From NCBI GenBank assembly GCA_903825395.1, contig CAIKAF010000010.1:16700-80699 (forward strand): a stretch of DNA of 64,000 nucleotides. The letters run 5' to 3'. The stretch comes from an uncultured Flavobacteriales bacterium. GTDB lineage: Bacteria; Bacteroidota; Bacteroidia; CAIKAF01. The position numbers and the translations under genes are program-made. The notes under the pieces are model-generated. The model did not search any database, was not told the DNA's origin, and saw only the letters and a program-made list of their open reading frames with translations. How positions within the stretch are numbered: position 1 is the stretch's first letter; each line of letters opens with the position of its first letter. This document shows, one piece after another, positions 1 through 64,000 of the stretch.

Positions 1-367
1 CGTTGGATTGAACCCCAATCCTCAATCCTTTGACCCTTCATTGGAGTGGGATTCTATTCCTGAGGATGCATTTGACAGCTTGGGATTTCATGCCTGCGAC
101 TGCAATTTCATGAGCTTAGAGAATGCGCCAGAGGCCTTTACCAAGATTTCTCCAAATCCAACCGACAAAGTATTGAATGTGCGTTCTGAGTTGACCATGC
201 AAACGATTTTGGTGAAAAACCTGGCGGGACAAGTGGTGCTGCAACCGCAGACAGTAAACGGGCTGCAAAGTCAAATTCAATTGGGCAATCTGCCTCCGGC
301 GATGTACCTGCTTGAAATATACTATCAAGGTGGCTTGGTGCGGAGTCAGCGGTTTTCCAAACGGTAA
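1..367 (+). CDS. 3' fragment of a secreted protein ending in a T9SS (Por) C-terminal sorting domain; 5' end lies outside the window
   Basis: The ORF is open to the window edge. The C-terminal ~70 aa (KVLNVRSEL...ILVKNLAGQVV...MYLLEIYYQGGLVRSQRFSK) has the typical beta-sandwich T9SS CTD pattern. Confidence 0.5.
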   Translation, partial: VGLNPNPQSFDPSLEWDSIPEDAFDSLGFHACDCNFMSLENAPEAFTKISPNPTDKVLNVRSELTMQTILVKNLAGQVVLQPQTVNGLQSQIQLGNLPPAMYLLEIYYQGGLVRSQRFSKR

Positions 368-373
368 TCGAAG

Positions 374-3178
374 ATGCGGCAATTTGCCCTCTGTTTGGTC
401 CTGATTCTTGCGGGAGCCCCGCCGGCTTCGCTTAAGGCCCAACAGCATGTGCTGAGTGGTCTGATTACAGATTCCATTTCGGGAGAGCCCCTGTTGGGTG
501 CGGCGGTGATGTATGCGCCAGGAAAAGGCGTTACAGCCGATTTGGAAGGCCGATTTTGGTTGAGTTTGCCGGCAGGAACCCATACCTTGGAAATTCGATT
601 TTTGGGCTATGATTCCAAAGAAATAAAGGTGCAAGTTCCAAGAGCCGCCGAATTGCACCTGCGCATGTCGGAATCAAAAGGCCATTCCTTACAGGAGTTT
701 CAACTGGTTTCTGATTTGGCGAAGCCGCGGGAAACGCCGGTGGCATACAGCAATGTATCTGCTCAACAGATTACAGAAAAATTAGGAGGACAGGACCTGC
801 CCATGCTGTTAAACGCCACGCCCGGTGTCTATGCTACCCAACAGGGCGGAGGCGATGGAGATGCTCGAATCAGCATCCGTGGATTCAGCGCCCAGAATGT
901 ACTGGTGATGGTGGACGGAGTGCCCATGAACGACATGTTCAATGGGCGAGTGTATTGGACCAATTGGTTTGGCTTGGATCAAATGACCCAAACCGTGCAG
1001 GTGCAACGTGGATTGGGGGCATCAAAACTCGCTATCCCGGCCATTGGTGGCACCATGAATATCATGACCAGGGGCATTCAGATGAATAAAAGCCTAAGCA
1101 TCAAGCAAGAACTGGGCAACGATCAGAATTTACGCACGGTTGTTTCCGGCTCTACAGGAAGGCTGAACGGCGATTGGAGCCTTCAGGCTGCCCTTTCTTA
1201 CAAAAACAACCGGGGATGGGTTGAAGGCCTGTCTTCGCAGATGTTTTTCTATTTCCTGAAAATCAACAAGGAAGTGAAAAACCATGCTTTTTCCTTTTCT
1301 GCTTTTGGGGCTCCACAGGAAAGTGGGCAACGGAGTTTTTTGTATGCACAACAAATTCAAGATTTAGATGCCAATCTGGCCCATTCCTTGGGCATTGACA
1401 CCAGCAATTCAATAGCAAGGGGGAATCGGTTTTATTCCGGTTGGAATGAGTTTGTGCGGACCCGTTCCGGCAACCGCCAACAGGATTCACTTTACGCAAG
1501 CGGAGCCATTACGCTGGAGCAGCACATGGCTCAAAACAACCTGCAGCGGGAACGCATGACCACCACGGTGAATGGATTTCATAAGCCGGTCATGACCTTT
1601 CAACACAGCTGGAAAGCCAGCAAAAACTGGTACCTAAAGAACATCGCCTATGCCAGCTTTGGATCGGGAGGAGGAAGCAGCATGGTGAACGATGGGGGGA
1701 GTACGATATCCGTAAACGACAGTACCGGCAAGATTAAATTACAGGAGCTGTATGACTTTAACATTTCTGGCCTGAAGACCGGTCAAGAAACCTTAGTCAG
1801 CAGGTATATTCTACGTAAAGACCATAACGACCATTCTTGGTATGGATTTTTAAGCACCGTAGAGGGGAAATTGCCCTTGGGGTTAACATTTTCAGGTGGT
1901 ATTGACGGCCGATACTACAATGGTCGAGTGTACAGCACCGTTTTAGATTTAATGGGCGGAGACGTTTTCAAAGTGCAAGGCCAACCCAATCAAAACCGGG
2001 CGGCAGAACCCTTGATTCGCGTGGGCGACACATTGCGTCAGCACATTGAACGCGATATTTTGTGGGGAGGAGCATTTGGTATGCTCGAATTTAAAGGAGA
2101 AAAACTAACGGCATTTGTAAACCTGAGCGGATCGGTAAGCGGATACAAACAATACAATCATTTTTTAAAACGTCAGCTGACGGTTGGCGACACGGTTTTA
2201 AATATTGGATTTTCCGACACCTTGCAGTTCCAGGGAAACATCTACACCCGAAGCAGCCCCGGTTTGCGCTCCAATTCTTCCGACCAAGTTTGGGCCTTTG
2301 GATATACCGTAAAGGGAGGAGCCAACTACAATCTGACCAAACGGCACAACGTGTATGCCAATGTAGGGTATTTTAGTCGGGTTCCCTATTTCACCTTTTT
2401 AATCACCACCGCCAACCGTTTGGTCAAAGAAACACTGAACGAGGAATTGTACAGTGCCGAACTGGGATATGGATATAGAAGCAAGAAATTTGCCCTGCAA
2501 GCGAATGCCTACTACACTCTTTGGAACAACAAGCCAACCGCTGTTTCATTTACCATAGACGGAGAAGCCGTTCGGGCCTTGGCCGGCGATATGGGAGCAC
2601 GGCACATGGGGCTGGAACTTGATTTCACTTGGAAGCCCTGGAAGTTTTTAAGCGTTGAAGGGATGGCTTCGTTGGGCGACTGGATTTGGAACAAGCAAGC
2701 TCGTGCTCAAATTATAGACGAAAGCGACGCCATCGTTGACGAAGTTGTATTTGATCCCAGAGGAGTAAAGGTCGGAGATGCCGCCCAGCATACCTACTCT
2801 CTGAGTACCCGCTGGATGCCCATAAAGCGCCTGTACATCATGCCTGAATTCCAGTATTTTAGTCAAAACTACGCCAACTTCGACCCATCGGTGTATCAGG
2901 TTACAGACATCCCCTCTGGTTTTGGGCCCAACTTGGGGCGACAAGCCTGGCGGATGCCCGATTATTATTTGTTGAATCTGTATGCGGGCTATCATTTTTA
3001 TATAAAAGACCGCAGAATTGATCTTCGGGGCAGCCTGTACAACATCACCGATTTGTCCTACATCAGCGATGCGAGCGACAACAATGCGGGCTCTGTTGAC
3101 ACCTTCAATGCCGCCTCGGCAACCGTATATGCCGGACTTGGATTTCGCTGGATGTTTTCTGTAACTGCTACATTTTAA
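374..3178 (+). CDS. TonB-dependent outer-membrane receptor (CarbopepD_reg N-terminal domain + plug + 22-strand barrel)
   Basis: Signal peptide MRQFALCLVLILAG. The LSGLITDSISGEPLLGAAVMY carboxypeptidase-regulatory-like motif, a plug region (DGVPMND) and a C-terminal aromatic barrel end (WMFSVTATF). 934 aa. Confidence 0.8.
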   Translation: MRQFALCLVLILAGAPPASLKAQQHVLSGLITDSISGEPLLGAAVMYAPGKGVTADLEGRFWLSLPAGTHTLEIRFLGYDSKEIKVQVPRAAELHLRMSESKGHSLQEFQLVSDLAKPRETPVAYSNVSAQQITEKLGGQDLPMLLNATPGVYATQQGGGDGDARISIRGFSAQNVLVMVDGVPMNDMFNGRVYWTNWFGLDQMTQTVQVQRGLGASKLAIPAIGGTMNIMTRGIQMNKSLSIKQELGNDQNLRTVVSGSTGRLNGDWSLQAALSYKNNRGWVEGLSSQMFFYFLKINKEVKNHAFSFSAFGAPQESGQRSFLYAQQIQDLDANLAHSLGIDTSNSIARGNRFYSGWNEFVRTRSGNRQQDSLYASGAITLEQHMAQNNLQRERMTTTVNGFHKPVMTFQHSWKASKNWYLKNIAYASFGSGGGSSMVNDGGSTISVNDSTGKIKLQELYDFNISGLKTGQETLVSRYILRKDHNDHSWYGFLSTVEGKLPLGLTFSGGIDGRYYNGRVYSTVLDLMGGDVFKVQGQPNQNRAAEPLIRVGDTLRQHIERDILWGGAFGMLEFKGEKLTAFVNLSGSVSGYKQYNHFLKRQLTVGDTVLNIGFSDTLQFQGNIYTRSSPGLRSNSSDQVWAFGYTVKGGANYNLTKRHNVYANVGYFSRVPYFTFLITTANRLVKETLNEELYSAELGYGYRSKKFALQANAYYTLWNNKPTAVSFTIDGEAVRALAGDMGARHMGLELDFTWKPWKFLSVEGMASLGDWIWNKQARAQIIDESDAIVDEVVFDPRGVKVGDAAQHTYSLSTRWMPIKRLYIMPEFQYFSQNYANFDPSVYQVTDIPSGFGPNLGRQAWRMPDYYLLNLYAGYHFYIKDRRIDLRGSLYNITDLSYISDASDNNAGSVDTFNAASATVYAGLGFRWMFSVTATF

Positions 3179-3181
3179 TGT

Positions 3182-3616
3182 ATGAGAATTTTCTTCGTTG
3201 TTGGCCTTCTGTTCTCCTTGTTTTCGGGGTGTGCCGAGGAAGTCGCCATGGAAAAATTACAAGGCCGCTGGGGGGCTCAATCGGTGGTACATCCCGATTC
3301 AAGCTGGACATTGAAGCTGGATACCTGTGGATTGGAAATCATGTTTTTTCCTTGCAGTCAGCCCTATACCGCCACGTGTTTCCTTGAAATGCGGGAGCAA
3401 GGTATGGGGGGGCATGTTTGGGTTGACACCCTTGGGTACACCATTAAAGGGGATGAATTGGCCTTTGTAGATGGGTCGGTGAAATCAAAATCTGTTTTTT
3501 CAAATACGCTTTTTAGGCTGCGGCGTTTTCGCTGGAGCATCCACGAGGAAATGCATTTGGATTTAAAGCGCATAGACACGTCGATTATCGAATTTCGCTT
3601 TTCAAAATTGGAATAG
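3182..3616 (+). CDS. hypothetical lipoprotein
   Basis: Lipoprotein-type signal (LLFSLFSGC). No recognisable domain. Starts 4 nt after the receptor stop. Confidence 0.4.
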   Translation: MRIFFVVGLLFSLFSGCAEEVAMEKLQGRWGAQSVVHPDSSWTLKLDTCGLEIMFFPCSQPYTATCFLEMREQGMGGHVWVDTLGYTIKGDELAFVDGSVKSKSVFSNTLFRLRRFRWSIHEEMHLDLKRIDTSIIEFRFSKLE

Positions 3617-3728
3617 TGTTTGTGCGGCAGGAATCTTCGGTAGCGTTCCAAGATTGGTTCCGGATTCTTCTTGCCGCTCTTGAGCAGGATCAATACAACC
3701 CATAAATTGCAGGTACTTTAATAGGCAT

Positions 3729-4421
3729 ATGTTGGCGAAGATGTTTTTGGACGTATTTAGGCTGTTTTTCTGCGGAGCTTGGCGAAGGGGGTTTGCCAAA
3801 TCTGTTTTTGCTTTCAGTTTACTGATGGTGGCGGGGCTGCCTCCGTTGAGGGCTCAGCCAATGAACGAGTCCTTTTTGCGGCAGGCCAAAGCCTATCCGG
3901 CAGAGGGAGGCTATGTTTGGTCAAGCACAGGATGTCCAGAGGCCCTGGTTCGGGGAACCGATACCTTGCTGCGCAAAAGCAAGGCGGGCACCTATTGCTC
4001 GGGGTTTACCTTTGCGGTTTTTTTCAAGGTCATGAACGACCGCGGCTCCTTCGATTCATTGAACATGGCCGATTTAAAAAGCATACAACAAGATTGGTAT
4101 GGGAATACGGCTCCTTCTGCCGAGCGGCAATGTGTATATGTTATGGAAAAATGGAATCTGGGATCGCAAATAGAAATGGAACATGCGCGCCCGGGAGATT
4201 TCATTCAATTTTGGAGGAACAACAATACCGGACATTCTGCCTTGTTTTTGGGCTGGATCAGGGATGAATCCGGCACAATTACCGGGTTAAAATATCGAAG
4301 TTCACAACGGCCTACCAATGGCATTGGGGAACGAACAGAACCGATAGGTTCCGCAAGCCGATCCCTAAACCCCAAACGAATTTATTTGGGTCGAATCGGG
4401 GCAGGGTTCCCGGCCCCGTAG
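3729..4421 (+). CDS. putative NlpC/P60-like (papain-fold) cysteine peptidase/amidase, secreted
   Basis: N-terminal hydrophobic segment. Cys motif TYCSGFTFAVF and a downstream GDFIQFW...GHSALFLGW resemble the NlpC/P60 Cys and His signature blocks. Motif-level only. Confidence 0.35.
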   Translation: MLAKMFLDVFRLFFCGAWRRGFAKSVFAFSLLMVAGLPPLRAQPMNESFLRQAKAYPAEGGYVWSSTGCPEALVRGTDTLLRKSKAGTYCSGFTFAVFFKVMNDRGSFDSLNMADLKSIQQDWYGNTAPSAERQCVYVMEKWNLGSQIEMEHARPGDFIQFWRNNNTGHSALFLGWIRDESGTITGLKYRSSQRPTNGIGERTEPIGSASRSLNPKRIYLGRIGAGFPAP

Positions 4422-4704
4422 AGCCAAGGCACGCCGTGGTTCTGCAAAAACGACGAATGGGGGAGGGGGCCCGTAGAGCCAAGGCACGCCTTGGCTCCCC
4501 CAAAAAACAACGAATGTGGCGGATCAGCAGAGCCAAGGCACGCCGTGGTTCTACAAAAACGACGAATGGGGGAGGGGGCCCGTAGAGCCAAGGCACGCCG
4601 TGGTTCCACAATGGCGGATTTTGTATTTCCGGTGAGCCAAGGCGCGCCGTGGTTCCACAATGGCGGATTTTGTATTTCCGGTGAGCCAAGGCATGCCTTG
4701 GCTC
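4421..4704. repeat. tandem array of 6 copies of a 22-bp (near-)palindromic unit GAGCCAAGGCACGCC(G/T)TGG(T/C)TC, spaced 49-55 bp
   Basis: Units start at 4421, 4476, 4530, 4585, 4634 and 4683. Units 2 and 6 are perfect 9+4+9 palindromes. The inter-unit spacers themselves repeat (spacer 1 = 3, spacer 4 = 5). Confidence 0.85.
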
Positions 4705-4730
4705 TACAAACGTTTCAATTTGTACCTTCA

Positions 4731-5294
4731 ATGCCTCAATTCATCCAAATGCTACGATGCATCCCTTTTGTTTTATTCAGCCTAATTACGGGGACGAGTG
4801 TTGCTCAAGGAAGCCTTCAGTTCAACCAGGTTTTGTGGCTCGATAACAGCAATAGCCCATATACCGTACCCGCGGGTAAGGTGTGGAAGATTACCCAAAA
4901 CAGCTATGGTACGCGTCATTTTTTGTCATCAACAAGCACGTTTTCTGTAACCTGGTCAAACACCAACCCCAACCCCTGCACAGGGGCCACTTCTGGAAGC
5001 TCTACGGCAATCGCAGTCAATTACAGCTCCTGCGGCGGAGTTAATTGGCCAACGGCGAATGGACACCAACTGGGGCAAGGTTCCGGACTTGTAACTTGGC
5101 TGCCCGCAGGAACCACAGTGGAGGTGCCCGCCACCCCTTGTTTTCATTCTGCTTCGGCAAACATTGGCTCAAATGTGGTGTACAGAGACAACCGCACCTC
5201 CTCATATATTTGCCAACCCCTTCAAATCAGCTCGGGTTCGTCGGTGCTGAATTCCAATGTGTTGTCTATTGTCGAATTTAACATTATCCCCTAA
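4731..5294 (+). CDS. hypothetical secreted protein (Ser/Thr/Asn-rich, beta-rich)
   Basis: Signal peptide (MLRCIPFVLFSLITGTSVAQG). Its stop overlaps the ATG of the next gene (TAATG), implying co-transcription. Confidence 0.45.
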   Translation: MPQFIQMLRCIPFVLFSLITGTSVAQGSLQFNQVLWLDNSNSPYTVPAGKVWKITQNSYGTRHFLSSTSTFSVTWSNTNPNPCTGATSGSSTAIAVNYSSCGGVNWPTANGHQLGQGSGLVTWLPAGTTVEVPATPCFHSASANIGSNVVYRDNRTSSYICQPLQISSGSSVLNSNVLSIVEFNIIP

Positions 5295-6085
5295 TGCGCA
5301 TCCTTTTCATTTGTGTTCTCACCGTTTTAAATTTGTCCGTATTTGCACAAGGCGTACGGATTGGGCCCAACCCTGCGCCAGCGGATTCCAGTGCCGGCCT
5401 TGATGTGGATTTTCCGGATCGGGGATTTTTACCCCCGCGCCTTAGCACCCAACAGCGCAATGCCATTGTGAACCCGGCGGCGGGATTGTTGGTATACAAT
5501 ACCAGTACGCAGTGCTTGGAATTGCATCTTCCACAGGGAGGTTGGCAGGCGGTATTGTGCGATTGCCAAAATCCTCCAAATCCAACCATTTCTGTCAACA
5601 GCACCTCGGCGGGCACCAACTCTTCCGTTGCATTTGCTGCGGCTCAGCCCGGAACCATCGCCTCGTATTCTTGGTCGTTCCAAAGCGGCAATCCCTCTAC
5701 TTCCAGTTCGGCCAATCCCAGTGTGTCTTGGTCGCAAGCCGGAACCTATTGGGTGTACCTTACCGCCTACAACAGCATTGGCTGCAGCGAAAAGGATTCC
5801 CTCCAAATGACCATCAGTGCCGGAATTACCGTGAATACCTTCAATTATTTTCAGCCCGGACAAGAGTACCTAATACGCACCAGTCAGTACGGTTGGCCCA
5901 TGACCGACCAGCAAACCGCCGATTGTTTTTGTCAGGCGATTGGCTACGCTTCGGCTCAGAGTTTTCAGATTGCCTATCCATCAACCACCAATTGTTTTGG
6001 ATACGAACCCAATTGCAATTACCATTCTACCTGGTGTAGCGGCACAACAAATCGCCACGTCATAACCACGGTAACCTGTCAATAA
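5294..6085 (+). CDS. secreted protein of a paralogous family: shared ~75-aa N-terminal module + PKD-like domain + Cys-rich C-terminus
   Basis: Signal peptide. The N-terminal block PAPADSSAGLDV...GFLPPRLSTQQRNAIVNPAAGLLVYNTSTQCLE is shared with the proteins at 49099 and 50419. It also has a PKD-like SYSWSF...SVSWSQAGTYWVYLTAYNSIGC block. Confidence 0.55.
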   Translation: MRILFICVLTVLNLSVFAQGVRIGPNPAPADSSAGLDVDFPDRGFLPPRLSTQQRNAIVNPAAGLLVYNTSTQCLELHLPQGGWQAVLCDCQNPPNPTISVNSTSAGTNSSVAFAAAQPGTIASYSWSFQSGNPSTSSSANPSVSWSQAGTYWVYLTAYNSIGCSEKDSLQMTISAGITVNTFNYFQPGQEYLIRTSQYGWPMTDQQTADCFCQAIGYASAQSFQIAYPSTTNCFGYEPNCNYHSTWCSGTTNRHVITTVTCQ

Positions 6086-6104
6086 AATTCAGATATTCCA
6101 AGGT

Positions 6105-7469
6105 ATGCACATTCATTTTATAGCCATCGGTGGAGCCGCTATGCACACCTTGGCTCTGGCACTCAAAAAAGAAGGCCATGAAATTTCCGGGTCGGACGAT
6201 GAAATTTTTGAGCCCTCTCGCTCTCGATTGGCGGCCGCCAACCTGCTTCCCGAGCAAGAAGGGTGGTTCCCGGAACGGATACATGCCGGCATTGATGTTG
6301 TGGTGTTGGGGATGCATGCCAAGGCCGACAATCCGGAGTTGATTCGGGCGGAAGCCTTAGGTTTGACCATTCAATCGTATCCGGCCTTTTTTAAAGAATA
6401 TACCAAACATAAAACCAGAGTGGTAGTGGGCGGTAGCCATGGAAAAACCACCACCACATCCATGATCATACATGGTCTGCAGGCGCAAGGGGTTCCGTTT
6501 GACTGTCTGGTTGGAGCAAGCATTCCCGGTATTGAGTCTCCGGTGATGTTCGACCCCAACGCCACCTTGGCCATCATTGAAGGAGATGAATATTTGGCTT
6601 CTGCTCGTCAGCCCATTCCGAAGTTTCATGTCTATCAAGGTCATATTGGTGTCATTACCGGAATCGCCTGGGATCATGTAAATGTGTTTAAAACCATGGC
6701 CGATTACCAACGGCAGTTCGAATTGTTCATTGATACCTTGGTGCCCAACGGCCATCTTATTTATTGCCTGGAAGATTCGATTTTAAAAGAAATGGTGGAA
6801 CAGCATCCCCGAACCGACATACAGCGGCACGGATATTCTACCTTGGCCTACACCTACCAACAGCATACGGCCATCGTTCAGCATCAGGGCAGAGAATATC
6901 CGGTTGGAATTCAAGGTCGCCACAACATGCAAAATCTAGCGGCAGCATGCGTGGTGAATCGATTGCTGGGGGGCTCGGAAGAGAAATTTTTGCAATCCAT
7001 GGTGAATTTTCGTGGCGCCTCAAAGCGAATGGAAGTTTGGGGGCAAAAGCCACAGCACAACTTCTTGGCCATCAAGGATTTTGCCCATAGTCCTTCCAAG
7101 GTGAAAGCAACAGTGCAGGCGGTGCGCGAGGCCTACCCGAACCACCGTTTGCTCGCCATGCTCGAATTGCACACCTACAGCAGTCTGAGTCGGGATTTTT
7201 TGCCGGAATATCAGGGGGTGTTTCAGGGGGCCGACGACTTGGCTGTATTGTATGATCCACATGCCTTGGTCATCAAGCGACTGCCCGTCTTAAATGCGCA
7301 GGAAGTGGCAGATTCTATGGGGATTTCGAGCGGGAAGGTGTTTTCCGATCCCACCGTTTGGGCCAAATTTGTGCAGAGCCAGCCACGGGAAGACTCGGTT
7401 TTTCTGTGCATGAGCAGTGGAAATTGGGGCGCGGTTGATATGGCGGGGTGTATGGATATTGATGGTTGA
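6105..7469 (+). CDS. mpl: Mur-ligase family enzyme, Mpl-like (UDP-N-acetylmuramate:L-Ala-gamma-D-Glu-meso-DAP ligase) or MurC-like
   Basis: N-terminus IHFIAIGGAAMHTLALAL. The GGSHGKTTTTSMI P-loop is typical of Mur ligases. ~454 aa fits Mpl. Confidence 0.65.
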   Translation: MHIHFIAIGGAAMHTLALALKKEGHEISGSDDEIFEPSRSRLAAANLLPEQEGWFPERIHAGIDVVVLGMHAKADNPELIRAEALGLTIQSYPAFFKEYTKHKTRVVVGGSHGKTTTTSMIIHGLQAQGVPFDCLVGASIPGIESPVMFDPNATLAIIEGDEYLASARQPIPKFHVYQGHIGVITGIAWDHVNVFKTMADYQRQFELFIDTLVPNGHLIYCLEDSILKEMVEQHPRTDIQRHGYSTLAYTYQQHTAIVQHQGREYPVGIQGRHNMQNLAAACVVNRLLGGSEEKFLQSMVNFRGASKRMEVWGQKPQHNFLAIKDFAHSPSKVKATVQAVREAYPNHRLLAMLELHTYSSLSRDFLPEYQGVFQGADDLAVLYDPHALVIKRLPVLNAQEVADSMGISSGKVFSDPTVWAKFVQSQPREDSVFLCMSSGNWGAVDMAGCMDIDG

Positions 7470-7475
7470 GGGGTT

Positions 7476-7796
7476 GCAGCCCTTTGCGGTAAAAAACAGG
7501 TTCAGGCATTACTGCCAACTTTTACCACAGAGGCCGCCAAGGGAGCCGCAAAGTTTCACAAAGGTTTGGGGCGGAATGAGGGCGCACGCGTTTTGACTAC
7601 ATCCCCTCTGCGCCCTTTGCGCCGACATTGCGCCCTTTGCGGTAAAAATCCCTGGTTCAGGAATTTCTGCCAATTTTTACCACAGAGGCCGCCACGGCAG
7701 CCGCAAAGTTTCACAAAGGTTTGGGGTGGAACGAGAGCGCCCTCGTTTTGCCCACATCCCCTCTGCGCACTTTGCGCCGACATTGCGCCCTTTGCG
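7476..7796 (+). repeat. dispersed repeat family 1: two tandem ~155-bp units (7489-7641, 7642-7796) plus a partial leading fragment
   Basis: Unit ...ccacagaggccgccaagggagccgcaaagtttcacaaaggtttgggg...ctctgcgccctttgcgccgacattgcgccctttgcggtaaaaa. Recurs at 8555, 27355(-), 27915(-) and 37783. Confidence 0.8.
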
Positions 7797-7858
7797 GTAA
7801 AAAACGAAAGACCCCCAATTTTTGGTCTCAAGAGGATTTTTACTCTAGGAACTTCAGA

Positions 7859-8242
7859 TTACCAAAATAAAGGGATATTGTATTTCCCAATTATTTCATC
7901 TTTCGACACCAGAGTTAAACCATCGCTCTTACTCTGTGCAATTAGCAACCGGTCAAAGGGGTCCCGATGAATGAAATCTAAATTTGACACAATCATGGCA
8001 TGTTCAAATCGGATAGGAAGAACCTCAAATCCATTGCCCTCAATAAGTTGAATGAACGTATTAAAACCCGAAACAAATTTTATCCTTTCCAAGCTTACTT
8101 TAATAGCGATTTCCCAAATTGAGGCGATACTAACAAGTTTAATGTTTGTGTCTGACTCAATGGCCCTTCTTGCCGGAGTTGAAAGTTGCTCATCTCCATT
8201 TAAAAACCAGATAAGCGCGTGGGTATCAAGAAGTAGATTCAC
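7859..8242 (-). CDS. vapC: PIN-domain toxin, VapC family
   Basis: MNLLLDTHALIWFLNGDEQLS...LVSIASIWEIAIK, a classic VapC PIN N-terminus with acidic residues. 127 aa. 4-nt overlap with the upstream small ORF. Confidence 0.8.
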   Translation of the reverse strand: MNLLLDTHALIWFLNGDEQLSTPARRAIESDTNIKLVSIASIWEIAIKVSLERIKFVSGFNTFIQLIEGNGFEVLPIRFEHAMIVSNLDFIHRDPFDRLLIAQSKSDGLTLVSKDEIIGKYNIPLFW

Positions 8243-8445
8243 CCAATATGCTCTTTGAAATCATCGAGGGGAGCATCAAAATCGGGTGACATATAAATCT
8301 GGCCTTTTGCACAACCAAATTTTGGGGACTTCTGCTTTTTCCCTTTCTCGCCCCGTTTAAGCAAAGAGTCGATGAAATCTACAACTTCCAATTTTAATTC
8401 TTCTGGAAGAATGCTAACTTTTCTATACCACTGAGCATAATTCAT
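8239..8445 (-). CDS. antitoxin (DUF2281-like) partnered with VapC
   Basis: 68-aa ORF immediately upstream of vapC with overlap. MNYAQWYRKVSILPEELKLEVVDFIDSLLKR resembles DUF2281-type antitoxins. Confidence 0.6.
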   Translation of the reverse strand: MNYAQWYRKVSILPEELKLEVVDFIDSLLKRGEKGKKQKSPKFGCAKGQIYMSPDFDAPLDDFKEHIG

Positions 8446-8554
8446 GGCATTGTTTTAAACAAAGATACGAAACCTTTATGGGCTTTTCCAGGAGGGTTTT
8501 AATAGGATTCGGCATCCTATTCAGGGTGAAACTAAATCAAGGCATTCAGGTTTG

Positions 8555-8752
8555 TTTTACCACAAAGCCCACCAAGGGAGCCGCAAAGTTTCACAAAGGT
8601 TTGGGGTGGAATGAGGGCGCACGCGTTTTGACTACATCCCCTCTGCGCCCTTTGCGCCGACATTGCGCCCGTTGCGGTAAAAAAACCTGGTTCAGGAATT
8701 TCTGCCAATTTTTACCACAGAGGCAGCCAAGGCAGCCGCAAAGTTTCACAAA
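8555..8752 (+). repeat. dispersed repeat family 1, ~1.3 units
   Basis: Near-identical to 7489-7796 (accaagggagccgcaaagtttcacaaaggtttggggtggaatgagggcgcacgcg...). With 7476-7796 it forms direct repeats that flank the vapBC cassette. Confidence 0.8.
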
Positions 8753-8771
8753 GAGAGAATTGAAATCCCCC

Positions 8772-11228
8772 TCAATCCCCCACCTGATACCTCTGCTTCA
8801 TTTTCATTATCCGATCTTCCAACTGTTCCGTACTGAACTTTTCCCGAATCCGCTCCACCATAATCGGAAAAGCAAAAGGCGATGGCCGGCGGGTCTTACA
8901 AATCTGCCATTCCAAGCCCGAAAGCCGCTGCAAAGCCTCATGCAACCGCTGATGCTCCAACTGAAAATCCAACACCTCCTGCCGAGCCTGCCTCAACAAA
9001 ATATGATTGGGTTCCGATTCCCGAAACACATCAAAAAACAGCCGAGAACTGGCCTGCAAATGCCGATCCTTCTTGAATTTCCCGGGGTATCCCTGAAACA
9101 CCAAGCCCGCAATCCGTGCAATATCCCGAAACCGCCGACTGGCCAATTCTGTGGTGTTTAACCCGGCTTCAATATCTCCCAACAGCCCCGCCACCGACAA
9201 CAAGCCCTGCTCCCGAATCCATTCCGCCGAAATGTAGGTGTCGCTCAACAGCTCAAACCCGTAATCGTTCATCGAAATCGAAAACGACACCGGAAAATGC
9301 CGCGAAATTCGGTGGGCCAGCACCTGCGACATGCCCTCGTGCACAAAGCGGCCTTCAAAAGGAAAGAAGAACAAATGATGCCCCTCACGCGAGGCAAACT
9401 CCTCCACCAAAAACCGATGAGCCACCGGCAGGGCGCTGATGTTGGCCTGCACCTCCAGCAAAGGCTGAAGCTTTTCCCGTTCTGCCGAAGGCGTTTCCGA
9501 AGCGGGCAGAGACAACTCCCGCCGCAATCCCGCGCCCAATTCCGACGACAAAGGCATGCGGCCCCCTTGCCAGGAAGGCACGGCCCCCTTGCTGCCCTTT
9601 GCTGCCCGCACCTGCACCGCCATATCGCGGATGCGCAGCAGCTCCAGCAAGCGCCCCGCCAGCCAAAACGCATCGCCGGGCACCAGTTTCGCCACAAACC
9701 ATTCCTCCACATGCCCAATCAAGCCTCCGCCCTGATACGAAACCGGCAGCATGGCCTCGCTTTGAATCGTGCCAATGTTCATGCGGTGGCGCTGGGCAAT
9801 TCCTTTCCGCAGAATCCTCAACTTCCCATCTTCCCACTCGGCCTTTTGAAACTCCTCGTAATGCTGAAGGCTGGGGCCGCCGCTTAAAATAAACTGAATG
9901 CACTCCGCAAAGGCCTCCTCTTCCATGTGTTCAAAACAGGCGGTTTGCCGAATTTCCTGCCAAATGTGCTGCGGCACAAAGCCTTCCGACACCGCCAGGC
10001 TGCACAAGTATTGAATCAGCACATCGTAGCACAGGCGGTAGGGCTCAATGGGTTCCAGCGCACCTTGGTTCATGGCTTCGCGCAAGGCCGCCCCTTCCAG
10101 AATTTCAAGGGCATGGGTGGGCACAAAGAAAATGCGCGAGGCCTTTCCGGGTTGGTGTCCGGAGCGGCCGGCGCGCTGCACAAAGCGGGCAATCCCTTTC
10201 GGACCGCCCACCTGAATCACCACATCTACCGGCCTAAAATCCACGCCCAGATCCAGGCTGCTGGTGCACACCACCACCTTTAATTTCCCTTCGTGCAGGG
10301 CATCTTCCACCCAGAATCGGAGTTCTTTTGAAATTGAGCCGTGGTGCATGGCCATTTGGCCCGCCAAATCGGGTTGGCGCAGCAGCAATTCCCGGTACCA
10401 GATTTCGGCTTGAGCCCGGGTATTGGTAAACAGCAGGCAGCTGTTGGCCTGATGAATCACGGGCAGAACCAGGTCCAGAAGCCGAATGCCTAAGTGTCCG
10501 GCCCAGGGGAAGGAATCAATCTGTTCCGGCAGAATGCTGATCACTTCCCAGGATTTTTTCAGGTCGGCATGGATGAGTCGGGCGCTGGGAAACAGTTCAG
10601 GGCCCAGCAGAAAATAGGCCGCATCGCTGGGGGCGCTCAGCGTTGCCGAAATGCCCCAGACCTGCAGGTTTGGCAGCAGCGCCCGCAGGCGGCTGTGCGC
10701 CAGTTCCCAGAGCACGGCGCGCTTGGTACCCAGCAGGGCATGCCATTCGTCCACCACCACCGTTTGCAGGGCCGCGAAAAAGTCCGGATAGCCGGGGGTG
10801 GCCAGGAGCAGGTGCAGGCTTTCGGGGGTAGTAATCAGCACATCGGGTGGCGATTTCCAGAGTTTCCGGCGTTCGGCGGGACTGCTATCGCCGGTGCGCA
10901 GGCCCACGCTCAGCTGGGGAGCCAAATCCGGCAGCAGCGCCAGCACGGCGGCTTCCATTTCGCGGGCCAGGGCCCGTACGGGGCTAATCCAAATCACCTT
11001 AAGGCCAGATTTGGGCGATTGTGCGGCTTGAAGCAGGGCGGGAATAAACAGCGCATACGTCTTGCCGCTTCCGGTGGGGGCGGTCAGCAGGCCGTTGCAG
11101 CCCTCGTACACCGCTTGCCAGGCATCAAGTTGAAAGGCTTGGGGCTGCCAGCCGCGTTGGGCCATCCATGCCCGGCCCAGGTCCAGGGCCGAGGCAGAGC
11201 TGCTGAGTACATGGCCGCGGTCGCGCAT
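8772..11228 (-). CDS. DEAD/DEAH-box ATP-dependent helicase, Lhr-like (ligase-associated DNA-damage-response DEXH helicase family)
   Basis: Walker A LLTAPTGSGKTYA and a DEWH box (VVVDEWHALLG). 818 aa with a long C-terminal extension typical of Lhr-core helicases. The gene is markedly GC-rich. Confidence 0.6.
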   Translation of the reverse strand: MRDRGHVLSSSASALDLGRAWMAQRGWQPQAFQLDAWQAVYEGCNGLLTAPTGSGKTYALFIPALLQAAQSPKSGLKVIWISPVRALAREMEAAVLALLPDLAPQLSVGLRTGDSSPAERRKLWKSPPDVLITTPESLHLLLATPGYPDFFAALQTVVVDEWHALLGTKRAVLWELAHSRLRALLPNLQVWGISATLSAPSDAAYFLLGPELFPSARLIHADLKKSWEVISILPEQIDSFPWAGHLGIRLLDLVLPVIHQANSCLLFTNTRAQAEIWYRELLLRQPDLAGQMAMHHGSISKELRFWVEDALHEGKLKVVVCTSSLDLGVDFRPVDVVIQVGGPKGIARFVQRAGRSGHQPGKASRIFFVPTHALEILEGAALREAMNQGALEPIEPYRLCYDVLIQYLCSLAVSEGFVPQHIWQEIRQTACFEHMEEEAFAECIQFILSGGPSLQHYEEFQKAEWEDGKLRILRKGIAQRHRMNIGTIQSEAMLPVSYQGGGLIGHVEEWFVAKLVPGDAFWLAGRLLELLRIRDMAVQVRAAKGSKGAVPSWQGGRMPLSSELGAGLRRELSLPASETPSAEREKLQPLLEVQANISALPVAHRFLVEEFASREGHHLFFFPFEGRFVHEGMSQVLAHRISRHFPVSFSISMNDYGFELLSDTYISAEWIREQGLLSVAGLLGDIEAGLNTTELASRRFRDIARIAGLVFQGYPGKFKKDRHLQASSRLFFDVFRESEPNHILLRQARQEVLDFQLEHQRLHEALQRLSGLEWQICKTRRPSPFAFPIMVERIREKFSTEQLEDRIMKMKQRYQVGD

Positions 11229-11312
11229 GCAAACTAAACGAGGAAACAGGGGATTTGGTTTTAACCTCCCAGAGAATGGTCATCGCGGAAAGGAGAAGAC
11301 GTTGGATAATTT

Positions 11313-11460
11313 GGGCGGCTGCGGGCTTTCACCGGTAGTCCGCGGTGGCCGGGCGGGCTGTTGCCGGGCTGCGGTGGCTCCCAAGGTCGCCTCCTCGCCG
11401 CGGCACAGCTGCCGCCGGCCCCCTTGCGGGCAACCGGGTTCAATCCCTGCCGCGGGCGGC
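11313..11460 (+). repeat. GC-rich dispersed element, copy A (somewhat diverged)
   Basis: gggcggctgcgggctttcaccggtagtccgcggtggcc...ctcccaaggtcgcctcc...gggcaaccgggttcaatccctgccgcgggc. Homologous to the copies at 39831, 44437, 56876, 58428, 62991 and 63271. Confidence 0.8.
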
Positions 11461-11683
11461 GTGGATAGAAAAGGTAAGGGAAAGGGCCTTTGGAGCCCCA
11501 TTTTTAATTCCAACAAAATCAAGTATTTATACTTTAAACTGAAAATCATTTTCAGTATAATAGCCTGTATATCAAAATGTTGTTAAAAAAATCTTGCTTT
11601 TGAATCGAAAATTTGGATATCTTTAAATGCCGCATTGAGTTGGTTGATGCTTAAAGTACAACTACATATATCTAAACCCTTGC

Positions 11684-11812
11684 GATACAGGCCTTGAACT
11701 CTTTGAAGGAGTTCAGGCCTATATCGAGTACTACCACAGTAAAAAGCATCAGGGTACCAGGAGCACTCCTAATGAGGCATATTCTAAATTCAAAAAACTC
11801 TCAGCCGCTTGA
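11684..11812 (+). pseudogene. 3'-terminal remnant of an IS3-family (rve integrase) transposase orfB
   Basis: Translation ...ELFEGVQAYIEYYHSKKHQGTRSTPNEAYSKFKKLSAA* matches the conserved C-terminal tail of rve integrases (yIeyYNxxRxHxxLgyxTPxEay). Upstream homology is lost and a stop sits at 11645, so it is truncated. Confidence 0.5.
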
Positions 11813-11841
11813 TAAAAATCTTAACTTAGCAATGCCAACTT

Positions 11842-12420
11842 TTGGTCCAACAATTAGGGAGTATTACAGTTTTATTTGTATTGGTTTATACCTTGCAAAA
11901 CAAGATGATTGGAGAACTTGGAGAAAAAGGCAGGGAACTAGACCGAATTAAGGAAATTGAAAAAACAGTTAACAATATTGATACTGCTTATTTTAAGTAT
12001 GATGCAGAGAACAAAAAGCATATTCTAAATATGCATTTCTTGTTTCCAAAAGGCAGCTATGATATCTCTAAAATCGTGCCTGACAAACGGGCTGACTTGC
12101 TTAAAGCGGGTAACGTAATTAAACAACTCATTTTAAAATATCCGGAGGAAGAAAACATTAAATATCTAATAGTAGTAGAAGGACAAGCATCAAAAGACAA
12201 TTGGGTGGGTAATGACGACCTGAGTTACCACAGAGCGCAATCGCTAATTAAGTTATGGGAGCAAAACAATATTGGACTTGACAAATTAAAGAACTGTGAA
12301 ATAATTGTTGCAGGAAGTGGCGAGAAAGGTATTCCAAGGACACAACCAGACATTGGTAACGCTAACCAAAGATTTTTAATAACTATCGTTCCTAAAATCG
12401 GCCAAATGAAAAATAAATAG
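11842..12420 (+). CDS. OmpA/MotB-like peptidoglycan-binding protein with N-terminal TM helix and coiled coil, in an AT-rich islet
   Basis: TM segment ITVLFVLVYTL. The C-terminal YLIVVEGQASKDNWVGNDDLSYHRAQSLIKLW...GLDKL...IIVAGSGEKGIPRT fits the OmpA_C pattern (N..LS..RA ... G.GE..P). GC is about 33% against roughly 50% for the window. Confidence 0.55.
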   Translation: MVQQLGSITVLFVLVYTLQNKMIGELGEKGRELDRIKEIEKTVNNIDTAYFKYDAENKKHILNMHFLFPKGSYDISKIVPDKRADLLKAGNVIKQLILKYPEEENIKYLIVVEGQASKDNWVGNDDLSYHRAQSLIKLWEQNNIGLDKLKNCEIIVAGSGEKGIPRTQPDIGNANQRFLITIVPKIGQMKNK

Positions 12421-12431
12421 CCAACACATTT

Positions 12432-12494
12432 GGTGGCACTTTTTCAAAATAGGACAAGCCCAACTCTAAAGCCCAGTTTTGAAAAAGTGCCACC
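12432..12494. terminator. perfect 18-bp inverted repeat (ggtggcactttttcaaaa ... ttttgaaaaagtgccacc) between convergent genes; candidate bidirectional terminator
   Basis: Arms at 12432-12449 and 12477-12494 with a 27-nt loop. It is flanked by A/T runs on both strands and sits between the ompA-like gene (+) and the beta-barrel gene (-). Confidence 0.4.
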
Positions 12495-12531
12495 TAGCCA
12501 ACGCACCAATACAGAGCAACATGTGCCCCCC

Positions 12532-13626
12532 CTAAGGACTCACCAAACTAAACACCACCGACACAAACCACGTGTGCTGAAGGCTGTTCTCCAACAAATA
12601 CCCCTGATCCCCGAAAAAGCCCCGGAAAAATTCACGGTTGTCCGCGCCGAAGGTGTCCAGCTCAAAGGCATAGTTGTAGCGCAAGCCGGCCTGTATGCCA
12701 ATCCAATAAAAGCCGGAGAGGGAACGCTGATACTCCAAGCGCAAACGGAGCTCGCTGCGGCGCAGTTCTAGGTTGGTTTGAGACACCAAAATGTCGCTGT
12801 CTACATTCTCCAGCCGGTAACTCTGCCCTTCCAATTCAAAGCCCAAGGTGGCCAGGCTTCGAGGACTAAAGGTGCGGCGCAAACTGCCCCGGGCCGGCAA
12901 TAGACACTCTACTCCCCATTTGCCACTCGCCGAAGTCCAGTTCAACAAAACCACCGGAACGTAGTTCAATTCACCCACCCGATAGGTGCGGCTAATCCCC
13001 GCCCCCCACATAAACCGGTCGCTGACCTTGCGGCCATACAACAAGGCCGCAGAATAACGCAGGTTGCCCAAGGAGGGCAGCCGCTTCCAACCATAATCTC
13101 CACTGGCATCGGCCGAGGCCTGCAGCAATACAAAGTTCTTTTCATCAAAGGGCTTGAATACGGTAAATCCTACGCCCGCACTGCGAAGACCATTGCGCGA
13201 AAGCCATCGGTGCAACGGATGAGTCAGGGCCGTGGCATCTTCAAACACATAATTCTGATCCTGATAGTTCAGGTTCATTTGCCAGATGATGTTGTTGCGC
13301 GAAATCAAGGGGATGTTGGCCTGAAGACGCAAGCCATGCGATAATCCAATGCGGGAAGCAGAGGTGTCGGCAGGCGTGTTGGAATTGGTCATGGCGGGCG
13401 AACTTAGCCCCGCTCCGCCCACAACCTCATACCCAACACCAATGAGCCGCGCCGGACTCAAATTCAACACCTTAGAGCTGGCAAACCGCTTGGCGCCCTT
13501 GTCGGCAAAATCCAAATTGCCATACATGTCCCAGTCTTCATCGGTTGAACTGCTGTCGGTCTGTGCCGAAGCAATCAGTGGGCACAGGAACAACAAGCCC
13601 AAGGCATAGTGCTTCAGCCGCAACAT
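12532..13626 (-). CDS. putative outer-membrane beta-barrel (porin-like) protein
   Basis: Signal peptide (MLRLKHYALGLLFLCPLIASAQT) and an alternating hydrophobic beta-strand pattern with many Y/F/W/G. The start was chosen at the Met that abuts the upstream gene's stop. Confidence 0.4.
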   Translation of the reverse strand: MLRLKHYALGLLFLCPLIASAQTDSSSTDEDWDMYGNLDFADKGAKRFASSKVLNLSPARLIGVGYEVVGGAGLSSPAMTNSNTPADTSASRIGLSHGLRLQANIPLISRNNIIWQMNLNYQDQNYVFEDATALTHPLHRWLSRNGLRSAGVGFTVFKPFDEKNFVLLQASADASGDYGWKRLPSLGNLRYSAALLYGRKVSDRFMWGAGISRTYRVGELNYVPVVLLNWTSASGKWGVECLLPARGSLRRTFSPRSLATLGFELEGQSYRLENVDSDILVSQTNLELRRSELRLRLEYQRSLSGFYWIGIQAGLRYNYAFELDTFGADNREFFRGFFGDQGYLLENSLQHTWFVSVVFSLVSP

Positions 13627-14087
13627 TATTTCGCCGGGATTTGAAGCCGCTTCCATACATCGGTGCGGCCAAAGGTAGAGATGCCAATGTAACCCCGAAT
13701 GTCAAGGGTATTGGGGTCCTTCATGGAAATGGTGCAACTGTAGGTGCTGCCGTTCTCCGGATCGTAGATGGTGCCTTCACTCCAACTGTTGTTGCCGGCA
13801 TAGCTAAAATCCTTGAGCAGGCGGTAGCCTTTTAAGGGCACCGTGCGCAGGGATTCGTCGGGGTTGTTTTTATCGGTTTTCGGCTGCTTGGTTTTGGGAT
13901 CTACCGGCTCTTTAAGCCACACGATTTTTCCATAGTATTTGGGTCCGATTTTCTCGATTTTTACCCGGGCTTTGCCGTTGCTGGGCTCCCAAACGCCAAG
14001 CAGACGGTCGGCATCGGCCTGGGCAGAAAGCAAGAGGGTTGAGGCCCAGAAAAGCAGGGCCGAAGAGGTCTTTAGAACTAGGTTCAT
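13626..14087 (-). CDS. DUF2147 domain-containing periplasmic protein
   Basis: Signal peptide. GVWEPSNGKARVKIEKIG..YYGKIVWL...GTIYDPENGSTYSCTISMKD.NTLDIRGY matches the DUF2147 signature. Confidence 0.6.
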   Translation of the reverse strand: MNLVLKTSSALLFWASTLLLSAQADADRLLGVWEPSNGKARVKIEKIGPKYYGKIVWLKEPVDPKTKQPKTDKNNPDESLRTVPLKGYRLLKDFSYAGNNSWSEGTIYDPENGSTYSCTISMKDPNTLDIRGYIGISTFGRTDVWKRLQIPAK

Positions 14088-14097
14088 GGCTGCAGGA

Positions 14098-14598
14098 TTA
14101 ATAGGTTATTTCAAAAACTAAGTCGCCCAAAAAGCGAATGTTTTCTTCTACATCGGTTTTAAAATCGGTGTCGAGAACCAGGTAAAAGGTTCCTTCTTTA
14201 AAGAATGCGGAGGCATCGGTTTCGGCCGATACACCCAAGGCCGCCGTTGCGCTGTTTTCGGGCAGGGGATTGAGGACCGCCGCCGAAATCGACTCGCTGG
14301 TATTGCCCATAAAGGCCAGGGCAAAACTGCGGTAGCCTTGCAGAGACTGACCTTCGGCAGGCTTGATGTTCACGGATTTAAGCCGTACGGAACGGATTTT
14401 TTCCAAGGAGAATCCCAGGGAATCGGACAGCAGGGCGGGGTCAACCGTATGGCTGAAGGTGAAGGTGTTGGCGCCTTCGAAATAGGGCCCTGCCGATTCA
14501 AACGTAGCGTTTTGAATGGTGTAACTGCTGGTTTTTGTGCCTGAACCGCAGGCCCAGAGCAACAGCATGGCTGAAAAGTAGATGAACAATCGTTTCAT
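14098..14598 (-). CDS. hypothetical lipoprotein
   Basis: LLLWACGSG lipobox-like signal. No recognisable domain. Confidence 0.4.
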   Translation of the reverse strand: MKRLFIYFSAMLLLWACGSGTKTSSYTIQNATFESAGPYFEGANTFTFSHTVDPALLSDSLGFSLEKIRSVRLKSVNIKPAEGQSLQGYRSFALAFMGNTSESISAAVLNPLPENSATAALGVSAETDASAFFKEGTFYLVLDTDFKTDVEENIRFLGDLVFEITY

Positions 14599-14777
14599 AG
14601 CTGAAAGATAAACAATCCAATAGAATCAAGACAAAATCAAATTGAAAATGACTGAAAAAAGAAAGGAGAAAGGGCTATAAATTGTTTAAACTTCAAACGC
14701 CAAGGTTGGAACATCCGTTGATGCGCCTTGTGCGGTAAGAGGGAAAAACCGAGCAGAGCAACCGGATAAATGGCCAT

Positions 14778-14930
14778 GAGGCGCTGCGGCCCGGATTGCG
14801 GCGGCAGACGCGCCGGGGCAGGGCCTGGGCGGCCGGCTGCGGAGGCGACCAGGGGGAGCCCCACGCAAGCGGCTGCCGCCCAAGCCCTGCCACCAGCGGC
14901 TACAGCCAAAAGCCGGATAAGCCGCCCTAA
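14778..14930 (-). repeat. GC-rich dispersed element, degenerate copy
   Basis: ...ggctgcggaggcgaccagggggagccccacgcaagcggctgccgcc... aligns with the reverse-orientation copies (gcggaggcgaccttgggagccaccgcaagcccgctggg). Confidence 0.5.
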
Positions 14931-14964
14931 AAAACATAAAAACGAAGAGGGAAAAGAGGCGGTT

Positions 14965-16359
14965 TTAGCGCATTAGCTCGCCCAGCAGGGCCCGGAATTC
15001 GGCCTGTTTTTGATGCAGCTTGCGGCGAACGTCCGTTTCTTTGATTTTGTATTCTATGAACTTCTGCTGCCGCTGATTGAGTAGGAAAACGGAAGATTCG
15101 CCCAGTTCAAAGCGGCGCTGCTCGGCCCGGAATAAGGCATCCAACTGCCCGGTCATGCGCTGCAATAAGTCCAGCTGCTGCCCCAAGTTCCGCCAATCGT
15201 TGTACAGGGTAAGCAATTGGTTGCGAACGCCCAACCGCTGAAACTGATAGTCCATCTGGGCCTTGGTCAACTTGGCCTCGACTTCCTGACGCTTACCACG
15301 CTCTTTGCGCAGCAGCAAGGGCATATAAAAGTCGAGCCCGATTTTGTAGTTGTTTCTGAACCAAGACGGCTGAGATTCCTGATACAGGGCATTCCAGCGG
15401 GCATTCAGGACGGGAAGCTGATTCCAAACGGCCAGCTTGCGTTCCACTTCAAGTTCGGCCAGCTGGAATTGCTGCCGCAGCAACAGCGGCGAGCTTTGAT
15501 CGGCCTGAGGCAAAATGCTCGACAAGGAATCGACCGAAGGCAAGGCGGGACTGACATCAAACCGGATTTCATCGGGAATGACCGAAGCCGGAACTTCCAT
15601 AGGGGTTTGACGGTCGCGCCACAAAAAGGTGCTGAGCAGCAGCCGCGAGCGCAGCAATTCCTGCCCGGCCACCAGCTGCCCGGTTTGCCGTTCCTGATAC
15701 AAAACAAAGGCATCTAGAGTATCAATGCCGGGGATTTCGCCCAGCTCGAAGGCGGCTTTAATGGAATTGTACTGCCGCTCGGCCACCTGAACCGAGGTGG
15801 CAAACACCTGCACGTTCCGGTAGGCCGCCGACCAATCCCAATAGGCTTTTATGGCTTTGAGCATCAGTTCGTTCCAGGCTTCAATGCGCTCTTGCTCGGC
15901 GGCAAGCAGACCCTGCTGTGCCTGGCGCAACATGGCCCTTCGTTCATCAAAAATGAGTCCGCGCAGCAAGCTGGCTTCTATTCCCACAGCGGGAAGCCCC
16001 ATTTCGGGAATGGTGCGCGAGGGATCGATGAAGGAGCCGCGCATCCAATCAAAGGAGGCGTAACCGGACAGGCCAAACCAGGTCGGCACCTTCAGCTTGG
16101 TTTCCCACCATTGCCAGTAGTTTTTTTGGTCGAAGTCTTTTTGTTCAAAGTTGCTTTGCAACAGGGGGTCGAATCCGCCGCGGGCCGAAAGCAATTGGCC
16201 TTTGGCTTGTTCTGATATTTGATCGATGGCCGCTCCGTACGGATGGTGCTTGGCCACATACTCCAGGTAGGTGTTGAATTGAAGCACCGCCGTCGTGTCT
16301 TGAGCAGAGCAGAACAGGGCCCATGCCCAGCCAATCCATACCAAGCTCTTCAGCCTCAT
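14965..16359 (-). CDS. TolC-like outer-membrane efflux protein
   Basis: Signal peptide. Two repeated coiled-coil/beta halves. The stop overlaps the HlyD gene start (ATGA). 464 aa. Confidence 0.7.
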   Translation of the reverse strand: MRLKSLVWIGWAWALFCSAQDTTAVLQFNTYLEYVAKHHPYGAAIDQISEQAKGQLLSARGGFDPLLQSNFEQKDFDQKNYWQWWETKLKVPTWFGLSGYASFDWMRGSFIDPSRTIPEMGLPAVGIEASLLRGLIFDERRAMLRQAQQGLLAAEQERIEAWNELMLKAIKAYWDWSAAYRNVQVFATSVQVAERQYNSIKAAFELGEIPGIDTLDAFVLYQERQTGQLVAGQELLRSRLLLSTFLWRDRQTPMEVPASVIPDEIRFDVSPALPSVDSLSSILPQADQSSPLLLRQQFQLAELEVERKLAVWNQLPVLNARWNALYQESQPSWFRNNYKIGLDFYMPLLLRKERGKRQEVEAKLTKAQMDYQFQRLGVRNQLLTLYNDWRNLGQQLDLLQRMTGQLDALFRAEQRRFELGESSVFLLNQRQQKFIEYKIKETDVRRKLHQKQAEFRALLGELMR

Positions 16360-17723
16360 TTTTTCGGTTTAGGGGTAGTGGTGCTTGCTTTTTCGGGCAG
16401 AGCAGAATAGAAATTGGGCGGGAATCCGTTGATTTGCCGCCACAGTTCATACCAAATGGGGACGTCTTGAAGCAGGGCAAAGCCTTGGGCTCCGGCACCC
16501 ACTCGAATTTGCTGAGGCCATCCTCCTTCTTCGATATCGGGAGCTACCAGCATTCGATACATCCCATTTTCAGAAATGTCGGAATCGATGGAAGAGATTT
16601 TTCCGCCGAAGGTGCCGAAGGAAACTCCGGGCCAGCCGGAAAAGACGATGGTGGGCCATCCGTCGAACATGATGCGAACGGTTTCGCCGCGTTGCATCAA
16701 AGGGAGGTCAACGGGCTTGACGTACATTTCAATGGCCAGTCGGGGCTTCAGCGCCGTGATGGTAAGAACGGGTTCTCCGACCGATACGTTTTCGCCCAAA
16801 CCTGACTTTAAGATTTTAACCACTTGCCCGTCTTTTGGGGCGGTGATGTGCCAGAACCGACTGCGGATGCTGTAGTTGGCGTAGGTGTTGTTCAGCTTGG
16901 CAATGTCTTCGTCGGTCTTAAACAGTTCGGTATTGGCGGTTTGAATTTCCGACTCGATTTTAAAGATTTTCGAGAGGTATTCGGTTTCGATGCCGTTTAG
17001 GTCGATGGTGGCGTTGATGAGTTCTCGGTTGGCATTGTCCAGTTTGTTTTCGGCGGCAACGAGTTTCCCGGCGGTTTCCTGCATTTTATTCCGGCGGTTT
17101 TCCAATTCGCGCAAGGACAAGATGCCTTCTTGCTTGTACATGATTTCGGCGCGTTTAACCTGATCTTCGGCAATTTTATAGGCCGTTTTAGCCACTTCCA
17201 CCTCGGCACTGTCAATGCCGACCTTGCGGCGGGCAATGCTGATTTTGTTGCGGGCCTGTTGCAAGCTGATGCGCAGGTTGTTGCGCTCGGCAGCAATCTG
17301 CCGTTCCAGCTGCATGATTTTGTCTTGATAGGCGCCCCCCGATTTCTCGCGGGCGGTGAGTTGTTCCTGGGTGCGGCGCAACAGGTTGGGATCAAAGTAT
17401 TGGTCTTTGATTTCGCTGATGAAAACGATGGTATCGCCGGCACGAACGGTATCGCCTTCTTGAACGTACCAGCGTTCAATGCGGCCGTCGATGCGGCTTT
17501 GAAGGGTTTGTGGCCGGTCTTCGGGAGTCAGCGTGGTCACTTTTCCATACCCGCGAATGTTCTGAGTCCAAGGCAGAAACAACAATAAAAAGCCCAAAAA
17601 GGCAAAGCCGACCAGCCAGTAGGCCAACATGCGGGGAGTCCGCGGATTGGTCATCGCCCGAAAGGCTCCAAATTGGTCTTGCTCCATTTCCAGCGGAGCC
17701 TGGTATTTTGACATATCAAGCAT
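16356..17723 (-). CDS. HlyD-family membrane-fusion (type I secretion periplasmic adaptor) protein
   Basis: Single N-terminal TM (LVGFAFLGFLLLFLPW), a long coiled coil, and lipoyl/beta-barrel segments (GDTIVFISE...). 455 aa. Confidence 0.8.
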   Translation of the reverse strand: MLDMSKYQAPLEMEQDQFGAFRAMTNPRTPRMLAYWLVGFAFLGFLLLFLPWTQNIRGYGKVTTLTPEDRPQTLQSRIDGRIERWYVQEGDTVRAGDTIVFISEIKDQYFDPNLLRRTQEQLTAREKSGGAYQDKIMQLERQIAAERNNLRISLQQARNKISIARRKVGIDSAEVEVAKTAYKIAEDQVKRAEIMYKQEGILSLRELENRRNKMQETAGKLVAAENKLDNANRELINATIDLNGIETEYLSKIFKIESEIQTANTELFKTDEDIAKLNNTYANYSIRSRFWHITAPKDGQVVKILKSGLGENVSVGEPVLTITALKPRLAIEMYVKPVDLPLMQRGETVRIMFDGWPTIVFSGWPGVSFGTFGGKISSIDSDISENGMYRMLVAPDIEEGGWPQQIRVGAGAQGFALLQDVPIWYELWRQINGFPPNFYSALPEKASTTTPKPKK

Positions 17724-17726
17724 AGC

Positions 17727-19895
17727 CTATTCCAAAACCTGGTTGAAGGGAGAGCCGGCTGGCAATTCAGATGGTTTTCCATCGTACACCAAGCTGCCTT
17801 GGTCTAAAATAACCAAGCGCTTGCAGGCCATAGCCATATCCCTGTTTTTACTAACAATCAATAAGGTGGTTTCACTCATGTCGTCAATGAGCAGCCGCCG
17901 TAAGTCGGCCCGTTGTTCCGGTCCCAAGCCCAGTCCCAAATCTTCCAACAGCAAAATCCTGGGCTTTTCAATCAAGGCCCGGGCCAATGAAATTTTCCGA
18001 AGGGTTGAGGTTGAAATGCCTTTTTTATCGGGAATCAACACCGTATCGTATCCTTTTTTCAAGGCTTGAATTTCTTGGGTTAAGCCGACCGCTTTCACCA
18101 CCTCATTCACTTCTGAAAAGCCAATACCGGGTCGCCCCATGCTAATGTTTTCAAATACAGTGCCCCAAAAAATGGTGTCTTGCGATACGGTTTCGCCAAT
18201 CAGGGTATGTACGTCTTGGGCGTCCAGGTTCCGCAAGGGAACGTCATCCAGCAGCACCAATCCGGCCGAGGGCTGGTACAGGCCGCTCAACAAACTCAAC
18301 AGGGTAGATTTTCCAGCCCCTTCTCCTCCGGTTAAGCATACTTTTTCGCCCGATACAATGCGCAGCTGCACCTGCTTCAATACGCTTTTTCCGGAATGCG
18401 GAGAAACATAGCTCAATCCCCTTGCCTCAATTCCAATGCCCCCTTGCTGCAATTGGGTAGAAAGGCGCCGCCCAGAATGCTGTTCCAGGGGAATGTCGGT
18501 TACTTTGCCCAGTTTTTCGGCCGCGGTCAGCACATCGTACACCGTTTCCAAACCTTGAATGAATTTTTCAACCGAGTTGATGATTAGGATGATGACAATT
18601 TCTCCGGCCACAAATTGCCCGATGTTGATTTGCTGGTTCACCACCAAAGCCCCGCCCAACACCAGCAAACCTGCCGTCAAAATGACTTTGAAGGCCACCA
18701 TGAACCAGTTTTGCGACACAATGATTCGGAAGCGTTCTCGGCGGTGTCGAATGTAGCCTGCCACCAGTTTGTCGGTGGTTTCTAAGGGCAGGCTGCTGTT
18801 CCCGGTCAGCTTAAACAGCTCAATGTGCCGCCCAAGTTCCTGCAGCCAATTGGCGGTTTTGTATTTGTAGTCTGATTCCAGTAAGCTGGCATCCATAGCC
18901 TTGGGACTGGTGAGTCGAAACATGACATACACCACACCAATAACGACCAGGCCAAACACCAAAAACGTAAAATGGTAGAAGGAGAGCAGAATAATTCCAA
19001 ACAAAATTTGGAGCACCGAGCTGCTGAGGTCAATCAACAACTTTGGAAGTCCTTTTTGAATGGTAAGAATATCAAAAAAGCGGTTGGCGAGCTCAGGAGG
19101 AGATTTTTCTGAGAGGGCATCCATGCGCATTCGGGGGAAGCGATAGGCAAATTCCAGCGAAGCTCGCGCAAACAGGCGCTGTTGCATGGCTTCTACCACC
19201 CAAATTTGCATGATGTGCAGGGCGCCGGTTAAGAAGGCCCCCAGCAGTACCAGCACAATGAGCAGCACCAATGAGGTGGAAACCTGAGCTCCCATTAAAA
19301 ACCCGATAATGGCCTGAATTCCCAGGGGCAGCGACAGCGCCATTACCCCGGTAAACAGGGCATATACATACAGCAGGATGACTTCCTTCCGTTCCTGGTG
19401 CATCAATCGGAAAAATCGACTCAAAGGGCCTTTCAGGCGCTTGTACTCGTCAGATTCAACCCCAAAAATCCAGTCTAAGGGTTCGAAGAGCAGCACCCGA
19501 AATCCGCCCTCGCCCGATTCAAACGCAGTCCAAGGCAATTCTCCTTTGATGCTTTTCTGCTGTACATTTCCGTCTTGAATGTGCCTTAAGTCAAAGGATT
19601 TGCCGGGATTGGTGCTGATGTAGGCTCCCGATTGGTTTTTGCCAAAAAAGACCAAGGGGAGGGCTTGTTTGGCGCAATGGGTCATCACTTTCTCGGCCGA
19701 GATGTTTCGTTCTTGAACCATGAGTTTCAAGAAGGGCGCAGCACTGCGTAAAATTTCGATGCAGTCTTCGGAGCCGTAATTCCGGTTCGATTCGATGTGC
19801 CCCAAATATTCCTGCAGCTCGGTATTGTTCCGTGTCTCTCGACGGAAAACGACCCCAAGTTCTTCAATTAACTTTTTTATATCAATTCCCAGCAT
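17727..19895 (-). CDS. ABC exporter with N-terminal C39-like peptidase domain, 6-TM permease and C-terminal ATPase (PCAT / T1SS-type ABC)
   Basis: N-terminal ~150 aa with the Cys motif GSEDCIEILRSAAPFL (cf. C39 Q..DCG.ACL). Walker A GGEGAGKSTLLSLL, signature ISTSTLRKISLARAL, Walker B ILLLED. 722 aa. Confidence 0.8.
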   Translation of the reverse strand: MLGIDIKKLIEELGVVFRRETRNNTELQEYLGHIESNRNYGSEDCIEILRSAAPFLKLMVQERNISAEKVMTHCAKQALPLVFFGKNQSGAYISTNPGKSFDLRHIQDGNVQQKSIKGELPWTAFESGEGGFRVLLFEPLDWIFGVESDEYKRLKGPLSRFFRLMHQERKEVILLYVYALFTGVMALSLPLGIQAIIGFLMGAQVSTSLVLLIVLVLLGAFLTGALHIMQIWVVEAMQQRLFARASLEFAYRFPRMRMDALSEKSPPELANRFFDILTIQKGLPKLLIDLSSSVLQILFGIILLSFYHFTFLVFGLVVIGVVYVMFRLTSPKAMDASLLESDYKYKTANWLQELGRHIELFKLTGNSSLPLETTDKLVAGYIRHRRERFRIIVSQNWFMVAFKVILTAGLLVLGGALVVNQQINIGQFVAGEIVIILIINSVEKFIQGLETVYDVLTAAEKLGKVTDIPLEQHSGRRLSTQLQQGGIGIEARGLSYVSPHSGKSVLKQVQLRIVSGEKVCLTGGEGAGKSTLLSLLSGLYQPSAGLVLLDDVPLRNLDAQDVHTLIGETVSQDTIFWGTVFENISMGRPGIGFSEVNEVVKAVGLTQEIQALKKGYDTVLIPDKKGISTSTLRKISLARALIEKPRILLLEDLGLGLGPEQRADLRRLLIDDMSETTLLIVSKNRDMAMACKRLVILDQGSLVYDGKPSELPAGSPFNQVLE

Positions 19896-19972
19896 GGAGA
19901 AGGTAGTACTTTAATTTAAATCAGAAACACAAAAGGTGGCAATAAGGTTGAGTGAGGTCTGAAAATCAGAGG

Positions 19973-21130
19973 TTAACGCCGCTCTTGCCATTGCTTTTTT
20001 ACCTCTTTTGTTAGGGCGTCTTTATGCATTAGAAAATTAATGGTATGAAGACGAACAAAGGCTTCAGAAGCGTAAAAATATCCTCCGCAATCGTTGCTTT
20101 TATCTCCCCAGGAGTTCTTCACTTTGTAGTACACGGTTCCGGCTGGATCGCGGAACATGCCGGTAATCAACATGCCGTGGTCGTCGGTCACTTCATACCG
20201 GTCAAAGGCTTCTTGCCGGGCTTCTTGGCCGATGGTTTGTTGAGGTTGCGGCGACAAAAACAGGGCTTCTTTTTCTTCGCGTGAGCGGCCGGAAAATCCG
20301 CCTTCCGGCTTAATGGCCAAGCCCATTTTATGATTAAAGCCGGGGTCGGAAACATCGGCACCCCAAGCCACAGAATATCCGTTTTTCAAGGCATTGTTCA
20401 GGCAGGCCATCAAATCGTCAAGGGGCAGATTGTAGGCTGGCTCCCAGCTCCAGTTGTCGGGAATTTCGATGGGGAAAGACTGGTAAAAGGGATGGTGATT
20501 GAACGAGGTCAAATCGGCATAATCGTTGGCATTTAGGCCAAGGCTACTGGCGTAGCTTTTCGGAGTGTAGGATTTTCCTTGCAGTTCGAAGGATCCGGGC
20601 AAAGGCCCCAAATAGGCATCCAAAACGCCGCTAAAGGCTGTTTTCCAGGCCGTAGAAAGCCGTTGGTTTGGGTTTTTAACGACGGCATCTACAAGGCTCC
20701 GCGTTACAGCATCCAGTTCATTGTGCTTCACCGTTTCCTCTCCGTACGCATTTCCGGGGTAGGCCGATTCGGGCATTAAACCAAAGGTGCGAAGCACAAA
20801 CAGCGGGTCATGAAAGGCTCCCCCGGGACCAAAATTGGCATTGCCATGCAGGCGCACGAATTTTTCCGCCTTGGCTTGGTACACGTGCCGCACCACAAAC
20901 ATTTCAGACAAATTAACATTCGGCCGCTTCATGCGCAGCAGTTCCGACTCAAAAAAGGCCAACGAAGAAAAGCTCCAGCAGGTGCTGCTTTGGTGTTGGT
21001 TTTGCACCGGACTGGCTTCCAAATCAACCTCGGCACTGAGCGAAAAAGTGGCTTTTTCCGAGGGCTTAACCGCTTGAGCAAAGCCAGCCGTGCTGGTCAA
21101 TAACAGAGATATAAATGTAAAATACCGCAT
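19973..21130 (-). CDS. secreted papain-family (C1, aminopeptidase C/bleomycin-hydrolase-like) cysteine peptidase
   Basis: Signal peptide. Catalytic Cys block QSSTCWSFSSLAFFESE, His block VTDDHGMLITG, and the NSWG motif (YKVKNSWGD). Confidence 0.65.
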   Translation of the reverse strand: MRYFTFISLLLTSTAGFAQAVKPSEKATFSLSAEVDLEASPVQNQHQSSTCWSFSSLAFFESELLRMKRPNVNLSEMFVVRHVYQAKAEKFVRLHGNANFGPGGAFHDPLFVLRTFGLMPESAYPGNAYGEETVKHNELDAVTRSLVDAVVKNPNQRLSTAWKTAFSGVLDAYLGPLPGSFELQGKSYTPKSYASSLGLNANDYADLTSFNHHPFYQSFPIEIPDNWSWEPAYNLPLDDLMACLNNALKNGYSVAWGADVSDPGFNHKMGLAIKPEGGFSGRSREEKEALFLSPQPQQTIGQEARQEAFDRYEVTDDHGMLITGMFRDPAGTVYYKVKNSWGDKSNDCGGYFYASEAFVRLHTINFLMHKDALTKEVKKQWQERR

Positions 21131-21202
21131 TTCAATTTTCTTCTTTGTCGTGAAGATACAAAATGAATTTGACTGGGGCCATTTCCGGCTTTCCGTTGTA
21201 GG

Positions 21203-21330
21203 TGAGCGGCGGCGGCGGCAAACGGGCTGGGCGGTGCGTGGGCTTCCTTTGGTCGCCTCCGCCCGCCGGCCCGTTTAAGCCGCCCCCATCCGCTCCCCTG
21301 CCACTGCAATCCGGGGCCCGGCCCCCTCAA
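21203..21330 (+). repeat. GC-rich dispersed element, degenerate copy in a divergent promoter region
   Basis: ...gggctgggcggtgcgtgggcttcctttggtcgcctccgcccgccggccc...ccactgcaatccggggcc is weakly alignable to the family consensus. Confidence 0.35.
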
Positions 21331-21448
21331 ACGAACAGGCCGTTTTAAACAAGAACCGCAACTCAATCCGCAGGAAGACGGCTTCCTTTTCCGAACACGC
21401 TGTGTACCTTTACCCCGAACTTTTTCCTGCAACTGAACTTTTATTGAC

Positions 21449-22237
21449 ATGACAGAAGAATTGAAAGGCAAGCATGCCTTAGTATGTGGAGGCTCTGAAG
21501 GCATAGGAAAGGCGGCCGCAATGGCCTTGGCGGCCATGGGGGCTCAGGTGACATTGTTGGCCAGAGACCCCGAAAAATTAATGGAAGTCCGAGATGCATT
21601 ACCGGCTTTTTCCGGCCAAAAGCACCGCACAATCGCCGCCGATATGTCCGACGCCAATGCCCTTCGGGAAGCGGTGGGTCAGTCCGTAGCCGCCTCAGGC
21701 GAGGTGCATATTTTAATCAACAATTCCGGGGGACCGGCATCCGGGCCGCTCATCCACGAGCCCATTGAAAAATTCGAACAGGTGTTCCGGCAGCATGTGC
21801 TCTCGGCCCAAACGTTAACCCAATTGCTGTTGGACGGAATGATTGGTGCCGGATATGGACGCATAATCAATGTGATTTCCACCAGCGTTAAGGCCCCTTT
21901 ACCCGGACTTGGCGTTTCCAATACCGTTCGCGGAGCTATGGGCAGCTGGGCCAAAACCCTATCGGCCGAAGTTGCCCCTTGGGGAATTACCGTGAACAAT
22001 GTGTTGCCCGGAGCCACAGATACAGCCCGGTTGAGAAATTTAATTTCCGCCAAAGCGCTAAAAACAAACCGTACAGAAGAGGATGTTGCTCAGGAAATGA
22101 TGGATGAAATTCCACTTGGTCGCTTTGCCCAGCCCGAAGAAATTGCGCATGCCATCGCCTTTCTGGCCTCGCCTCGGGCCGGGTACATTTCAGGCATCAA
22201 CCTTCCGGTGGACGGTGGCCGCCTAAAAAATCTATAA
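21449..22237 (+). CDS. short-chain dehydrogenase/reductase (SDR) family oxidoreductase
   Basis: ALVCGGSEGIGKAAA Rossmann motif, NNSG motif, ~262 aa. Confidence 0.8.
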   Translation: MTEELKGKHALVCGGSEGIGKAAAMALAAMGAQVTLLARDPEKLMEVRDALPAFSGQKHRTIAADMSDANALREAVGQSVAASGEVHILINNSGGPASGPLIHEPIEKFEQVFRQHVLSAQTLTQLLLDGMIGAGYGRIINVISTSVKAPLPGLGVSNTVRGAMGSWAKTLSAEVAPWGITVNNVLPGATDTARLRNLISAKALKTNRTEEDVAQEMMDEIPLGRFAQPEEIAHAIAFLASPRAGYISGINLPVDGGRLKNL

Positions 22238-22336
22238 ATGTGACCGCTGGGAATCGGTTTGGCGCACATTATTGCTAAAAAGCACCTTACTTTGCACCAT
22301 AATCCAACACCAACTTTTCTACCAAACCAAACCTTT

Positions 22337-24652
22337 ATGAAGCGTTTCTTTCTCCTGTTTTCTCTTTTACTGTCAATAAATGTACTCGGGCAGCTGGCTC
22401 CGGTTCCTACCTCATGGGATGCCAGCCCCCCCATGCCCAATGGTTTCACTACCAATATGGCCTCAGGTTCTGAATATTACATCAGCTCTACTTGCAGTTC
22501 CATCATTCAAAACCCATCGTCCTTTAAATTGGATTTCGGTGGCCGGTTCCTTCAAATGCAATTTGCCTCTCAACCGGGCAAGATTAGGTACGAGATCGGA
22601 GGTCAAACCGGTTCGGCGCCATATTGGAATGGAACATTCATCGTGCAATCTTCAGTGGATGGACTAAGCTGGACCGACCTGAAAACCTACACCGGAGCGC
22701 AGGCTATCCCTTCTCAAAACGATGCCACAAACTGCCTGTTGGACTCGGTCACGCCTACCGACCCGTTAACACGGTATGTACGTTTCTTCTTTCAAACCAA
22801 AATGAGCGGCAACGACCCCAATGGGGGAGGCAACATCAAAGTAGACAACATTTCTGTTTTTACACCGCCGTACACGGTTCAAAAGCTGAAGGTGTACCAA
22901 TCCAATGCAGAGCTATTTAATCCGGGCTTAACCCAGCCCGTTCAATCTGCTGTAAATGCGACCACGGCACTGCCTTTGGATTTAAGGCACGTGGGCCTTT
23001 CCGGAAATCTGACCATTTATTCCATGACCTTGAGCGGGCCGGCTGCCGGCAGCTATGCGGTAACCTCGCCCAATTTTCCACTCACTCTAACAGCCGGCAA
23101 CAGCCAAATAGCCAACATTGATTTTACGCCCAATCAGCCGGGAACCCACCAAGCCCTACTGACCATCAAAAGCAACGATCCTACAGTAGATAGTGTGTAC
23201 AGCATTCAGCTGTATGGAATTGGAGGCAATTTGGCCAGCGCTCCCGCCTTCGCGCCCAGCAATGTTTCCATTTCGAATGTTAAAACTTTCCGGTACACGG
23301 TTGGAATGACTCTTCCCATAAACGGCCCGGACGCCTATGGCGGGTATTTGGTGTTGCGCAGCGAAGGCAGTCCAATCAATGCCGTACCTCAAAACGGACA
23401 AAACTACCAGCGGGGCATGAGCATTGGCAATGCCAAAGTGGTGTACGTAGGCAAACCCGCTCCCGGACCTTTTGCCTTTATTCCCAATTGGATTTTGGCC
23501 GGTAGAACCGATGAAATATCCGTTTACGGATTCAATGGAACCGGCAGTTACACCAACTATGCGGCGACTCCGGTTAATGCATCCATTACTACGCCGTCCA
23601 CCATGGAAGCGCCCAACGAGTACAGCGGAATAGACCCCTCCCTGAACACCTTCCCTGCCGATTTGCAGGCTTTGATTAATCCGCATACAGCCATTTTTTA
23701 CAGCGATTACATTGAAACAATGATTCAAGGGTTTCAAGCTAGAGACACCTTTATTGTCAGCGGACCCAACATCAAAGATCGGGTGCTGGATTGCCCATAT
23801 TCCGGCGCCCCCATCTTATATCAAGAGCCGTTTCAGTTCGGAGCCACCGGAACCAGCCGTGAGCACAGCTGGCCACACACCTGGATGCCAACCCACCCTG
23901 CAGATTCGCCAGAAAAACCAGAGTACAACGACCAACACAATTTATTCCCGACCTTTCAAAATGCCAACGGCGTCCGCTGCAACTACCCCTTGGGAGAAGT
24001 AGTGAATCCTTTGGTTTCAACCGGAGTAGGAGTACTTGGATTGGATGCGGTTGGAAACCGGGTGTACGAGCCCGCCGATTACCACAAGGGGCGCGCCGCG
24101 CGTGCTTTGATGTACATGGCCGCATGCTACAACAGTGTGAGTGGAAATGGCTGGAATTTCAATGCCCCCATGGGCGAGAATTGCAACGGAACTCCCCTCA
24201 ATGCAATTCAAAACCAAGAGGTAATAAAAAACTGGCACTTCAATTATCCCCCAACCTCCTTTGACATTGCCCGCAACGACTTCTTGGATAGCCTGCAAGG
24301 CAATCGGAATCCGTTTGTAGATCGGCCGGATTATGCCTGCTACATTGATTTCTTAACCATGACGTACATTCCAAATCCCAGCATCCCCTGTTTTGTGACG
24401 GGCTTGGACAACATGGCGGCATTGCCATCCAAGGTATGGCCAAATCCGGCGCATGAAGTTGTTCATGTTGCCCTGGCCGGAGCTAAAGCATTTCAGTTCC
24501 GCATCAGCGATCTGATGGGGCGCCGAGTGTTGTCGGGAGCTTCTTCGTCAGAGGTAGAACAAATCAACATTCAAGGCCTGAGTTCAGGGACCTACATGGT
24601 TGAAATTGAACATCAGGGAAGCCGGGCACTGCACCGCCTAGTGATTCCCTAA
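22337..24652 (+). CDS. secreted endonuclease I (EndA/NucM-type) family nuclease with N-terminal beta-domains and T9SS C-terminal sorting domain
   Basis: Signal peptide MKRFFLLFSLLLSINVLG. The DYHKGRAARALMYMAACYN and GNRNPFVDRPDY blocks match the Endonuclease_1 signature. The C-terminal VWPNP...QINIQGLSSGTYMVEIEHQG is T9SS-CTD-like. The start is moved to the 22337 ATG. Confidence 0.65.
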   Translation: MKRFFLLFSLLLSINVLGQLAPVPTSWDASPPMPNGFTTNMASGSEYYISSTCSSIIQNPSSFKLDFGGRFLQMQFASQPGKIRYEIGGQTGSAPYWNGTFIVQSSVDGLSWTDLKTYTGAQAIPSQNDATNCLLDSVTPTDPLTRYVRFFFQTKMSGNDPNGGGNIKVDNISVFTPPYTVQKLKVYQSNAELFNPGLTQPVQSAVNATTALPLDLRHVGLSGNLTIYSMTLSGPAAGSYAVTSPNFPLTLTAGNSQIANIDFTPNQPGTHQALLTIKSNDPTVDSVYSIQLYGIGGNLASAPAFAPSNVSISNVKTFRYTVGMTLPINGPDAYGGYLVLRSEGSPINAVPQNGQNYQRGMSIGNAKVVYVGKPAPGPFAFIPNWILAGRTDEISVYGFNGTGSYTNYAATPVNASITTPSTMEAPNEYSGIDPSLNTFPADLQALINPHTAIFYSDYIETMIQGFQARDTFIVSGPNIKDRVLDCPYSGAPILYQEPFQFGATGTSREHSWPHTWMPTHPADSPEKPEYNDQHNLFPTFQNANGVRCNYPLGEVVNPLVSTGVGVLGLDAVGNRVYEPADYHKGRAARALMYMAACYNSVSGNGWNFNAPMGENCNGTPLNAIQNQEVIKNWHFNYPPTSFDIARNDFLDSLQGNRNPFVDRPDYACYIDFLTMTYIPNPSIPCFVTGLDNMAALPSKVWPNPAHEVVHVALAGAKAFQFRISDLMGRRVLSGASSSEVEQINIQGLSSGTYMVEIEHQGSRALHRLVIP

Positions 24653-24676
24653 GTCCAAACTGCTAGAACATGGGCA

Positions 24677-25468
24677 ATGGAAGAGGCCCATTTTCATGCC
24701 GCCTTTCTTACCTTTGAATCAATGCAAAGCCAGAATAACGGTGTGTTGAATATTGATGCGGTGTTTGTTGTGCATGTAAAGCACGACCTTGAGCGTGAAA
24801 CCTGGATGCAGCAGCAATTGAATCGGTTGGGTATTGCCTTTCGTTGGATGTTGGAAGCAGACCTTCAAGAGCTAAGCCCCGAAATCATAGAGCAGTACTT
24901 TTCCGGAGATGAGATGGCCGGAGCCCCTAGGCCTGCCCATTCCTGTGCCTTAAAGCACCTGTTCATTTATCGAACTATGGTGCAAGAAAACATAGGGTCG
25001 GCCCTTATTTTAGAAGACGATGCCATTTTATCGAACAACTTTGTGCCGCTGTTCAATCAAATGGTAGAGGAATGGAAATCGTTGCCCGAGGCGGAACGCG
25101 ATATGGCCTTGATTAATCTTGAAAACAGCCTTCAGGTCTGGGTGCCGCGGAAGCAAAGAAAAAAAAATCAATTGCTCTATGCCATGCCCAAAGGCCGGGC
25201 AACCGGGGGGTATATGTTGAGCAAGCCCTTGGCCAAACGCATTTGGAATCATGCTCAGGAAAAGGGTTGCCATCGTCCAATAGACTGGTACCACAACGAC
25301 TTAAGCGGCATGATTGGGTTGAAGCATTACTGGGCGCATCCAACCTGCGTAGAGCAAGGCAGCCACAACGGCAGGTGGAAATCGTTGGTGGACCATAAGC
25401 CGGCGGGCTGGTTTCGGCAAATCACCTGGCAAGTTCAATTGAGAATAAAATCCCTTTTTGCTCCGTAA
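24677..25468 (+). CDS. glycosyltransferase family 25 (LPS/LOS biosynthesis, Lic2B/LgtB-like)
   Basis: IDAVFVVHVKHDLERETWMQQQL...ALKHLFIYRTMV...ALILEDDAIL is typical of GT25. Contains an A9 run in the coding sequence (25159-25167). Confidence 0.6.
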   Translation: MEEAHFHAAFLTFESMQSQNNGVLNIDAVFVVHVKHDLERETWMQQQLNRLGIAFRWMLEADLQELSPEIIEQYFSGDEMAGAPRPAHSCALKHLFIYRTMVQENIGSALILEDDAILSNNFVPLFNQMVEEWKSLPEAERDMALINLENSLQVWVPRKQRKKNQLLYAMPKGRATGGYMLSKPLAKRIWNHAQEKGCHRPIDWYHNDLSGMIGLKHYWAHPTCVEQGSHNGRWKSLVDHKPAGWFRQITWQVQLRIKSLFAP

Positions 25469-27296
25469 CTTGCATCCGGTGAATCGATTGTTGCGCATAT
25501 TTCATTTAACCCGAGGGCTCCGTAAAAACCTTTGGTTTTATCTTGTTTTTGGTTGGATAAGCACTTTTTTTGGCTTGTTTTCCTTGGTGTTGATTGCTCC
25601 CCTCCTGGAACTTATTTTTTATCCCTCGGCGCAGGTCAACAATGTAGCACCAAGCTGGGAATGGAGCAAACAAGGCATGTTGGACTCGGCCGAATATGCC
25701 CTTCACCACATTGGAGTCATACATGGACCTCAATTCGCCTTGCTGATGGTCTGCCTGTTTGTAGTAGCCGCCATTGGACTGAAAAACGGGTTTCATTATT
25801 GGGCAACCCGGCATTCCTCGCTGGTGGTAAATAAAAGCACAGAAACCCTTCGCAACCAGCTGTTTCGTCGGGTGTTAAATTTGCCTCAAGCCTACCTGAC
25901 CGATAGCCGCAAGGGAGAATTGGTGTCGCGCTTAACCAACGATGTGCAGGACATCGAGTTTTCAATATTGTCGGTGGTTACGGCCTTTTTTCGGCACCCA
26001 CTTCACATTGTTACCTACGTAGTTGCCTTGCTTCTGCTGAGTCCTCAGCTCACCTTATTTTTGCTTTTGTTTTTGCCCATCACCGGCGGCGTTATAGGCC
26101 TGGTTAGTCGCGCGCTGCGTAAAAACACCAGAATGGCACAACAGCATTTTGGTCGCCTGGTGGCCCACCTGGAAGAAAGCCTTAGCGTGTTGAAAATGAT
26201 TCGCTCCTTTGGTGCCGCCCCTTTTTTTACCGCCCGCTTTGAATCAGAAAATCGGGAATATACCCAGCGAAGAATTCGGATGTTTCGTCAGGCCGACCTT
26301 GCTGTTCCTTTGGGAGAGGTGCTTGGGGTTGCTGCTGTTGCCGCAGTGCTTTGGTGGGGCGGGTCACTGGTGTTTTCTGCTCAACTTTCGGCAGCTGCAT
26401 TTATTACTTACATCGTTGTTTTTGCTCAGCTTATCGAGCCATTTAAAGGGCTATCCAGATCCATTTACGATGCGCAAAAAGGAGTGGCGGCATTGGATGG
26501 AATCGAAGAAATGATTCGGCAGGCCAAGCCTCATGCCCTTAGCGAAGGCCAAGCGACCATGACTTCTTTTCAACACCACATTGAAATCCAAAACCTAGGA
26601 TTTCAGTTCGGCGAAGAGTGGATTTTGCGTGGAATGAACTTCAGCATTCCCAAAGGAAAAACAGTAGCCGTGGTGGGGCCATCCGGTTCTGGAAAAACAA
26701 CCCTAATCAATCTGTTGGCTCGGTTTTATGACCCCCTTGAAGGGCAAATCAGGGTTGATGGCGTCAATTTAAAGGAAATACGCCCCGAGGATTGGAGGAA
26801 GGTGTTGGCCTTGGTGAGCCAGGAAGCCCTGTTGTTCAACGACAGCATTGAAAGCAACATTCGGCTTGGGGAGCAGGATAGAACCGAAGACCACTTAATT
26901 CAGGCGGCTCAACAGGCCAATGCCTTGGAATTTATTCTGCAACAACCTCAGGGCTTTCAAACTCAGGTGGGCGACGGAGGCAATCGATTGTCTGGAGGTC
27001 AAAAGCAACGGATTGGATTGGCTCGGGCCTTGTACCATGGAGCAGAAATTTTGCTTTTGGATGAAGCGACGTCTGCCTTAGACTCGGAATCTGAGCGCGC
27101 GGTGCAGGCGGCATTGGCTCAATTGTCGGGGTGCCACACCTTGGTGGTTGTGGCCCATCGACTAAGTACGGTGCGGTCTGCCGACCTTATTTTGGTGTTG
27201 AAGGGCGGGAGGATACAAGAGGCAGGAACGCATCAGGAATTGATGGAACAGGGAGGCATGTACAAGTCAATGGTTGAGCTTCAGGCGTTTAGGTAG
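25458..27296 (+). CDS. ABC transporter permease/ATPase, MsbA-like lipid exporter
   Basis: 6-TM N-domain, then GPSGSGKTT, LSGGQKQRIGLARAL and LLLDEATSALD. 612 aa. Overlaps the GT25 gene by 11 nt. Confidence 0.8.
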   Translation: MLRNLHPVNRLLRIFHLTRGLRKNLWFYLVFGWISTFFGLFSLVLIAPLLELIFYPSAQVNNVAPSWEWSKQGMLDSAEYALHHIGVIHGPQFALLMVCLFVVAAIGLKNGFHYWATRHSSLVVNKSTETLRNQLFRRVLNLPQAYLTDSRKGELVSRLTNDVQDIEFSILSVVTAFFRHPLHIVTYVVALLLLSPQLTLFLLLFLPITGGVIGLVSRALRKNTRMAQQHFGRLVAHLEESLSVLKMIRSFGAAPFFTARFESENREYTQRRIRMFRQADLAVPLGEVLGVAAVAAVLWWGGSLVFSAQLSAAAFITYIVVFAQLIEPFKGLSRSIYDAQKGVAALDGIEEMIRQAKPHALSEGQATMTSFQHHIEIQNLGFQFGEEWILRGMNFSIPKGKTVAVVGPSGSGKTTLINLLARFYDPLEGQIRVDGVNLKEIRPEDWRKVLALVSQEALLFNDSIESNIRLGEQDRTEDHLIQAAQQANALEFILQQPQGFQTQVGDGGNRLSGGQKQRIGLARALYHGAEILLLDEATSALDSESERAVQAALAQLSGCHTLVVVAHRLSTVRSADLILVLKGGRIQEAGTHQELMEQGGMYKSMVELQAFR

Positions 27297-27354
27297 TCCG
27301 TTTGGGATTTGAAATTGGGGGCGGTTTACTATTACGGTAAAGAACGATTTTAGT

Positions 27355-27509
27355 GACTTGAAGTTTTTTTTGCCGCGAAGGACACCATGTCGGCACAAAG
27401 TGCACAGAGGGAGTGGTGTTATACCGAGAGTGTGCAGGAGTTCCGAGGCTCCTTTGCGAACATTGCGGCTTCCTTTGCGGCCATTGCGGTAAAAAATGGC
27501 GGTTAGGCC
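27355..27509 (-). repeat. dispersed repeat family 1, reverse orientation
   Basis: The reverse complement reads ttttttaccgcaatggccgcaaaggaagccgcaatgttcgcaaaggagcc...ccctctgtgcactttgtgccgacat, matching the 37783-37920 copy. Confidence 0.7.
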
Positions 27510-27602
27510 TTGATGGGTTTTTCACGGAAAAGAACACTTAAGCGACAACATTCAAAAATCCAAACCAGAGAAAGGCCTGTTTCCCCTCATATTTTATATT
27601 TG

Positions 27603-27639
27603 GGCGTAAATTTTACAATAGCATTGTAAAATTTACGCC
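27603..27639. promoter_or_regulatory. perfect 17-bp/3-nt-loop palindrome ggcgtaaattttacaat-agc-attgtaaaatttacgcc in the ~880-bp leader upstream of the pyrimidine-catabolism cluster; operator or terminator
   Basis: Perfect inverted repeat, read directly. Followed by attttatgtg. Sits between the two family-1 repeat copies. Confidence 0.5.
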
Positions 27640-27914
27640 ATTTTATGTGATACAACAAAAATCAGCCTTCTTGCTGGGGGAAATATCTTCATGATTGTAT
27701 TGATCATTGATTGCTATTCCGTAGCTCAAAACACCAGGACCCCGTGGGGGTGATATTATTGTAGGTGGCATTATTGTGGGATACATGATAATATTTGGAA
27801 TAGAAAATTTGCCTCACTCCCCCTCAGCGCCTTTTTCGGCTCCTTCATGGTAAAAATCCCATTAAAATAGCGAGAGTATTTTTTACCATTTCAATTCGGC
27901 GCAACGGGCACGGA

Positions 27915-28004
27915 GGGTGTGTTGTGTCGCTAGAGGGCTCGTGGCTCCTTTGCGAACATTGCGGCTTCCTTTGCGGCCTTTGTGTTAAAAATTGGCGGTT
28001 AGGC
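27915..28004 (-). repeat. dispersed repeat family 1, partial copy (reverse orientation)
   Basis: gctcgtggctcctttgcgaacattgcggcttcctttgcggcc...ggcggttaggcc is near-identical to 27440-27509. Confidence 0.6.
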
Positions 28005-28259
28005 CTATTAATTGCTTTTGATGGAGTCGAGCTGTTAAAACCCGAAAAGCGCTATAAATGGATGTAAACACTCCTACCTCCCCGATTCCCCCCGCCGGGT
28101 AAGATTTCATAGATTTTTGGAAGACCCTAAAAAACACTGATTTACAGATACTTAACCGATTCGCTCCGGCAAAGCCCGTTGCGTTTCAGTTCTTTTGTAA
28201 TAACTTGTCCTTTTAAAACCTTAAACCGCGGCGAAACCCCGCCAAATTTGTACAAAACT

Positions 28260-29729
28260 ATGACGATTGCTGAATTGACTTTGCCCCAAGCTCGACACCT
28301 GATTGCAGGCAAAACGCTGGAATTGAACGGGCCTGCGCTGGAAGTGATTAGCCCCATTGACGGACAGTTGCTGTCGATGGTGCCCATGGGCGGAATGAAT
28401 GAAGTAGATATGGCTGTGGAAGCCGCCAAAACGGCCTACACCGCTTGGTCGGCCAAAACCCTGAAAGAACGCGTTCAGATTTTCTTCCGCTACCGGCAGT
28501 TGCTGGAAACCCATATGGAAGAGCTGACCCGCCTGGTGCACATTGAAAACGGCAAAACCATGGATGAAGCACGGGCCGAAATTGAAAAAAGCATGGAACT
28601 CTGCGAATTCGCCGTTTCTATGCCTCAAATTATTGTGAATGAAGTGCAAGAGGTGAGCCGCGGCGTGGAAGCACGCATTGAGAAAAAACCGCTGGGCGTG
28701 GTGGCCTGCATCAGCCCCTTTAATTTTCCGAATATGGTTCCGCATTGGACGGTGCCCAACGCGATCGTTTTGGGGAACTGCGTGATTTTAAAGCCATCGG
28801 AAGTGGTGCCATTAAGCGCCATGCGCATGGCGGAACTGCTAACAGAAGCAGGCTTGCCCGATGGCGTGTTCCAAGTGGTGCACGGTGGCAAAGACGTGGT
28901 GGAAGCCCTCTGCGATCACCCCGGAATTCAAGCCGTTTCTTTTGTTGGCAGTACGGCTGTAGCCAAACTGGTATATATTCGGGCAACCTCAAACCTGAAG
29001 CGCTGCGTGGCCTTGGGTGGCGCCAAAAACCACCTTCTGGTCTTGCCCGACGCACACCTGGAAATGACGGCCAGCAATGTAGTGGCATCTATGAGCGGAT
29101 GCGCCGGACAGCGCTGCATGGCGGCTTCTGTAATGGTGGCCGTAGATCAGGTGCAGCACATCATTGACCGAATGGTTGATGAAGCCAAGGCCATCGTGCC
29201 CGGAAAAAACCTAGGATCGGTCATTAGTGCAGCCGCCAAAGAACGCATTGAACGATACATTACCGAAGCCGAGCAAGCCGGAGCAAAAATCTTGGTGGAT
29301 GGTCGCGGGGCTACCGTTCCCGGAAAAGAAGGCGGTTTTTATGTAGGCCCCACCATTATTGACTATGTAACGCCCGATATGGCCGTGGCCAAAGAAGAAA
29401 TTTTTGGTCCGGTGATTTCCATTGTCCGTACCAAAACCCTGGACGAAGCCCTAGAGGTGGAAAACAGCTCGAACTATGGAAATGCCGCCGCCGTATTCAC
29501 TCAAAGCGGTTCGATGGCGAAAGTGGTCATGGAGCGCGCCAGCGCCGGGATGATTGGGGTGAACATTGGGGTACCTGTTCCTCGCGAGCCGTTCTCCTTC
29601 GGGGGCTGGAACGACTCAAAATTCGGAATGGGGGATATTACCGGAAAATCGTCCATTGAATTTTGGACTCAAAACAAAAAAACCTCCACCAAATGGAATC
29701 CGGAGGCCCGCACCAATTGGATGAGCTAA
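28260..29729 (+). CDS. mmsA: CoA-acylating malonate/methylmalonate-semialdehyde dehydrogenase (aldehyde dehydrogenase family)
   Basis: ALDH motifs FNFPNMVP, VGSTAVAKLVY and the catalytic Cys region. ~490 aa as for MmsA. Start moved to MTIAELTL. Confidence 0.75.
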   Translation: MTIAELTLPQARHLIAGKTLELNGPALEVISPIDGQLLSMVPMGGMNEVDMAVEAAKTAYTAWSAKTLKERVQIFFRYRQLLETHMEELTRLVHIENGKTMDEARAEIEKSMELCEFAVSMPQIIVNEVQEVSRGVEARIEKKPLGVVACISPFNFPNMVPHWTVPNAIVLGNCVILKPSEVVPLSAMRMAELLTEAGLPDGVFQVVHGGKDVVEALCDHPGIQAVSFVGSTAVAKLVYIRATSNLKRCVALGGAKNHLLVLPDAHLEMTASNVVASMSGCAGQRCMAASVMVAVDQVQHIIDRMVDEAKAIVPGKNLGSVISAAAKERIERYITEAEQAGAKILVDGRGATVPGKEGGFYVGPTIIDYVTPDMAVAKEEIFGPVISIVRTKTLDEALEVENSSNYGNAAAVFTQSGSMAKVVMERASAGMIGVNIGVPVPREPFSFGGWNDSKFGMGDITGKSSIEFWTQNKKTSTKWNPEARTNWMS

Positions 29730-29749
29730 TTACAAAGAACGAAGAGAGT

Positions 29750-31081
29750 ATGATGTCAACGAGTGTAAAAGACAGTTTAGACTACACCTTATTTTCTTGG
29801 TCAAAGCAATCGGGGTTGAATCCGATTGAAATTGATCGTGCAGAAGGGGTGTATTTGTGGGATGCCCAAGGCAAGCGCATTATTGATTTTTCGTCGCAGC
29901 TGATGAATGTGAACATAGGGCACGGGAACCAGCGCGTTACTCAGGCAGTGGCCCGGCAAATGGAAAAAGTCAGTTATGTGTATCCCGGTATGATTACCGA
30001 GGTGCGTGCCCAACTGGGAAAGAAGATGGCCGAAATTACGCCGGGCGATTTAAGCAAGGCTTTTTTCACTTTAGGCGGCGCTGAGGCCATAGAAAACGCG
30101 ATTAAAATTGCCCGGATGTACACCGGCAAGCATAAAATTATTGCGCAATACCGCTCCTACCATGGGGCGACCTACGGGGCCGGTTCGGTAAGTGGAGATC
30201 CGCGCAGGCATCCTATGGACAGTCAGGCCATGCCCAGTGTTACCCACGTAGAAAATCCGTACTTCTATCGCTGCCCCTGGGGAACTCGGACGGCCGAAGA
30301 ATGTGGAGAAATGGCAGCACGCAACCTGGAACAGGTGATTTTGTACGAAAACCCCGGTAACATTGCCGCCATATTAATGGAGGGAGAAAGCGGTTCTTCA
30401 GGCTGCATAAAATACCCGGCAGGGTACTGGAAAAAAGTGCGGGCCATTGCCGACAAATACAATATTCTGCTCATTTGCGATGAAGTTATGAGCGGATTTG
30501 GTCGCACCGGAAAATGGTTTGGCATCGACCACCATGAAGTGGTTCCTGACATCATGTGCATGGCCAAAGGCATCACTTCCGGATATGTGCCCTTAGGTTG
30601 CACCATGGTGAATGCTGCTATTGCCGCCTATTTTGAAGACCGCCCGCTGGCGGCAGGACTCACCTATTCTGCTCATCCCGTGGCGTGTGCCGCGGCCATT
30701 GAGAACCTGAAGGTGATGGAGGAAGGAAATATGATTCAAAATGCGGCCGAAATGGGTAGGTATATGGAGCAGCGGGTGGCCGAACTGGCTCAGCAGCACC
30801 CCAGCATTGGAGATTTTAGAAATACCGGATTGCTGGGTTGCATTGAATTGGTGAAAAACCGAGAAACCAAAGAGCCGACTGTGCCCTGGAATGCGGCCCC
30901 GGCACATATGGAGCCAACCAACCGCATGGCTGCCAAGCTAAAGGAACTGGGTATGTTCACCTTTGTGCGTTGGAACTGGATTTTTGTAGCTCCTCCGCTC
31001 TGCATCACCAAAGACCAAATTGATGAAGGTCTAGATATTGTTCGCGAAGCCTTGCACATTGCCGACGAGTACTGCCATTAA
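29750..31081 (+). CDS. class-III (omega) aminotransferase, beta-alanine/omega-amino-acid:pyruvate type
   Basis: The DEVMSGFGRTGKWFG block (PLP Lys region) and GHGNQRV. ~443 aa. Start at MMSTSVKD. Confidence 0.8.
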   Translation: MMSTSVKDSLDYTLFSWSKQSGLNPIEIDRAEGVYLWDAQGKRIIDFSSQLMNVNIGHGNQRVTQAVARQMEKVSYVYPGMITEVRAQLGKKMAEITPGDLSKAFFTLGGAEAIENAIKIARMYTGKHKIIAQYRSYHGATYGAGSVSGDPRRHPMDSQAMPSVTHVENPYFYRCPWGTRTAEECGEMAARNLEQVILYENPGNIAAILMEGESGSSGCIKYPAGYWKKVRAIADKYNILLICDEVMSGFGRTGKWFGIDHHEVVPDIMCMAKGITSGYVPLGCTMVNAAIAAYFEDRPLAAGLTYSAHPVACAAAIENLKVMEEGNMIQNAAEMGRYMEQRVAELAQQHPSIGDFRNTGLLGCIELVKNRETKEPTVPWNAAPAHMEPTNRMAAKLKELGMFTFVRWNWIFVAPPLCITKDQIDEGLDIVREALHIADEYCH

Positions 31082-31086
31082 GATTC

Positions 31087-32823
31087 ATGGAACAGACCAA
31101 CAGCACCGAATCCTACAAGCACTCTTCGTTGTATAGCGAAGAGCTGGCTCCTGTGCCGGTTTCAGGACGCACTTGGAACCATTGGCATTTGGCCGCTTTG
31201 TGGGTAGGTATGGCGGTCTGCATTCCAACTTGGTTGTTGGCATCCTACATGCTGAAAGCCGGTTTAAATTGGATCGAGGCCTTACTTATTATTGGTTTAG
31301 CCAATGTGGTGATTACGGTCCCCATGGTGCTAAATGGCTATGCCGGCGTAAAGTACGGCTTGTCTTTTCCGGTGATTGGCAGGTCGGCTTTTGGAGTGCA
31401 TGGCATTCATATAGCATCGATGATGCGGGCATTGGTGGCTTGCGGGTGGTTTGGAGTTCAAACTTGGGTGGGAGGCCTAGCCATTGGAGCTATTCTTAGT
31501 TTGCTGCTGGGAGAACCCTATCAAGAGGGAACTACCATGTTGAATTTTGTCGGGTTTGGACTGTTCTGGCTGATTTCCATGTTTTTTGTGGTGAAAGGGT
31601 TTGAGGGAATTAAGTGGCTGGAAGAGTATTCGGCGCCGGTCCTCATTGCCGTTGGGATAGGCTTAATTGCTTGGGGCGTTTTGGTCGGCGGTGGGTTTGG
31701 CCAAGTGCTGAAACAAAGCGAACAGCTTCAAACCGGATCGGCACATCGGGAACTGCAGAACGGACAGGATATGGTATTTTTTCATCCGCTGACCAATTCG
31801 GCCGGGGAATGGAAAGCCGATGTGGTGAAGGTACGTGCCCTAGCCTCAGGAAACGACTCGGAAGTGTTTGAGCTGCCTAGGTCCTACGGTGAACGGCCCT
31901 TTTTCACTTCGGCCTTGGGTGCCGACCATTCTAAAGACACCTTGGCGGTTTGGTTTGAAACCCGCGATGCTCAGGGCAAGTTGCTTAGTGCATCCACGCC
32001 TCAACGTTTGAATCCGTCTCAGGCAGGGGCATCTGCCGGAATTGGCTGGTGGGATTATTTGTTGTGGTTTACCGCTATGGTGGGATTTTGGGCCACAATG
32101 GCCATCAGTATTTCAGACATTACCCGCTACGCCAAAAACCAACGGGCTCAGGTGTCAGGACAGTTTATTGGCTTGCCGGCCACCATGATGTTGTTTTCGT
32201 TTGTCGGCCTGTTTGTTACGAGCGCGGCCGCCATAGCCTTTGCAGATGTATTGACTCAGGAAGGCGCCCCTTGGGATCCCGCCAGTTTGCTATCGCATTT
32301 CAACCAACCTCTGGTGGTAATTGGAACCCAATTGGTGTTGTTGGTAGCCACGCTAAGCACCAATTTAGCGGCCAACGTCATTGCGCCGGCAACGGCCTTC
32401 TCGAACATGTGGCCCCAACGAATTTCGTTCCGAACCGGTGGCTTACTGACCGGCGTTATTGGAATTGCAATTTGTCCATGGTGGCTGTTGAACGAAATTT
32501 CCTCCATTTTACTTTTGGTTAGCGCCTTCCTAGGTCCGGTATTGGGCATTTTATTGGCCGATTATTTCTGGGTTCGGAAGCAGAAACTAGATGTAAATAG
32601 CTTGTTTTCTTTGTCGGGCATCTATCAATACAATTCGTTTGGTATAAATCCGAAAGCCATTCTGGCCCTGTTGCTGGGAATTGGAATGGCCTTGATCGGA
32701 GTTTGGGTAGAAGCCCTAGCCTTTTTATATCAAATTGCCTGGTTCACCGGATTCATTGTTGCCTTTTTGGTGTATGGATTAGGAATGAAACAGAACTTAA
32801 CATCAACCCCATCTGAGCCATGA
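31087..32823 (+). CDS. NCS1-family nucleobase:cation symporter (uracil/thymine/hydantoin/allantoin-type permease) with ~100-aa extra loop
   Basis: 12 hydrophobic helices. N-terminal SEELAPVP.SGRTW..WHLAALWVG is typical of NCS1. A hydrophilic insert lies at about aa 200-300. Confidence 0.7.
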   Translation: MEQTNSTESYKHSSLYSEELAPVPVSGRTWNHWHLAALWVGMAVCIPTWLLASYMLKAGLNWIEALLIIGLANVVITVPMVLNGYAGVKYGLSFPVIGRSAFGVHGIHIASMMRALVACGWFGVQTWVGGLAIGAILSLLLGEPYQEGTTMLNFVGFGLFWLISMFFVVKGFEGIKWLEEYSAPVLIAVGIGLIAWGVLVGGGFGQVLKQSEQLQTGSAHRELQNGQDMVFFHPLTNSAGEWKADVVKVRALASGNDSEVFELPRSYGERPFFTSALGADHSKDTLAVWFETRDAQGKLLSASTPQRLNPSQAGASAGIGWWDYLLWFTAMVGFWATMAISISDITRYAKNQRAQVSGQFIGLPATMMLFSFVGLFVTSAAAIAFADVLTQEGAPWDPASLLSHFNQPLVVIGTQLVLLVATLSTNLAANVIAPATAFSNMWPQRISFRTGGLLTGVIGIAICPWWLLNEISSILLLVSAFLGPVLGILLADYFWVRKQKLDVNSLFSLSGIYQYNSFGINPKAILALLLGIGMALIGVWVEALAFLYQIAWFTGFIVAFLVYGLGMKQNLTSTPSEP

Positions 32824-34205
32824 AAACCTTGATTCAAAATGGAACGCTGGTAACCGCAGAAGCGACATTTGCCGCCGATTTATTGGTAGAAAACGACAAA
32901 ATTGCAGGGATTGGGCATGCCTTACCTACCCAGGGCGTAGATCGGGTGATTGATGCCTCTGGCAAATTGGTGATTCCCGGCGGAATTGACCCCCATGTGC
33001 ATTTGGATATGCCATTTATGGGAACCTATTCCAGCGACGATTATACCACCGGAACTCGTGCAGCCCTGTTTGGCGGTACCACCATGGTGATTGATTTTAT
33101 TCTTCAAACCCAGGGCGATACCTTATACAATGCGCTTCGCACCTGGCAGAAAAAATCGGAAGGAAAAGCAGTGGGCGATTACTCCTACCACATGGCCGTT
33201 ACCGATTTCAATCCCGACGTCGCCAAAGAGGTGGTAGCCATGATTGAAAAAGAAGGCATTAGCTCCTTCAAAACGTTTATGGCCTATAAAGGCGCCCTGA
33301 TGATTGACGACGGGCAGATGATGAACCTGATGCGTGTGGTGCGTGACCACGGGGGCTTGGTTACCGTGCATGCCACCAATGGCGACATGATTGATGCCCT
33401 GATTGCCCGGCATAAGCGGGAAGGGAAGTTAAGCCCCTTATATCACTATTTGTCTCAGCCGGAAATTACGGAAGCCGAAGCTTCTGGTCGTTTTGCCGAC
33501 CTGCTTTATTACACCGGCTGCCCAGGATATATTGTCCACATGACCTGCGAAGGTGCTTTAAATGCCGTTCGGCGAGCCACTTTACGCAACCAGCGGGTGT
33601 TGGTTGAAACCTGCACCCAATATTTGGTCTTGGACGCCTCCCTGTACGAAAAAGGGTTCGAAGCCGCCAAGTGGGTCATGAGCCCGCCCTTGCGCCAACC
33701 CAAAGACCAAGAAGCCTTATGGGCCGGATTAAATCAAGGCTTGGTTCAGGTGGTTGGTACCGACCACTGTCCCTTTATGTGGGAGCAAAAGAAAATGGGA
33801 GAAACCGATTTTAGCAAAATCCCGAACGGGCATCCGGCCATAGAACACCGGGTAGAGCTTTTGTTTTCAGAGGGAGTAGCTAAAAACCGCATTACCCTGA
33901 ACAAATTTGTAGAAGCCAGTTCAACCCGAGCGGCCCAAATTTTTGGGATGCACCCCAGAAAAGGAACCTTGTCGGTGGGTGCCGATGCCGATATCGTCAT
34001 TTTTAATCCCGAAATCAAGCATAAAATTTCGGCGGCCACCCACCACATGCGCTGCGACTATTCCGCCTACGAAGGCATGGAATTGACCGGCAAAACCGAA
34101 ACCGTTTTATTGCGCGGAGAATTGGCTATTCACAACAACGAATGCCTGATTCAGCCCGGTTACGGCCAATTTATTCACCGAGGAAAAACACAACATTTAG
34201 GATAA
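32820..34205 (+). CDS. dihydropyrimidinase / D-hydantoinase (cyclic amidohydrolase)
   Basis: GGIDPHVHLDMPFMGT metal-binding motif. 461 aa. Strong match to the dihydropyrimidinase family. Confidence 0.8.
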   Translation: MKTLIQNGTLVTAEATFAADLLVENDKIAGIGHALPTQGVDRVIDASGKLVIPGGIDPHVHLDMPFMGTYSSDDYTTGTRAALFGGTTMVIDFILQTQGDTLYNALRTWQKKSEGKAVGDYSYHMAVTDFNPDVAKEVVAMIEKEGISSFKTFMAYKGALMIDDGQMMNLMRVVRDHGGLVTVHATNGDMIDALIARHKREGKLSPLYHYLSQPEITEAEASGRFADLLYYTGCPGYIVHMTCEGALNAVRRATLRNQRVLVETCTQYLVLDASLYEKGFEAAKWVMSPPLRQPKDQEALWAGLNQGLVQVVGTDHCPFMWEQKKMGETDFSKIPNGHPAIEHRVELLFSEGVAKNRITLNKFVEASSTRAAQIFGMHPRKGTLSVGADADIVIFNPEIKHKISAATHHMRCDYSAYEGMELTGKTETVLLRGELAIHNNECLIQPGYGQFIHRGKTQHLG

Positions 34206-34224
34206 ACGACAAACAAACACCACT

Positions 34225-35091
34225 ATGCCAAGAAACGTAAAAAGCGGACTTATTCAGTTGTCCCTGCCCATGACCGAAGGCGAAGGCAGCATTCAAGACA
34301 TTTGCGAAGCCATGTACCAAAAACATGTGCCCTATATTGAAGAAGCAGGCAGAAAAGGAGTACAGATTCTGTGCTTCCAAGAGATTTTTAACACGCCCTA
34401 CTTTTGTCCGGGCCAAGACAAACAATGGTACAACTCGGCCGAGCCTGTACCTGGCCCTACCGTAGCCCGCTTGCAAGAGTACGCCAAGAAATACCAAATG
34501 GTGATTATTGCTCCTTTGTATGAGATGGAGATGCCCGGCGTATATTACAACACCGCGGCGGTAATTGATGCCGACGGCACCTACTTGGGCAAATACCGTA
34601 AAAACCACATTCCACACACTTCCGGCTTTTGGGAAAAATTCTTTTTTAAGCCAGGGAACCTAGGATATCCGGTGTTTCAAACCAAGTATGCCAAAGTGGG
34701 CGTGTACATTTGCTACGATCGGCACTTCCCTGACGGAGCACGGATTTTAGGACTGAACGGCGCCGAAATTGTGTACAACCCCAGCGCTACAGTTGCCGGT
34801 CTTTCTCAGTACCTATGGAAATTGGAACAACCTGCACATGCGGCTGCCAATGGATATTTCATGGGCTGCATCAACCGAGTAGGAACCGAAAAACCCTGGA
34901 ATCTGGGCAAGTTTTACGGTAGCTCGTACTTTGTAGATCCCCGCGGACAAATTTTTGCCCAAGCCTCGGAAGACAACGATGAATTGCTGGTGGCTGATTT
35001 TGACTTAGATATGATTGATGAGGTGCGCTCTACCTGGCAGTTCTTCCGCGATCGTCGCCCCGAAACCTATGGCAAACTAACTGAACTTTAA
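34225..35091 (+). CDS. nitrilase-superfamily CN hydrolase, beta-ureidopropionase / N-carbamoyl-amino-acid amidohydrolase-like
   Basis: Glu (FQEIFNTPYF), Lys (YRKNHIP) and Cys (VGVYICYDRHFPD) catalytic-triad blocks. Confidence 0.7.
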   Translation: MPRNVKSGLIQLSLPMTEGEGSIQDICEAMYQKHVPYIEEAGRKGVQILCFQEIFNTPYFCPGQDKQWYNSAEPVPGPTVARLQEYAKKYQMVIIAPLYEMEMPGVYYNTAAVIDADGTYLGKYRKNHIPHTSGFWEKFFFKPGNLGYPVFQTKYAKVGVYICYDRHFPDGARILGLNGAEIVYNPSATVAGLSQYLWKLEQPAHAAANGYFMGCINRVGTEKPWNLGKFYGSSYFVDPRGQIFAQASEDNDELLVADFDLDMIDEVRSTWQFFRDRRPETYGKLTEL

Positions 35092-35096
35092 GGCAG

Positions 35097-36398
35097 ATGG
35101 CTGAATACAAACGACCCGAAACGCCCCAGGAGTATCAGCGGAATTTTCCGCCGAAAAAACCCCTGATGAACACCTCCGAGGCTTATTATGAGAGTGCCCG
35201 ATGCCTATATTGCTACGATGCTCCATGCATGACCGCTTGCCCCACCCACATTGATATTCCTCTGTTTATTAAGCAAATAAATACCGGAAACGTCAAAGGG
35301 GCGGCGGCTACCATTTACGATTCAAATTGGTTGGGGAATGCCTGTGGAAAGGTATGTCCGACAGAACAATTGTGCGAAGGCAGCTGTGTGTACACAGAAC
35401 AAGACATGAAGCCGTTGCAGATTGGTCGGCTTCAGAATTTCGCCACCGAAGCGGTGATGCAAGCAAAAACGCCGTTGTTCAAGCCCGGTCCGGACAATGG
35501 ACGCCGGGTGGCCATCGTGGGCGCCGGCCCCGCCGGAATTGCCTGCGCTTGCGAATTGAGGGTATTGGGCTACAGCGTCGAGATTTTCGAAGCTAAAGCC
35601 CTGCCAACCGGCCTTACCGTGTATGGAACTGCTCCCTACAAAATTACCAATGAAGAGGCCCTCAGGGAAAACGAATACCTACAACAACAGCTGGGCTATA
35701 CCGTACATTACAATCAGCCCATTCAAAATGCCGCTCAATTTGCCGAATTGGAAAAACAGTTTGATGCCGTTTTTCTGGGACTAGGCCTAGGAGCTACAGC
35801 TCAACTCAACATTCCCGGCGAAGAACTGCCCGGTGTGGTTGGTGCCGTTGAATTTGTTGAAGAACTGCGCATGAAACAGCATGCATTTCAGGTTCCGGAA
35901 CGGGTTGTGGTGATTGGCGGTGGAAATACCGCTGTGGATGCCGCCAGTGAATCTGCCCGCATGGGAGCCCAGTCGGTGCATTTGGTGTACCGCCGAACCA
36001 AGGCCGATATGGGAGCCTATGATTTTGAATATGCTACGGCCTTAGCTGCCGGCGTGCAAGGCGTGTTCGAGGCTAGTCCCCTGCGCATTGAAGGCGAAAA
36101 TAAAGCCTCAGGCGTAACGTTTTCCCGCCCCGACGGATCGGAATTTCATTTGCCTGCCGACCTCGTGATTAAGGGAACCGGACAGGCCAAGCAAGGCGCC
36201 CTTTTGGCGCATTTACCCAACATAAGTACCGACGCAAAGGGCCGCGTTGTGGTTGACGCTGCATATCAAACTTCTCGTCCCGGATATTTCGCTGCCGGCG
36301 ACATGGTGAACGGCGGAGCTGAAGTGGTGAATGCCGCTTACGAAGGTAAGCTGGCCGCCCAGGGTATACATCAGTGGATTCAAAATAAAAACGCATGA
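35097..36398 (+). CDS. preT: NAD-dependent dihydropyrimidine dehydrogenase subunit PreT (GltD-like; 4Fe-4S + FAD/NAD)
   Basis: Cys clusters CLYCYDAPCMTACP...CGKVCP...CEGSC. Dinucleotide folds VAIVGAGPAGIACA and VVVIGGGNTAVD. Confidence 0.75.
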   Translation: MAEYKRPETPQEYQRNFPPKKPLMNTSEAYYESARCLYCYDAPCMTACPTHIDIPLFIKQINTGNVKGAAATIYDSNWLGNACGKVCPTEQLCEGSCVYTEQDMKPLQIGRLQNFATEAVMQAKTPLFKPGPDNGRRVAIVGAGPAGIACACELRVLGYSVEIFEAKALPTGLTVYGTAPYKITNEEALRENEYLQQQLGYTVHYNQPIQNAAQFAELEKQFDAVFLGLGLGATAQLNIPGEELPGVVGAVEFVEELRMKQHAFQVPERVVVIGGGNTAVDAASESARMGAQSVHLVYRRTKADMGAYDFEYATALAAGVQGVFEASPLRIEGENKASGVTFSRPDGSEFHLPADLVIKGTGQAKQGALLAHLPNISTDAKGRVVVDAAYQTSRPGYFAAGDMVNGGAEVVNAAYEGKLAAQGIHQWIQNKNA

Positions 36399-37753
36399 GC
36401 AACATCGATCTTTCCATAAATTTTGCCGGAATTAAAGCCCCAAATCCTTTTTGGTTGGCCTCGGCGCCGCCCACCAATACCGGATATCAAATCATGAAAG
36501 CCTTTGAGGCCGGATGGGGTGGTGCCGTTTGGAAAACCTTGGGCGTTCCTGTTCAAAACGTGTCTAGCCGTTACGGCTCCATCAATTACCGCGATACGCG
36601 CATGGCCGGGCTCAATAACATCGAGCTAATTACCGACCGACCCCTGGCCGACAACCTGCGCGAAATTGAGGAAGTCAAAAAATACTTCCCCAATCATGCT
36701 GTGATTGCTTCGTTAATGGTTGAATCCAAAAAAGAGTGGTTTCAAATTGTAAAGGATGTTGAGAATGCCGGGGCCGATGGTATAGAATTGAATTTCGGCT
36801 GCCCACATGGCATGTGCGAACGCGGCATGGGATCGGCCGTAGGCCAAGAACCCGAAGTCTTGAACACCATTGTTCAATGGGTAATGGAAGCGGCAACGGT
36901 TCCGGTCATCACAAAATTGACTCCCAATATTTCCGACATCACTGACCCGGCTTTGGCGGCGGTACGCGGCGGCACCAGCGCCCTGTCGCTCATCAATACA
37001 ATCAAAAGCATCGTTGGAATTGATTTAGACACCTATGCGCCCTATCCTGTAGTGGACGGCAAAGGCACCAATGGCGGATATTGTGGTCCGGCGGTAAAGC
37101 CAATCGCCTTGCACATGCTCAAAGAACTGGCCGGACATCCTGAAATCAGAAATACGCCCATCAGCGGCATTGGGGGCATTGAAACCTGGCGCGATGTGGT
37201 GGAATTTATCTTGCTCGGCGCTACTTCGGTGCAAGTATGCACCGCGGTGATGCACTATGGGTTTGGTATTGTGCGCGAAATGGAAGCTGGTTTGCGCCAG
37301 TTTATGAGCGACAAAGGCTACAGCACCATCTACGATTTTGCCGGGAAGGCTGTGCCAAACGTGGTGGAATGGAAAAACCTAAACTTGCATTACAAGGTGG
37401 TGGCCAGCATCAATGCCGACAAATGCATTGGCTGTCAGCTCTGTCACATTGCATGCGATGACGGTGCTCACCAGGCCATTGCTCTGCCCACCAATGGCAG
37501 TCGTGTGCCTGAAATCATCGACGAAAACTGCGTCGGCTGCAATTTGTGTTCACTGGTTTGCCCTGTCGAAGAGTGCATTACCATGGAACGCCGCGACGAC
37601 GGCAGCCAAACAGAAAGCTGGGCCGAGCGCACCATGGCCGGCAAAGTTCCGGAGCATTTCAATGACCCTAGGGGTGGCGGAGTGGGCCATTTTGTTCCAG
37701 AGCCTTCGGCAGCGCTGCAATACAAGCGTAAAGATCGTTCTGGTCGGAAGTGA
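36395..37753 (+). CDS. preA: dihydropyrimidine dehydrogenase subunit PreA (DHOD-like TIM barrel + C-terminal 2x[4Fe-4S] ferredoxin)
   Basis: ELNFGCPHGM active-site block. Ferredoxin motifs CIGCQLCHIACDD and CVGCNLCSLVCP. Overlaps preT by 4 nt. Confidence 0.8.
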   Translation: MSNIDLSINFAGIKAPNPFWLASAPPTNTGYQIMKAFEAGWGGAVWKTLGVPVQNVSSRYGSINYRDTRMAGLNNIELITDRPLADNLREIEEVKKYFPNHAVIASLMVESKKEWFQIVKDVENAGADGIELNFGCPHGMCERGMGSAVGQEPEVLNTIVQWVMEAATVPVITKLTPNISDITDPALAAVRGGTSALSLINTIKSIVGIDLDTYAPYPVVDGKGTNGGYCGPAVKPIALHMLKELAGHPEIRNTPISGIGGIETWRDVVEFILLGATSVQVCTAVMHYGFGIVREMEAGLRQFMSDKGYSTIYDFAGKAVPNVVEWKNLNLHYKVVASINADKCIGCQLCHIACDDGAHQAIALPTNGSRVPEIIDENCVGCNLCSLVCPVEECITMERRDDGSQTESWAERTMAGKVPEHFNDPRGGGVGHFVPEPSAALQYKRKDRSGRK

Positions 37754-37782
37754 TTTTTGAGTGTGGTTAAGGCTTGACTGCC

Positions 37783-37920
37783 TTTTTTTACCACCAAGGC
37801 CGCCAAGGGAGCCGCAATGTTCCCAAAGGAGCCTCCAAACTCTTGCACACCCTCGCTGTAACTACATTCCCTCTGTGCCCTTTGCGCCGACATTGAGTCC
37901 TTTGTGGTAAAAAACAGGTT
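37783..37920 (+). repeat. dispersed repeat family 1
   Basis: tttttaccaccaaggccgccaagggagccgcaatgttcccaaaggagcc...ctctgtgccctttgcgccgacattgagtcctttgtggtaaaaaacagg. Lies between convergent preA and the PNP gene. Confidence 0.7.
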
Positions 37921-37939
37921 CCGGCTTCAATGCCACTGT

Positions 37940-38767
37940 TTATTTCGCTTCTTGTGCCAAGCGCAAGCCACCCAAAATGATTTCCGACATGGTTTTTCCG
38001 GCGGTTTCGGCCGCATTTAAAACGTCTTGCAATACTACCTTGCGTATTCGGCCCGGCACTCCCAAATCGGTGATGGCAGAAAAACCGGAACACCCTATTC
38101 CCATGTGCCGAGCAGCCAACACTTCGGGTACTGTAGACATGCCCACGGCGTCTGCGCCAATGGTTCGTATCCATCGGTATTCTGCCGGTGTTTCCAGAGC
38201 TGGGCCCTTCAGGGCAGCATACACTCCCTCATGCATTTTTGTGTTTAAGTGTTGGGCCGCCTGTCTGAAATATCCGGCCCAAGTAGCATCATAGGAATCG
38301 TGCATGTCTGGAAACCTGGGGCCCAATTGCTCAATATTGGGTCCCGACAAGGGGGAGTCTCCCAGCAAATTCAAATGGTCGGTAATCATCATCACTTCGC
38401 CCACTTCCATATCTGGATTCACTCCGCCTGCGGCGTTGGTCACCACCAAATGGGTTATCCCCAACATTCCCATCACCCGAATTGGGAATACCACCTGAGC
38501 CAACGAATAGCCTTCATAGTAATGAAAGCGCCCTTTCATTCCCAACACCTTAAACCCTTGGATTGTTCCCGCATGCAATTCGCCGGCATGGCTTTGAACT
38601 GTACTTGTTGGAAAATGGGGTATTGCAGAATAGGGAATTCGTTGGGCGTCTTTCATTTCTTTCATCAGTTGGCCCAAACCGGTTCCTAGAACCAAGCCAA
38701 TTTCGGGCTGAAATCCTTGCAATTCCTTCTTAAGAAAGTTTGCGGCTTCGTTCAATTCTGTCCACAT
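37940..38767 (-). CDS. purine nucleoside phosphorylase (PNP/MTAP family)
   Basis: 275 aa. The GTGLGQL, HFPTSTVQSHAGEL and AVGMSTVPEV blocks are typical of PNP-I. Confidence 0.75.
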   Translation of the reverse strand: MWTELNEAANFLKKELQGFQPEIGLVLGTGLGQLMKEMKDAQRIPYSAIPHFPTSTVQSHAGELHAGTIQGFKVLGMKGRFHYYEGYSLAQVVFPIRVMGMLGITHLVVTNAAGGVNPDMEVGEVMMITDHLNLLGDSPLSGPNIEQLGPRFPDMHDSYDATWAGYFRQAAQHLNTKMHEGVYAALKGPALETPAEYRWIRTIGADAVGMSTVPEVLAARHMGIGCSGFSAITDLGVPGRIRKVVLQDVLNAAETAGKTMSEIILGGLRLAQEAK

Positions 38768-39713
38768 GCTGCATGATTTTTTGAGTTAATTCTGATGCTG
38801 AAGGCCGAAGGATCGACAGGCGCAAAGGTACAAGGGCCAAGCGTGATAGGGTAGCTGCTGCAGGCCCCAATCGAGCCAAATCCTTACCTGTAGTTAGAAT
38901 ATATCGCCCGGCGGCCCGACGCTCCAGTGCCTCTATTTCCTTCGTGTTCATATGGCCATGATCGGGGAGGGCATAGGGTTCCCAACCGGGGAATGCTAGG
39001 CGCAAACTTTGGTTGTCTGCCAGGCCGGTCAGCAAAATTCCCGGAACTTCCGGATTGATTTGATTTCCAGTTCGCAGATCGACTGCCGGACCCATTTCTT
39101 CCAAAAAGCAGGCATCCCAATCGCTGGGGCAATCCATATTGGGCGGACATTTGGTTAAAAAAAGAACATCAAATTGGGTTCGGGTTCGGAAGGGTTGCCT
39201 CCAACGGCCTGCGGGAAGCAGGTCCTTATTCCTCTGATTAAAAGCGGAATGGCTGACCAAACAAATGGAAATGTCGGGTTGCAGGAGGTGGTGTTGTAAG
39301 CCATCGTCCAACAGCACCCATTGTACCTGTGGGTGGTGTTTTTGAATCCATTCCACGCCTTTTCTTCTGTTTTCTGAAACAACAACGGGCAGATGTGGAA
39401 GCGCGCGTTTGAGTTCCAAGGCCTCGTCGCCGGTTTCTGTTGCCAGGCTATTGACAAGGACCTCTACGATACCCTTACTTGTCCTTCCATATCCCCTAGA
39501 AAGGATTCCGATGTTTCGGTGTTGACAAAGCTGTTCTGACAGCCAGCGCACCATGGGCGTTTTTCCGCTGCCTCCAACGGTTAAGTTCCCCACCACCAGG
39601 GTGGGCAAAACGGCCTTTTTCCTCAGGCCCAAACGGAAAATAAGAAAGCGGTGCAGTAAAAACCCAAGCCAATACACGGGCACCAATATCCGAAACCAAG
39701 GGCTTGGGCTCAT
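38730..39713 (-). CDS. lpxK: tetraacyldisaccharide 4'-kinase
   Basis: P-loop VVGNLTVGGSGKTPMV at the characteristic position. 327 aa. Confidence 0.75.
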   Translation of the reverse strand: MSPSPWFRILVPVYWLGFLLHRFLIFRLGLRKKAVLPTLVVGNLTVGGSGKTPMVRWLSEQLCQHRNIGILSRGYGRTSKGIVEVLVNSLATETGDEALELKRALPHLPVVVSENRRKGVEWIQKHHPQVQWVLLDDGLQHHLLQPDISICLVSHSAFNQRNKDLLPAGRWRQPFRTRTQFDVLFLTKCPPNMDCPSDWDACFLEEMGPAVDLRTGNQINPEVPGILLTGLADNQSLRLAFPGWEPYALPDHGHMNTKEIEALERRAAGRYILTTGKDLARLGPAAATLSRLALVPLRLSILRPSASELTQKIMQHVDRIERSRKLS

Positions 39714-39830
39714 GCTTCAAAGGTAGGGGTTGTAGGGGAGGTTTGAAAGGGGAGCACGTATTGGATTTGGAATTTTAGGTTGTCCCCTCGTTTCCAATAC
39801 ATTCTATTACGAATCCCCCCCAAGTCTCAA

Positions 39831-39985
39831 CGCCGCCCGCGGCAGGGATTGAAGAGGGTAGGACGCCAGTGTGCCGGAGCCTGGCCCGCGAGGCGCGGAG
39901 GCGACCTTGGGAGCCCCCGCAAGCCCGCTGGGCCAGCCTTCCGGCACCGGCGGACTAGCCCTGAAAGCCCGCCCGCCGCCCCCCC
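39831..39985 (-). repeat. GC-rich dispersed element, copy B (reverse orientation)
   Basis: cccgcggcagggattgaag...gcggaggcgaccttgggagcccccgcaagcccgctgggccagcc...gaaagcccgcccgccgccccc. Confidence 0.8.
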
Positions 39986-39996
39986 CCAAAAAAAAA
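39979..39996. repeat. homopolymer tract C9 followed by A9
   Basis: cccccccccaaaaaaaaa read directly. Lies 143 nt upstream of the 40139 ORF start, at the edge of repeat copy B. Confidence 0.9.
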
Positions 39997-40138
39997 TCAA
40001 ATACCCCCACAATCTCCGCAATAAAATCGGGGCAGCAGACCCAATCTGCTCAAGCCGTTTGCCTCACGCAGATAAAACCACTTAAAATTTAATTTTCTCG
40101 GTGTATCTTTAACCTAATGTTATCAGGAAACCAACCCT

Positions 40139-42031
40139 ATGAAAAATACTCTTGCTTTTTTATGCATGCTGCTGCTGGGCGGCCTTGCCCACCTTGATGT
40201 TGCGGCTCAAGCCTGCCCCGGATGTGCCGTGAATCCAAGCTGTTATGTGCCCGGCGGCGGACTGTGTCCAGATTCTCTGCCCGCAGCTACGGTTGCCCAA
40301 GCCTACTCACAAGATGTTACATTTTACCTGCCAAGGCAAATCGATGCCGGACCTTTTTCTGGCGGATTGCTGGGCATTGTAGATTTGCTGCAACTCCGCA
40401 TTGATGCCATTTCCGGACTGCCTTTCGGATTGAACTGGTCTTGCAATATGAACAGCAACAACTGCACCTATTTTCCCTCTTCCAACGATACGCTGGGTTG
40501 TGTGCGCATTTGCGGAACTCCCGTCGGAAACCCCGGCGTGTATGCCGTTACCATTTTTGTTACCGCCACTGTCGATGCCGGCATTTTAGGACCTCAACAA
40601 GCCCAAACCTCGTTCCCTAACGTATTGGTATTGCTTCCAGATACCACCTCGAACTTGGGCTTCTCTATGGCCCCCGGAATTGGCTGTGCCCCACTCACCG
40701 TGAATTTCATCAACAACTTTCCCAGCAACGGCTATGTTCCGATTCCCGGACAAACCCAAGGATTTTTATACAATTGGGATTTTGGGAACGGACTGCAATC
40801 CAACATTGAAAATCCCCCGGCCGTCACCTTTTATGCCCCCGGCCAATATCCGGTGAATTATACCGCAACCGTCGACACCTTTGGATTCCAGCTGACCAAT
40901 GTTACAGTTACGGCCGTCAATTGCAGCGATTTTGGCAGCAGTGCCGATGTGTACATCAAAATCTTTGATGGCTCAAACACCGAAATTTTCAACAACGAAA
41001 GCAACCAAACAACAACCTTGCCGTTTAACGTTTCTTTAAGCATTGATGCCACCAATCCGCCCTACCGACTTGAAGTCTGGGACGACGATTCCGGGTTTTT
41101 AGGCACTGCCGACGACAATTGCTTTGACGACACCGAAAACCCCCACCCCCCTGTGGTCATGAATCTGCCACCGGTGAACGTCTTAGGAACTACGACCCAG
41201 TATTTCACGAGCGGAAATACTCCCTTGGCCTTTAATTATACCTACACCAAAAACACCTTCCAGGTTCAGGTGAGCGATACGGTTACGGTATTCCCCGTGC
41301 CGCCTGTCCAAAGCTTGGTGTTGAGTCCGGGGAATAAAGTCTGCAGTCCCGATTCCATTGAAATGCGGGTAAGCCCGGGGTTTGGCTATGAATGGTTTAT
41401 GAACGATACGATGCTGCTGGCCGGGGCCATTACAGAACAGGCTTTTGCCAAACAAACCGGCTCGTACAAAGTACGGGTGTATGACCTCAATACCGGCTGC
41501 TATTCTTTTAGCCACGATACGTTGATTACCGTTGCTCCCGGAATCCCCGGCAATTTTGCCATTCTTCAAAATCCCCCAGGAACGCTGAATTCCTCCATTT
41601 CCGGATTCTACTCTTTCCAATGGATTTTCCAGTCTGGCACGGCCTGGCTGCCCATCCCCGCCCCTCAAGGTCAACAATCCACCTACATTCATCCCATTGG
41701 TGGGTTTTATGGGCTTATTGCCACCAACCCCGAAGGCTGCACCGATACCGCATTCTTTAATTACAACGGAACCTCGTTCGAGGTGTTCGAATCTTCCGTG
41801 CAACTCTACCCAAATCCAGCTAAAAACCAGATTAATATTCATGTGGAGGGATCGGAGATTCTTAAGCTGAGCATACTTGATTTTGCCGGACGCCTCATCT
41901 CAGAACAAAGCTGGACAGAAGGACAGTCGAACATTGAGCTATCGCTGATTGGCTGGCAAAGTGGGTATTATTTTGCTTTGGTAGAAGGCCCATTAGGCCG
42001 CCGGGCCTTGCCCTTTATTAAAATAGAATAA
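40139..42031 (+). CDS. secreted protein with PKD/Ig-like beta domains and T9SS C-terminal sorting domain
   Basis: Signal peptide. Cys-rich N-terminus (CPGCAVNPSCY). C-terminal VQLYPNPAKNQINIHVEG...SGYYFALVEG has T9SS CTD features. Confidence 0.55.
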   Translation: MKNTLAFLCMLLLGGLAHLDVAAQACPGCAVNPSCYVPGGGLCPDSLPAATVAQAYSQDVTFYLPRQIDAGPFSGGLLGIVDLLQLRIDAISGLPFGLNWSCNMNSNNCTYFPSSNDTLGCVRICGTPVGNPGVYAVTIFVTATVDAGILGPQQAQTSFPNVLVLLPDTTSNLGFSMAPGIGCAPLTVNFINNFPSNGYVPIPGQTQGFLYNWDFGNGLQSNIENPPAVTFYAPGQYPVNYTATVDTFGFQLTNVTVTAVNCSDFGSSADVYIKIFDGSNTEIFNNESNQTTTLPFNVSLSIDATNPPYRLEVWDDDSGFLGTADDNCFDDTENPHPPVVMNLPPVNVLGTTTQYFTSGNTPLAFNYTYTKNTFQVQVSDTVTVFPVPPVQSLVLSPGNKVCSPDSIEMRVSPGFGYEWFMNDTMLLAGAITEQAFAKQTGSYKVRVYDLNTGCYSFSHDTLITVAPGIPGNFAILQNPPGTLNSSISGFYSFQWIFQSGTAWLPIPAPQGQQSTYIHPIGGFYGLIATNPEGCTDTAFFNYNGTSFEVFESSVQLYPNPAKNQINIHVEGSEILKLSILDFAGRLISEQSWTEGQSNIELSLIGWQSGYYFALVEGPLGRRALPFIKIE

Positions 42032-42039
42032 ACGGAACC

Positions 42040-44427
42040 TTGGGTCAGCCCAACAAAATAAGAGCGGCCTTTCGATCCGCCCTTTTTCTGGTCTGGACAG
42101 TCTGGATTCCCTTGTGTCTGCAAGGACAAAACCCTACGTTTGTCTTTTCAGGCAAGGTGGTGGATTCTGAAAGCGGAGAAGGCCTGCCGGCAGCGACGCT
42201 TCAGGAAAACGGCAAGGTGCTTTCTGTCTGCAATGCCAAAGGCGAATTCAGCTTTTCCTTCAACTCAGAATCCCTCACTGTTTCGGTTCGATACATGGGC
42301 TATCAGGCCTTTGAAACCAAACTAAATGCGTCAACGGCCTTTCACACCATACCACTGCAGGCATCTTCTACAGCTCTGGCAGCCGTAGTCGTTACAGGAA
42401 GCCGATATGGCAAACGCGCCGCCGAAGAAACCGTCAGCATCGAAGTGATTGGCAAAGAACTGATTAAAAACACGGCTGCGGTTGAAACCGCCGAAATGCT
42501 GAATCGAGTACCCGGAATTCAGGTTTCTGACGGACAAGCCAACATCCGCGGAGGCTCCGGATATGCCTATGGCGTTGGAAGCCGCGTTTCGGTATTGCTC
42601 GATGGACTCCCCATTCTTGCCGCCGACCAAATGAACGCGGAATGGCAATACTTACCCCTAGAAATTACCGATCAAATTGAAGTCATAAAAGGGGCCAGCT
42701 CGGTGCTGTACGGTTCTGGCTCAATGAATGGAATTGTACATGTGCTTACCACCTGGCCCGGCCAAGAACCTGAAACTCGGCTTGCCGTATATTCTGAGGT
42801 GTTCGACCAGCCACGAACTCCCGAGCAACGCTGGTACAGCAGCGGCGAAACACCCAACGCCCATGGCATGTTTTTCAGCCATACGCAAAAAATTGGAGAC
42901 GATGTTGACTTGGTCATCGGAGGCAATTCGCACTTGGAACGCAGCTTCCGACAATTTAACGATGAGCAACGCCTGCGGCTCAACATTAAAACCCGCTATC
43001 GAATTCCCTCTAAACCCGGCATGACTTTGGGCATCAACGCCACGGGCATGTATGAAAACAGCAGCCGTTTTTTGCTTTGGTCGGGCTCAGATGCCAATGC
43101 CTATCGAGCCTTTGCCTACAGCGACGACCGCTATTATTTTTTTAATGTGGATCCTTTTTGGACCTGGAACCGCAGCAAGGCCTCCCACCAGTTAAAAACC
43201 CGATACTTCCGCAAATTAAGATTTGGAACGGGCACCGACATCGATGCCATTGCCAACATTGCTCTGGCCGATTATCAATTCCAACAACGGCTTTGGAAAC
43301 AAAAATTGGTGATGACCGTGGGCGGTACCGGCAGCTATGGCTGGACTCAAAGCAATTTGTTTTTACCTGAACTGCAATTGGACTCCTTGGGAAACCCGGC
43401 CCGCTTCTTTGAATTGTTCTCGGCCGCCGTATTCGGGCAGCTTGAGGGAACCTTTAACCGGTTGAATGTGCTGTTGGGACTGCGCTATGAAGTGAATGGA
43501 GCCGATTTGCTTGTCGAAGGCTCAATCCCTGTACTGCGCTTGGGCGCAAATTACCGCATTTCAGAACAAACCTTTGCCCGCGTTTCCTTCGGTCAGTCGT
43601 ATCGGATGCCCAGTTTGGCCGAACGGTTTTTGCAGAGCAATGTTGGCGGATTGAATATTTTTCCCAATTTCGATTTGTTGCCTGAAACGGGAATCAACAG
43701 CGAACTGGGCATTAAATCTGGATTCAGAATTGGAAAACACTGGACTGGAAGCCTTGACGCAGCGTTGTTTTGGATGGAATACGATCGCATGACAGAATAT
43801 ACTCTGGGCTTTTATCCTCCGGCCGGTACCGACACCGCTCTGTCTTGGCTTGGATGGAAATCGCTGAATACCGGCCGAGCCCGAATGGCAGGGTTTGAAT
43901 GGTCAATACAAGGTTCGGGGAATTTCGGCCGCCTAAAAATTCAGCCTATGCTGGGATACACCTACAGCTTTGGGACAAACTTAGACGACAACCCCGACAT
44001 GATTGCGCCCGGCATATTTCTGGAGCGCATGTTCACTACCCTATTTCAAAATTTAATCAATCAACCCGAAGCGAATTGGCTGCTTCCTATGCGCAGCCGC
44101 CATTTGATTCGGATGGATTTGCAGGCCGATTGGAAACGCTGGGGCTTAGGCATCAACCTTCGCTACCAATCCTTCATCGAACGCTATGATCCCAATTTTG
44201 GAGTCATTTCGCTCGCCATCCCCGATTTCAACGACAGTTATCTGGCAAATCGAACACATCGGAACGGCGACTGCATCATTGATCTTCGGCTTCAGTACCG
44301 CATTCCAAAATGGAATTGCCGCCTTTCCTTCTTGGTCAAAAATATAGGTAGCTTGGAATTCGCCGACCGTCCCGGCATTATGAACGCGCCCCGCAGCTTC
44401 AATCTGCGCTGGGACTTTTCTTGGTAA
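42040..44427 (+). CDS. TonB-dependent outer-membrane receptor (CarbopepD_reg + plug + barrel)
   Basis: FSGKVVDSESGEGLPAATL (CarbopepD_reg), a plug domain and a terminal aromatic (RWDFSW). 795 aa. Confidence 0.75.
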   Translation: MGQPNKIRAAFRSALFLVWTVWIPLCLQGQNPTFVFSGKVVDSESGEGLPAATLQENGKVLSVCNAKGEFSFSFNSESLTVSVRYMGYQAFETKLNASTAFHTIPLQASSTALAAVVVTGSRYGKRAAEETVSIEVIGKELIKNTAAVETAEMLNRVPGIQVSDGQANIRGGSGYAYGVGSRVSVLLDGLPILAADQMNAEWQYLPLEITDQIEVIKGASSVLYGSGSMNGIVHVLTTWPGQEPETRLAVYSEVFDQPRTPEQRWYSSGETPNAHGMFFSHTQKIGDDVDLVIGGNSHLERSFRQFNDEQRLRLNIKTRYRIPSKPGMTLGINATGMYENSSRFLLWSGSDANAYRAFAYSDDRYYFFNVDPFWTWNRSKASHQLKTRYFRKLRFGTGTDIDAIANIALADYQFQQRLWKQKLVMTVGGTGSYGWTQSNLFLPELQLDSLGNPARFFELFSAAVFGQLEGTFNRLNVLLGLRYEVNGADLLVEGSIPVLRLGANYRISEQTFARVSFGQSYRMPSLAERFLQSNVGGLNIFPNFDLLPETGINSELGIKSGFRIGKHWTGSLDAALFWMEYDRMTEYTLGFYPPAGTDTALSWLGWKSLNTGRARMAGFEWSIQGSGNFGRLKIQPMLGYTYSFGTNLDDNPDMIAPGIFLERMFTTLFQNLINQPEANWLLPMRSRHLIRMDLQADWKRWGLGINLRYQSFIERYDPNFGVISLAIPDFNDSYLANRTHRNGDCIIDLRLQYRIPKWNCRLSFLVKNIGSLEFADRPGIMNAPRSFNLRWDFSW

Positions 44428-44436
44428 GAGGGGTAT

Positions 44437-44586
44437 TCGGGCGGCAGCCGGGCTTTCAGGGGTAGTCTGCCCTTGCCGAAAGGCGGGCCCAGCGGGCTTG
44501 CGGGGGCTCCTAAAGTCGCCTCCGCGCCGCGCGGGCCCGGCTTCGGCAACGGGCAGAGCTACCCTCTTCAATCCCTGCCGCGGGCC
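44437..44586 (+). repeat. GC-rich dispersed element, copy C
   Basis: gggcggcagccgggctttcaggggtagtc...gcgggcccagcgggcttgcgggggctcctaaagtcgcctccgcgccgcgcgggcccggc...caatccctgccgcgggcc. Overlaps the last ~6 codons of menD. Confidence 0.8.
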
Positions 44587-46220
44587 ACCTCATTCCATGA
44601 CGCCGCTCGCCGTGCTTGATAGGTGTTCCATGCCGCCGTATTTTCCCGCGCATCGGTTTGCAGTTCAATGACTCCCGTGCGAATTCCATCCCAAATTTTT
44701 AGGCAATCTGCCAACTCCTGAACGCATCCACAACAGGCATACCGAAGCCCAAACCGCTGGGCAAACCAGGCAAAGGTGTCGGTTCGGGCAGCCACAAAAT
44801 GCCGTTCTACATCAGCAGATGCCGCGGGAGGCCCCGGCAGATTTCTAAATATTTGACCCCCAAAATTATTGAGGATCACTACCAATACATTGGTTGGGAA
44901 AGGCTGGCTCAGCAGGGCATTGTTGTCGTAGTTCATGGCCAAATCGCCAATCAAAACCACATGTTGGCGCAGGGGGTCGGCCAAAGCCTGTCCCACTGCA
45001 GTAGATAAGGTGCCGTCAATTCCACTCAAACCTCTGTTGCACCACAGTTCAATTCCCTCAGGCAGCATAGTTTGAAGCGCATCTACATAGCGTACACTCA
45101 TGCTGTTTGCCACATGCATTACCGAGTCGGCCTGCAGTTGCTTCAATATGAAGGCAACCGCGGAAACATCCGACCACGTTTCATCCCATTCTTCAATGTC
45201 GGCCATTGGCAAAACCATGGGCTCAAGGGGTTGGGGTAAGGAGTTGAAAAACGCCGCCACCGAACCCATCCAAAACGGTTGCTGTGGTAAAAATCGATAT
45301 CCCGGCTGTTCAAACAAATCCACATGCAAGGTCTTCTGACCGGGGAACCGAGAAAAGAAGGACTCCCATCGCCGTGGAACCATAGAACCTCCCACTGAAA
45401 CAAGCACGTGGGGAAGACCTTCCTCAGTTGGACGGCTCCACAACCAAAATGGGAAATCGCTGCGCGACGAAAACGACCACAAGTGCGAGGACACATCCCC
45501 CCAAAACGCCCCACCTTTGGCAATAAATTCTCGGATAAAAGGCTGCAGTTCCAGCGCAGATTTTCGATCCATATGGCCGGCCAAAATGGCTATTCTGGGT
45601 CGAGCCGGCACATTCAACTCGGCCAAAGAACGAATGCCTTGGCCAAGATCAATCGCTGGCCCCTCTTGAGTTAAGACCAAAGGTTCAGAGCCCGGATGCA
45701 CCGTACTTCCATCGTCTGCCTCATACAAGGGCTCTTCAAACCGAATGTTCAGGTGTACCGGCCCGGGTTTCCCTTGGCACAACACATCCCAGGTTTGATC
45801 CGGATGGCCGGGATCTAGATTTGAAACCAGAGTCCGACCTTTAATAAATCCCTGAAAAAAAGATTCCTGCCATAGGGTTTGCCCCTCATGTGCAGGCACG
45901 TACCGCGAAGGCCTGTCGGCAGTAATGACCACCAATCCAACTCCCTGATGATAGGCCTCGGCTATTGCTGGGCCATAATTAATTCCAGCCGAACCGCTGC
46001 TGCAAATTAAGCCTACCGGGCGCTGCCATTGCCGGGCAAGCCCAAGGGCAATAAACCCCGCTGAACGCTCATCGGGATGAACAACCATCCGAACACCGGG
46101 CAAGGATTCTAAGGCCAGAATTAAAGGCGCAGAACGAGAACCTGGCGAAACCACAAAATCGCGCAACCCCTTTTCAAAAAGAGCCTGAATCCAAAACCGG
46201 GCCAGTGCTGCTGCGTTCAT
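44568..46220 (-). CDS. menD: 2-succinyl-5-enolpyruvyl-6-hydroxy-3-cyclohexene-1-carboxylate synthase (ThDP enzyme, menaquinone pathway)
   Basis: N-terminus FVVSPGSRSAPL...HPDERSAGFIALG...GPAIAEAY typical of MenD. ThDP-binding GDLA...N motif. 550 aa. Confidence 0.8.
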   Translation of the reverse strand: MNAAALARFWIQALFEKGLRDFVVSPGSRSAPLILALESLPGVRMVVHPDERSAGFIALGLARQWQRPVGLICSSGSAGINYGPAIAEAYHQGVGLVVITADRPSRYVPAHEGQTLWQESFFQGFIKGRTLVSNLDPGHPDQTWDVLCQGKPGPVHLNIRFEEPLYEADDGSTVHPGSEPLVLTQEGPAIDLGQGIRSLAELNVPARPRIAILAGHMDRKSALELQPFIREFIAKGGAFWGDVSSHLWSFSSRSDFPFWLWSRPTEEGLPHVLVSVGGSMVPRRWESFFSRFPGQKTLHVDLFEQPGYRFLPQQPFWMGSVAAFFNSLPQPLEPMVLPMADIEEWDETWSDVSAVAFILKQLQADSVMHVANSMSVRYVDALQTMLPEGIELWCNRGLSGIDGTLSTAVGQALADPLRQHVVLIGDLAMNYDNNALLSQPFPTNVLVVILNNFGGQIFRNLPGPPAASADVERHFVAARTDTFAWFAQRFGLRYACCGCVQELADCLKIWDGIRTGVIELQTDARENTAAWNTYQARRAASWNEVARGRD

Positions 46221-46334
46221 GCAACAAAGTAACGAAAAAGAGGGCTAGATGTTCCCAAGTATAGCCCCAAGGCCCCGGAATGAAGGGACACAACTATCGC
46301 GCAATTTCCAGTCTCAAGACCTATCTTTGCATCT

Positions 46335-49013
46335 ATGTCTGAAACGTTGTCTCCTCTTTCTCCCTTACTTCGGCTTTCGGGCCTTGAAGCCTTGGTGGCG
46401 ACCTCCACCACCAATTTTATCAACATTGGTGAACGGTGCAATGTAACAGGCTCCCGAAAGTTCCTTCGATTGATTCAAGAAAACCAGTACGACGAAGCCG
46501 TAGGAATTGCCTTAGAACAAGTTCGCGGTGGAGCTCAAATTCTGGACGTTAACATGGACGAAGGCATGCTGGACGGGAAACGAGCCATGGTGCGCTTCTT
46601 AAATCTAATTGCTGCCGAACCTGAAATTGCCCGTATTCCCATTATGATTGACAGTTCCCGCTGGGAAATCATTCATGCCGGATTAAAATGCCTGCAAGGA
46701 AAAGGCATGGTAAATTCCATTTCGCTGAAATCGGGAGAAGAAGAATTCCTATACCAAGCAGCGGAAATCCGTAAGTTTGGCGCCGCAGTGGTGGTAATGG
46801 CCTTTGATGAACAGGGACAGGCCGATACCCTTCAACGCCGAATTGATATTTGCCAACGGGCCTACAACCTGCTGGTGAAAAAGGTCGGTTTCTCTCCCAG
46901 TGATATTGTTTTTGATCCCAATATTTTCCCCGTTGCCACTGGGATTGAGGAACACAACAATTACGCCCTCGATTTCTTTGAAGCCACCCGGTGGATTAAA
47001 GCCAATCTGCCCTACGCCAAGGTTTCGGGTGGAGTTTCCAATGTCTCATTTTCTTTTCGCGGCAACGACCGCGTTCGCGAAGCCATGCACTCTGCTTTCT
47101 TATACCACGGCATACAAGCCGGCATGGATATGGGCATTGTGAACCCATCGCAATTGGAAGTGTATGACGACATTCCCGCCACCTTGCTTGAACACGTAGA
47201 AGACGTGCTGCTCAACCGCCGTCCCGATGCCACAGAACGCTTGCTCAACTTGGCCGAAGAGTTTAAAACATCCAGGCAAAAAGAGGTAACTACCGAAGCT
47301 TGGCGGGAAGGCCCAGTTCAAGAACGACTCAGCTATGCCTTGGTAAAGGGGATTGTAGATTTTATTGATGCCGACGTTGAAGAAGCACGGCAATACTACG
47401 ACCGACCCATTCAGGTCATTGAAGGACCGCTAATGGACGGCATGAATCACGTTGGAGATTTGTTTGGTGCCGGAAAAATGTTCCTCCCTCAGGTGGTTAA
47501 ATCCGCCCGAGTTATGAAAAAGGCCGTGGCTCAGCTGATTCCGTACATCGAAGCAGAAGCCCAGGGAGAAGTTCAGAAAAAAGGCCGAATCTTAATGGCT
47601 ACGGTAAAAGGAGATGTTCACGATATTGGCAAAAACATTGTGGGTGTTGTGCTGGGTTGCAACAATTACGACATCATTGACCTTGGAGTAATGGTGCCTG
47701 CCGAGAAAATTCTGGCCGAAGCCAAAGCCCAGGAGGTGGATATTATTGGCCTTAGTGGCTTAATTACTCCTAGCCTAGAAGAAATGGTATTCCTCGCCTC
47801 TGAAATGCAGCGGCAAGGGTTTACAATTCCTCTTCTAATTGGCGGAGCTACTACATCAAAAGCACACACCGCAGTGAAAATAGCTCCGGCATATACCGCA
47901 GGTCCTGTTGTACACGTTTTAGATGCCAGCCGCTCTGTTCCCGTTGCCGAGGCACTGCTTGGCGATAAAAAAGAAGGATTCCTTCAGCAATGGGAAGAAG
48001 AGTATGCCGAGGTGCGTAGCCGATTTGAGCGGCAGCAGGAAGAGAAAAATTTAATCTCCCTGCGCAGCGCCCGCGCCAATGCCGCTCGGTCTACCGCACT
48101 TCTGCCGCCAGCCCCAGCTCCGGCTCAATTGGGCCTGCAACACCTTAAAAATTACCCCCTGGAAAAACTAATTCCATACATCGATTGGACACCTTTTTTC
48201 CAAACCTGGGAACTGGCGGGTCGTTTTCCGGCCATTCTGGAAGATACCGTTGTGGGAGAACAAGCCCGAGAGCTATTTGCCGATGCCCAATTTATGCTGA
48301 ACCAATTGGTGCAAGAGGGTTGGTTAACAGCCAATGCCAGTTTTGGACTTTTCCCCGCCCGGCGCGAGGGCGATAGCGTGGTTGTGTATTCCGACGAAAC
48401 TCGAAAGCAGGAAATCAGCCGATTCCATTTTTTACGGCAGCAAAACCTAAAACAAGCCGGGCAACCAAATTACTGCCTAGCCGATTTCATCTCAGAAGAT
48501 GCCCCCGATTACATCGGCGCCTTCGCCGTCACCACTGGAATCGGCATTGAAAGCCATTTGCAGCGCTTTGAAGCCGACCACGACGACTACCGTTCCATTC
48601 TTTTAAAGGCCCTGGCCGACCGATTGGCAGAGGCGTTTGCTGAACACCTGCATGCCCGTATTCGAAGAGAAATCTGGGGCTATGCCCCAAATGAAAATTT
48701 AGACAACGAAGCGCTAATTAAAGAAAAATACCAAGGCATACGCCCGGCACCCGGATACCCCGCTTGCCCCGACCATACTGAAAAACCCAGGCTGTTTGAG
48801 TTGCTGAATGCCAGCGCAGAATCCGGAATGCACCTGACCGAATCTATGGCCATGATGCCCGCCAGCAGTGTCTGCGGCTGGTATTTTGCTCATCCCGATT
48901 CAAGGTATTTTGGTTTAGGCAAAATAACGGAAGAACAGGGCCGAGACCTTGCCGAGCGAAAGGGAATTCCCTGGGAAGACCTGCGGCGCTGGCTTAGCCC
49001 AAACCTGGCCTAA
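46335..49013 (+). CDS. metH: methionine synthase core: pterin-binding + B12-cap + B12-binding + AdoMet-activation domains (lacks Hcy-binding domain)
   Basis: The pterin-binding block [15 protein letters not shown]...[11 protein letters not shown]12-binding [10 protein letters not shown] and GLSGL, and the C-terminal reactivation domain. 892 aa, i.e. MetH minus the N-terminal ~340 aa. Confidence 0.85.
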
Positions 49014-49098
49014 ATTACCCATGTATTACCCTTTTGGTTCAGCTCCAACCCAACTTGGAGCAATGTTGTACCTTTAATGGAATCAACCTGATCTTTGT

Positions 49099-50382
49099 AT
49101 GACACGTCTTTTGCTTTCTCTTGGCCTGATTTTATTCTCCAAGGCCTTTTCCCAGAACATACATTTGGGCAGCAATACGCCCGCAGACCCTTCCTCTGTT
49201 GTAGAAATTTCCTCTACAACCGGAGGCTTTTTAGTGCCTCGAATGACCACCGTCCAGCGCAATGCCATTCAAAATCCCGCCACGGCACTTCAAATTTTCA
49301 ATACCGATACCGATTGCCTGGAAATGTATTATTCCGGTGGAGGCTGGCGTAGCATTCATTGCGATTGCCAAGCCTTTCCCAACGCCGTTTTTGCCGTTCC
49401 CAACGGCTACATAAATCAGGCCGCATCATTTAGCGCCCCTCCCAATATGACCTACAGCTGGAGTTTTCAAAACGGCACGCCTTCCAGCTCTGTATTGCAA
49501 AACCCACAACCCAGCTGGTCAAGCCCCGGAACCTACGCTGTTTCACTGTCCTTGACCGACAGCGCCGGCTGCTCCTCTTCGCATACCGATTCCATTACGG
49601 TTATCAACTGTGCCCCAGCCACCGGCGGAACCATTACCACCTCTGGCCCCTGGACCATTCATACTTTTACCGGCAATGGAACGTTTAACCCCGGCTGCAG
49701 CCGCACCATAGAATACTTGATTGTGGCTGGTGGCGGTGGCGGCGGAGATGGGAATGCCGGTGGCGGTGGGGGCGGAGCCGGTGGTTTTGTCGAAGGCTCT
49801 GTTCAGCTTTCTCCAGGAAATTACTCCATCGTAGTAGGAAGCGGAGGCGCCGGAAGCACGGTTCAAGATGGTGTTGGTCAATCTGGTAACAATTCCAGCT
49901 TTAACAACATTATAGCCTTTGGCGGCGGCCGCGGTGGTGGATATGTAAGCCCCAACGGCGCCAATGGAGGAAGTGGCGGTGGGGGCAGTGGCCCATCTGG
50001 AAGCGGACAAGGCGGGTCTTCAACCCAAACCTCTCCACAAGGCGGAAATGGGTATGGATTTTCGGGTGCGCCCTATGCCGGCGGCGACGGCGGTGGCGGC
50101 GGTGGAGCCGGTGGGGCAGCCAATAGCAGAAATGGAGGGCCCGGCCGCAACAGTTCTATATCTGGCAACACGGTAACCTATGCCGGAGGTGGCGGCGGAG
50201 CCCGCTACCTAGGTCAAGCGGGCTTAGGTGGTTCCGGAGGTGGCGGAAATGGAGGATATTACCCCGGAAATGGAAACGGACAAAATGGCCAAGCCAACAC
50301 CGGGGGCGGAGGCGGAGGTTCCGGCGATGGCCCCATCGGGGGCAATGGCGGCTCTGGTATTGTTATTCTTCGGTACCAATAA
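49099..50382 (+). CDS. secreted protein of paralogous family: shared N-terminal module + PKD-like domain + long glycine-rich C-terminal domain
   Basis: Signal peptide. PADPSSVVEISSTTGGFLVPRMTTVQRNAIQNPATALQIFNTDTDCLE, then TYSWSF...GTYAVSL, then ~230 aa of G-runs ending GSGIVILRY. Confidence 0.6.
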   Translation: MTRLLLSLGLILFSKAFSQNIHLGSNTPADPSSVVEISSTTGGFLVPRMTTVQRNAIQNPATALQIFNTDTDCLEMYYSGGGWRSIHCDCQAFPNAVFAVPNGYINQAASFSAPPNMTYSWSFQNGTPSSSVLQNPQPSWSSPGTYAVSLSLTDSAGCSSSHTDSITVINCAPATGGTITTSGPWTIHTFTGNGTFNPGCSRTIEYLIVAGGGGGGDGNAGGGGGGAGGFVEGSVQLSPGNYSIVVGSGGAGSTVQDGVGQSGNNSSFNNIIAFGGGRGGGYVSPNGANGGSGGGGSGPSGSGQGGSSTQTSPQGGNGYGFSGAPYAGGDGGGGGGAGGAANSRNGGPGRNSSISGNTVTYAGGGGGARYLGQAGLGGSGGGGNGGYYPGNGNGQNGQANTGGGGGGSGDGPIGGNGGSGIVILRYQ

Positions 50383-50418
50383 ATTCCCAAGCTCTAAAAC
50401 CAACCAAACCTCTCTCCC

Positions 50419-51990
50419 ATGAAACAATTGCTCGGCCTTATCTTGCTGATTTTCTCGGCCAATCTTAGCGCCCAAGGGGTAAAAATCAACCATGGAACAC
50501 CAAGTCCGGCAGACAGTTCGGCCATTTTGGAATTGGAATCGACCCAAAAAGGATTTCTGCTGCCTAGGCTCACTACAGCACAGCGAAATGCCATCGCTTC
50601 TCCTGCAGTAGGATTGCAAATTTACAACACTTCAACCCGCTGCGTAGAAACCTTTTTTCCTGTAGGTTGGAGGCCAACAGGATGTCAATGTACCGCGTTC
50701 CCCAATGCTGGATTCACCCTTCAACCCGCTTTCCCATCGGCGGGCTTCCCAATCCAGTTTATGGCCAACGATTCCTCCAATGCCCTTTCCTGGACTTTCC
50801 AAAACGGAAGCCCCGCTAACGATACCGTCGGAGCCCCCATTGTAATATTTTCCAACCCAGATACCGTTTCGGTAGTGCTTCGTGCTACCGATTCTCAAGG
50901 CTGCCAAGATTCAACAACTCAAACCATTGTTATTCAAAATTGCCCCCTGAATACCCCAAACCCGGCCTTTACCGCTTCACCCGCAAGTCCGGGAACAAAT
51001 CAAGCGGTAACGTTTAACCCAAGTAGCCTAGTGGGGGTGTCTCACAGTTGGTCTTTTGCCAGTGGTAACCCAGGGAGTTCTTCGGCTACAAATCCAACCT
51101 CCACCTGGTCAAGCGCAGGAACTTATTCTGTCATTCATCAAGTTACCGATTCTAGCACCGGCTGCGTTCAAGCCGATACCTTGGCTCTGGTTGTAAGCTC
51201 CTGCATTACAGGAGGCAATGCCAATTTTATTTTCACGGGTAACCTTCAGCTTTGGACAGCTCCGGCTGGGGTATGTACGATTCAAGTAGAAGGCTGGGGC
51301 GCCCGCGGAGGAGATGGCGGTGGCTATGGGGCCTACGTGGTAGGAACCTTTTCCGTTACCCCTGGGCAGCAATATAAAATTTTAGTTGGCCGGAAAGGAA
51401 ACAATGGCAACGGCGGTGGCGGCGGTGGCGGGACATGGTTTACCGATGCCAACAACAATCCATTGTTGGTAGCTGGGGGCGGAGGCGGTAAAGGCTATGG
51501 CAATTCCAACCTGCCTTCCTCAGTAAATGGCGGCGCTTGCGGAGGCTCAGGCTGCTCGGGAACCCAAGGCTCATGCGGAAGCCCTGGCACCGGCGGAAGC
51601 AACGGCGCCGGGGGACTTGGGGCCACCTGCACTCAAAATGGAACCGGAGGCGGTGGCGGCGCCGGAACACTAACCGGCGGGGGAACAGCAAACGGCTGTT
51701 CCTATTCCCAAAGCACAGGCGGAGCCGCATTTGTGAATGGGGGTGCCGGGGGCTTAGGGGGCTGTGGAGTGGCAGGAGGATTCGGCGGCGGTGGTGGTGG
51801 CGGTTGCAACGGCGGTGGAGGTGGCGGCGGAGGAGGATATTCTGGCGGCGGCGGCGGAAATCCCTGGTGCAACAACGGAGGAATTGGAGGCCATGGCGGC
51901 GGCGGTGGCTGCTACAACACCGGAACCAACACATCTTTAACGGTGGGCGGCAACCTCAACGACGACGGCAGGTTGTACATCACCTGGTAA
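50419..51990 (+). CDS. secreted protein of the same paralogous family (N-terminal module + PKD-like repeats + glycine-rich C-terminal domain)
   Basis: PSPADSSAILELESTQKGFLLPRLTTAQRNAIASPAVGLQIYNTSTRCVE. Two PKD-like blocks (ALSWTFQNGSP..., SHSWSFASGNP...). A Gly-rich tail ending GRLYITW. Confidence 0.6.
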   Translation: MKQLLGLILLIFSANLSAQGVKINHGTPSPADSSAILELESTQKGFLLPRLTTAQRNAIASPAVGLQIYNTSTRCVETFFPVGWRPTGCQCTAFPNAGFTLQPAFPSAGFPIQFMANDSSNALSWTFQNGSPANDTVGAPIVIFSNPDTVSVVLRATDSQGCQDSTTQTIVIQNCPLNTPNPAFTASPASPGTNQAVTFNPSSLVGVSHSWSFASGNPGSSSATNPTSTWSSAGTYSVIHQVTDSSTGCVQADTLALVVSSCITGGNANFIFTGNLQLWTAPAGVCTIQVEGWGARGGDGGGYGAYVVGTFSVTPGQQYKILVGRKGNNGNGGGGGGGTWFTDANNNPLLVAGGGGGKGYGNSNLPSSVNGGACGGSGCSGTQGSCGSPGTGGSNGAGGLGATCTQNGTGGGGGAGTLTGGGTANGCSYSQSTGGAAFVNGGAGGLGGCGVAGGFGGGGGGGCNGGGGGGGGGYSGGGGGNPWCNNGGIGGHGGGGGCYNTGTNTSLTVGGNLNDDGRLYITW

Positions 51991-52059
51991 TCAATGCCCC
52001 AAAACCCTTCCAAAACCTTTCGCCCCATGCCCTGTTTTCTTATGTAGATTCCAAGGCCG

Positions 52060-52494
52060 ATGAAATTGTATGATGTTTCCTTGTTTCCTCCTGCTCTGCT
52101 TCGAGAAATCAATCAACACTATGGAGCACCCGTCTCGTTAAAAGAACGCCTATTCGGTCCCCCAACCGGCAGCCCAGGCATGGATTGGATCTCCGGCCCT
52201 CCCGAGATTTCTGACATCATCACCCCTTTAGGCCCACGCATCCGATTGAACGCAGAACGCCGCCCAAAAGGCTGGTTGCTGCACATCAACGGCAGCCTGA
52301 GGCGATTTTATCTGGTAGGCTTTGAACCGGGAGAACTCCAACATTGGACGTTTGAACCTATGCCCGGAGAACGATTTATGCACGTATCCATTTGCACCTC
52401 TGGGGTAGATTGGACCTTCCGCCTACGCGATTCCGCGCAAAAAAATGCATTGAATCGGTTTTTTCAGGCCTTGGACTCTCCCAACCACTCATAA
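52060..52494 (+). CDS. hypothetical protein
   Basis: 144-aa ORF with no recognisable motif. Its 3' end overlaps the purD 3' end on the opposite strand. Confidence 0.3.
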   Translation: MKLYDVSLFPPALLREINQHYGAPVSLKERLFGPPTGSPGMDWISGPPEISDIITPLGPRIRLNAERRPKGWLLHINGSLRRFYLVGFEPGELQHWTFEPMPGERFMHVSICTSGVDWTFRLRDSAQKNALNRFFQALDSPNHS

Positions 52495-53741
52495 CCAATA
52501 TCTCTGCGGTAAAATCCGGCCGACCAAGGATTCTCTGATAAATATCCATACGCCACCTCTAAGGCCTCTTCCAAATCCGCTCCCAGTCCGGTAACCGCCA
52601 ATACACGGCCCCCTTGGCTCAATAAATGTTCTCCCGACCGCCGCGTTCCGGCCTGAAATACCAAGGCCCGATTTGATTCCGATAACCGCAACGGCATTCC
52701 CGTTTCATAGGTTCCCGGATATCCATTGGCACACAATACCACCGTAGCCGCCACACCCTCCTCAGATTCCAACATGTCCTCCGGCCAATTTCCACCGGCA
52801 CTTCCCTCCAACCAAGGCAGCAAATCGCTTTTAATTAAAGGCATAACCGCTTGAGTTTCCGGATCACCCATCCTGCAATTGTACTCGATCACATAGGGTT
52901 TGCCCTCTACTACCATTAATCCCACATACAAAAATCCGGTGTAGGGCTGCCCTTCTTCGGCCATACCCAGCAAGGTGGGCCTTACAATATCACGTTCTAC
53001 CTCGGCTAAAAATTCCGGACTGCTGTGCGGCCAGGGCGCCACTACGCCCATGCCTCCTGTATTCGGGCCCTGATCACCCTCACCCACACGCTTATAGTCT
53101 TTGGCCGTAGGCAAAAAAACAAAGTCCTTCCCATTGCTCAACACAAAGACCGAACATTCCTTCCCCGGCAAAAATTCCTCAATCACAACCTTTGGGGAAG
53201 CCTCACTGTGCTTCTCGGTTTTCAGCATCAAACTCAATTCGCGCTTAGCAGTATCGGCATCCGGTAAAATCAAAACGCCCTTGCCCCCCGCCAAGCCATC
53301 GGCCTTTAACACATAAGGAGGCCGAAGCGAATCAATAAACCGATAGCCTTCTACCAGCTCCTGTTTGGTAAAGGTTTTATGCTTGGCTGTTGGAATGCCA
53401 TGCCGCACCATAAACGACTTGGCAAAGTCCTTGCTCGACTCCAACATGGCCGCAGCGCGGCGGGGACCAACTACCTTTAGCGGCCCCAAATCTCTGCGTT
53501 CCCGCAAAAAATCCACAAGACCTTCTGCCAAAGGCTGCTCTGGCCCCACTACCACCAAACCAATCGCATGTGTTTTTATGGCCTTGGCTAGGGCTTCAAA
53601 ATCCAGCGGATCTATGGGCAAGGTGTTCGGGCTTCCTCCGTTCCCCGGAGCTATAAATAAAGCATCACAGTGGGGACTTTGAGCCAGTTTCCAAGCCAAG
53701 GCATTTTCTCTGCCTCCGGAACCGACAACCAGGATATTCAT
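52464..53741 (-). CDS. purD: phosphoribosylamine--glycine ligase
   Basis: [20 protein letters not shown]-terminus and an ATP-grasp core. About 425 aa. Confidence 0.85.
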   Translation of the reverse strand: MNILVVGSGGRENALAWKLAQSPHCDALFIAPGNGGSPNTLPIDPLDFEALAKAIKTHAIGLVVVGPEQPLAEGLVDFLRERRDLGPLKVVGPRRAAAMLESSKDFAKSFMVRHGIPTAKHKTFTKQELVEGYRFIDSLRPPYVLKADGLAGGKGVLILPDADTAKRELSLMLKTEKHSEASPKVVIEEFLPGKECSVFVLSNGKDFVFLPTAKDYKRVGEGDQGPNTGGMGVVAPWPHSSPEFLAEVERDIVRPTLLGMAEEGQPYTGFLYVGLMVVEGKPYVIEYNCRMGDPETQAVMPLIKSDLLPWLEGSAGGNWPEDMLESEEGVAATVVLCANGYPGTYETGMPLRLSESNRALVFQAGTRRSGEHLLSQGGRVLAVTGLGADLEEALEVAYGYLSENPWSAGFYRRDIGYEWLGESKA

Positions 53742-55315
53742 TATAAGGGTATATTTCCGTGTTTCTTTCTGGGAAGCCATTCTACCTTATTCGACAGCAT
53801 CGAATAGGCCTTCATCAATTTCTCACGCGTTTGTTCGGGCAATATTACTTCATCAATGTAGCCGCGCGCCGCTGCTTCATACGGATTAGCAAAGCGCTCG
53901 GCATACTCCTGTTCCTTTTCTTTCCATTTGGCTTGCGGATCTTCGGCCGAGGCGATTTCGGCACGAAAGATGATTTCGGCGGCGCCTTTTGCTCCCATCA
54001 CTGCAATTTCAGCTGTGGGCCAAGCATAATTCATATCTGCCCCAATGTGCTTGGAGTTCATCACATCGTAAGCCCCTCCATATGCTTTTCGCGTAATAAC
54101 TGTAATTCTTGGTACGGTGGCTTCGCTAAAGGCATAGAGCAACTTAGCCCCATGCGTAATGATTCCGTTCCATTCTTGATCGGTTCCTGGTAAAAAACCC
54201 GGAACGTCTTCCAATACCAATAAGGGAATGTTGAAAGCATCACAAAACCGAACAAAACGTGCAGCCTTGGTGCTGGATTTTATATCCAAAACTCCAGCCA
54301 AAAACGCAGGCTGATTCGCCACCACACCCAAGCATCTACCTCCTAAGCGCCCAAATCCCACCACCATGTTTTCGGCAAATTCTTTGTGCACTTCCATAAA
54401 CGAATCGGCATCCAGAATCTCCCGAATCACTTCCTTCATATCGTAGGGCTGGTTTGGATTCTCTGGCAATAAGGAATTTAAGGCCGGGCGGCTTTCATCT
54501 CCCGATTCATAGGGCAAATGCGGGGGTTTTTCTTCGCAGTTTTGAGGCAAATACGACAATAATCTGCGGATATGCCGAACGGCATCCGTTTCTGTAGTGC
54601 AGGTAAAATGCGTTACTCCGCTTTTGCTGGCATGGGTAGAAGCGCCCCCAAGCTCTTCGCTGCTTACCTCTTCATGCGTTACTGTTTTCACCACGTTCGG
54701 ACCAGTAACAAACATGTAAGAGGTATCTTCCACCATTAAAATAAAGTCGGTAATGGCCGGCGAATAAACAGCGCCTCCGGCACAAGGCCCCATAATGGCT
54801 GATATTTGAGGAATAACCCCCGAGGCCTTGGTGTTCCGGTAAAAAATATCGGCATAGCCTCCCAGCGAAACCACCCCTTCTTGGATGCGGGCTCCCCCCG
54901 AATCGTTTAATCCAATCACCGGCGCTCCGTTTTTAAGAGCCATGTCCATCAAACGGCAAATTTTTTCAGCATGGGCTTCGGCCAAAGAGCCCCCCAAAAC
55001 GGTAAAGTCTTGAGAAAACACATACACCCGTCGGCCATGAATGCTGCCATAGCCGGTCACTACACCATCTCCTAAAAACTGCTGTTTATCCAATCCAAAA
55101 TGCCGGGAGCGGTGCATCACCAACATTCCGATTTCTTCAAATGACCCTGGGTCTAAGAGCAAATCAATGCGTTCTCGAGCCGTTAATTTTCCCTTTTTAT
55201 GTTGTGCCTCCTGACGAGTTAGGCCTCCACCCAAAAGGGCTTCTGCCTGTTTGGCCTGTAGTTCGGCCACCTTTTTCGCATGTTTCATACCCAATCTGGC
55301 TTGGTTGCGCTTCAA
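53741..55315 (-). CDS. acyl-CoA carboxylase carboxyltransferase subunit (propionyl-CoA carboxylase beta / methylmalonyl-CoA carboxyltransferase family)
   Basis: [19 protein letters not shown] and two carboxyltransferase halves. 524 aa. Confidence 0.8.
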
Positions 55316-55353
55316 AAGTAACCAAACCCAACGGAATTAGCCGAAGAAAGAAG

Positions 55354-56751
55354 CTATTGCTTCATCCATTTTTTTACCCAAGTTTTTCCTTGCGCATCTT
55401 GAATCCGTACTTGGTAGATTCCGGCCGGCAATTCCTGCACATTCAGTACAAAGCCCGCACTTGAGCCAACCTTTCTAATCACCTGCCCTTGCGCATTGGT
55501 AACCGTCAATTCTGCCGTCAATCCTTGGGGCAATTCGACCTTCAGCCAATCGCTGCTTGGGTTTGGGTACACCTTCCAACTGAACGAAGCCGAGGCTTGT
55601 GTAGATAAAGGCAAACCAATAAAATCAATGTTGCCGTTGGCATCAAAGGGGTTCGACCATTGCTCGGCCGTATATACTGCCGTCCCGCTGAGGGTCCGTA
55701 AAAAGGCTATTAGGGCAGTTTTATCGGCATTGCTAAGGTTCAGGTTTTGGCCCTGGTTTTGTGGACCGGCCAGTCGTGGATCTAAATTGGTATTCCCCGG
55801 CACAGGAACAATCAGGTTGTAATGGTCAATCACCTGCATCAGCGAGGTTTTGCTGCCATCGTGCATCAATGGCCCATTCAGCTGCCCCGCAGGGTTCACC
55901 AAATCGCGCAACGAAGGCGAACGGGTGTTGCCCAAATCCAATTGTCCCGGCTGTCCACCCGCTACGGCCACAATGTTGTTGTTGCGGCTGTTGGGGTCTA
56001 TGTCAAACTCTGGGCCACGGTGGCAACCTTGGCAACCGGCACCGGCCGGCGGGGGAGTCAAAAACAGGTTTTTCCCGTTGTTCTCTTGGGCGCTGAAATT
56101 CGGAAAGGGAGCACCCAGGTTCGGCGCCTGCGCCAGGCCCACATCAAATTTCGAATCAAACGATGCAATGCTCCTTAAAAAAGTCGATAAGGCACGCTGA
56201 ATGTACATTTCTGAAATGTCAGGACTTCCAAAGGCCAACTGAAACAAGGCCGGATACTCCGGTATGGACTCCAACTTACGGATTAGAGAATCGATGCCCG
56301 GCTGTCCTCCTTGCCCCGAAAAGCCCATCTCAACCGCATCTTGAATGGGTTGACTGGTTTGGTCGTCCAAAGAGCTGGCGCGTTCATTCCAAAAAAACCG
56401 GGTTTCTGTGGCAAATCGAGCATTGATAAGGCGCATGGAGTGCCGCCCGGTAAGTCCTCCTGTATGCCCTACCGACCGTACGGCGGTATCGCCAAAGGCA
56501 AACTCCTGCTTGTGGCAAGAAGCACAAGAAATGGCATTGTTTACCGATAAGCGGGCATCATAAAACAGCACCCGACCCAGCGTTGCCCGCATATTGTCTG
56601 CGGCATTGGGCGCCGGCGCATTGTCTTTCGTAATGTAAGCCGGAACGGCAAGTCCGTAATAATTGAACAGATTGCCCAGGTCAATGCTGCCCGCTGTAAG
56701 CAGCAGCAAAAAAGCAAATCCCAAAAAAACTGAAGTCGTTTTACGCATCAT
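55354..56751 (-). CDS. di-haem cytochrome c peroxidase (CCP/MauG family) carrying a T9SS C-terminal sorting domain
   Basis: Two CxxCH motifs (CASCHKQ, CQGCHRG). The C-terminal ~80 aa (VYPNPSSDWLKVELP...GIYQVRIQDAQGKTWVKK) is T9SS-CTD-like. Confidence 0.7.
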   Translation of the reverse strand: MMRKTTSVFLGFAFLLLLTAGSIDLGNLFNYYGLAVPAYITKDNAPAPNAADNMRATLGRVLFYDARLSVNNAISCASCHKQEFAFGDTAVRSVGHTGGLTGRHSMRLINARFATETRFFWNERASSLDDQTSQPIQDAVEMGFSGQGGQPGIDSLIRKLESIPEYPALFQLAFGSPDISEMYIQRALSTFLRSIASFDSKFDVGLAQAPNLGAPFPNFSAQENNGKNLFLTPPPAGAGCQGCHRGPEFDIDPNSRNNNIVAVAGGQPGQLDLGNTRSPSLRDLVNPAGQLNGPLMHDGSKTSLMQVIDHYNLIVPVPGNTNLDPRLAGPQNQGQNLNLSNADKTALIAFLRTLSGTAVYTAEQWSNPFDANGNIDFIGLPLSTQASASFSWKVYPNPSSDWLKVELPQGLTAELTVTNAQGQVIRKVGSSAGFVLNVQELPAGIYQVRIQDAQGKTWVKKWMKQ

Positions 56752-56875
56752 AGGGTTGGCAGGTTAGTGAGGTCGATTTCCATCTAGGTCGCAAAATATT
56801 GATTTTTCCTTTCTTATCCCCCTCCATTTTTTAGGGTGAATCATTGATTTGGATAGGTTCTTTTCTGTTTTTTCT

Positions 56876-57025
56876 TGGGCGGCTGCGGGCTTTCGTGGGT
56901 AGTCCGCGGTGGGCGGAAGTCTGGCCCAGCGGGCTTGCGGGGGCTCCCAAGGTCGCCTCCGCGCCACGCGGGCCAGGCTCCGCCCACCTTGCGGGCAACC
57001 CTACTCAATCCCTGCCGCAGGGCCC
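56876..57025 (+). repeat. GC-rich dispersed element, copy D
   Basis: gggcggctgcgggctttcgtgggtagtccgcggtgggcggaagtctggcccagcgggcttgcgggggctcccaaggtcgcctccgcgccacgcgggccaggctcc...caatccctgccgcagggcc. Confidence 0.8.
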
Positions 57026-57114
57026 CCTCCTACCTAGGCTCTCCATATTGATTTTTCATCCACAACAGCGAATTTCAGCTTAGCCTACTCAGCCAACCCG
57101 CCTATGGCCTATCT

Positions 57115-57360
57115 TTGGGTGTGATTTTCATTGGCAACCTTCCTTATGCCTTCACTGAACAGGAGCTTAAAGACCTGTTTAGTCCGTTTGGCGAGGCCCA
57201 ATCGGTTCAGTTGATTCGGGACCGAATTTCGGGCCGAAGCCGCGGATTTGGGTTTGTAGACCTGAGCAATTCACAGCAAGAAATTGCTGCCATCGAGGCC
57301 CTGCAGGGCCTCGAATTGGAAGGAAGAACCATTCGAATAAGCAAGAAGCACCATGAATAG
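57115..57360 (+). CDS. RRM-type RNA-binding protein
   Basis: RNP-2 (IFIGNLPY) and RNP-1 (RGFGFVDL) motifs. 81 aa. Confidence 0.7.
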   Translation: MGVIFIGNLPYAFTEQELKDLFSPFGEAQSVQLIRDRISGRSRGFGFVDLSNSQQEIAAIEALQGLELEGRTIRISKKHHE

Positions 57361-58381
57361 AGAACAACGCATTGAGGCCCTGCGCCTAGCCATGAAAACC
57401 CGGGTGGTCGTTTTAGACGGTGCCATGGGAACCATGATTCAACGGCATAATCTGCAAGAAGAAGATTACCGCGGACAGCGCTTTGCCGATTGGCCCCACC
57501 CCGTAAAAGGCAACAATGAATTGCTTAGCCTTACTCGGCCAGATGTTATTCAGGGTATCCACCAAGCGTATTTTGAGGCCGGCGCTGATATTGCTGAAAC
57601 CAATACGTTCGGAGCCAACCGAATTTCTCAGGCCGACTACCACATGGAAGCCCTGGCCGAAGAAATGAATCTGGCTTCGGTAGCCTGTGCTCGAGCCGCT
57701 GCCGATGCCTGCATGGAAAAAGAACCCGGACGGTTGTGCTGGGTAGCCGGAGCGATTGGACCCACCAATAAAACCGCGTCCTTGTCACCCGACGTCAACG
57801 ATCCCGGATTCCGAGCCATTGACTTCGACGAACTGGTAGAGGCATACCTAGAACAGGCTCGAGCCCTTTGGTCTGCCGGAGCCGACGCCCTTCTGGTTGA
57901 AACCATTTTCGACACCTTAAACGCCAAGGCCGCTCTGTACGCCATTCAACAGCTGCGCGAGGAAACCGGAGCCGCCATTCCCATTATGGTGAGTGGAACC
58001 ATCACCGACGCCTCGGGAAGAACCCTTAGCGGACAAACCGTAGAGGCCTTTATGATTTCATTGCTGCATGCCGACCTTCTGAGCATCGGCCTGAACTGCG
58101 CCCTAGGCGCCAAAGACATGGCCCCCTACATTCAGGAATTGGCAAAAAAATCTCCGGTCATGGTAACGGCCTACCCCAATGCCGGCCTTCCCAATGCTTT
58201 TGGAGCCTACGATCAAACTCCCGATGAAATGGCCGATTTGGTGGCTGAATTTATGAACAACCGCTGGATTAATTTGATTGGTGGCTGCTGTGGCAGTACC
58301 CCCGACCACATTGCCGCTATTGCCCGTGTGGCAAAACAAGCTCAGCCTAGACCTCTACCCGAGTTAAATAAAGAGTCGTAA
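57353..58381 (+). CDS. homocysteine S-methyltransferase domain protein (stand-alone Hcy-binding module of cobalamin-dependent methionine synthase)
   Basis: [11 protein letters not shown], the [10 protein letters not shown] barrel motifs, and the Zn-ligand Cys pair [10 protein letters not shown]. 342 aa, matching the MetH N-terminal module missing from 46335-49013. Confidence 0.8.
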
Positions 58382-58427
58382 CCCCCAATCTGCAGTTTTT
58401 CCCTACTCAGTATTAGGCATGATGTGG

Positions 58428-58573
58428 CCCGCGGCAGGGATTGAACCGGGTAGCACGCCAACGGGGCGGAGCCTGGCCCGCGTGGTGCGGAGGCGACTTT
58501 AGGAGCCACCGCAAGCCCGCTGGGCCAGCCTTCCGCCCTGTGCGGACTACCGGTGAAAGCCCGCAGCCGCCCC
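58428..58573 (-). repeat. GC-rich dispersed element, copy E (reverse orientation)
   Basis: cccgcggcagggattgaaccgggtagc...ggcgcggaggcgactttaggagccaccgcaagcccgctgggccagcc...ggtgaaagcccgcagccgccccc. Confidence 0.8.
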
Positions 58574-58592
58574 CATAAAAAACCAAATCCAT

Positions 58593-60431
58593 TTAGCCCT
58601 GAACCCGCCCCGTTTCTCCCTGGGCGAATTTCAAAAATGCCTGATTTACAAAGGCGTAGCCCCCCGGCGTAGGGTAATTTCCGCTGAAGTACCAATCGCC
58701 CGTATGCTCAGGACAGGCCGAGTGCAGCCCCTGCAACGACTGAAACACCAGCTGCACTTGAGCCTGTATGCCCGCCGGACTAAGCTGTTCTGCCATTTTA
58801 TCGGCCAACTGCGCATCGCTGAACCGGGCATACAATTCTGCCACCCAGTTTTTTTCTCCGTCTGTTCTCTGCTCTCTAGCGCGTAAGATATTGGCCTCGG
58901 TTTGCTTTAATTCCGAGTTCAAACCGGCTTCGGCGAGCAAGGCCAGCAGCGCCCGAAAGGCCGCCAAGTCTTCCAGCCGAGCCATATCAATGCCATAGCA
59001 ATCGGGGTACTTGATGATGGGTGCCGAGCTGACTACCACGATGCGCCGCGGTTGCAAGCGATCCAGCATTTTCAGGATGCTTTCGCGCAGGGTGGTGCCC
59101 CGCACAATGCTGTCGTCCACCACCACCAGGGTGTCTTGGCCAGGCCGCACAGAGCCGTAGGTGATGTCGTACACGTGCTGCACCAGGTCGTCCCGGTGCC
59201 GGTCGTCGGTAATGAAGGTGCGCAATTTAGCGTCCTTCACCGCCACCTTTTCTACCCGCACCTTGCGGCGCAGCAAGGCTAAAATCTCTTCTTCCGTGGC
59301 CGGACAATGTTCCATGATCTGCCGGGCGGTTCGCGCCTCTTGCTCGGCCTCCAAGCCCTTTACCAATCCATAAAACGCCAGTTCTGCCGTGTTGGGAATA
59401 AAAGAAAATACAGCCTCTTCAAGCTGTCCATTCAGGGCCTGCAACACCGGCTCGGCCAGCTGCTCGCCCAAGGCTTTGCGTTCGGTATATACTGAGGCGT
59501 CGGTGCCCCGAGAAAAATAAATGCGCTCAAACGAACAGGCTAGGGTGGGCTGAGCCTCGAGCACCTGCACCGTTTCCGCCTGCCCCTGAGCGGAAATCAA
59601 CAGCGCACTACCGGGCTTTAGCTCTTGAATGTCTTGCACATCGGCATGAAACACAGTTTGCAGGACCGGCCGCTCAGAAGCCACCGCAATCAGTTCTTCG
59701 TTTTCGTACCAAAAGCAAGGGCGAATGCCCCGCGGGTCTCGAATGGCAAAGGCATGTCCATCGCCTGTAAAACCGCCAATGGCATAGCCTCCGTCTAGTT
59801 TTTGAAAGGTGTTGCGGAGCACCTGCCCCAAATCGGGCGGCCCCACCGGACGGCCTTGATTTTCATGTTGCCCAAGGGCGCGGTCTAAAAAATGCCCCAT
59901 GCGCTCCATCACCGTTACGGTATCGGCCGTTTGCGTAGGGTGTTGACCTAGTTCTACCAACTGCTGAAACAACTCGGCCGTATTGGTCAAATTGAAATTC
60001 CCGGCAAGGCAGAGCATTTTTTCTTTCCATGGACTGTCCCGTAAAAATGGGTGGCATGAATCAATGCCGTTCGCTCCATACGTGCCATAACGCACATGGC
60101 CCAAATAAATATCGCCTTCAAATCGGTTGGCCTGAGGTTCGCGCTGCCGCTGCTCCTCAATTTGCCGAATGACATGCAAAATGGGCTGCGCCTGCACCGA
60201 GCGCTCCCGAAGAATGGGGGGCTTGCCGGGCAAGGTATCAACCGACAGGCAGGCCAAACCGGCACCGTCTTGCCCGCGGTTGTGCATTTTTTCCAGCAAC
60301 AGGTACATGTGGCGCAAGGCCTGTCCATAGGGCAAAGAAGAGGGCTTTCCGGCTTGCCGCTTCAACCGGATTAAGGCCAATCCACATTCGTGTTTTAATG
60401 GGTCGCTCATGCATGGGGTTTCCAGGCACAA
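58593..60431 (-). CDS. purF: amidophosphoribosyltransferase (class-II glutamine amidotransferase + PRTase)
   Basis: N-terminal nucleophile context HECGLALIRL, Ntn-GATase domain, PRPP-binding VVVDDSIVRGTT. 612 aa long form. The true start is possibly the MSDPLKHEC Met at 60410. Confidence 0.8.
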   Translation of the reverse strand: MCLETPCMSDPLKHECGLALIRLKRQAGKPSSLPYGQALRHMYLLLEKMHNRGQDGAGLACLSVDTLPGKPPILRERSVQAQPILHVIRQIEEQRQREPQANRFEGDIYLGHVRYGTYGANGIDSCHPFLRDSPWKEKMLCLAGNFNLTNTAELFQQLVELGQHPTQTADTVTVMERMGHFLDRALGQHENQGRPVGPPDLGQVLRNTFQKLDGGYAIGGFTGDGHAFAIRDPRGIRPCFWYENEELIAVASERPVLQTVFHADVQDIQELKPGSALLISAQGQAETVQVLEAQPTLACSFERIYFSRGTDASVYTERKALGEQLAEPVLQALNGQLEEAVFSFIPNTAELAFYGLVKGLEAEQEARTARQIMEHCPATEEEILALLRRKVRVEKVAVKDAKLRTFITDDRHRDDLVQHVYDITYGSVRPGQDTLVVVDDSIVRGTTLRESILKMLDRLQPRRIVVVSSAPIIKYPDCYGIDMARLEDLAAFRALLALLAEAGLNSELKQTEANILRAREQRTDGEKNWVAELYARFSDAQLADKMAEQLSPAGIQAQVQLVFQSLQGLHSACPEHTGDWYFSGNYPTPGGYAFVNQAFLKFAQGETGRVQG

Positions 60432-60484
60432 AGGTAAAAACCCATGTAAGATTTAAGGCGGTTTTGGGAAATAAATTGTTGGGG

Positions 60485-60720
60485 CAGACCTACGTGTCTG
60501 CCCCAAACGAGTCGAGGCCGCCAGGCCAGACCTACGTGTCTGCCCCAAACGAGTCGGGGCCGTCAGGGCACACCTAGGTGTCTGCCCCAAACGAGTCGAG
60601 GCCGCCAGGCCAGACCTACGTGTCTGCCCCAAACATGTCGAGGCCGCCGGGGCACACCTACGTGTCTGCCCCAAACCAAACGGGTGCCGTAGGCATACAC
60701 GGATTGGAGGGGCATATAAG
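60485..60720. repeat. tandem repeat, ~4.5 copies of a 40-44-bp unit with palindromic core cagacctacgtgtctg
   Basis: Units at 60485, 60527, 60571, 60611 and 60655 (partial), e.g. cagacctacgtgtctgccccaaacgagtcgaggccgccaggc. Lies between the fabD 3' end and the purF 5' end. Confidence 0.85.
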
Positions 60721-60743
60721 GCAGGGGGCATATACGGTGGACG

Positions 60744-60767
60744 GGGCACACACGAAGGTGTGCCCCT
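60744..60767 (-). terminator. GC-rich hairpin ggggcacacacgaaggtgtgcccc overlapping the fabD stop codon; possible terminator or structural element
   Basis: Perfect 9-bp stem with a 5-nt loop. There is no clean U-tract downstream on the minus strand. Confidence 0.3.
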
Positions 60768-61641
60768 AGCCGGAAACCAAATCGGCCTCGGGGGCCACTT
60801 TGCGGATTAATCCCTGCAACACATTCCCCGGTCCGGCTTCGACAAAACGATGAATGCCATCGTTCCACATGGCCTGCACCGATTGGGTCCAGCGCACCGG
60901 ACCGGTGAGTTGTGCAATCAAATTGCTGCGAATTTCCTCCGGATCCGTTACGGCACAGGCCACCACATTCTGATAAACAGGACATCGGGGTGCCGAGAGT
61001 TCAGTACGGCGAATGGCTGCTTCCAGGCGCTGCCGCGCGGGTTCCATCAATGGCGAATGGAAGGCTCCGCCCACTTTTAGGGGCAAGGCCCTTTTGGCTC
61101 CGGCCTCTTTCAAGCGAATGCAGGCCTCTTCAATGCCTGCATGGCTGCCCGATATCACCAGCTGACCCGGACAATTGTAGTTGGCCGGCACCACCACCAG
61201 GGTCGAAATCCCTGCACAGACGGATTCTACCGATGCGTCATCCAGGCCGAGCACGGCGGCCATGGTTCCTGGCTCCGACTCGCACGCTTCCTGCATGGCC
61301 AAAGCACGTTCCTGAACCAAGGCCAGTCCGGCCTCAAAGGGAAATACTCCTGCCACTACCAGGGCCGAGAACTCGCCTAGAGAATGGCCCGCCACCGCAT
61401 CGGGACTAAATGATTGCTGCATTGCCACCGCCACCGAATGCACAAAAATGGCCGGTTGGGCATAGCGGGTTTCGGTTAAATCTTCGGCCGAGCCATCAAA
61501 CATAATGTCAGTAAGGCGAAAACCCAATATATCATTGGCCTGTTCAAACACGGCTTTTACTCGGGCGTCGCGCTCGTACAAATCTTTCCCCATTCCGGGA
61601 GTTTGGGCCCCTTGACCGGGAAATACCAAGGCTGTTTTCAT
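60766..61641 (-). CDS. fabD: malonyl-CoA:ACP transacylase
   Basis: ALVFPGQGAQTPGMGKDLY and the GHSLGEFSALVVAG active-site Ser motif. 291 aa. Confidence 0.85.
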   Translation of the reverse strand: MKTALVFPGQGAQTPGMGKDLYERDARVKAVFEQANDILGFRLTDIMFDGSAEDLTETRYAQPAIFVHSVAVAMQQSFSPDAVAGHSLGEFSALVVAGVFPFEAGLALVQERALAMQEACESEPGTMAAVLGLDDASVESVCAGISTLVVVPANYNCPGQLVISGSHAGIEEACIRLKEAGAKRALPLKVGGAFHSPLMEPARQRLEAAIRRTELSAPRCPVYQNVVACAVTDPEEIRSNLIAQLTGPVRWTQSVQAMWNDGIHRFVEAGPGNVLQGLIRKVAPEADLVSG

Positions 61642-61754
61642 GGTAAATTTTACATTAAGATTAGCGAAGATAACCCATTTGCTGCATCACACCCAAATGG
61701 ACCAATGTGGGGTTCTATGTAAAAAGGTTGTAGTTTCGTACAACACCGAAGCCC

Positions 61755-62966
61755 ATGGCAAGAACAGAACCGGCTAAGCATGCGTCCGATACCAAAGCTC
61801 CCTTGGCGCACTTTCTCATTTTGGGCGAGCCCAAGGCCTTGCGATCGGGCATGTTGGCCTTGGTGGAGGCGCTTAATCGTCAGGGCAAGCGGGTGGTATT
61901 GGCCAATCCAAATGTGGTTGAATTTCACGCCGCCATCAACGGAGGAGGAATGCTCCTCGGCGCCTCAGAACCGTATTCCCTACGCCCAAAAAAAACCTGC
62001 ATTATTCCTTGTTTGGAAAGCCTGGATGAGCAAGGATGGCAGCTGTGGATGCGCATGGAACAAGCCAAGCTGGCCTCGCTCAACGCCTCGGCTGCAGTTC
62101 GCCTTTGTTTGGATCGACCTAGCTTAAGTGCCGTTTTGCAGCAGCAGGGAATTGGTCATTCTGAGGCTCCGCTCAGCGGAGGAATTGCTCGGTTTTGGTT
62201 GTTTGCCCAGCGTCAAGGCTTGGTGCGCCGCGACCTTCTGACCTTGCATTCCCGGTGGCCCGAGGACTGGACCGACAATCAGGTCCAAGAGGCTCAGCGT
62301 CTGGCTGTTGAGGCCGCCAAGCGGTCGGGGTGCCTGTGGGCCGAAGTGCTTGTATCGCATGATCATAGCCGCTTTGCGGTATTGCATATTCAGCCTCAGC
62401 CCGGCATTTTTCCGGCCGAAGCGCCGGGGTTGGCCGGCAATCTGGCCGAGCTGTTGACGCAGCGTTTGCATGCGCCTTTGCCCAAAACCTGCATTGGCTT
62501 TCGCGAGCGCATTTTCATTGCGGGGGTAGGCGAAGTCGTAGCCAAATTTGATACGGGAAATGGCGCCACGGCTTGTTCCTTGCATGCCGACCACATCGAA
62601 GAAGTAGATGGATACTTGGAGTGGAGTTTGGGTTCGCAGCAGCATCGGCACCCGGTGGTGGGGCATTCCTTTGCCGAGGTGGGGCATTCGGTGCAGCGTC
62701 GACCGGTAATTTTACTTACCGTGCAGTTCAATGGAATGGAGTACCGCAAGGTGCGTTTTGCTTTGGTAAACCGCACCAAGAAAAGCACTCCGGTGCTGGC
62801 GAACCGGCAGTTTATGCGCAGGGCGGGGCTGTTGGTCGATCCCGCCGAAGAATTTATGGTTTCATGGCGGCCGGAGGGCTACTGTCCTAAAGATGCCAAG
62901 GGCCAGGCGCGTGCGGGCATTTTGCCGGTGCAGGCCATAGATTTGGGCGAGGGCCGCGGGCGTTAA
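61755..62966 (+). CDS. RimK-like ATP-grasp-related domain fused to a retropepsin-like (PF05618 'putative ATP-dependent zinc protease'/RimB-like) C-terminal domain
   Basis: The N-terminus (FLILGEPKALRSGMLALVEALNRQGKRVVLANP) and AQRLAVEAAKRSGCLWAEVLVSHDHSRFAVLHIQPQPG resemble RimK ends, but the ATP-binding middle is not evident. The C-terminal VVAKFDTGNGATACSL...RPVILLTVQFNG...ANRQFMRRAGLLVDP resembles the retropepsin-like fold. Confidence 0.35.
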   Translation: MARTEPAKHASDTKAPLAHFLILGEPKALRSGMLALVEALNRQGKRVVLANPNVVEFHAAINGGGMLLGASEPYSLRPKKTCIIPCLESLDEQGWQLWMRMEQAKLASLNASAAVRLCLDRPSLSAVLQQQGIGHSEAPLSGGIARFWLFAQRQGLVRRDLLTLHSRWPEDWTDNQVQEAQRLAVEAAKRSGCLWAEVLVSHDHSRFAVLHIQPQPGIFPAEAPGLAGNLAELLTQRLHAPLPKTCIGFRERIFIAGVGEVVAKFDTGNGATACSLHADHIEEVDGYLEWSLGSQQHRHPVVGHSFAEVGHSVQRRPVILLTVQFNGMEYRKVRFALVNRTKKSTPVLANRQFMRRAGLLVDPAEEFMVSWRPEGYCPKDAKGQARAGILPVQAIDLGEGRGR

Positions 62967-62990
62967 GTTGAGGAATCTGGTTTTTTTAAT

Positions 62991-63137
62991 GGGGGCGGCT
63001 ACGGGCTTTCACCGGTAGTCCGCGGTGGCCGGAAGGCTGGCCCAGCGGGCTTGCGTGGGCTCCCAAGGTCGCCTCCGCGCCGCGCGGGCCAGGCTCCGGC
63101 CCCTGGCGGGCTACCCGGTTCAATCCCTGCCGCTGGC
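62991..63137 (+). repeat. GC-rich dispersed element, copy F
   Basis: gggggcggctacgggctttcaccggtagtccgcggtggccggaaggctggcccagcgggcttgcgtgggctcccaaggtcgcctccgcgccgcgcgggccaggctccggcccctggcgggctacccggttcaatccctgccgctggcc. Confidence 0.8.
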
Positions 63138-63270
63138 CAAGAAAATATTAAAGCAATACTAGAGCAGATGGCTCAACAACGTTTCCACCTCAAATATAAT
63201 TTCAAAGGCTGAAATTCCAAACTTTAGGTTGATTTTTTTGTTTCCTGGCCTTTAAAATGGATTCGGGTCG

Positions 63271-63414
63271 CCCGCGGCAGGGATTGAGCCGGGTTGCCCG
63301 CAAGGGGGGCCTGGCGCTGCCCGCGTGGCGCGGAGGCGACCTTGGGAGCCACCGCAAGCCCGCTGGGCAGCCCAGTGCCCACCGCGGACAACCGGTGAAA
63401 GCCCGCAGCCGCCC
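63271..63414 (-). repeat. GC-rich dispersed element, copy G (reverse orientation; forms an inverted pair with copy F across a 133-bp AT-rich spacer)
   Basis: cccgcggcagggattgagccgggttgcccgcaagggggg...gcggaggcgaccttgggagccaccgcaagcccgctgggcagccc...ggtgaaagcccgcagccgccc. Confidence 0.8.
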
Positions 63415-63460
63415 AATTCCTCACCCTATTTATTCTGTTTTTTGCTGCGGCCTACTCGCT

Positions 63461-64000
63461 TCAGCGCGCCGCGGCCGAGGGCAGCGCCAGGGCCGGAAGC
63501 CGCAACTGCTCAAGCTCGCGTAAGATTCGAGGCAGTAAGCGGAGGTTGCGCCGCCCCGCTTCGCCCCAATCGTGCAAGGCCAATATTGCGCCCGGACGCA
63601 AGGCCGATAGCGCGCGCCGTTCCAATTCGTTGTCGCTGATCTTCAGGTTGAAATCGCCGGGCATGTGCGACCAAAATACGACCTGCTGCTGCGCTTGGAT
63701 GGCCCGGCACTGCGCCGGCCACAACCTGCCGTAGGGCGGGCGGTACAAGCCGCTGCGCACGGCCTGCGGCGGCCGCGCGTTTTCAACGTATTCTTTCCGG
63801 CCCCGGCGCCAACCGTTCCAATGCCGATGCCCATGAAAACCAATCTGATGCCCCAGCTCGCCCACGCGTTGAATCAACTGCGGGTGCTGAAGAATTTTTT
63901 CGCCCAGCCAAAAGAAACTGAGGGCCGCGTTCTGCTCGGCCGCAATCCGCGCCAAGGCCAAACTGTACTGAGGGTCGGGGCCGTCGTCATAGCTCAGGTA
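63461..64000 (-). CDS. polysaccharide deacetylase (NodB-homology) family protein, N-terminus beyond window
   Basis: GHQIGFHGHRHW His-His motif and ILALHDWGE. The ORF is open to the window edge (no TFDDGP block is visible, so the N-terminus is outside the window). Confidence 0.45.
   Translation of the reverse strand, partial: YLSYDDGPDPQYSLALARIAAEQNAALSFFWLGEKILQHPQLIQRVGELGHQIGFHGHRHWNGWRRGRKEYVENARPPQAVRSGLYRPPYGRLWPAQCRAIQAQQQVVFWSHMPGDFNLKISDNELERRALSALRPGAILALHDWGEAGRRNLRLLPRILRELEQLRLPALALPSAAAR

Follow-up and report, generated by a model that had tools for sequence, protein, structure and literature searches.

The 64-kb window, by which we mean the whole stretch of DNA analysed, contains nine copies of a GC-rich element of ~154 nt, located with a covariance model, at a density of one copy per about 7 kb (Table 1). 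Copies B and C form an inverted pair that encloses exactly the genes of a T9SS-sorted secreted protein and a TonB-dependent receptor (TBDR), as identified from ORFs and Pfam domains. D and E enclose exactly an RRM gene and a stand-alone homocysteine methyltransferase (HcyMT), the Hcy-binding part of a split MetH. Both enclosures, and seven copies (A to G), had been noticed in a sequence-only reading of the window. All seven are genuine, full-length and correctly placed according to the pattern search (7 matches against 0 expected from shuffles) and the covariance model, with scores of 116-162 bits on the assigned strand and at most 35 bits on the opposite one, so their orientations are unambiguous. 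Two diverged copies, H (a member of a diverged subfamily) and I, were missing from that list. The polarity of B/C is indeed opposite to that of D/E and F/G: in the strand convention of this analysis the 5' ends point inward in the first pair and outward in the other two. The gap between the inverted copies F and G is AT-rich as described, with a length of 122 nt and not 133 bp, but it is not the empty site that it was taken for. These copies lie 24-44 nt behind the stops of two convergent genes, and the layout is a recurrent one, with close (+,-) pairs 40-77 nt apart in L003, L012, L024 and L035.

Table 1 Element copies and genes of the bracketed blocks in the window
Feature	Position	Strand	Score (bits)	Context and basis
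Copy A	11310-11462	+	116.3	divergent spacer, Lhr-type helicase gene / ORF 11842-12420 (Pfam)
Copy H	14777-14930	-	45.2 (opposite strand nil)	35 nt past stop of OEP gene 14965-16359
Copy I	21171-21328	+	41.1	diverged; upstream of adh_short gene 21449-22237
LpxK	38730-39713	-		left flank of B/C pair (Pfam)
Copy B	39830-39984	-	143.7	divergent spacer between LpxK and T9SS-sorted protein gene
Secreted protein, Por_Secre_tail (T9SS sorting) and PKD domains	40139-42031	+		B/C block gene 1 (Pfam)
TonB-dependent receptor (CarbopepD_reg_2, Plug, beta-barrel)	42040-44427	+		B/C block gene 2 (Pfam)
Copy C	44436-44590	+	153.6	5' end 9 nt past TBDR stop
TPP-dependent enzyme	44568-46220	-		conserved neighbour of copy C (Pfam, synteny)
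Copy D	56874-57027	+	160.1	divergent spacer, cytochrome c peroxidase (CCP) gene / RRM gene
RRM-domain RNA-binding protein	57115-57360	+		D/E block gene 1 (Pfam)
Stand-alone homocysteine S-methyltransferase (S-methyl_trans; HcyMT)	57353-58381	+		D/E block gene 2 (Pfam)
Copy E	58422-58575	-	161.7	between convergent genes (HcyMT / GATase-domain gene)
Glutamine-amidotransferase (GATase)-domain protein	58593-60431	-		right flank of D/E pair (Pfam)
Copy F	62990-63142	+	153.4	24 nt past stop of gene 61755-62966
Copy G	63265-63417	-	144.2	44 nt past stop of convergent gene 63461-63961

The repeat is a previously undescribed non-coding long-hairpin element. A single strand folds as one long imperfect hairpin (-90 to -106 kcal/mol) with a conserved base, where a T-run is followed by GGGCGGC..GGGCTTTC pairing with TCAATCCCTGCCGC, and a conserved tip, GGCTCCCAAGGTCGCCTCC. 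The base stem and the internal loop are nearly invariant and the stems between base and tip covary freely. At the outer ends (TTTT-GGGCGGC and GCCGC-RGGC) the 5' GGGCGGC pairs with the 3' GCCGC as terminal inverted repeats, which are invariant or, in diverged subfamilies, covarying (for example GGGCACC with GGTGC). Over 127 aligned matches double changes were found in 51 of the 54 stem pairs, paired cells reached 93.7% against 75% in shuffles, and the covariation score was 0.41, whereas shuffles gave 0.11 and sliding no more than 0.06. Positional orthologues of the copies retain the hairpin at 55-64% identity; it is held by selection even at fixed loci. The + strand has three consensus G-U pairs, and outside these positions sporadic G-U pairs are no commoner than A-C pairs.

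Rfam 15 gave zero matches at the gathering threshold over the whole window, and around D and E only chance-level miRNA-type matches (E > 2); with ARAGORN also empty, a tRNA-like, tmRNA or known RNA family was ruled out. Among the matches listed, at least dozens of copies occur in each of at least three freshwater or brackish Bacteroidota MAGs, and from the density in the window some hundreds of copies per genome should be expected in the clade carrying the element, which is one of uncultured freshwater or brackish Bacteroidota. Carriage by phages was discarded, the single pattern match in a viral contig being no genuine copy. The element is a non-autonomous interspersed repeat, one of the bacterial hairpin repeats of the broad MITE/REPIN-like class. 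No transposase was found among the window genes scanned or near copies. Likewise, an all-against-all comparison of the 671 ORFs from all loci gave only orthologues as multicopy families, and no recurrent ORF accompanies the copies in about 0.7 Mb of loci. The loci fetched held no split element with its 5' and 3' halves kilobases apart. Inspection of 89 copies revealed no flanking direct repeats; the only regular feature of their flanks is the T-run on the 5' side.

At least one gene 3' end adjoins 65 of 75 copies (62 of the 72 occupied spacers), and occupancy was 53% in convergent spacers, 37% in co-directional and 24% in divergent ones. Where the 5' end of a copy faces a stop codon it lies at a median of 23 nt past it. 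Among the copies in co-directional spacers the sense and antisense orientations are equally frequent, with 20 each, which indicates a DNA-level repeat and not a transcript-sense one; a transcript-sense 3' UTR element was rejected on these numbers, and an intrinsic terminator because, read either way, the hairpin has its T-run on the wrong side. Copy C is not purely intergenic, since it shares 23 nt with the end of the TPP-enzyme gene: the conserved motif at its 3' end, TCAATCCC, provides this convergent gene with its TGA stop and its final ~7 codons. Copy D lies 123 nt from the CCP gene start and 88 nt from the RRM gene, and copy E has its 5' end 18 nt past the stop of the GATase-domain gene and its 3' end 41 nt past the HcyMT stop. 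Copy B, 99-100% conserved in relatives 97.5-98% identical, points its 5' end and T-run at the start of the T9SS gene. The one candidate for a target duplication, a displaced GGGGxATTCG near the 5' flank of C and the 3' flank of B, was not convincing.

Along the window the copies follow the order + - + - + + - + -. Including 79 loci from other genomes, adjacent copies are mutually inverted in 28 of 31 pairs, or in 24 of 27 after dropping what we judged to be orthologous duplicates (two-sided binomial p about 5e-5, calculated by hand), so the inverted arrangement exceeds chance. There was no signal of local duplication, as adjacent copies are no more alike (identity 0.745) than random copies of the same genome (0.742) and neither B/C nor D/E are sister copies or mutual best matches. 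Copy C has identities of 0.78-0.83 to its paralogues in the window and of 0.56-0.64 to its positional orthologues, to which it is no closer, in either half, than other window copies are. This suggests exchange between copies.

Synteny comparisons revealed three related lineages (L090, L109 and L111), 80-84% identical to each other and about 76% to the window, in which the T9SS(-TBDR) block is turned round with respect to the TPP gene; their orthologues of the T9SS-sorted protein have 82-93% amino acid identity. All three lineages share the order MetH core, TPP, one copy and then a co-directional T9SS gene. Their single copy overlaps the TPP stop by ~22 nt, the same 3' junction as C, and its 5' end adjoins the T9SS promoter-proximal motif AACAxTAGGTTAAAGATAC, as it does at B. 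The spacers that follow are only partly alignable (155 nt from B to the T9SS gene, 81 nt in L090). In the window, the T9SS-TBDR block stands as an island on the opposite strand, with B and C at its sides. In four lineages a copy stays at the TPP 3' end while the T9SS block changes orientation. The neighbour beyond the block is also different, LpxK in the window versus, in L090 and L109, an abutting orthologue of the GATase-domain gene (tblastn, 75-79% amino acid identity), and therefore more than one rearrangement happened. The TBDR gene is found in L090 and L092 and is missing from L109, which makes the supposed cassette divisible. The LpxK arrangement is conserved in every conspecific contig; L081 departs from the window sequence at position 39752. 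A metagenome scan with LpxK retrieved only two short contigs.

At the other locus, RRM and HcyMT are side by side in all relatives examined, including those at 73-74%, where the context is different. The block is cleanly inverted between conserved flanks in L006 relative to L082/L083 (about 84% identical, with collinear flanks; L006 3719-4964 aligns reversed to L082 10984-9739). L006 has the order CCP, one copy and then the flipped HcyMT-RRM. This lone copy is located 125 nt from the CCP start, close to the distance seen for D, and adjoins the HcyMT stop in the same position and orientation as E. At its other junction the L006 inversion lacks a copy, and with a repeat at only one junction an assembly artefact cannot explain the flip. 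In L082/L083 the block has the window orientation and no repeats whatsoever, and any scenario therefore has to invoke additional gains or losses. The same gene order without repeats, with no structural variation at their boundaries, had been named as the observation that would speak against the proposal; the former exists here, but variation at the boundaries exists too. The breakpoints of the L006/L082 inversion and the empty site of D in L082 could not be aligned precisely, the spacers being too diverged. One more synteny breakpoint between the window and L082 has a copy in both genomes, copy I and its positional orthologue at L082 4515-4670.

Assemblies 97.5-100% identical to the window showed neither inversion nor presence/absence polymorphism at the blocks, and the conspecific contigs, from several independent samples, all share the window arrangement in a single orientation. 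The inversion between L067 and L073 has a breakpoint without a copy. A difference among L009, L030 and L005 at near-identical copies was set aside as evidence, because misassembly is possible at repeats that are 97-99% identical. In addition, a three-gene tract of 2 kb (window 12530-14580) is 98-100% identical to one in L082, a genome otherwise ~75% identical. It lies near a copy in both genomes and yet excludes these neighbouring copies, and its limits are the first start codon and the last stop codon, which fits allelic replacement by homologous recombination. With the repeats outside the tract, we rejected it as evidence of cassette mobilisation.

Taken together, the inverted pairs are probably the endpoints of small chromosomal inversions and not the ends of mobile cassettes, with the repeats marking or causing these inversions of gene blocks. 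The T9SS-TBDR and RRM-HcyMT blocks would each have been flipped as a unit during the divergence of these genera, through breaks located at an element copy or within one, and we infer that the copies themselves mediated the flips. The sequence-only reading had offered a composite mobilisable unit or a recombination hotspot. Its observation is confirmed and its interpretation partly supported, since there is structural variation at the boundaries formed by the repeats and genus-level relatives carry both bracketed blocks in the flipped state, as expected of a hotspot. We give roughly equal weight to two routes for the inversions. Homologous recombination might have taken place between two copies already in inverted orientation; by itself this predicts neither the orientation bias nor the single copy of the relatives. 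Alternatively, a duplicative inversion in one step, of the kind produced by intramolecular replicative transposition, could have duplicated a lone resident copy, inverted, to the far side of the block as the block flipped, and the starting state would be the single copy seen in L090, L109, L111 and L006. The fact that adjacent copies are not extra similar and that B/C and D/E are not sisters speaks against a recent event of this kind. Against flips mediated by the copies, there are no convincing target duplications at the junctions that replicative inversion predicts, and no transposase near copies. Furthermore, the association may look stronger than it is because breakpoints and repeats are both restricted to the spacers between transcription units. 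A general local spread by duplicative inversion, with a resident copy replicated inverted into a nearby spacer and the intervening genes flipped, is possible although we remain doubtful about it. If true, the alternating orientation of the copies would be the fossil record of many operon-scale strand flips, the hairpin would be served in trans by a putative enzyme, and a non-coding 150-nt hairpin would be a main driver of gene-order and strand evolution in these freshwater Bacteroidota.

The bracketing pairs could also be a by-product, if the element simply piles up in the long spacers that separate transcription units, above all at the 3' ends of genes, and inversions of unrelated mechanism break in the same spacers. 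We find such a coincidence rather unlikely, but it deserves to be taken seriously. It would account for the preference for gene 3' ends and convergent spacers, the D/E block without copies in L082/L083, the copy-free junctions in L006 and in L067 versus L073, and the presence of only 3 independent islands among about 20 gene-enclosing pairs. However, it does not predict 28 inverted neighbours to 3, nor does it explain why the single copies of the relatives join the 5' junction of one window copy with the 3' junction of the other. Pairing could instead reflect a function in the transcript, as a 3' UTR stabiliser, terminator or regulatory hairpin. The strong covariation and conserved loops, the position of the 5' end shortly past stop codons, the hairpins retained by positional orthologues and the three consensus G-U pairs are all compatible with a structured RNA. 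Nevertheless, we judge it improbable, since orientation with respect to transcription is random in co-directional spacers, the T-run precedes the hairpin and neither reading direction gives an intrinsic terminator, sporadic G-U pairs show no excess over A-C, and the flipped blocks are left unexplained.

Still less credible is that the copies are sites of a site-specific invertase, acting on programmed segments as in a gene-scale inverton or shufflon. Inverted repeats do flank blocks whose orientation differs between lineages, and a flip would detach the block from, or attach it to, upstream promoters. But no recombinase gene was found among the neighbours of the window pairs (LpxK, PNP_UDP_1, TPP enzyme, MetH core, CCP, GATase, FabD-like), the conspecific contigs show one orientation only, hundreds of copies per genome go far beyond what a dedicated switch would have, and repeats of 150 nt are far longer than those of known invertons. 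The least plausible reading, and by now largely refuted, is that of the composite cassette, in which two copies and the enclosed genes move as a transposon-like unit. Whole genes are enclosed by inverted pairs, and the nearly identical three-gene tract lies near a copy in both genomes. On the other hand, there is no transposase or multicopy gene near copies, no target-site duplication was found at the pairs or the predicted junctions, C remains with TPP in four lineages as the block flips, the D/E block is present in L082/L083 without copies, L109 lacks the TBDR gene, the tract leaves out the neighbouring copies within limits that fit allelic replacement, and a pair with its cargo in a second context was never seen. 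Neither do the repeats cause the separation of the Hcy module from the MetH core, as had been suggested. Stand-alone Hcy modules of ~340 aa and Hcy-less MetH cores of ~890 aa are widespread in Bacteroidota, a split unrelated to the element, and a tempting wrong story is thereby removed.

Among known repeats, REPINs have two conserved inverted ends with a less conserved stretch between them and a long hairpin kept by compensatory changes (PMC3116915). The element shares with them the conserved inverted ends and the compensated hairpin, as well as being non-coding, extragenic and multicopy, with persistent, vertically inherited copies. It measures about 154 nt, compared with invariant 16-mers spaced 71 bp in the GI doublet of P. 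fluorescens (PMC3116915). Other differences are the conserved hairpin tip, the T-run before the 5' end and the lack of a RAYT, the IS200-like Y1 transposase that mobilises REPINs, in the loci, which come from incomplete genomes. The terminal GTAG/CGTC tag is not present either: each arm has its sole GTAG at a depth of about 25 nt (alignment columns 31-34), where 25-35% of copies differ by compensatory changes (pair 33/187: AU 64, UA 20, AA 14; pair 34/186: GC 72, CG 24). A classical REP with a GTAG tag was discarded because the motif is internal and variable. The overall size of REPINs differs as well from the about 154 nt of the element, and we know of no report of strong orientation alternation between copies kilobases apart as a REPIN feature.

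Correia elements have a TA target duplication and defined 26-nt terminal inverted repeats, both absent here. Like them and ERIC-type long-hairpin MITEs, the element is a non-autonomous repeat of the 100-160-nt range without transposase and with presumably more than 100 copies per genome, and Correia elements are considered recombination hotspots and found at inversion breakpoints (PMC3454330). The sequences are nevertheless unrelated, the phylum is different (Correia are from Neisseria), and the inversions described here involve blocks of one or two genes instead of large chromosomal segments. Intramolecular replicative transposition of IS26 and related IS produces a flipped segment with two oppositely oriented copies, each retaining one old junction (PMC4471558), and the step from single-copy relatives to the two-copy window matches this predicted product at both loci. 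IS26, however, encodes a transposase and leaves inverted 8-bp target duplications, neither of which was found here, and the paired copies are not sisters. Known invertons have short repeats, a nearby site-specific recombinase and both orientations coexisting in the population. Those of Bacteroidales resemble our case in the inverted repeats flanking a segment of differing orientation, but none of these three traits was seen in the loci or conspecific assemblies. A classical MITE would have the terminal inverted repeats found here and also a target-site duplication, not found at the 89 copies, and a composite transposon would need a transposase, which copies of 154 nt do not encode. Integron attC sites have the core sites R''/R' (RYYYAAC / GTTRRRY) in direct orientation behind each cassette ORF, whereas the element ends in GGGCGGC / GCCGC and its neighbours alternate in orientation.

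Small non-coding repeats are usually dismissed as genomic clutter in metagenome-assembled genomes. If these copies cause the flips, they would explain by a concrete mechanism why streamlined environmental Bacteroidota lose gene order and strand so fast, and would offer a natural setting in which to study what shapes the orientation of repeats, given the inversion of nearly all neighbours. The repeats also disrupt short-read assemblies, and the orientation of contigs is worth checking at the copies; contigs built at k=31 end inside the cores of B and C.

A GC-rich element of ~154 nt occurs in the stretch in seven canonical and two diverged copies (A to I in the table), on which repeat finding, motif search and a covariance model agreed. 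Canonical copies scored 116-162 bits on their true strand against at most 35 bits on the opposite one, so their orientations are secure. The element folds as one long imperfect hairpin (-90 to -106 kcal/mol). Over 127 aligned matches, 93.7% of the stem cells were paired (75% in shuffles), 51 of the 54 stem pairs showed changes on both sides, and the covariation score was 0.41, compared with 0.11 for shuffles and at most 0.06 for slid alignments. Conservation is found in a 5' T-run (four or more T in 61 of 88 copies), in the hairpin base (GGGCGGC..GGGCTTTC paired with TCAATCCCTGCCGC) and at the tip (GGCTCCCAAGGTCGCCTCC), the stems between base and tip being free to vary. The element matched no Rfam family, tRNA or tmRNA. 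Sense and antisense copies were equally frequent in co-directional spacers (20:20), which speaks against an RNA function in the sense of the transcript; copies whose 5' end is towards a stop codon follow it at a median distance of 23 nt. The hairpin was retained in three positional orthologues of only 55-64% identity, and orthologous copies in two metagenome-assembled genomes (VGMT01 and CAILUT01) were 94% identical while their flanks were 88% identical, indicating that the structure is maintained in place. Among the loci compared no recurrent ORF was found near the copies. Our conclusion is that the copies form an undescribed repeat family, hairpin-shaped and non-autonomous, of the MITE/REPIN kind.

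When one genome per species was scanned, the element turned up, among the matches listed, in at least dozens of places in each of VGMT01 (K_DeepCast), JAQCBQ01 (casp15) and CAILUT01 (Lake Erken). Over 7 kb JAQCBQ01 matches the window at ~97.6% identity, and one conspecific protein carries the NCBI label 'Flavobacteriales bacterium'. Other Bacteroidota have diverged relatives of the element with compensated base stems, and the listed matches in other phyla were due to chance. In Erken-type genomes one subfamily of copies is at least 97% identical (L009 1269-5474, L030 3446-5769, L005 6781-6935), which suggests recent amplification. Within this set the content between one inverted pair differs in two 96.6%-identical genomes, possibly by misassembly at near-identical repeats.

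Coordinates of repeat copies and associated genes in the window
Feature	Position	Strand	Remarks
Copy A	11310-11462	+	canonical
Copy B	39830-39984	-	canonical
Copy C	44436-44590	+	canonical
Copy D	56874-57027	+	canonical
Copy E	58422-58575	-	canonical
Copy F	62990-63142	+	canonical
Copy G	63265-63417	-	canonical
Copy H	14777-14930	-	diverged
Copy I	21171-21328	+	diverged
MetH core gene without Hcy domain	46335-49013		Pterin_bind, B12-binding, Met_synt_B12
Separate Hcy-binding module	57353-58381		8 kb from MetH core; 8-nt overlap with RRM gene
Three-gene tract	12532-13656, 13626-14087, 14098-14598	all -	encodes 166-aa ORF, DUF2147, DUF6268
Second repeat family (~155 nt)	7478-7873, 8534-8753, 27366-27511, 27940-28006, 37765-37942		in other convergent/long spacers

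The sequence-only reading had seen inverted pairs of copies as brackets of gene cassettes, and the gene content stood: B and C enclose exactly two genes, for a Por_Secre_tail (T9SS-sorted) protein and a TonB-dependent receptor, and D and E exactly the RRM gene and the stand-alone S-methyl_trans (homocysteine methyltransferase, HcyMT) gene. F and G are also a real inverted pair, with 122 nt between them, but not the empty site they had been taken for, as the two copies lie behind the stop codons of two convergent genes, one behind each. Close (+,-) pairs of this type were found again at other loci. Along the window the copies run + - + - + + - + -, and in the full set of loci 28 of the 31 pairs of neighbours were inverted (24 of 27 without orthologous duplicates, hand-calculated p ~5e-5). 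Adjacent copies were not more alike than random pairs from the same genome (similarity 0.745 vs 0.742), and neither B/C nor D/E were mutual best matches among the window copies. The alternation of orientation is the most intriguing part of the case.

In all contigs compared that are 97.5-100% identical to the window, coming from several samples, the order LpxK, B, T9SS gene, receptor, C, TPP-enzyme gene, MetH core is kept, with B and C conserved at 98.7-100%, so that these contigs show no species-level polymorphism at this locus. Three more distant lineages (L090, L109 and L111, with ~76% identity to the window and 80-84% among themselves) have MetH core, TPP-enzyme gene, one copy and T9SS gene, all co-directional. 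Exactly like C, the single copy runs over the TPP stop by ~22 nt; its 5' end is 79-84 nt from the T9SS start, and the promoter-proximal motif beside that end is common to the window spacer between B and the T9SS gene. No second copy was found at the far end of the T9SS block in these lineages. There, in L090 (6375-8690), only 5 nt lie between the receptor stop and that of a GATase gene, the neighbour of E in the window; L109 (1995-2093) has no receptor gene and its T9SS stop is 98 nt from the GATase stop. This layout indicates that the T9SS block is inverted relative to the TPP-enzyme gene, the breakpoint being at the copy or within it. By sequence, C is closer to the window family than to its positional orthologues. 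The TPP-enzyme ORF extends into the hairpin copy in four lineages (window 44568-44590, L090 4172-4194, L109 4196-4218, L111 ~1420-1439), the conserved TCA of TCAATCCC being its TGA stop and ~7 C-terminal codons being element-derived; the identity of this protein between lineages is only 54-56%, against 75-93% for its neighbours. Another contig, L081, 96-97% identical over LpxK, departs from the window (L081 1-1050 against window 39752 onward): everything upstream of 39752, 78 nt before B, is replaced by AT-rich DNA with a gene for an 89-aa HTH protein. As far as this short contig allows us to judge, B has an island or a rearrangement beside it at strain level.

The D/E block occurs in the window's orientation without the repeats in relatives: L082 and L083 (HcyMT 86% identical in amino acids) have cytochrome c peroxidase (-), RRM (+), HcyMT (+) and another TonB-dependent receptor (-), without element copies. 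In L006, ~84% identical to L082 and with the same flanks, the RRM-HcyMT block is cleanly inverted. Here one copy lies between the peroxidase gene and the HcyMT stop, 125 nt from the peroxidase start (123 nt for D) and oriented to HcyMT like E. The presence of a repeat at only one junction rules out a flip during assembly. In more distant relatives RRM and HcyMT are still adjacent but in another context, and parsimony requires four events for the three D/E states under every scenario.

The structural variation proposed at the repeat boundaries was thus found at both loci, the B/C block being inverted in L090, L109 and L111 and the D/E block in L006 compared with L082. In both, the window has an opposite-strand island within an inverted pair, and in the relative the block is co-directional and has only one copy. 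Each of the two junctions of this single copy is matched by a junction of a different window copy, the trace expected from recombination within the element. Such inversions could come from homologous recombination of two inverted copies, the mechanism put forward for Correia elements (PMC3454330), or from a one-step duplicative inversion, for which the intramolecular replicative transposition of IS26 (PMC4471558) offers a parallel. Both routes fit. The orientation bias speaks for the duplicative route, as do the relatives with a single copy; homologous recombination is favoured by the lack of sister relationships, of target duplications and of a transposase (neither of the last two was found at the copies or near them). 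A passive explanation, in which repeats and breakpoints only happen to lie in the same permissive spacers, is less probable and would leave the orientation bias unexplained. The composite transposon also suggested can be discarded, given that the block flips relative to the TPP-enzyme gene with the copy kept at its stop, that L109 has no receptor and that no ORF recurs near the copies at the loci compared. The closest known systems are REPINs (PMC3116915) and Correia/ERIC-type hairpin MITEs, which have in common with the element the architecture and the link with rearrangements; the element itself carries no REP tag and shows no target duplication, and no enzyme was found for it.

The repeats had also been suggested as a possible reason for the split methionine synthase, an explanation that we reject: the stand-alone Hcy module and the Hcy-less core are both common across Bacteroidota, where the split is a general trait, and distant relatives, too, retain the RRM-Hcy pairing.

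Other repeats and tracts were observed in the window. Three genes (12530-14580) are 98-100% identical to L082 14580-16635, against 70-77% for the rest of that contig; identity drops steeply at the first start and last stop codons, beyond which the two sequences are not homologous. Such a pattern suggests recent allelic replacement between genera. In both genomes a hairpin copy is found upstream of the tract, outside the identical stretch. A second, unrelated intergenic family of ~155 nt (…TTTTACCACAGAGGCCGCCAAGGGAGCCGCAAAGTT…CTTTGCGGTAAAAAAC), partly tandem, is also present in L080. Two more short arrays (4411-4677 and 60482-60691), one with 49-55-nt units and the palindrome GAGCCAAGGCACGCCGTGGTTC, the other with five tandem 42-nt units each containing the palindrome GGGCAGACCTACGTGTCTGCCC, do not look like CRISPR arrays, their units being near-contiguous and without separate unique spacers. 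Finally, two adjacent paralogues at 49099-51990 (repeat-finder family D2) encode PTL_trimer/PKD/Gly-rich proteins with long GGN-rich repeats.

Follow-up and report, generated by a model that had tools for sequence, protein, structure and literature searches.

A two-part methionine synthase with unlinked genes, one of them overlapping a small RRM gene, in uncultured Bacteroidota

We analysed a 64-kb stretch of DNA (64,000 nt; the window), which is the portion of the genome that our analysis covers. It encodes a genuine cobalamin-dependent methionine synthase (MetH) that is split exactly at the linker between its homocysteine-binding (Hcy) barrel and its pterin barrel. We consider that this is probably an ordinary Bacteroidota two-part split MetH, with unlinked genes, products that assemble in trans, and Hcy expression that is coupled to a gene for an RRM protein. 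Two-part and three-part split MetH enzymes, and unlinked Hcy modules that act in trans, have already been described. What is new here is the cassette of RRM and Hcy genes, in which the second starts before the first has ended.

Results

Two ORFs encode the modules of one enzyme

The two halves of the enzyme are as follows.

46335–49013, + strand: MetH-C, 892 aa, with pterin barrel, B12 cap, B12-binding domain and AdoMet activation domain
57353–58381, + strand: stand-alone Hcy barrel of MetH, 342 aa, with zinc ligands Cys249, Cys312 and Cys313

A reading made before this analysis from the sequence only had described an 892-aa MetH that starts at the pterin-binding domain and lacks the Hcy barrel, and domain searches bear this out. 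MetH-C matches PF00809, PF02607, PF02310 and PF02965 (the last over profile positions 1–273 of 273), with Pterin_bind at residues 32–270, B12-binding_2 at 328–401, B12-binding at 417–510 and Met_synt_B12 at 608–877. It aligns to positions 341–1229 of the 1234-position NCBIfam MetH profile, NF007024. The score on this profile is 1490.7, under the cut-off of 1497; MetH-C clears TIGR02082, scoring 1210.8 against a cut-off of 1010.85. Its catalytic motifs are intact (DVHDIG at residue 427 and RPAPGYP at residue 803).

The 342-aa ORF had been taken for the missing Hcy barrel with its zinc site, correctly so. It is a single S-methyl_trans domain (PF02574, E = 4e-97) that aligns to positions 5–342 of NF007024. 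The Cys3 zinc site is intact, with Cys249 inside GLNCALG and both Cys312 and Cys313 in the second motif string, and in an alignment both strings are identical to those of human MTR. The two products tile human methionine synthase (9SSP) at residues 23–347 (Hcy) and 355–1260 (MetH-C). They are encoded not as a single polypeptide but by two ORFs, with 8339 nt and six genes between the stop of MetH-C and the start of Hcy.

Stand-alone enzymes of the MmuM and BHMT types also belong to PF02574. The 342-aa protein could be an independent homocysteine methyltransferase, with S-methylmethionine, AdoMet, betaine or another corrinoid protein as its methyl donor, and with MetH-C inactive or serving another role. 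The lack of linkage between the Hcy and MetH-C genes would fit such an enzyme, as would the roseobacters, whose free Hcy module works with a shared corrinoid system (PMC12478193). However, the protein scores 517 bits on the MetH profile, over the entire N-terminal domain, compared with 111.4 bits on the MmuM profile NF007020 (cut-off 215) and 120.5 on the BHMT profile NF005718 (cut-off 338). Among the GTDB matches listed, it is ~57–64% identical to the Hcy region of MetH loci, including the fused ones of Pseudomonas and Dyadobacter. The sequence-only reading had named a grouping with MmuM/BHMT-type enzymes as evidence against its own proposal; the protein groups instead with the N-terminal domains of MetH. 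Furthermore, the 64-kb window contains no other gene for a corrinoid protein or methyltransferase, and MetH-C is itself strongly constrained. We regard an independent enzyme as very unlikely.

Purifying selection is equally strong on MetH-C and Hcy. In comparisons with the relatives L089 (for MetH-C) and L081 (for Hcy), dN/dS is 0.062 in each case; dN for the two halves is 0.110 and 0.096, and protein divergence is ~13%. It is extremely unlikely that the two pieces are decaying relics in a cell that obtains methionine from MetE, or from another synthase whose gene lies beyond the window. Possession of both metE and metH is common in bacteria, and the 64 kb visible here leave such a gene a place elsewhere, but both ORFs are intact with all of their catalytic motifs, both have the same low dN/dS across this divergence, and both are conserved in multiple lineages.

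The Hcy gene overlaps a gene for a tail-less RRM protein

The features at the starts of the two putative transcription units are as follows.

46320–46329, + strand: CCTATCTTTG box (TAnnTTTG), 5 nt upstream of the MetH-C ATG; putative promoter
57108–57117, + strand: CCTATCTTTG box, 3 nt upstream of the RRM GTG; putative promoter
57121–57360, + strand: gene for a tail-less RRM_1 RNA-binding protein, 79 aa from the GTG at 57121, with RNP2 IFIGNL and RNP1 RGFGFV
57353–57360, + strand: RRM/Hcy overlap ATGAATAG, 8 nt, with the Hcy ATG inside the end of the RRM ORF

The Hcy ORF had been reported to overlap the 3ʹ end of an RRM gene, and does so by 8 nt. In relatives, the overlap is ATGCATAG (8 nt) or ATGGAGCGTAA (11 nt), and the frame relation is unchanged. 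The two genes form a conserved overlapping cassette rather than a chance pair of neighbours, a point that the sequence-only reading had missed.

The GTG at 57121 is a likelier start for the RRM gene than the TTG at 57115, which would give 81 aa. The protein matches RRM_1 over the full profile (PF00076, E = 1.2e-22, positions 1–70 of 70) and is without an R/G-rich tail; the motifs IFIGNL and RGFGFV are kept across the clade. With dN/dS of 0.18–0.29 the RRM gene is under purifying selection, and its non-synonymous evolution is ~2.7 times faster than that of Hcy. The best NCBIfam match is NF058537 (Rbp_regulator), for which the cut-off is 100 bits. RRM proteins encoded next to Hcy fall under this cut-off (89.8 bits in the window, 76.2 for P0248 and 74.2 for L083); stand-alone RRM proteins pass it (114.2 for P0250 and 119.4 for P0264). 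The Hcy-linked RRM proteins are a tail-less subgroup that has diverged from canonical Rbp proteins.

MetH-C and the cassette are preceded by an identical CCTATCTTTG. We take its pattern, TAnnTTTG, to resemble the −7 promoter element of Bacteroidota, the consensus for which comes from Bacteroides. The MetH-C box is conserved in L089 and L090, and L091 and L093 have TAnnTTTG 4–5 nt ahead of a plausible start. The pattern precedes the start codon in all four of the four unlinked MetH-C genes, and is absent before the adjacent-type MetH-C gene of L096. The cassette box is conserved as TATCTTTG or TACCTTTG in every cassette lineage, and in L101 and L102 it lies inside the inverted unit. Across the window, TAnnTTTG is not enriched (39 found, 38.7 expected). 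Scans for σ70 promoters, which are not applicable to Bacteroidota promoters, and for intrinsic terminators gave chance-level results.

Boxes 3–5 nt before the start codon suggest that the mRNAs are leaderless or nearly so, and are not under riboswitch control. Nowhere in the window was there an Rfam hit at the gathering threshold, and permissive Rfam scans of the MetH-C and cassette leaders returned no SAM, SAM-SAH or cobalamin riboswitch and no other relevant match at E ≤ 5. Shine-Dalgarno-based initiation is weak in Bacteroidota.

The halves are unlinked throughout the clade

The six intervening genes encode two PKD/Gly-rich proteins, a 144-aa ORF, PurD, a carboxyltransferase and a MauG-like di-haem T9SS protein. 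T9SS sorting domains are present in the window. The sequence-only reading had invoked purine genes and menD in describing this interval; purD does lie between the halves, but menD sits upstream of MetH-C. The genes form two blocks, block A (menD, MetH-C and the two PKD genes) and block B (the 144-aa ORF, purD, carboxyltransferase, MauG, RRM and Hcy), which meet at one point.

51991–52059, no strand: junction of block A and block B, specific to the window lineage, with no copy of the GC-rich repeat detected

In L081 and L097, block B has adh_short on its left; in the window, adh_short is found at 21449–22237. Since the left neighbour in these relatives, at 86% identity, is ~30 kb away in the window, the 8.3-kb proximity of the two halves is derived and specific to the window lineage, and not a remnant of adjacency. 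Relatives at 72–87% identity, which were drawn from the protein database and contig look-ups, have the halves in unrelated neighbourhoods, with the partner not found within 10 kb; the halves are unlinked in all sampled members of the clade. Matches were almost entirely from metagenome assemblies and MAGs, and these together with the T9SS sorting domains place the window in an uncultured lineage of Bacteroidota.

The cassette occurs in five contexts: MauG/cassette/Plug in L081 and L097; MauG/repeat/cassette with a different downstream flank in L104 and L105; MauG/repeat/inverted cassette/Plug in L101 and L102; MauG/repeat/cassette/repeat/purF-like in the window and L106; and sulfatase/cassette/UbiA-COX in L083–L088. 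About five species-level lineages have kept it despite relocation, inversion in place and turnover of its flanks. The inversion in L101 and L102 indicates that local rearrangement around the cassette is real. A single origin of the cassette has 66% bootstrap support (neighbour joining, Kimura distances). With that support, we infer that it arose in the ancestor of a small clade of uncultured Bacteroidota and has been intact since. L096, in which the split genes are adjacent, is just outside this clade.

Adjacent halves had been said to occur in many Bacteroidota. We surveyed a GTDB sample, searched by conserved peptide, which contains relatives at ≤64% identity and is suited to a census of fused and split genes rather than to close synteny. 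Among the matches listed, 41 of 79 informative loci are fused and 38 are split, in agreement with that statement, and in all 38 split loci MetH-C is downstream of Hcy with a gap of 30–1979 nt. None of 80 GTDB loci among the matches listed has an RRM gene within 10 kb. The best 120 matches to each half are almost all stand-alone proteins, of ~340 aa and ~890 aa.

Dispersed GC-rich repeats flank the cassette

Three copies of a GC-rich hairpin repeat lie close to the genes of interest.

44439–44591, + strand: further copy, downstream of menD at the left edge of block A
56868–57021, + strand: copy of 154 nt in the MauG/RRM spacer
58428–58581, − strand: inverted copy at the Hcy/purF-like synteny breakpoint

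As noted previously, inverted GC-rich repeats bracket the RRM/Hcy pair; each is 154 nt long, and they are 84% complementary. The family has at least 7 copies of ~145 nt in the 64 kb, about one per 8 kb, in both orientations and at 75–89% identity. The 58428–58581 copy forms a single long hairpin when folded as RNA (−101 kcal/mol, z = −3.7). Dispersed copies, both orientations and a long hairpin make this a REP/MITE-like family. The 56868–57021 copy is also present at the equivalent position in L104 and L105, and L089 has a weak copy at the place of 44439–44591. The 56.9-kb copy has a 13-nt direct repeat, ATATTGATTTTTC, around it, at distances of 66 nt and 23 nt from the core; this is a candidate target-site duplication of which we made no use, since it is not flush with the ends of the element.

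The sequence-only reading attributed the separation of the halves to rearrangement mediated by these repeats. Recent recombination between the inverted copies could have torn apart an adjacent Hcy/MetH-C pair: the copies flank the cassette, one is at a synteny breakpoint, another pair (39836–39981 and 44439–44591) lies on either side of a segment in which the T9SS gene has the opposite orientation to that in L089, L101 and L102 have the cassette inverted in place, and an adjacent-split relative lies just outside the clade. However, the halves of all sampled clade members, including those at 72–87% identity, are already unlinked and in unrelated contexts. The cassette of L081, at 86% identity, is without the repeat on either flank, a single copy lies beside the inverted cassette in L101 and L102, none was detected at the A/B junction, and the family is dispersed throughout the window. 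We judge this origin highly unlikely; on the comparisons made here, the model is already contradicted as an account of how the halves were separated. A single inversion between the 44.5-kb and 58.5-kb repeats was also considered and dropped, since it predicts TonB/Plug orthology and the window TonB receptor (42040–44427) did not match the Plug receptor beside Hcy in L081 as an orthologue.

Discussion

How might a two-part MetH with unlinked genes work? MetH-C and Hcy would be made as separate polypeptides, each half having its own putative promoter in the form of a TAnnTTTG box. By analogy with the structure of MetH and the genetics of other split enzymes, the Hcy barrel would dock non-covalently on the pterin barrel to form the N-terminal two-barrel unit of classical MetH, and the B12 domain would shuttle methyl groups from methyl-tetrahydrofolate to homocysteine as it does in the fused enzyme. 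Hcy has no start region of its own and lies behind the small RRM gene, with an overlap of 8–11 nt. This arrangement makes termination-reinitiation coupling probable. Most parsimoniously, the Hcy gene, once relocated, came under the signals that drive an expressed RRM gene, and the RRM protein is not catalytic.

What, then, is the significance of the RRM protein? It could be a dedicated partner of the enzyme, either a post-transcriptional regulator that matches the output of the unlinked halves by binding the mRNA of MetH-C, its own or both, or an RNA-binding accessory of the enzyme. Such a role would fit the retention of the cassette in about five lineages despite relocation and inversion, the purifying selection and intact RNP1 and RNP2 of the RRM, the tail-less subgroup below the NF058537 cut-off that stand-alone RRM proteins pass, and the identical CCTATCTTTG at both starts. 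Selection on the RRM gene together with its divergence from canonical Rbp proteins leaves room for a specific role, which a hitch-hiking model does not predict. However, two genes that overlap cannot easily come apart, so the linkage may be structural, and the retention of the pair argues less strongly for a functional link than it appears to. The RRM evolves faster than Hcy at non-synonymous sites, adjacent-split and fused MetH enzymes work without a nearby RRM gene at the GTDB loci listed, the Rbp papers that we consulted make no link to methionine or B12, and leaderless mRNAs would offer little 5ʹ UTR to bind. We consider a dedicated partner unlikely. More specifically, the tail-less RRM protein, made from the same leaderless mRNA as Hcy, might be a post-transcriptional coordinator that balances the unlinked halves by binding the transcript of MetH-C, its own or both; this we hold to be somewhat less likely again. 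If true, it would give bacterial RRM proteins a function not seen before, and would be a novel way to balance subunit stoichiometry after gene fission. The interest for RNA biology depends on the RRM having a specific role.

An unlinked split enzyme has consequences that do not depend on that role. In annotation and metabolic reconstruction, a “methionine synthase” of 892 aa that lacks the Hcy barrel is neither a pseudogene nor a marker of auxotrophy; in this clade, the missing module should be sought genome-wide, downstream of a small RRM gene. In evolutionary terms, the loci provide a compact natural series from fused, to adjacent split, to unlinked split with separate putative promoters. 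A relocated enzyme module that overlaps an unrelated small gene also bears on how fission products continue to be expressed in Bacteroidota.

Classical MetH (E. coli; human MTR, PDB 9SSP and 4CCZ) has five modules in the same order as the window pair, in which the chain is broken at the first inter-domain linker. Two-part split MetH, found in many Bacteroidota and in Sphingomonas koreensis, is recognised by GapMind, and its function in trans in S. koreensis has been shown by genetics (PMC7857596). It shares with the window pair the Hcy/pterin break, products of ~340 and ~890 aa, and motifs. In contrast to those adjacent and co-oriented neighbours, the genes of the window clade are unlinked, each half has a TAnnTTTG box, and Hcy overlaps the end of an RRM gene. 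A free Hcy module acting in trans is likewise a feature of the MtgCDE or three-part MetH systems of Phaeobacter inhibens and Ruegeria pomeroyi (PMC5764234, PMC12478193); genetics has shown function in trans both for the three-part MetH of Phaeobacter, which has an unlinked pterin gene (PMC5764234), and for the free, unlinked Hcy module MtgE of roseobacters (PMC12478193). In MtgCDE, the pterin module and the corrinoid module are likewise on their own and a RamA-like protein is used for activation, whereas in the window the Hcy barrel alone is detached. Furthermore, MtgCDE is not simply derived from classical MetH according to its authors (PMC5764234, PMC12478193), whereas each of the window pieces shares ~60% identity with classical fused MetH. 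MmuM and BHMT have the same PF02574 domain and Zn-Cys3 chemistry as the window Hcy barrel, which is far below their curated cut-offs and much nearer to the N-terminal domains of MetH. The RRM protein resembles the RRM-1 proteins of Bacteroidota (RbpA, RbpB and RbpC of Bacteroides thetaiotaomicron; NF058537) in being a single RRM_1 domain of ~80 aa with RNP1 and RNP2, and there is precedent for co-transcription of an rbp gene with unrelated metabolic genes in the BT1884–1887 operon, which includes rbpB (PMC13370968). In contrast to Rbp proteins, those of the clade score 74–90 bits against the cut-off of 100, are tail-less, and are always encoded by a gene that overlaps a downstream Hcy gene.

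Results

Two complementary halves of methionine synthase

Methionine synthase (MetH) is encoded in the window as two polypeptides, at exactly the positions given by the sequence-only reading:

46335-49013: MetH-C, 892 aa; Pterin_bind (residues 32-270), B12-binding_2 (328-401), B12-binding (417-510) and activation domain (608-877)
57353-58381: Hcy, 342 aa; a single S-methyl_trans domain (E = 4e-97)

Hcy aligns to positions 5-342, and MetH-C to positions 341-1229, of the same NCBIfam MetH model (1234 positions). In a comparison with solved structures, the two tile human methionine synthase 9SSP (Hcy, 23-347; MetH-C, 355-1260). The activation domain of MetH-C is full-length, with RPAPGYP intact, and the B12 ligand motif DVHDIG is present at residue 427. 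The zinc ligands of Hcy are also intact (Cys249 in GLNCALG, plus Cys312/Cys313). Constraint is equal and strong on both halves, with dN/dS of 0.062 for Hcy and 0.062 for MetH-C. There is no second Hcy domain and no second copy of MetH-C or RRM within the window, and Pfam annotation of the window's main ORFs revealed neither metE nor metF. The proposal that MetH is split is borne out by domain complement, catalytic motifs and break point. What the sequence-only reading had observed stands; its interpretation does so only in part.

Matched boxes at the starts of both transcripts

The same 10-mer, CCTATCTTTG, lies 5 nt before the ATG of MetH-C and 3 nt before the GTG of RRM, the small gene that overlaps the start of Hcy. 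A TAnnTTTG box, which we take to be a match to the Bacteroidota -7 promoter element, is located 3-5 nt before the start of all four unlinked MetH-C genes and of every RRM→Hcy cassette; the adjacent-type MetH-C of L096, a relative in which the halves are neighbours, has no such box. TAnnTTTG is not enriched in the window (39 found, 38.7 expected), and an exact copy no more than 12 nt from an in-frame start is present for just 4 of the 43 window genes: the two MetH halves, LpxK and a GT25 gene. The LpxK box (39718-39725, - strand) is 4 nt before the ATG, and the GT25 box (24709-24716, + strand) precedes by 5 nt an in-frame ATG located inside the listed ORF, 45 nt from its start. If the TAnnTTTG box is a promoter, both MetH transcripts are leaderless or nearly so, and such boxes would then define a minority class of leaderless mRNAs in the host organism. 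Leaderless or near-leaderless transcripts would fit the absence of any riboswitch, none having been found for either half.

A conserved and invertible RRM→Hcy cassette

The RRM_1 ORF (E = 1e-22) extends to 57360 and shares its last 8 nt, ATGAATAG, with the start of Hcy. Alignment with relatives places its true start at the GTG at 57121, over the TTG at 57115. We surveyed close relatives of Hcy (73-99% identity) whose upstream DNA is available; in all of them an RRM gene runs into the start of Hcy, with an overlap of 8 or 11 nt and an unchanged frame relation. Six metagenome contigs matched a junction-specific degenerate pattern (an RNP1 motif, 150-180 nt, then a DG[AG]MGT motif), and all six carry RRM→Hcy. 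Judged by cassette DNA identity (63-88% between groups), the cassette is carried by about five species-level lineages. One carrier, L106 (contig OAPA01000239.1), belongs to the species of the window itself.

L101 and L102 are two different JGI metagenome contigs whose cassettes are 98.6% identical. In both, the cassette is inverted in place: the order is MauG(-), repeat, ←Hcy, ←RRM, Plug(-), versus MauG(-), RRM→, Hcy→, Plug(-) in L081, a relative at 86% identity. The breakpoints map to L081 9603-9739 and 10984-11154, and the inverted unit therefore takes in the last ~30 nt 5ʹ of the RRM start. In L096, the Hcy stop is followed after 40 nt by the MetH-C start. A neighbour-joining tree places L096 as sister to the cassette clade, with moderate support (bootstrap 66% outside the clade, 24% nested within). 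In L095, a 66% relative, the halves are unlinked and there is no identifiable RRM.

RRM is under purifying selection (dN/dS 0.18-0.29), with non-synonymous change ~2.7 times faster than in Hcy. It retains RNP1 and RNP2; the R/G-rich tail present in the stand-alone RRMs closest to it is missing. Hcy-linked RRMs score 89.8, 76.2 and 74.2 bits, under the curated Rbp_regulator cut-off of 100, which stand-alone RRMs exceed (114 and 119 bits). No Hcy gene follows the stand-alone RRM relative on L099, a long contig; the L100 contig covers sequence only as far as the end of its RRM gene.

Separation of the halves

The inverted repeats reported to bracket the RRM-Hcy pair are present (154 nt, 84% complementary), and belong to a dispersed family of ~145-nt GC-rich elements:

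56868-57021 and 58428-58581: the pair around the cassette
11311-11456, 39836-39981, 44439-44591, 62993-63136 and 63271-63416: other copies
14816-14941: a weak copy

The element folds as a single long hairpin (-101 kcal/mol, z = -3.7). Copies occur in both orientations at ~1 per 8 kb of the window, and every one is intergenic. The family looks like a REP/MITE-like element of the window lineage. In relatives, copies are found at partly different sites (L081 14311-14465; L101 4219-4361). The repeat copy in the MauG-RRM spacer has an exact 13-nt direct repeat, ATATTGATTTTTC, on either side (56796-56808 and 57045-57057); the two 13-mers do not abut the element core, and could be an insertion remnant or chance.

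Strand-aware synteny defines block A (menD, MetH-C, PKD, PKD) and block B (144aa, purD, carboxyltransferase, MauG, RRM, Hcy). The two blocks are side by side only in the window lineage, and the 8.3-kb spacing is therefore a derived coincidence. The left neighbour of block B in L081 and L097 is adh_short, which sits at 21.4 kb in the window. Across relatives, Hcy is flanked by MauG and a Plug receptor in L081/L097, and by sulfatase genes and a UbiA-COX cluster in L083-L088; MetH-C adjoins menD and PKD genes (L089), adjoins HSP70/epimerase and OmpA genes (L091), or lies behind an α/β-hydrolase (L093). These neighbourhoods are unrelated, and in none of these loci is the partner half within 10 kb. 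The suggestion that the halves were recently separated by repeat-mediated rearrangement does not hold, since the repeats are dispersed, no copy flanks the L081 cassette, the halves are unlinked in relatives, and no copy was detected at the junction between blocks A and B (51991-52059). Local rearrangement is nonetheless frequent. Synteny breakpoints coincide with several repeat copies. One copy is located at the breakpoint between Hcy and the purF-like gene, and in the segment bounded by the copies at 39.8 and 44.5 kb the T9SS gene has the opposite orientation to that in L089.

Other features of the region

The purF-like gene (58593-60431, - strand) encodes a 612-aa class-II glutamine amidotransferase whose top NCBIfam match, purF, scores 136.8 bits, far under the cut-off of 350; it adjoins Hcy in the window and the MetH-C block in L089. 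Directly downstream of MetH-C are two PKD and glycine-rich (Gly_rich_2) proteins (49099-50382 and 50419-51990), kept at the same position in L089, where one also matches PTL_trimer; their GGN-rich coding repeats were detected as a repeat family. The 144-aa ORF (52060-52494) matches no Pfam or NCBIfam family. It shares 31 nt with the 3ʹ end of purD, a convergent gene, and is 65-70% conserved in every relative with block B. A TonB-dependent receptor gene (42040-44427, + strand) is located upstream of MetH-C, on the far side of menD and ~1.9 kb away. The best matches of its Plug region are haem and vitamin-B12 (BtuB) receptor models, far under cut-offs, and L089 has no counterpart at the same position.

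Identity to L097 is strongly mosaic. Lhr helicase, DUF6268 and 153-aa and 166-aa ORFs share 95-99% protein identity (window 8772-14598, L097 14612-20897), with lower values for menD (55%), the 144-aa ORF (65%), purD (72%) and Hcy/MetH-C (86-87%). This mosaicism suggests that the 8.8-14.6-kb segment was recently recombined or transferred between lineages.

A further intergenic repeat family, unrelated to the first (~150-200 nt, motif ...TTTGCGGTAAAAAA...) is located at 7478-8753, 27366-28006 and 37765-37942, as tandem and dispersed copies that include inverted pairs 10 kb apart. Two tandem arrays, of ~55-nt units (4411-4677) and of five 42-nt units (60482-60691), share a short palindrome (GGGCAGACCTACGTGTCTGCCC) in each unit. 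An apparent reductive pyrimidine-catabolism cluster (28179-37753, + strand) comprises genes for an aldehyde dehydrogenase, a class-III aminotransferase, a cytosine/purine-type permease, an amidohydrolase (dihydropyrimidinase-like), a CN-hydrolase (β-ureidopropionase-like) and PreT/PreA-like dihydropyrimidine dehydrogenase subunits.

Discussion

How might the two halves work together? We propose that MetH-C receives the Hcy barrel on its pterin barrel by non-covalent docking, and that its B12 domain would go through the same cycle as in a single-chain MetH. A start-proximal promoter of its own would drive transcription of each half independently, and Hcy translation would probably be coupled to that of RRM. 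The RRM link is most simply explained if Hcy, relocated and lacking a promoter, became fixed downstream of a small, expressed gene. Mixed operons that include rbp genes are known, e.g. BT1884-1887. A specific regulatory role for RRM seems improbable to us.

Splitting of MetH as such is common. We scanned GTDB species representatives with the Hcy protein, which yielded at least 80 loci at 56-64% identity. Among those listed, the MetH-C portion directly follows Hcy in 79 of 79 informative loci (41 fused; 38 interrupted by a stop codon, the two parts being 30-1979 nt apart), and none of the loci listed has an RRM gene within 10 kb. In searches of a large protein database with each half, the best 120 matches per search were nearly all stand-alone proteins (Hcy, ~335-345 aa; MetH-C, ~890 aa), and those with names came from Bacteroidota.

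In Phaeobacter, genetic proof exists for an enzyme in three parts whose pterin gene is unlinked (PMC5764234), and in roseobacters the Hcy module MtgE is free and unlinked (PMC12478193). Together with our census of split loci, these precedents mean that neither the split nor the idea of assembly in trans is new. At its core, the split MetH described here is of a known kind; what is new is that the halves are unlinked and have matching boxes close to their starts, and that RRM and Hcy form a conserved cassette that can be inverted.
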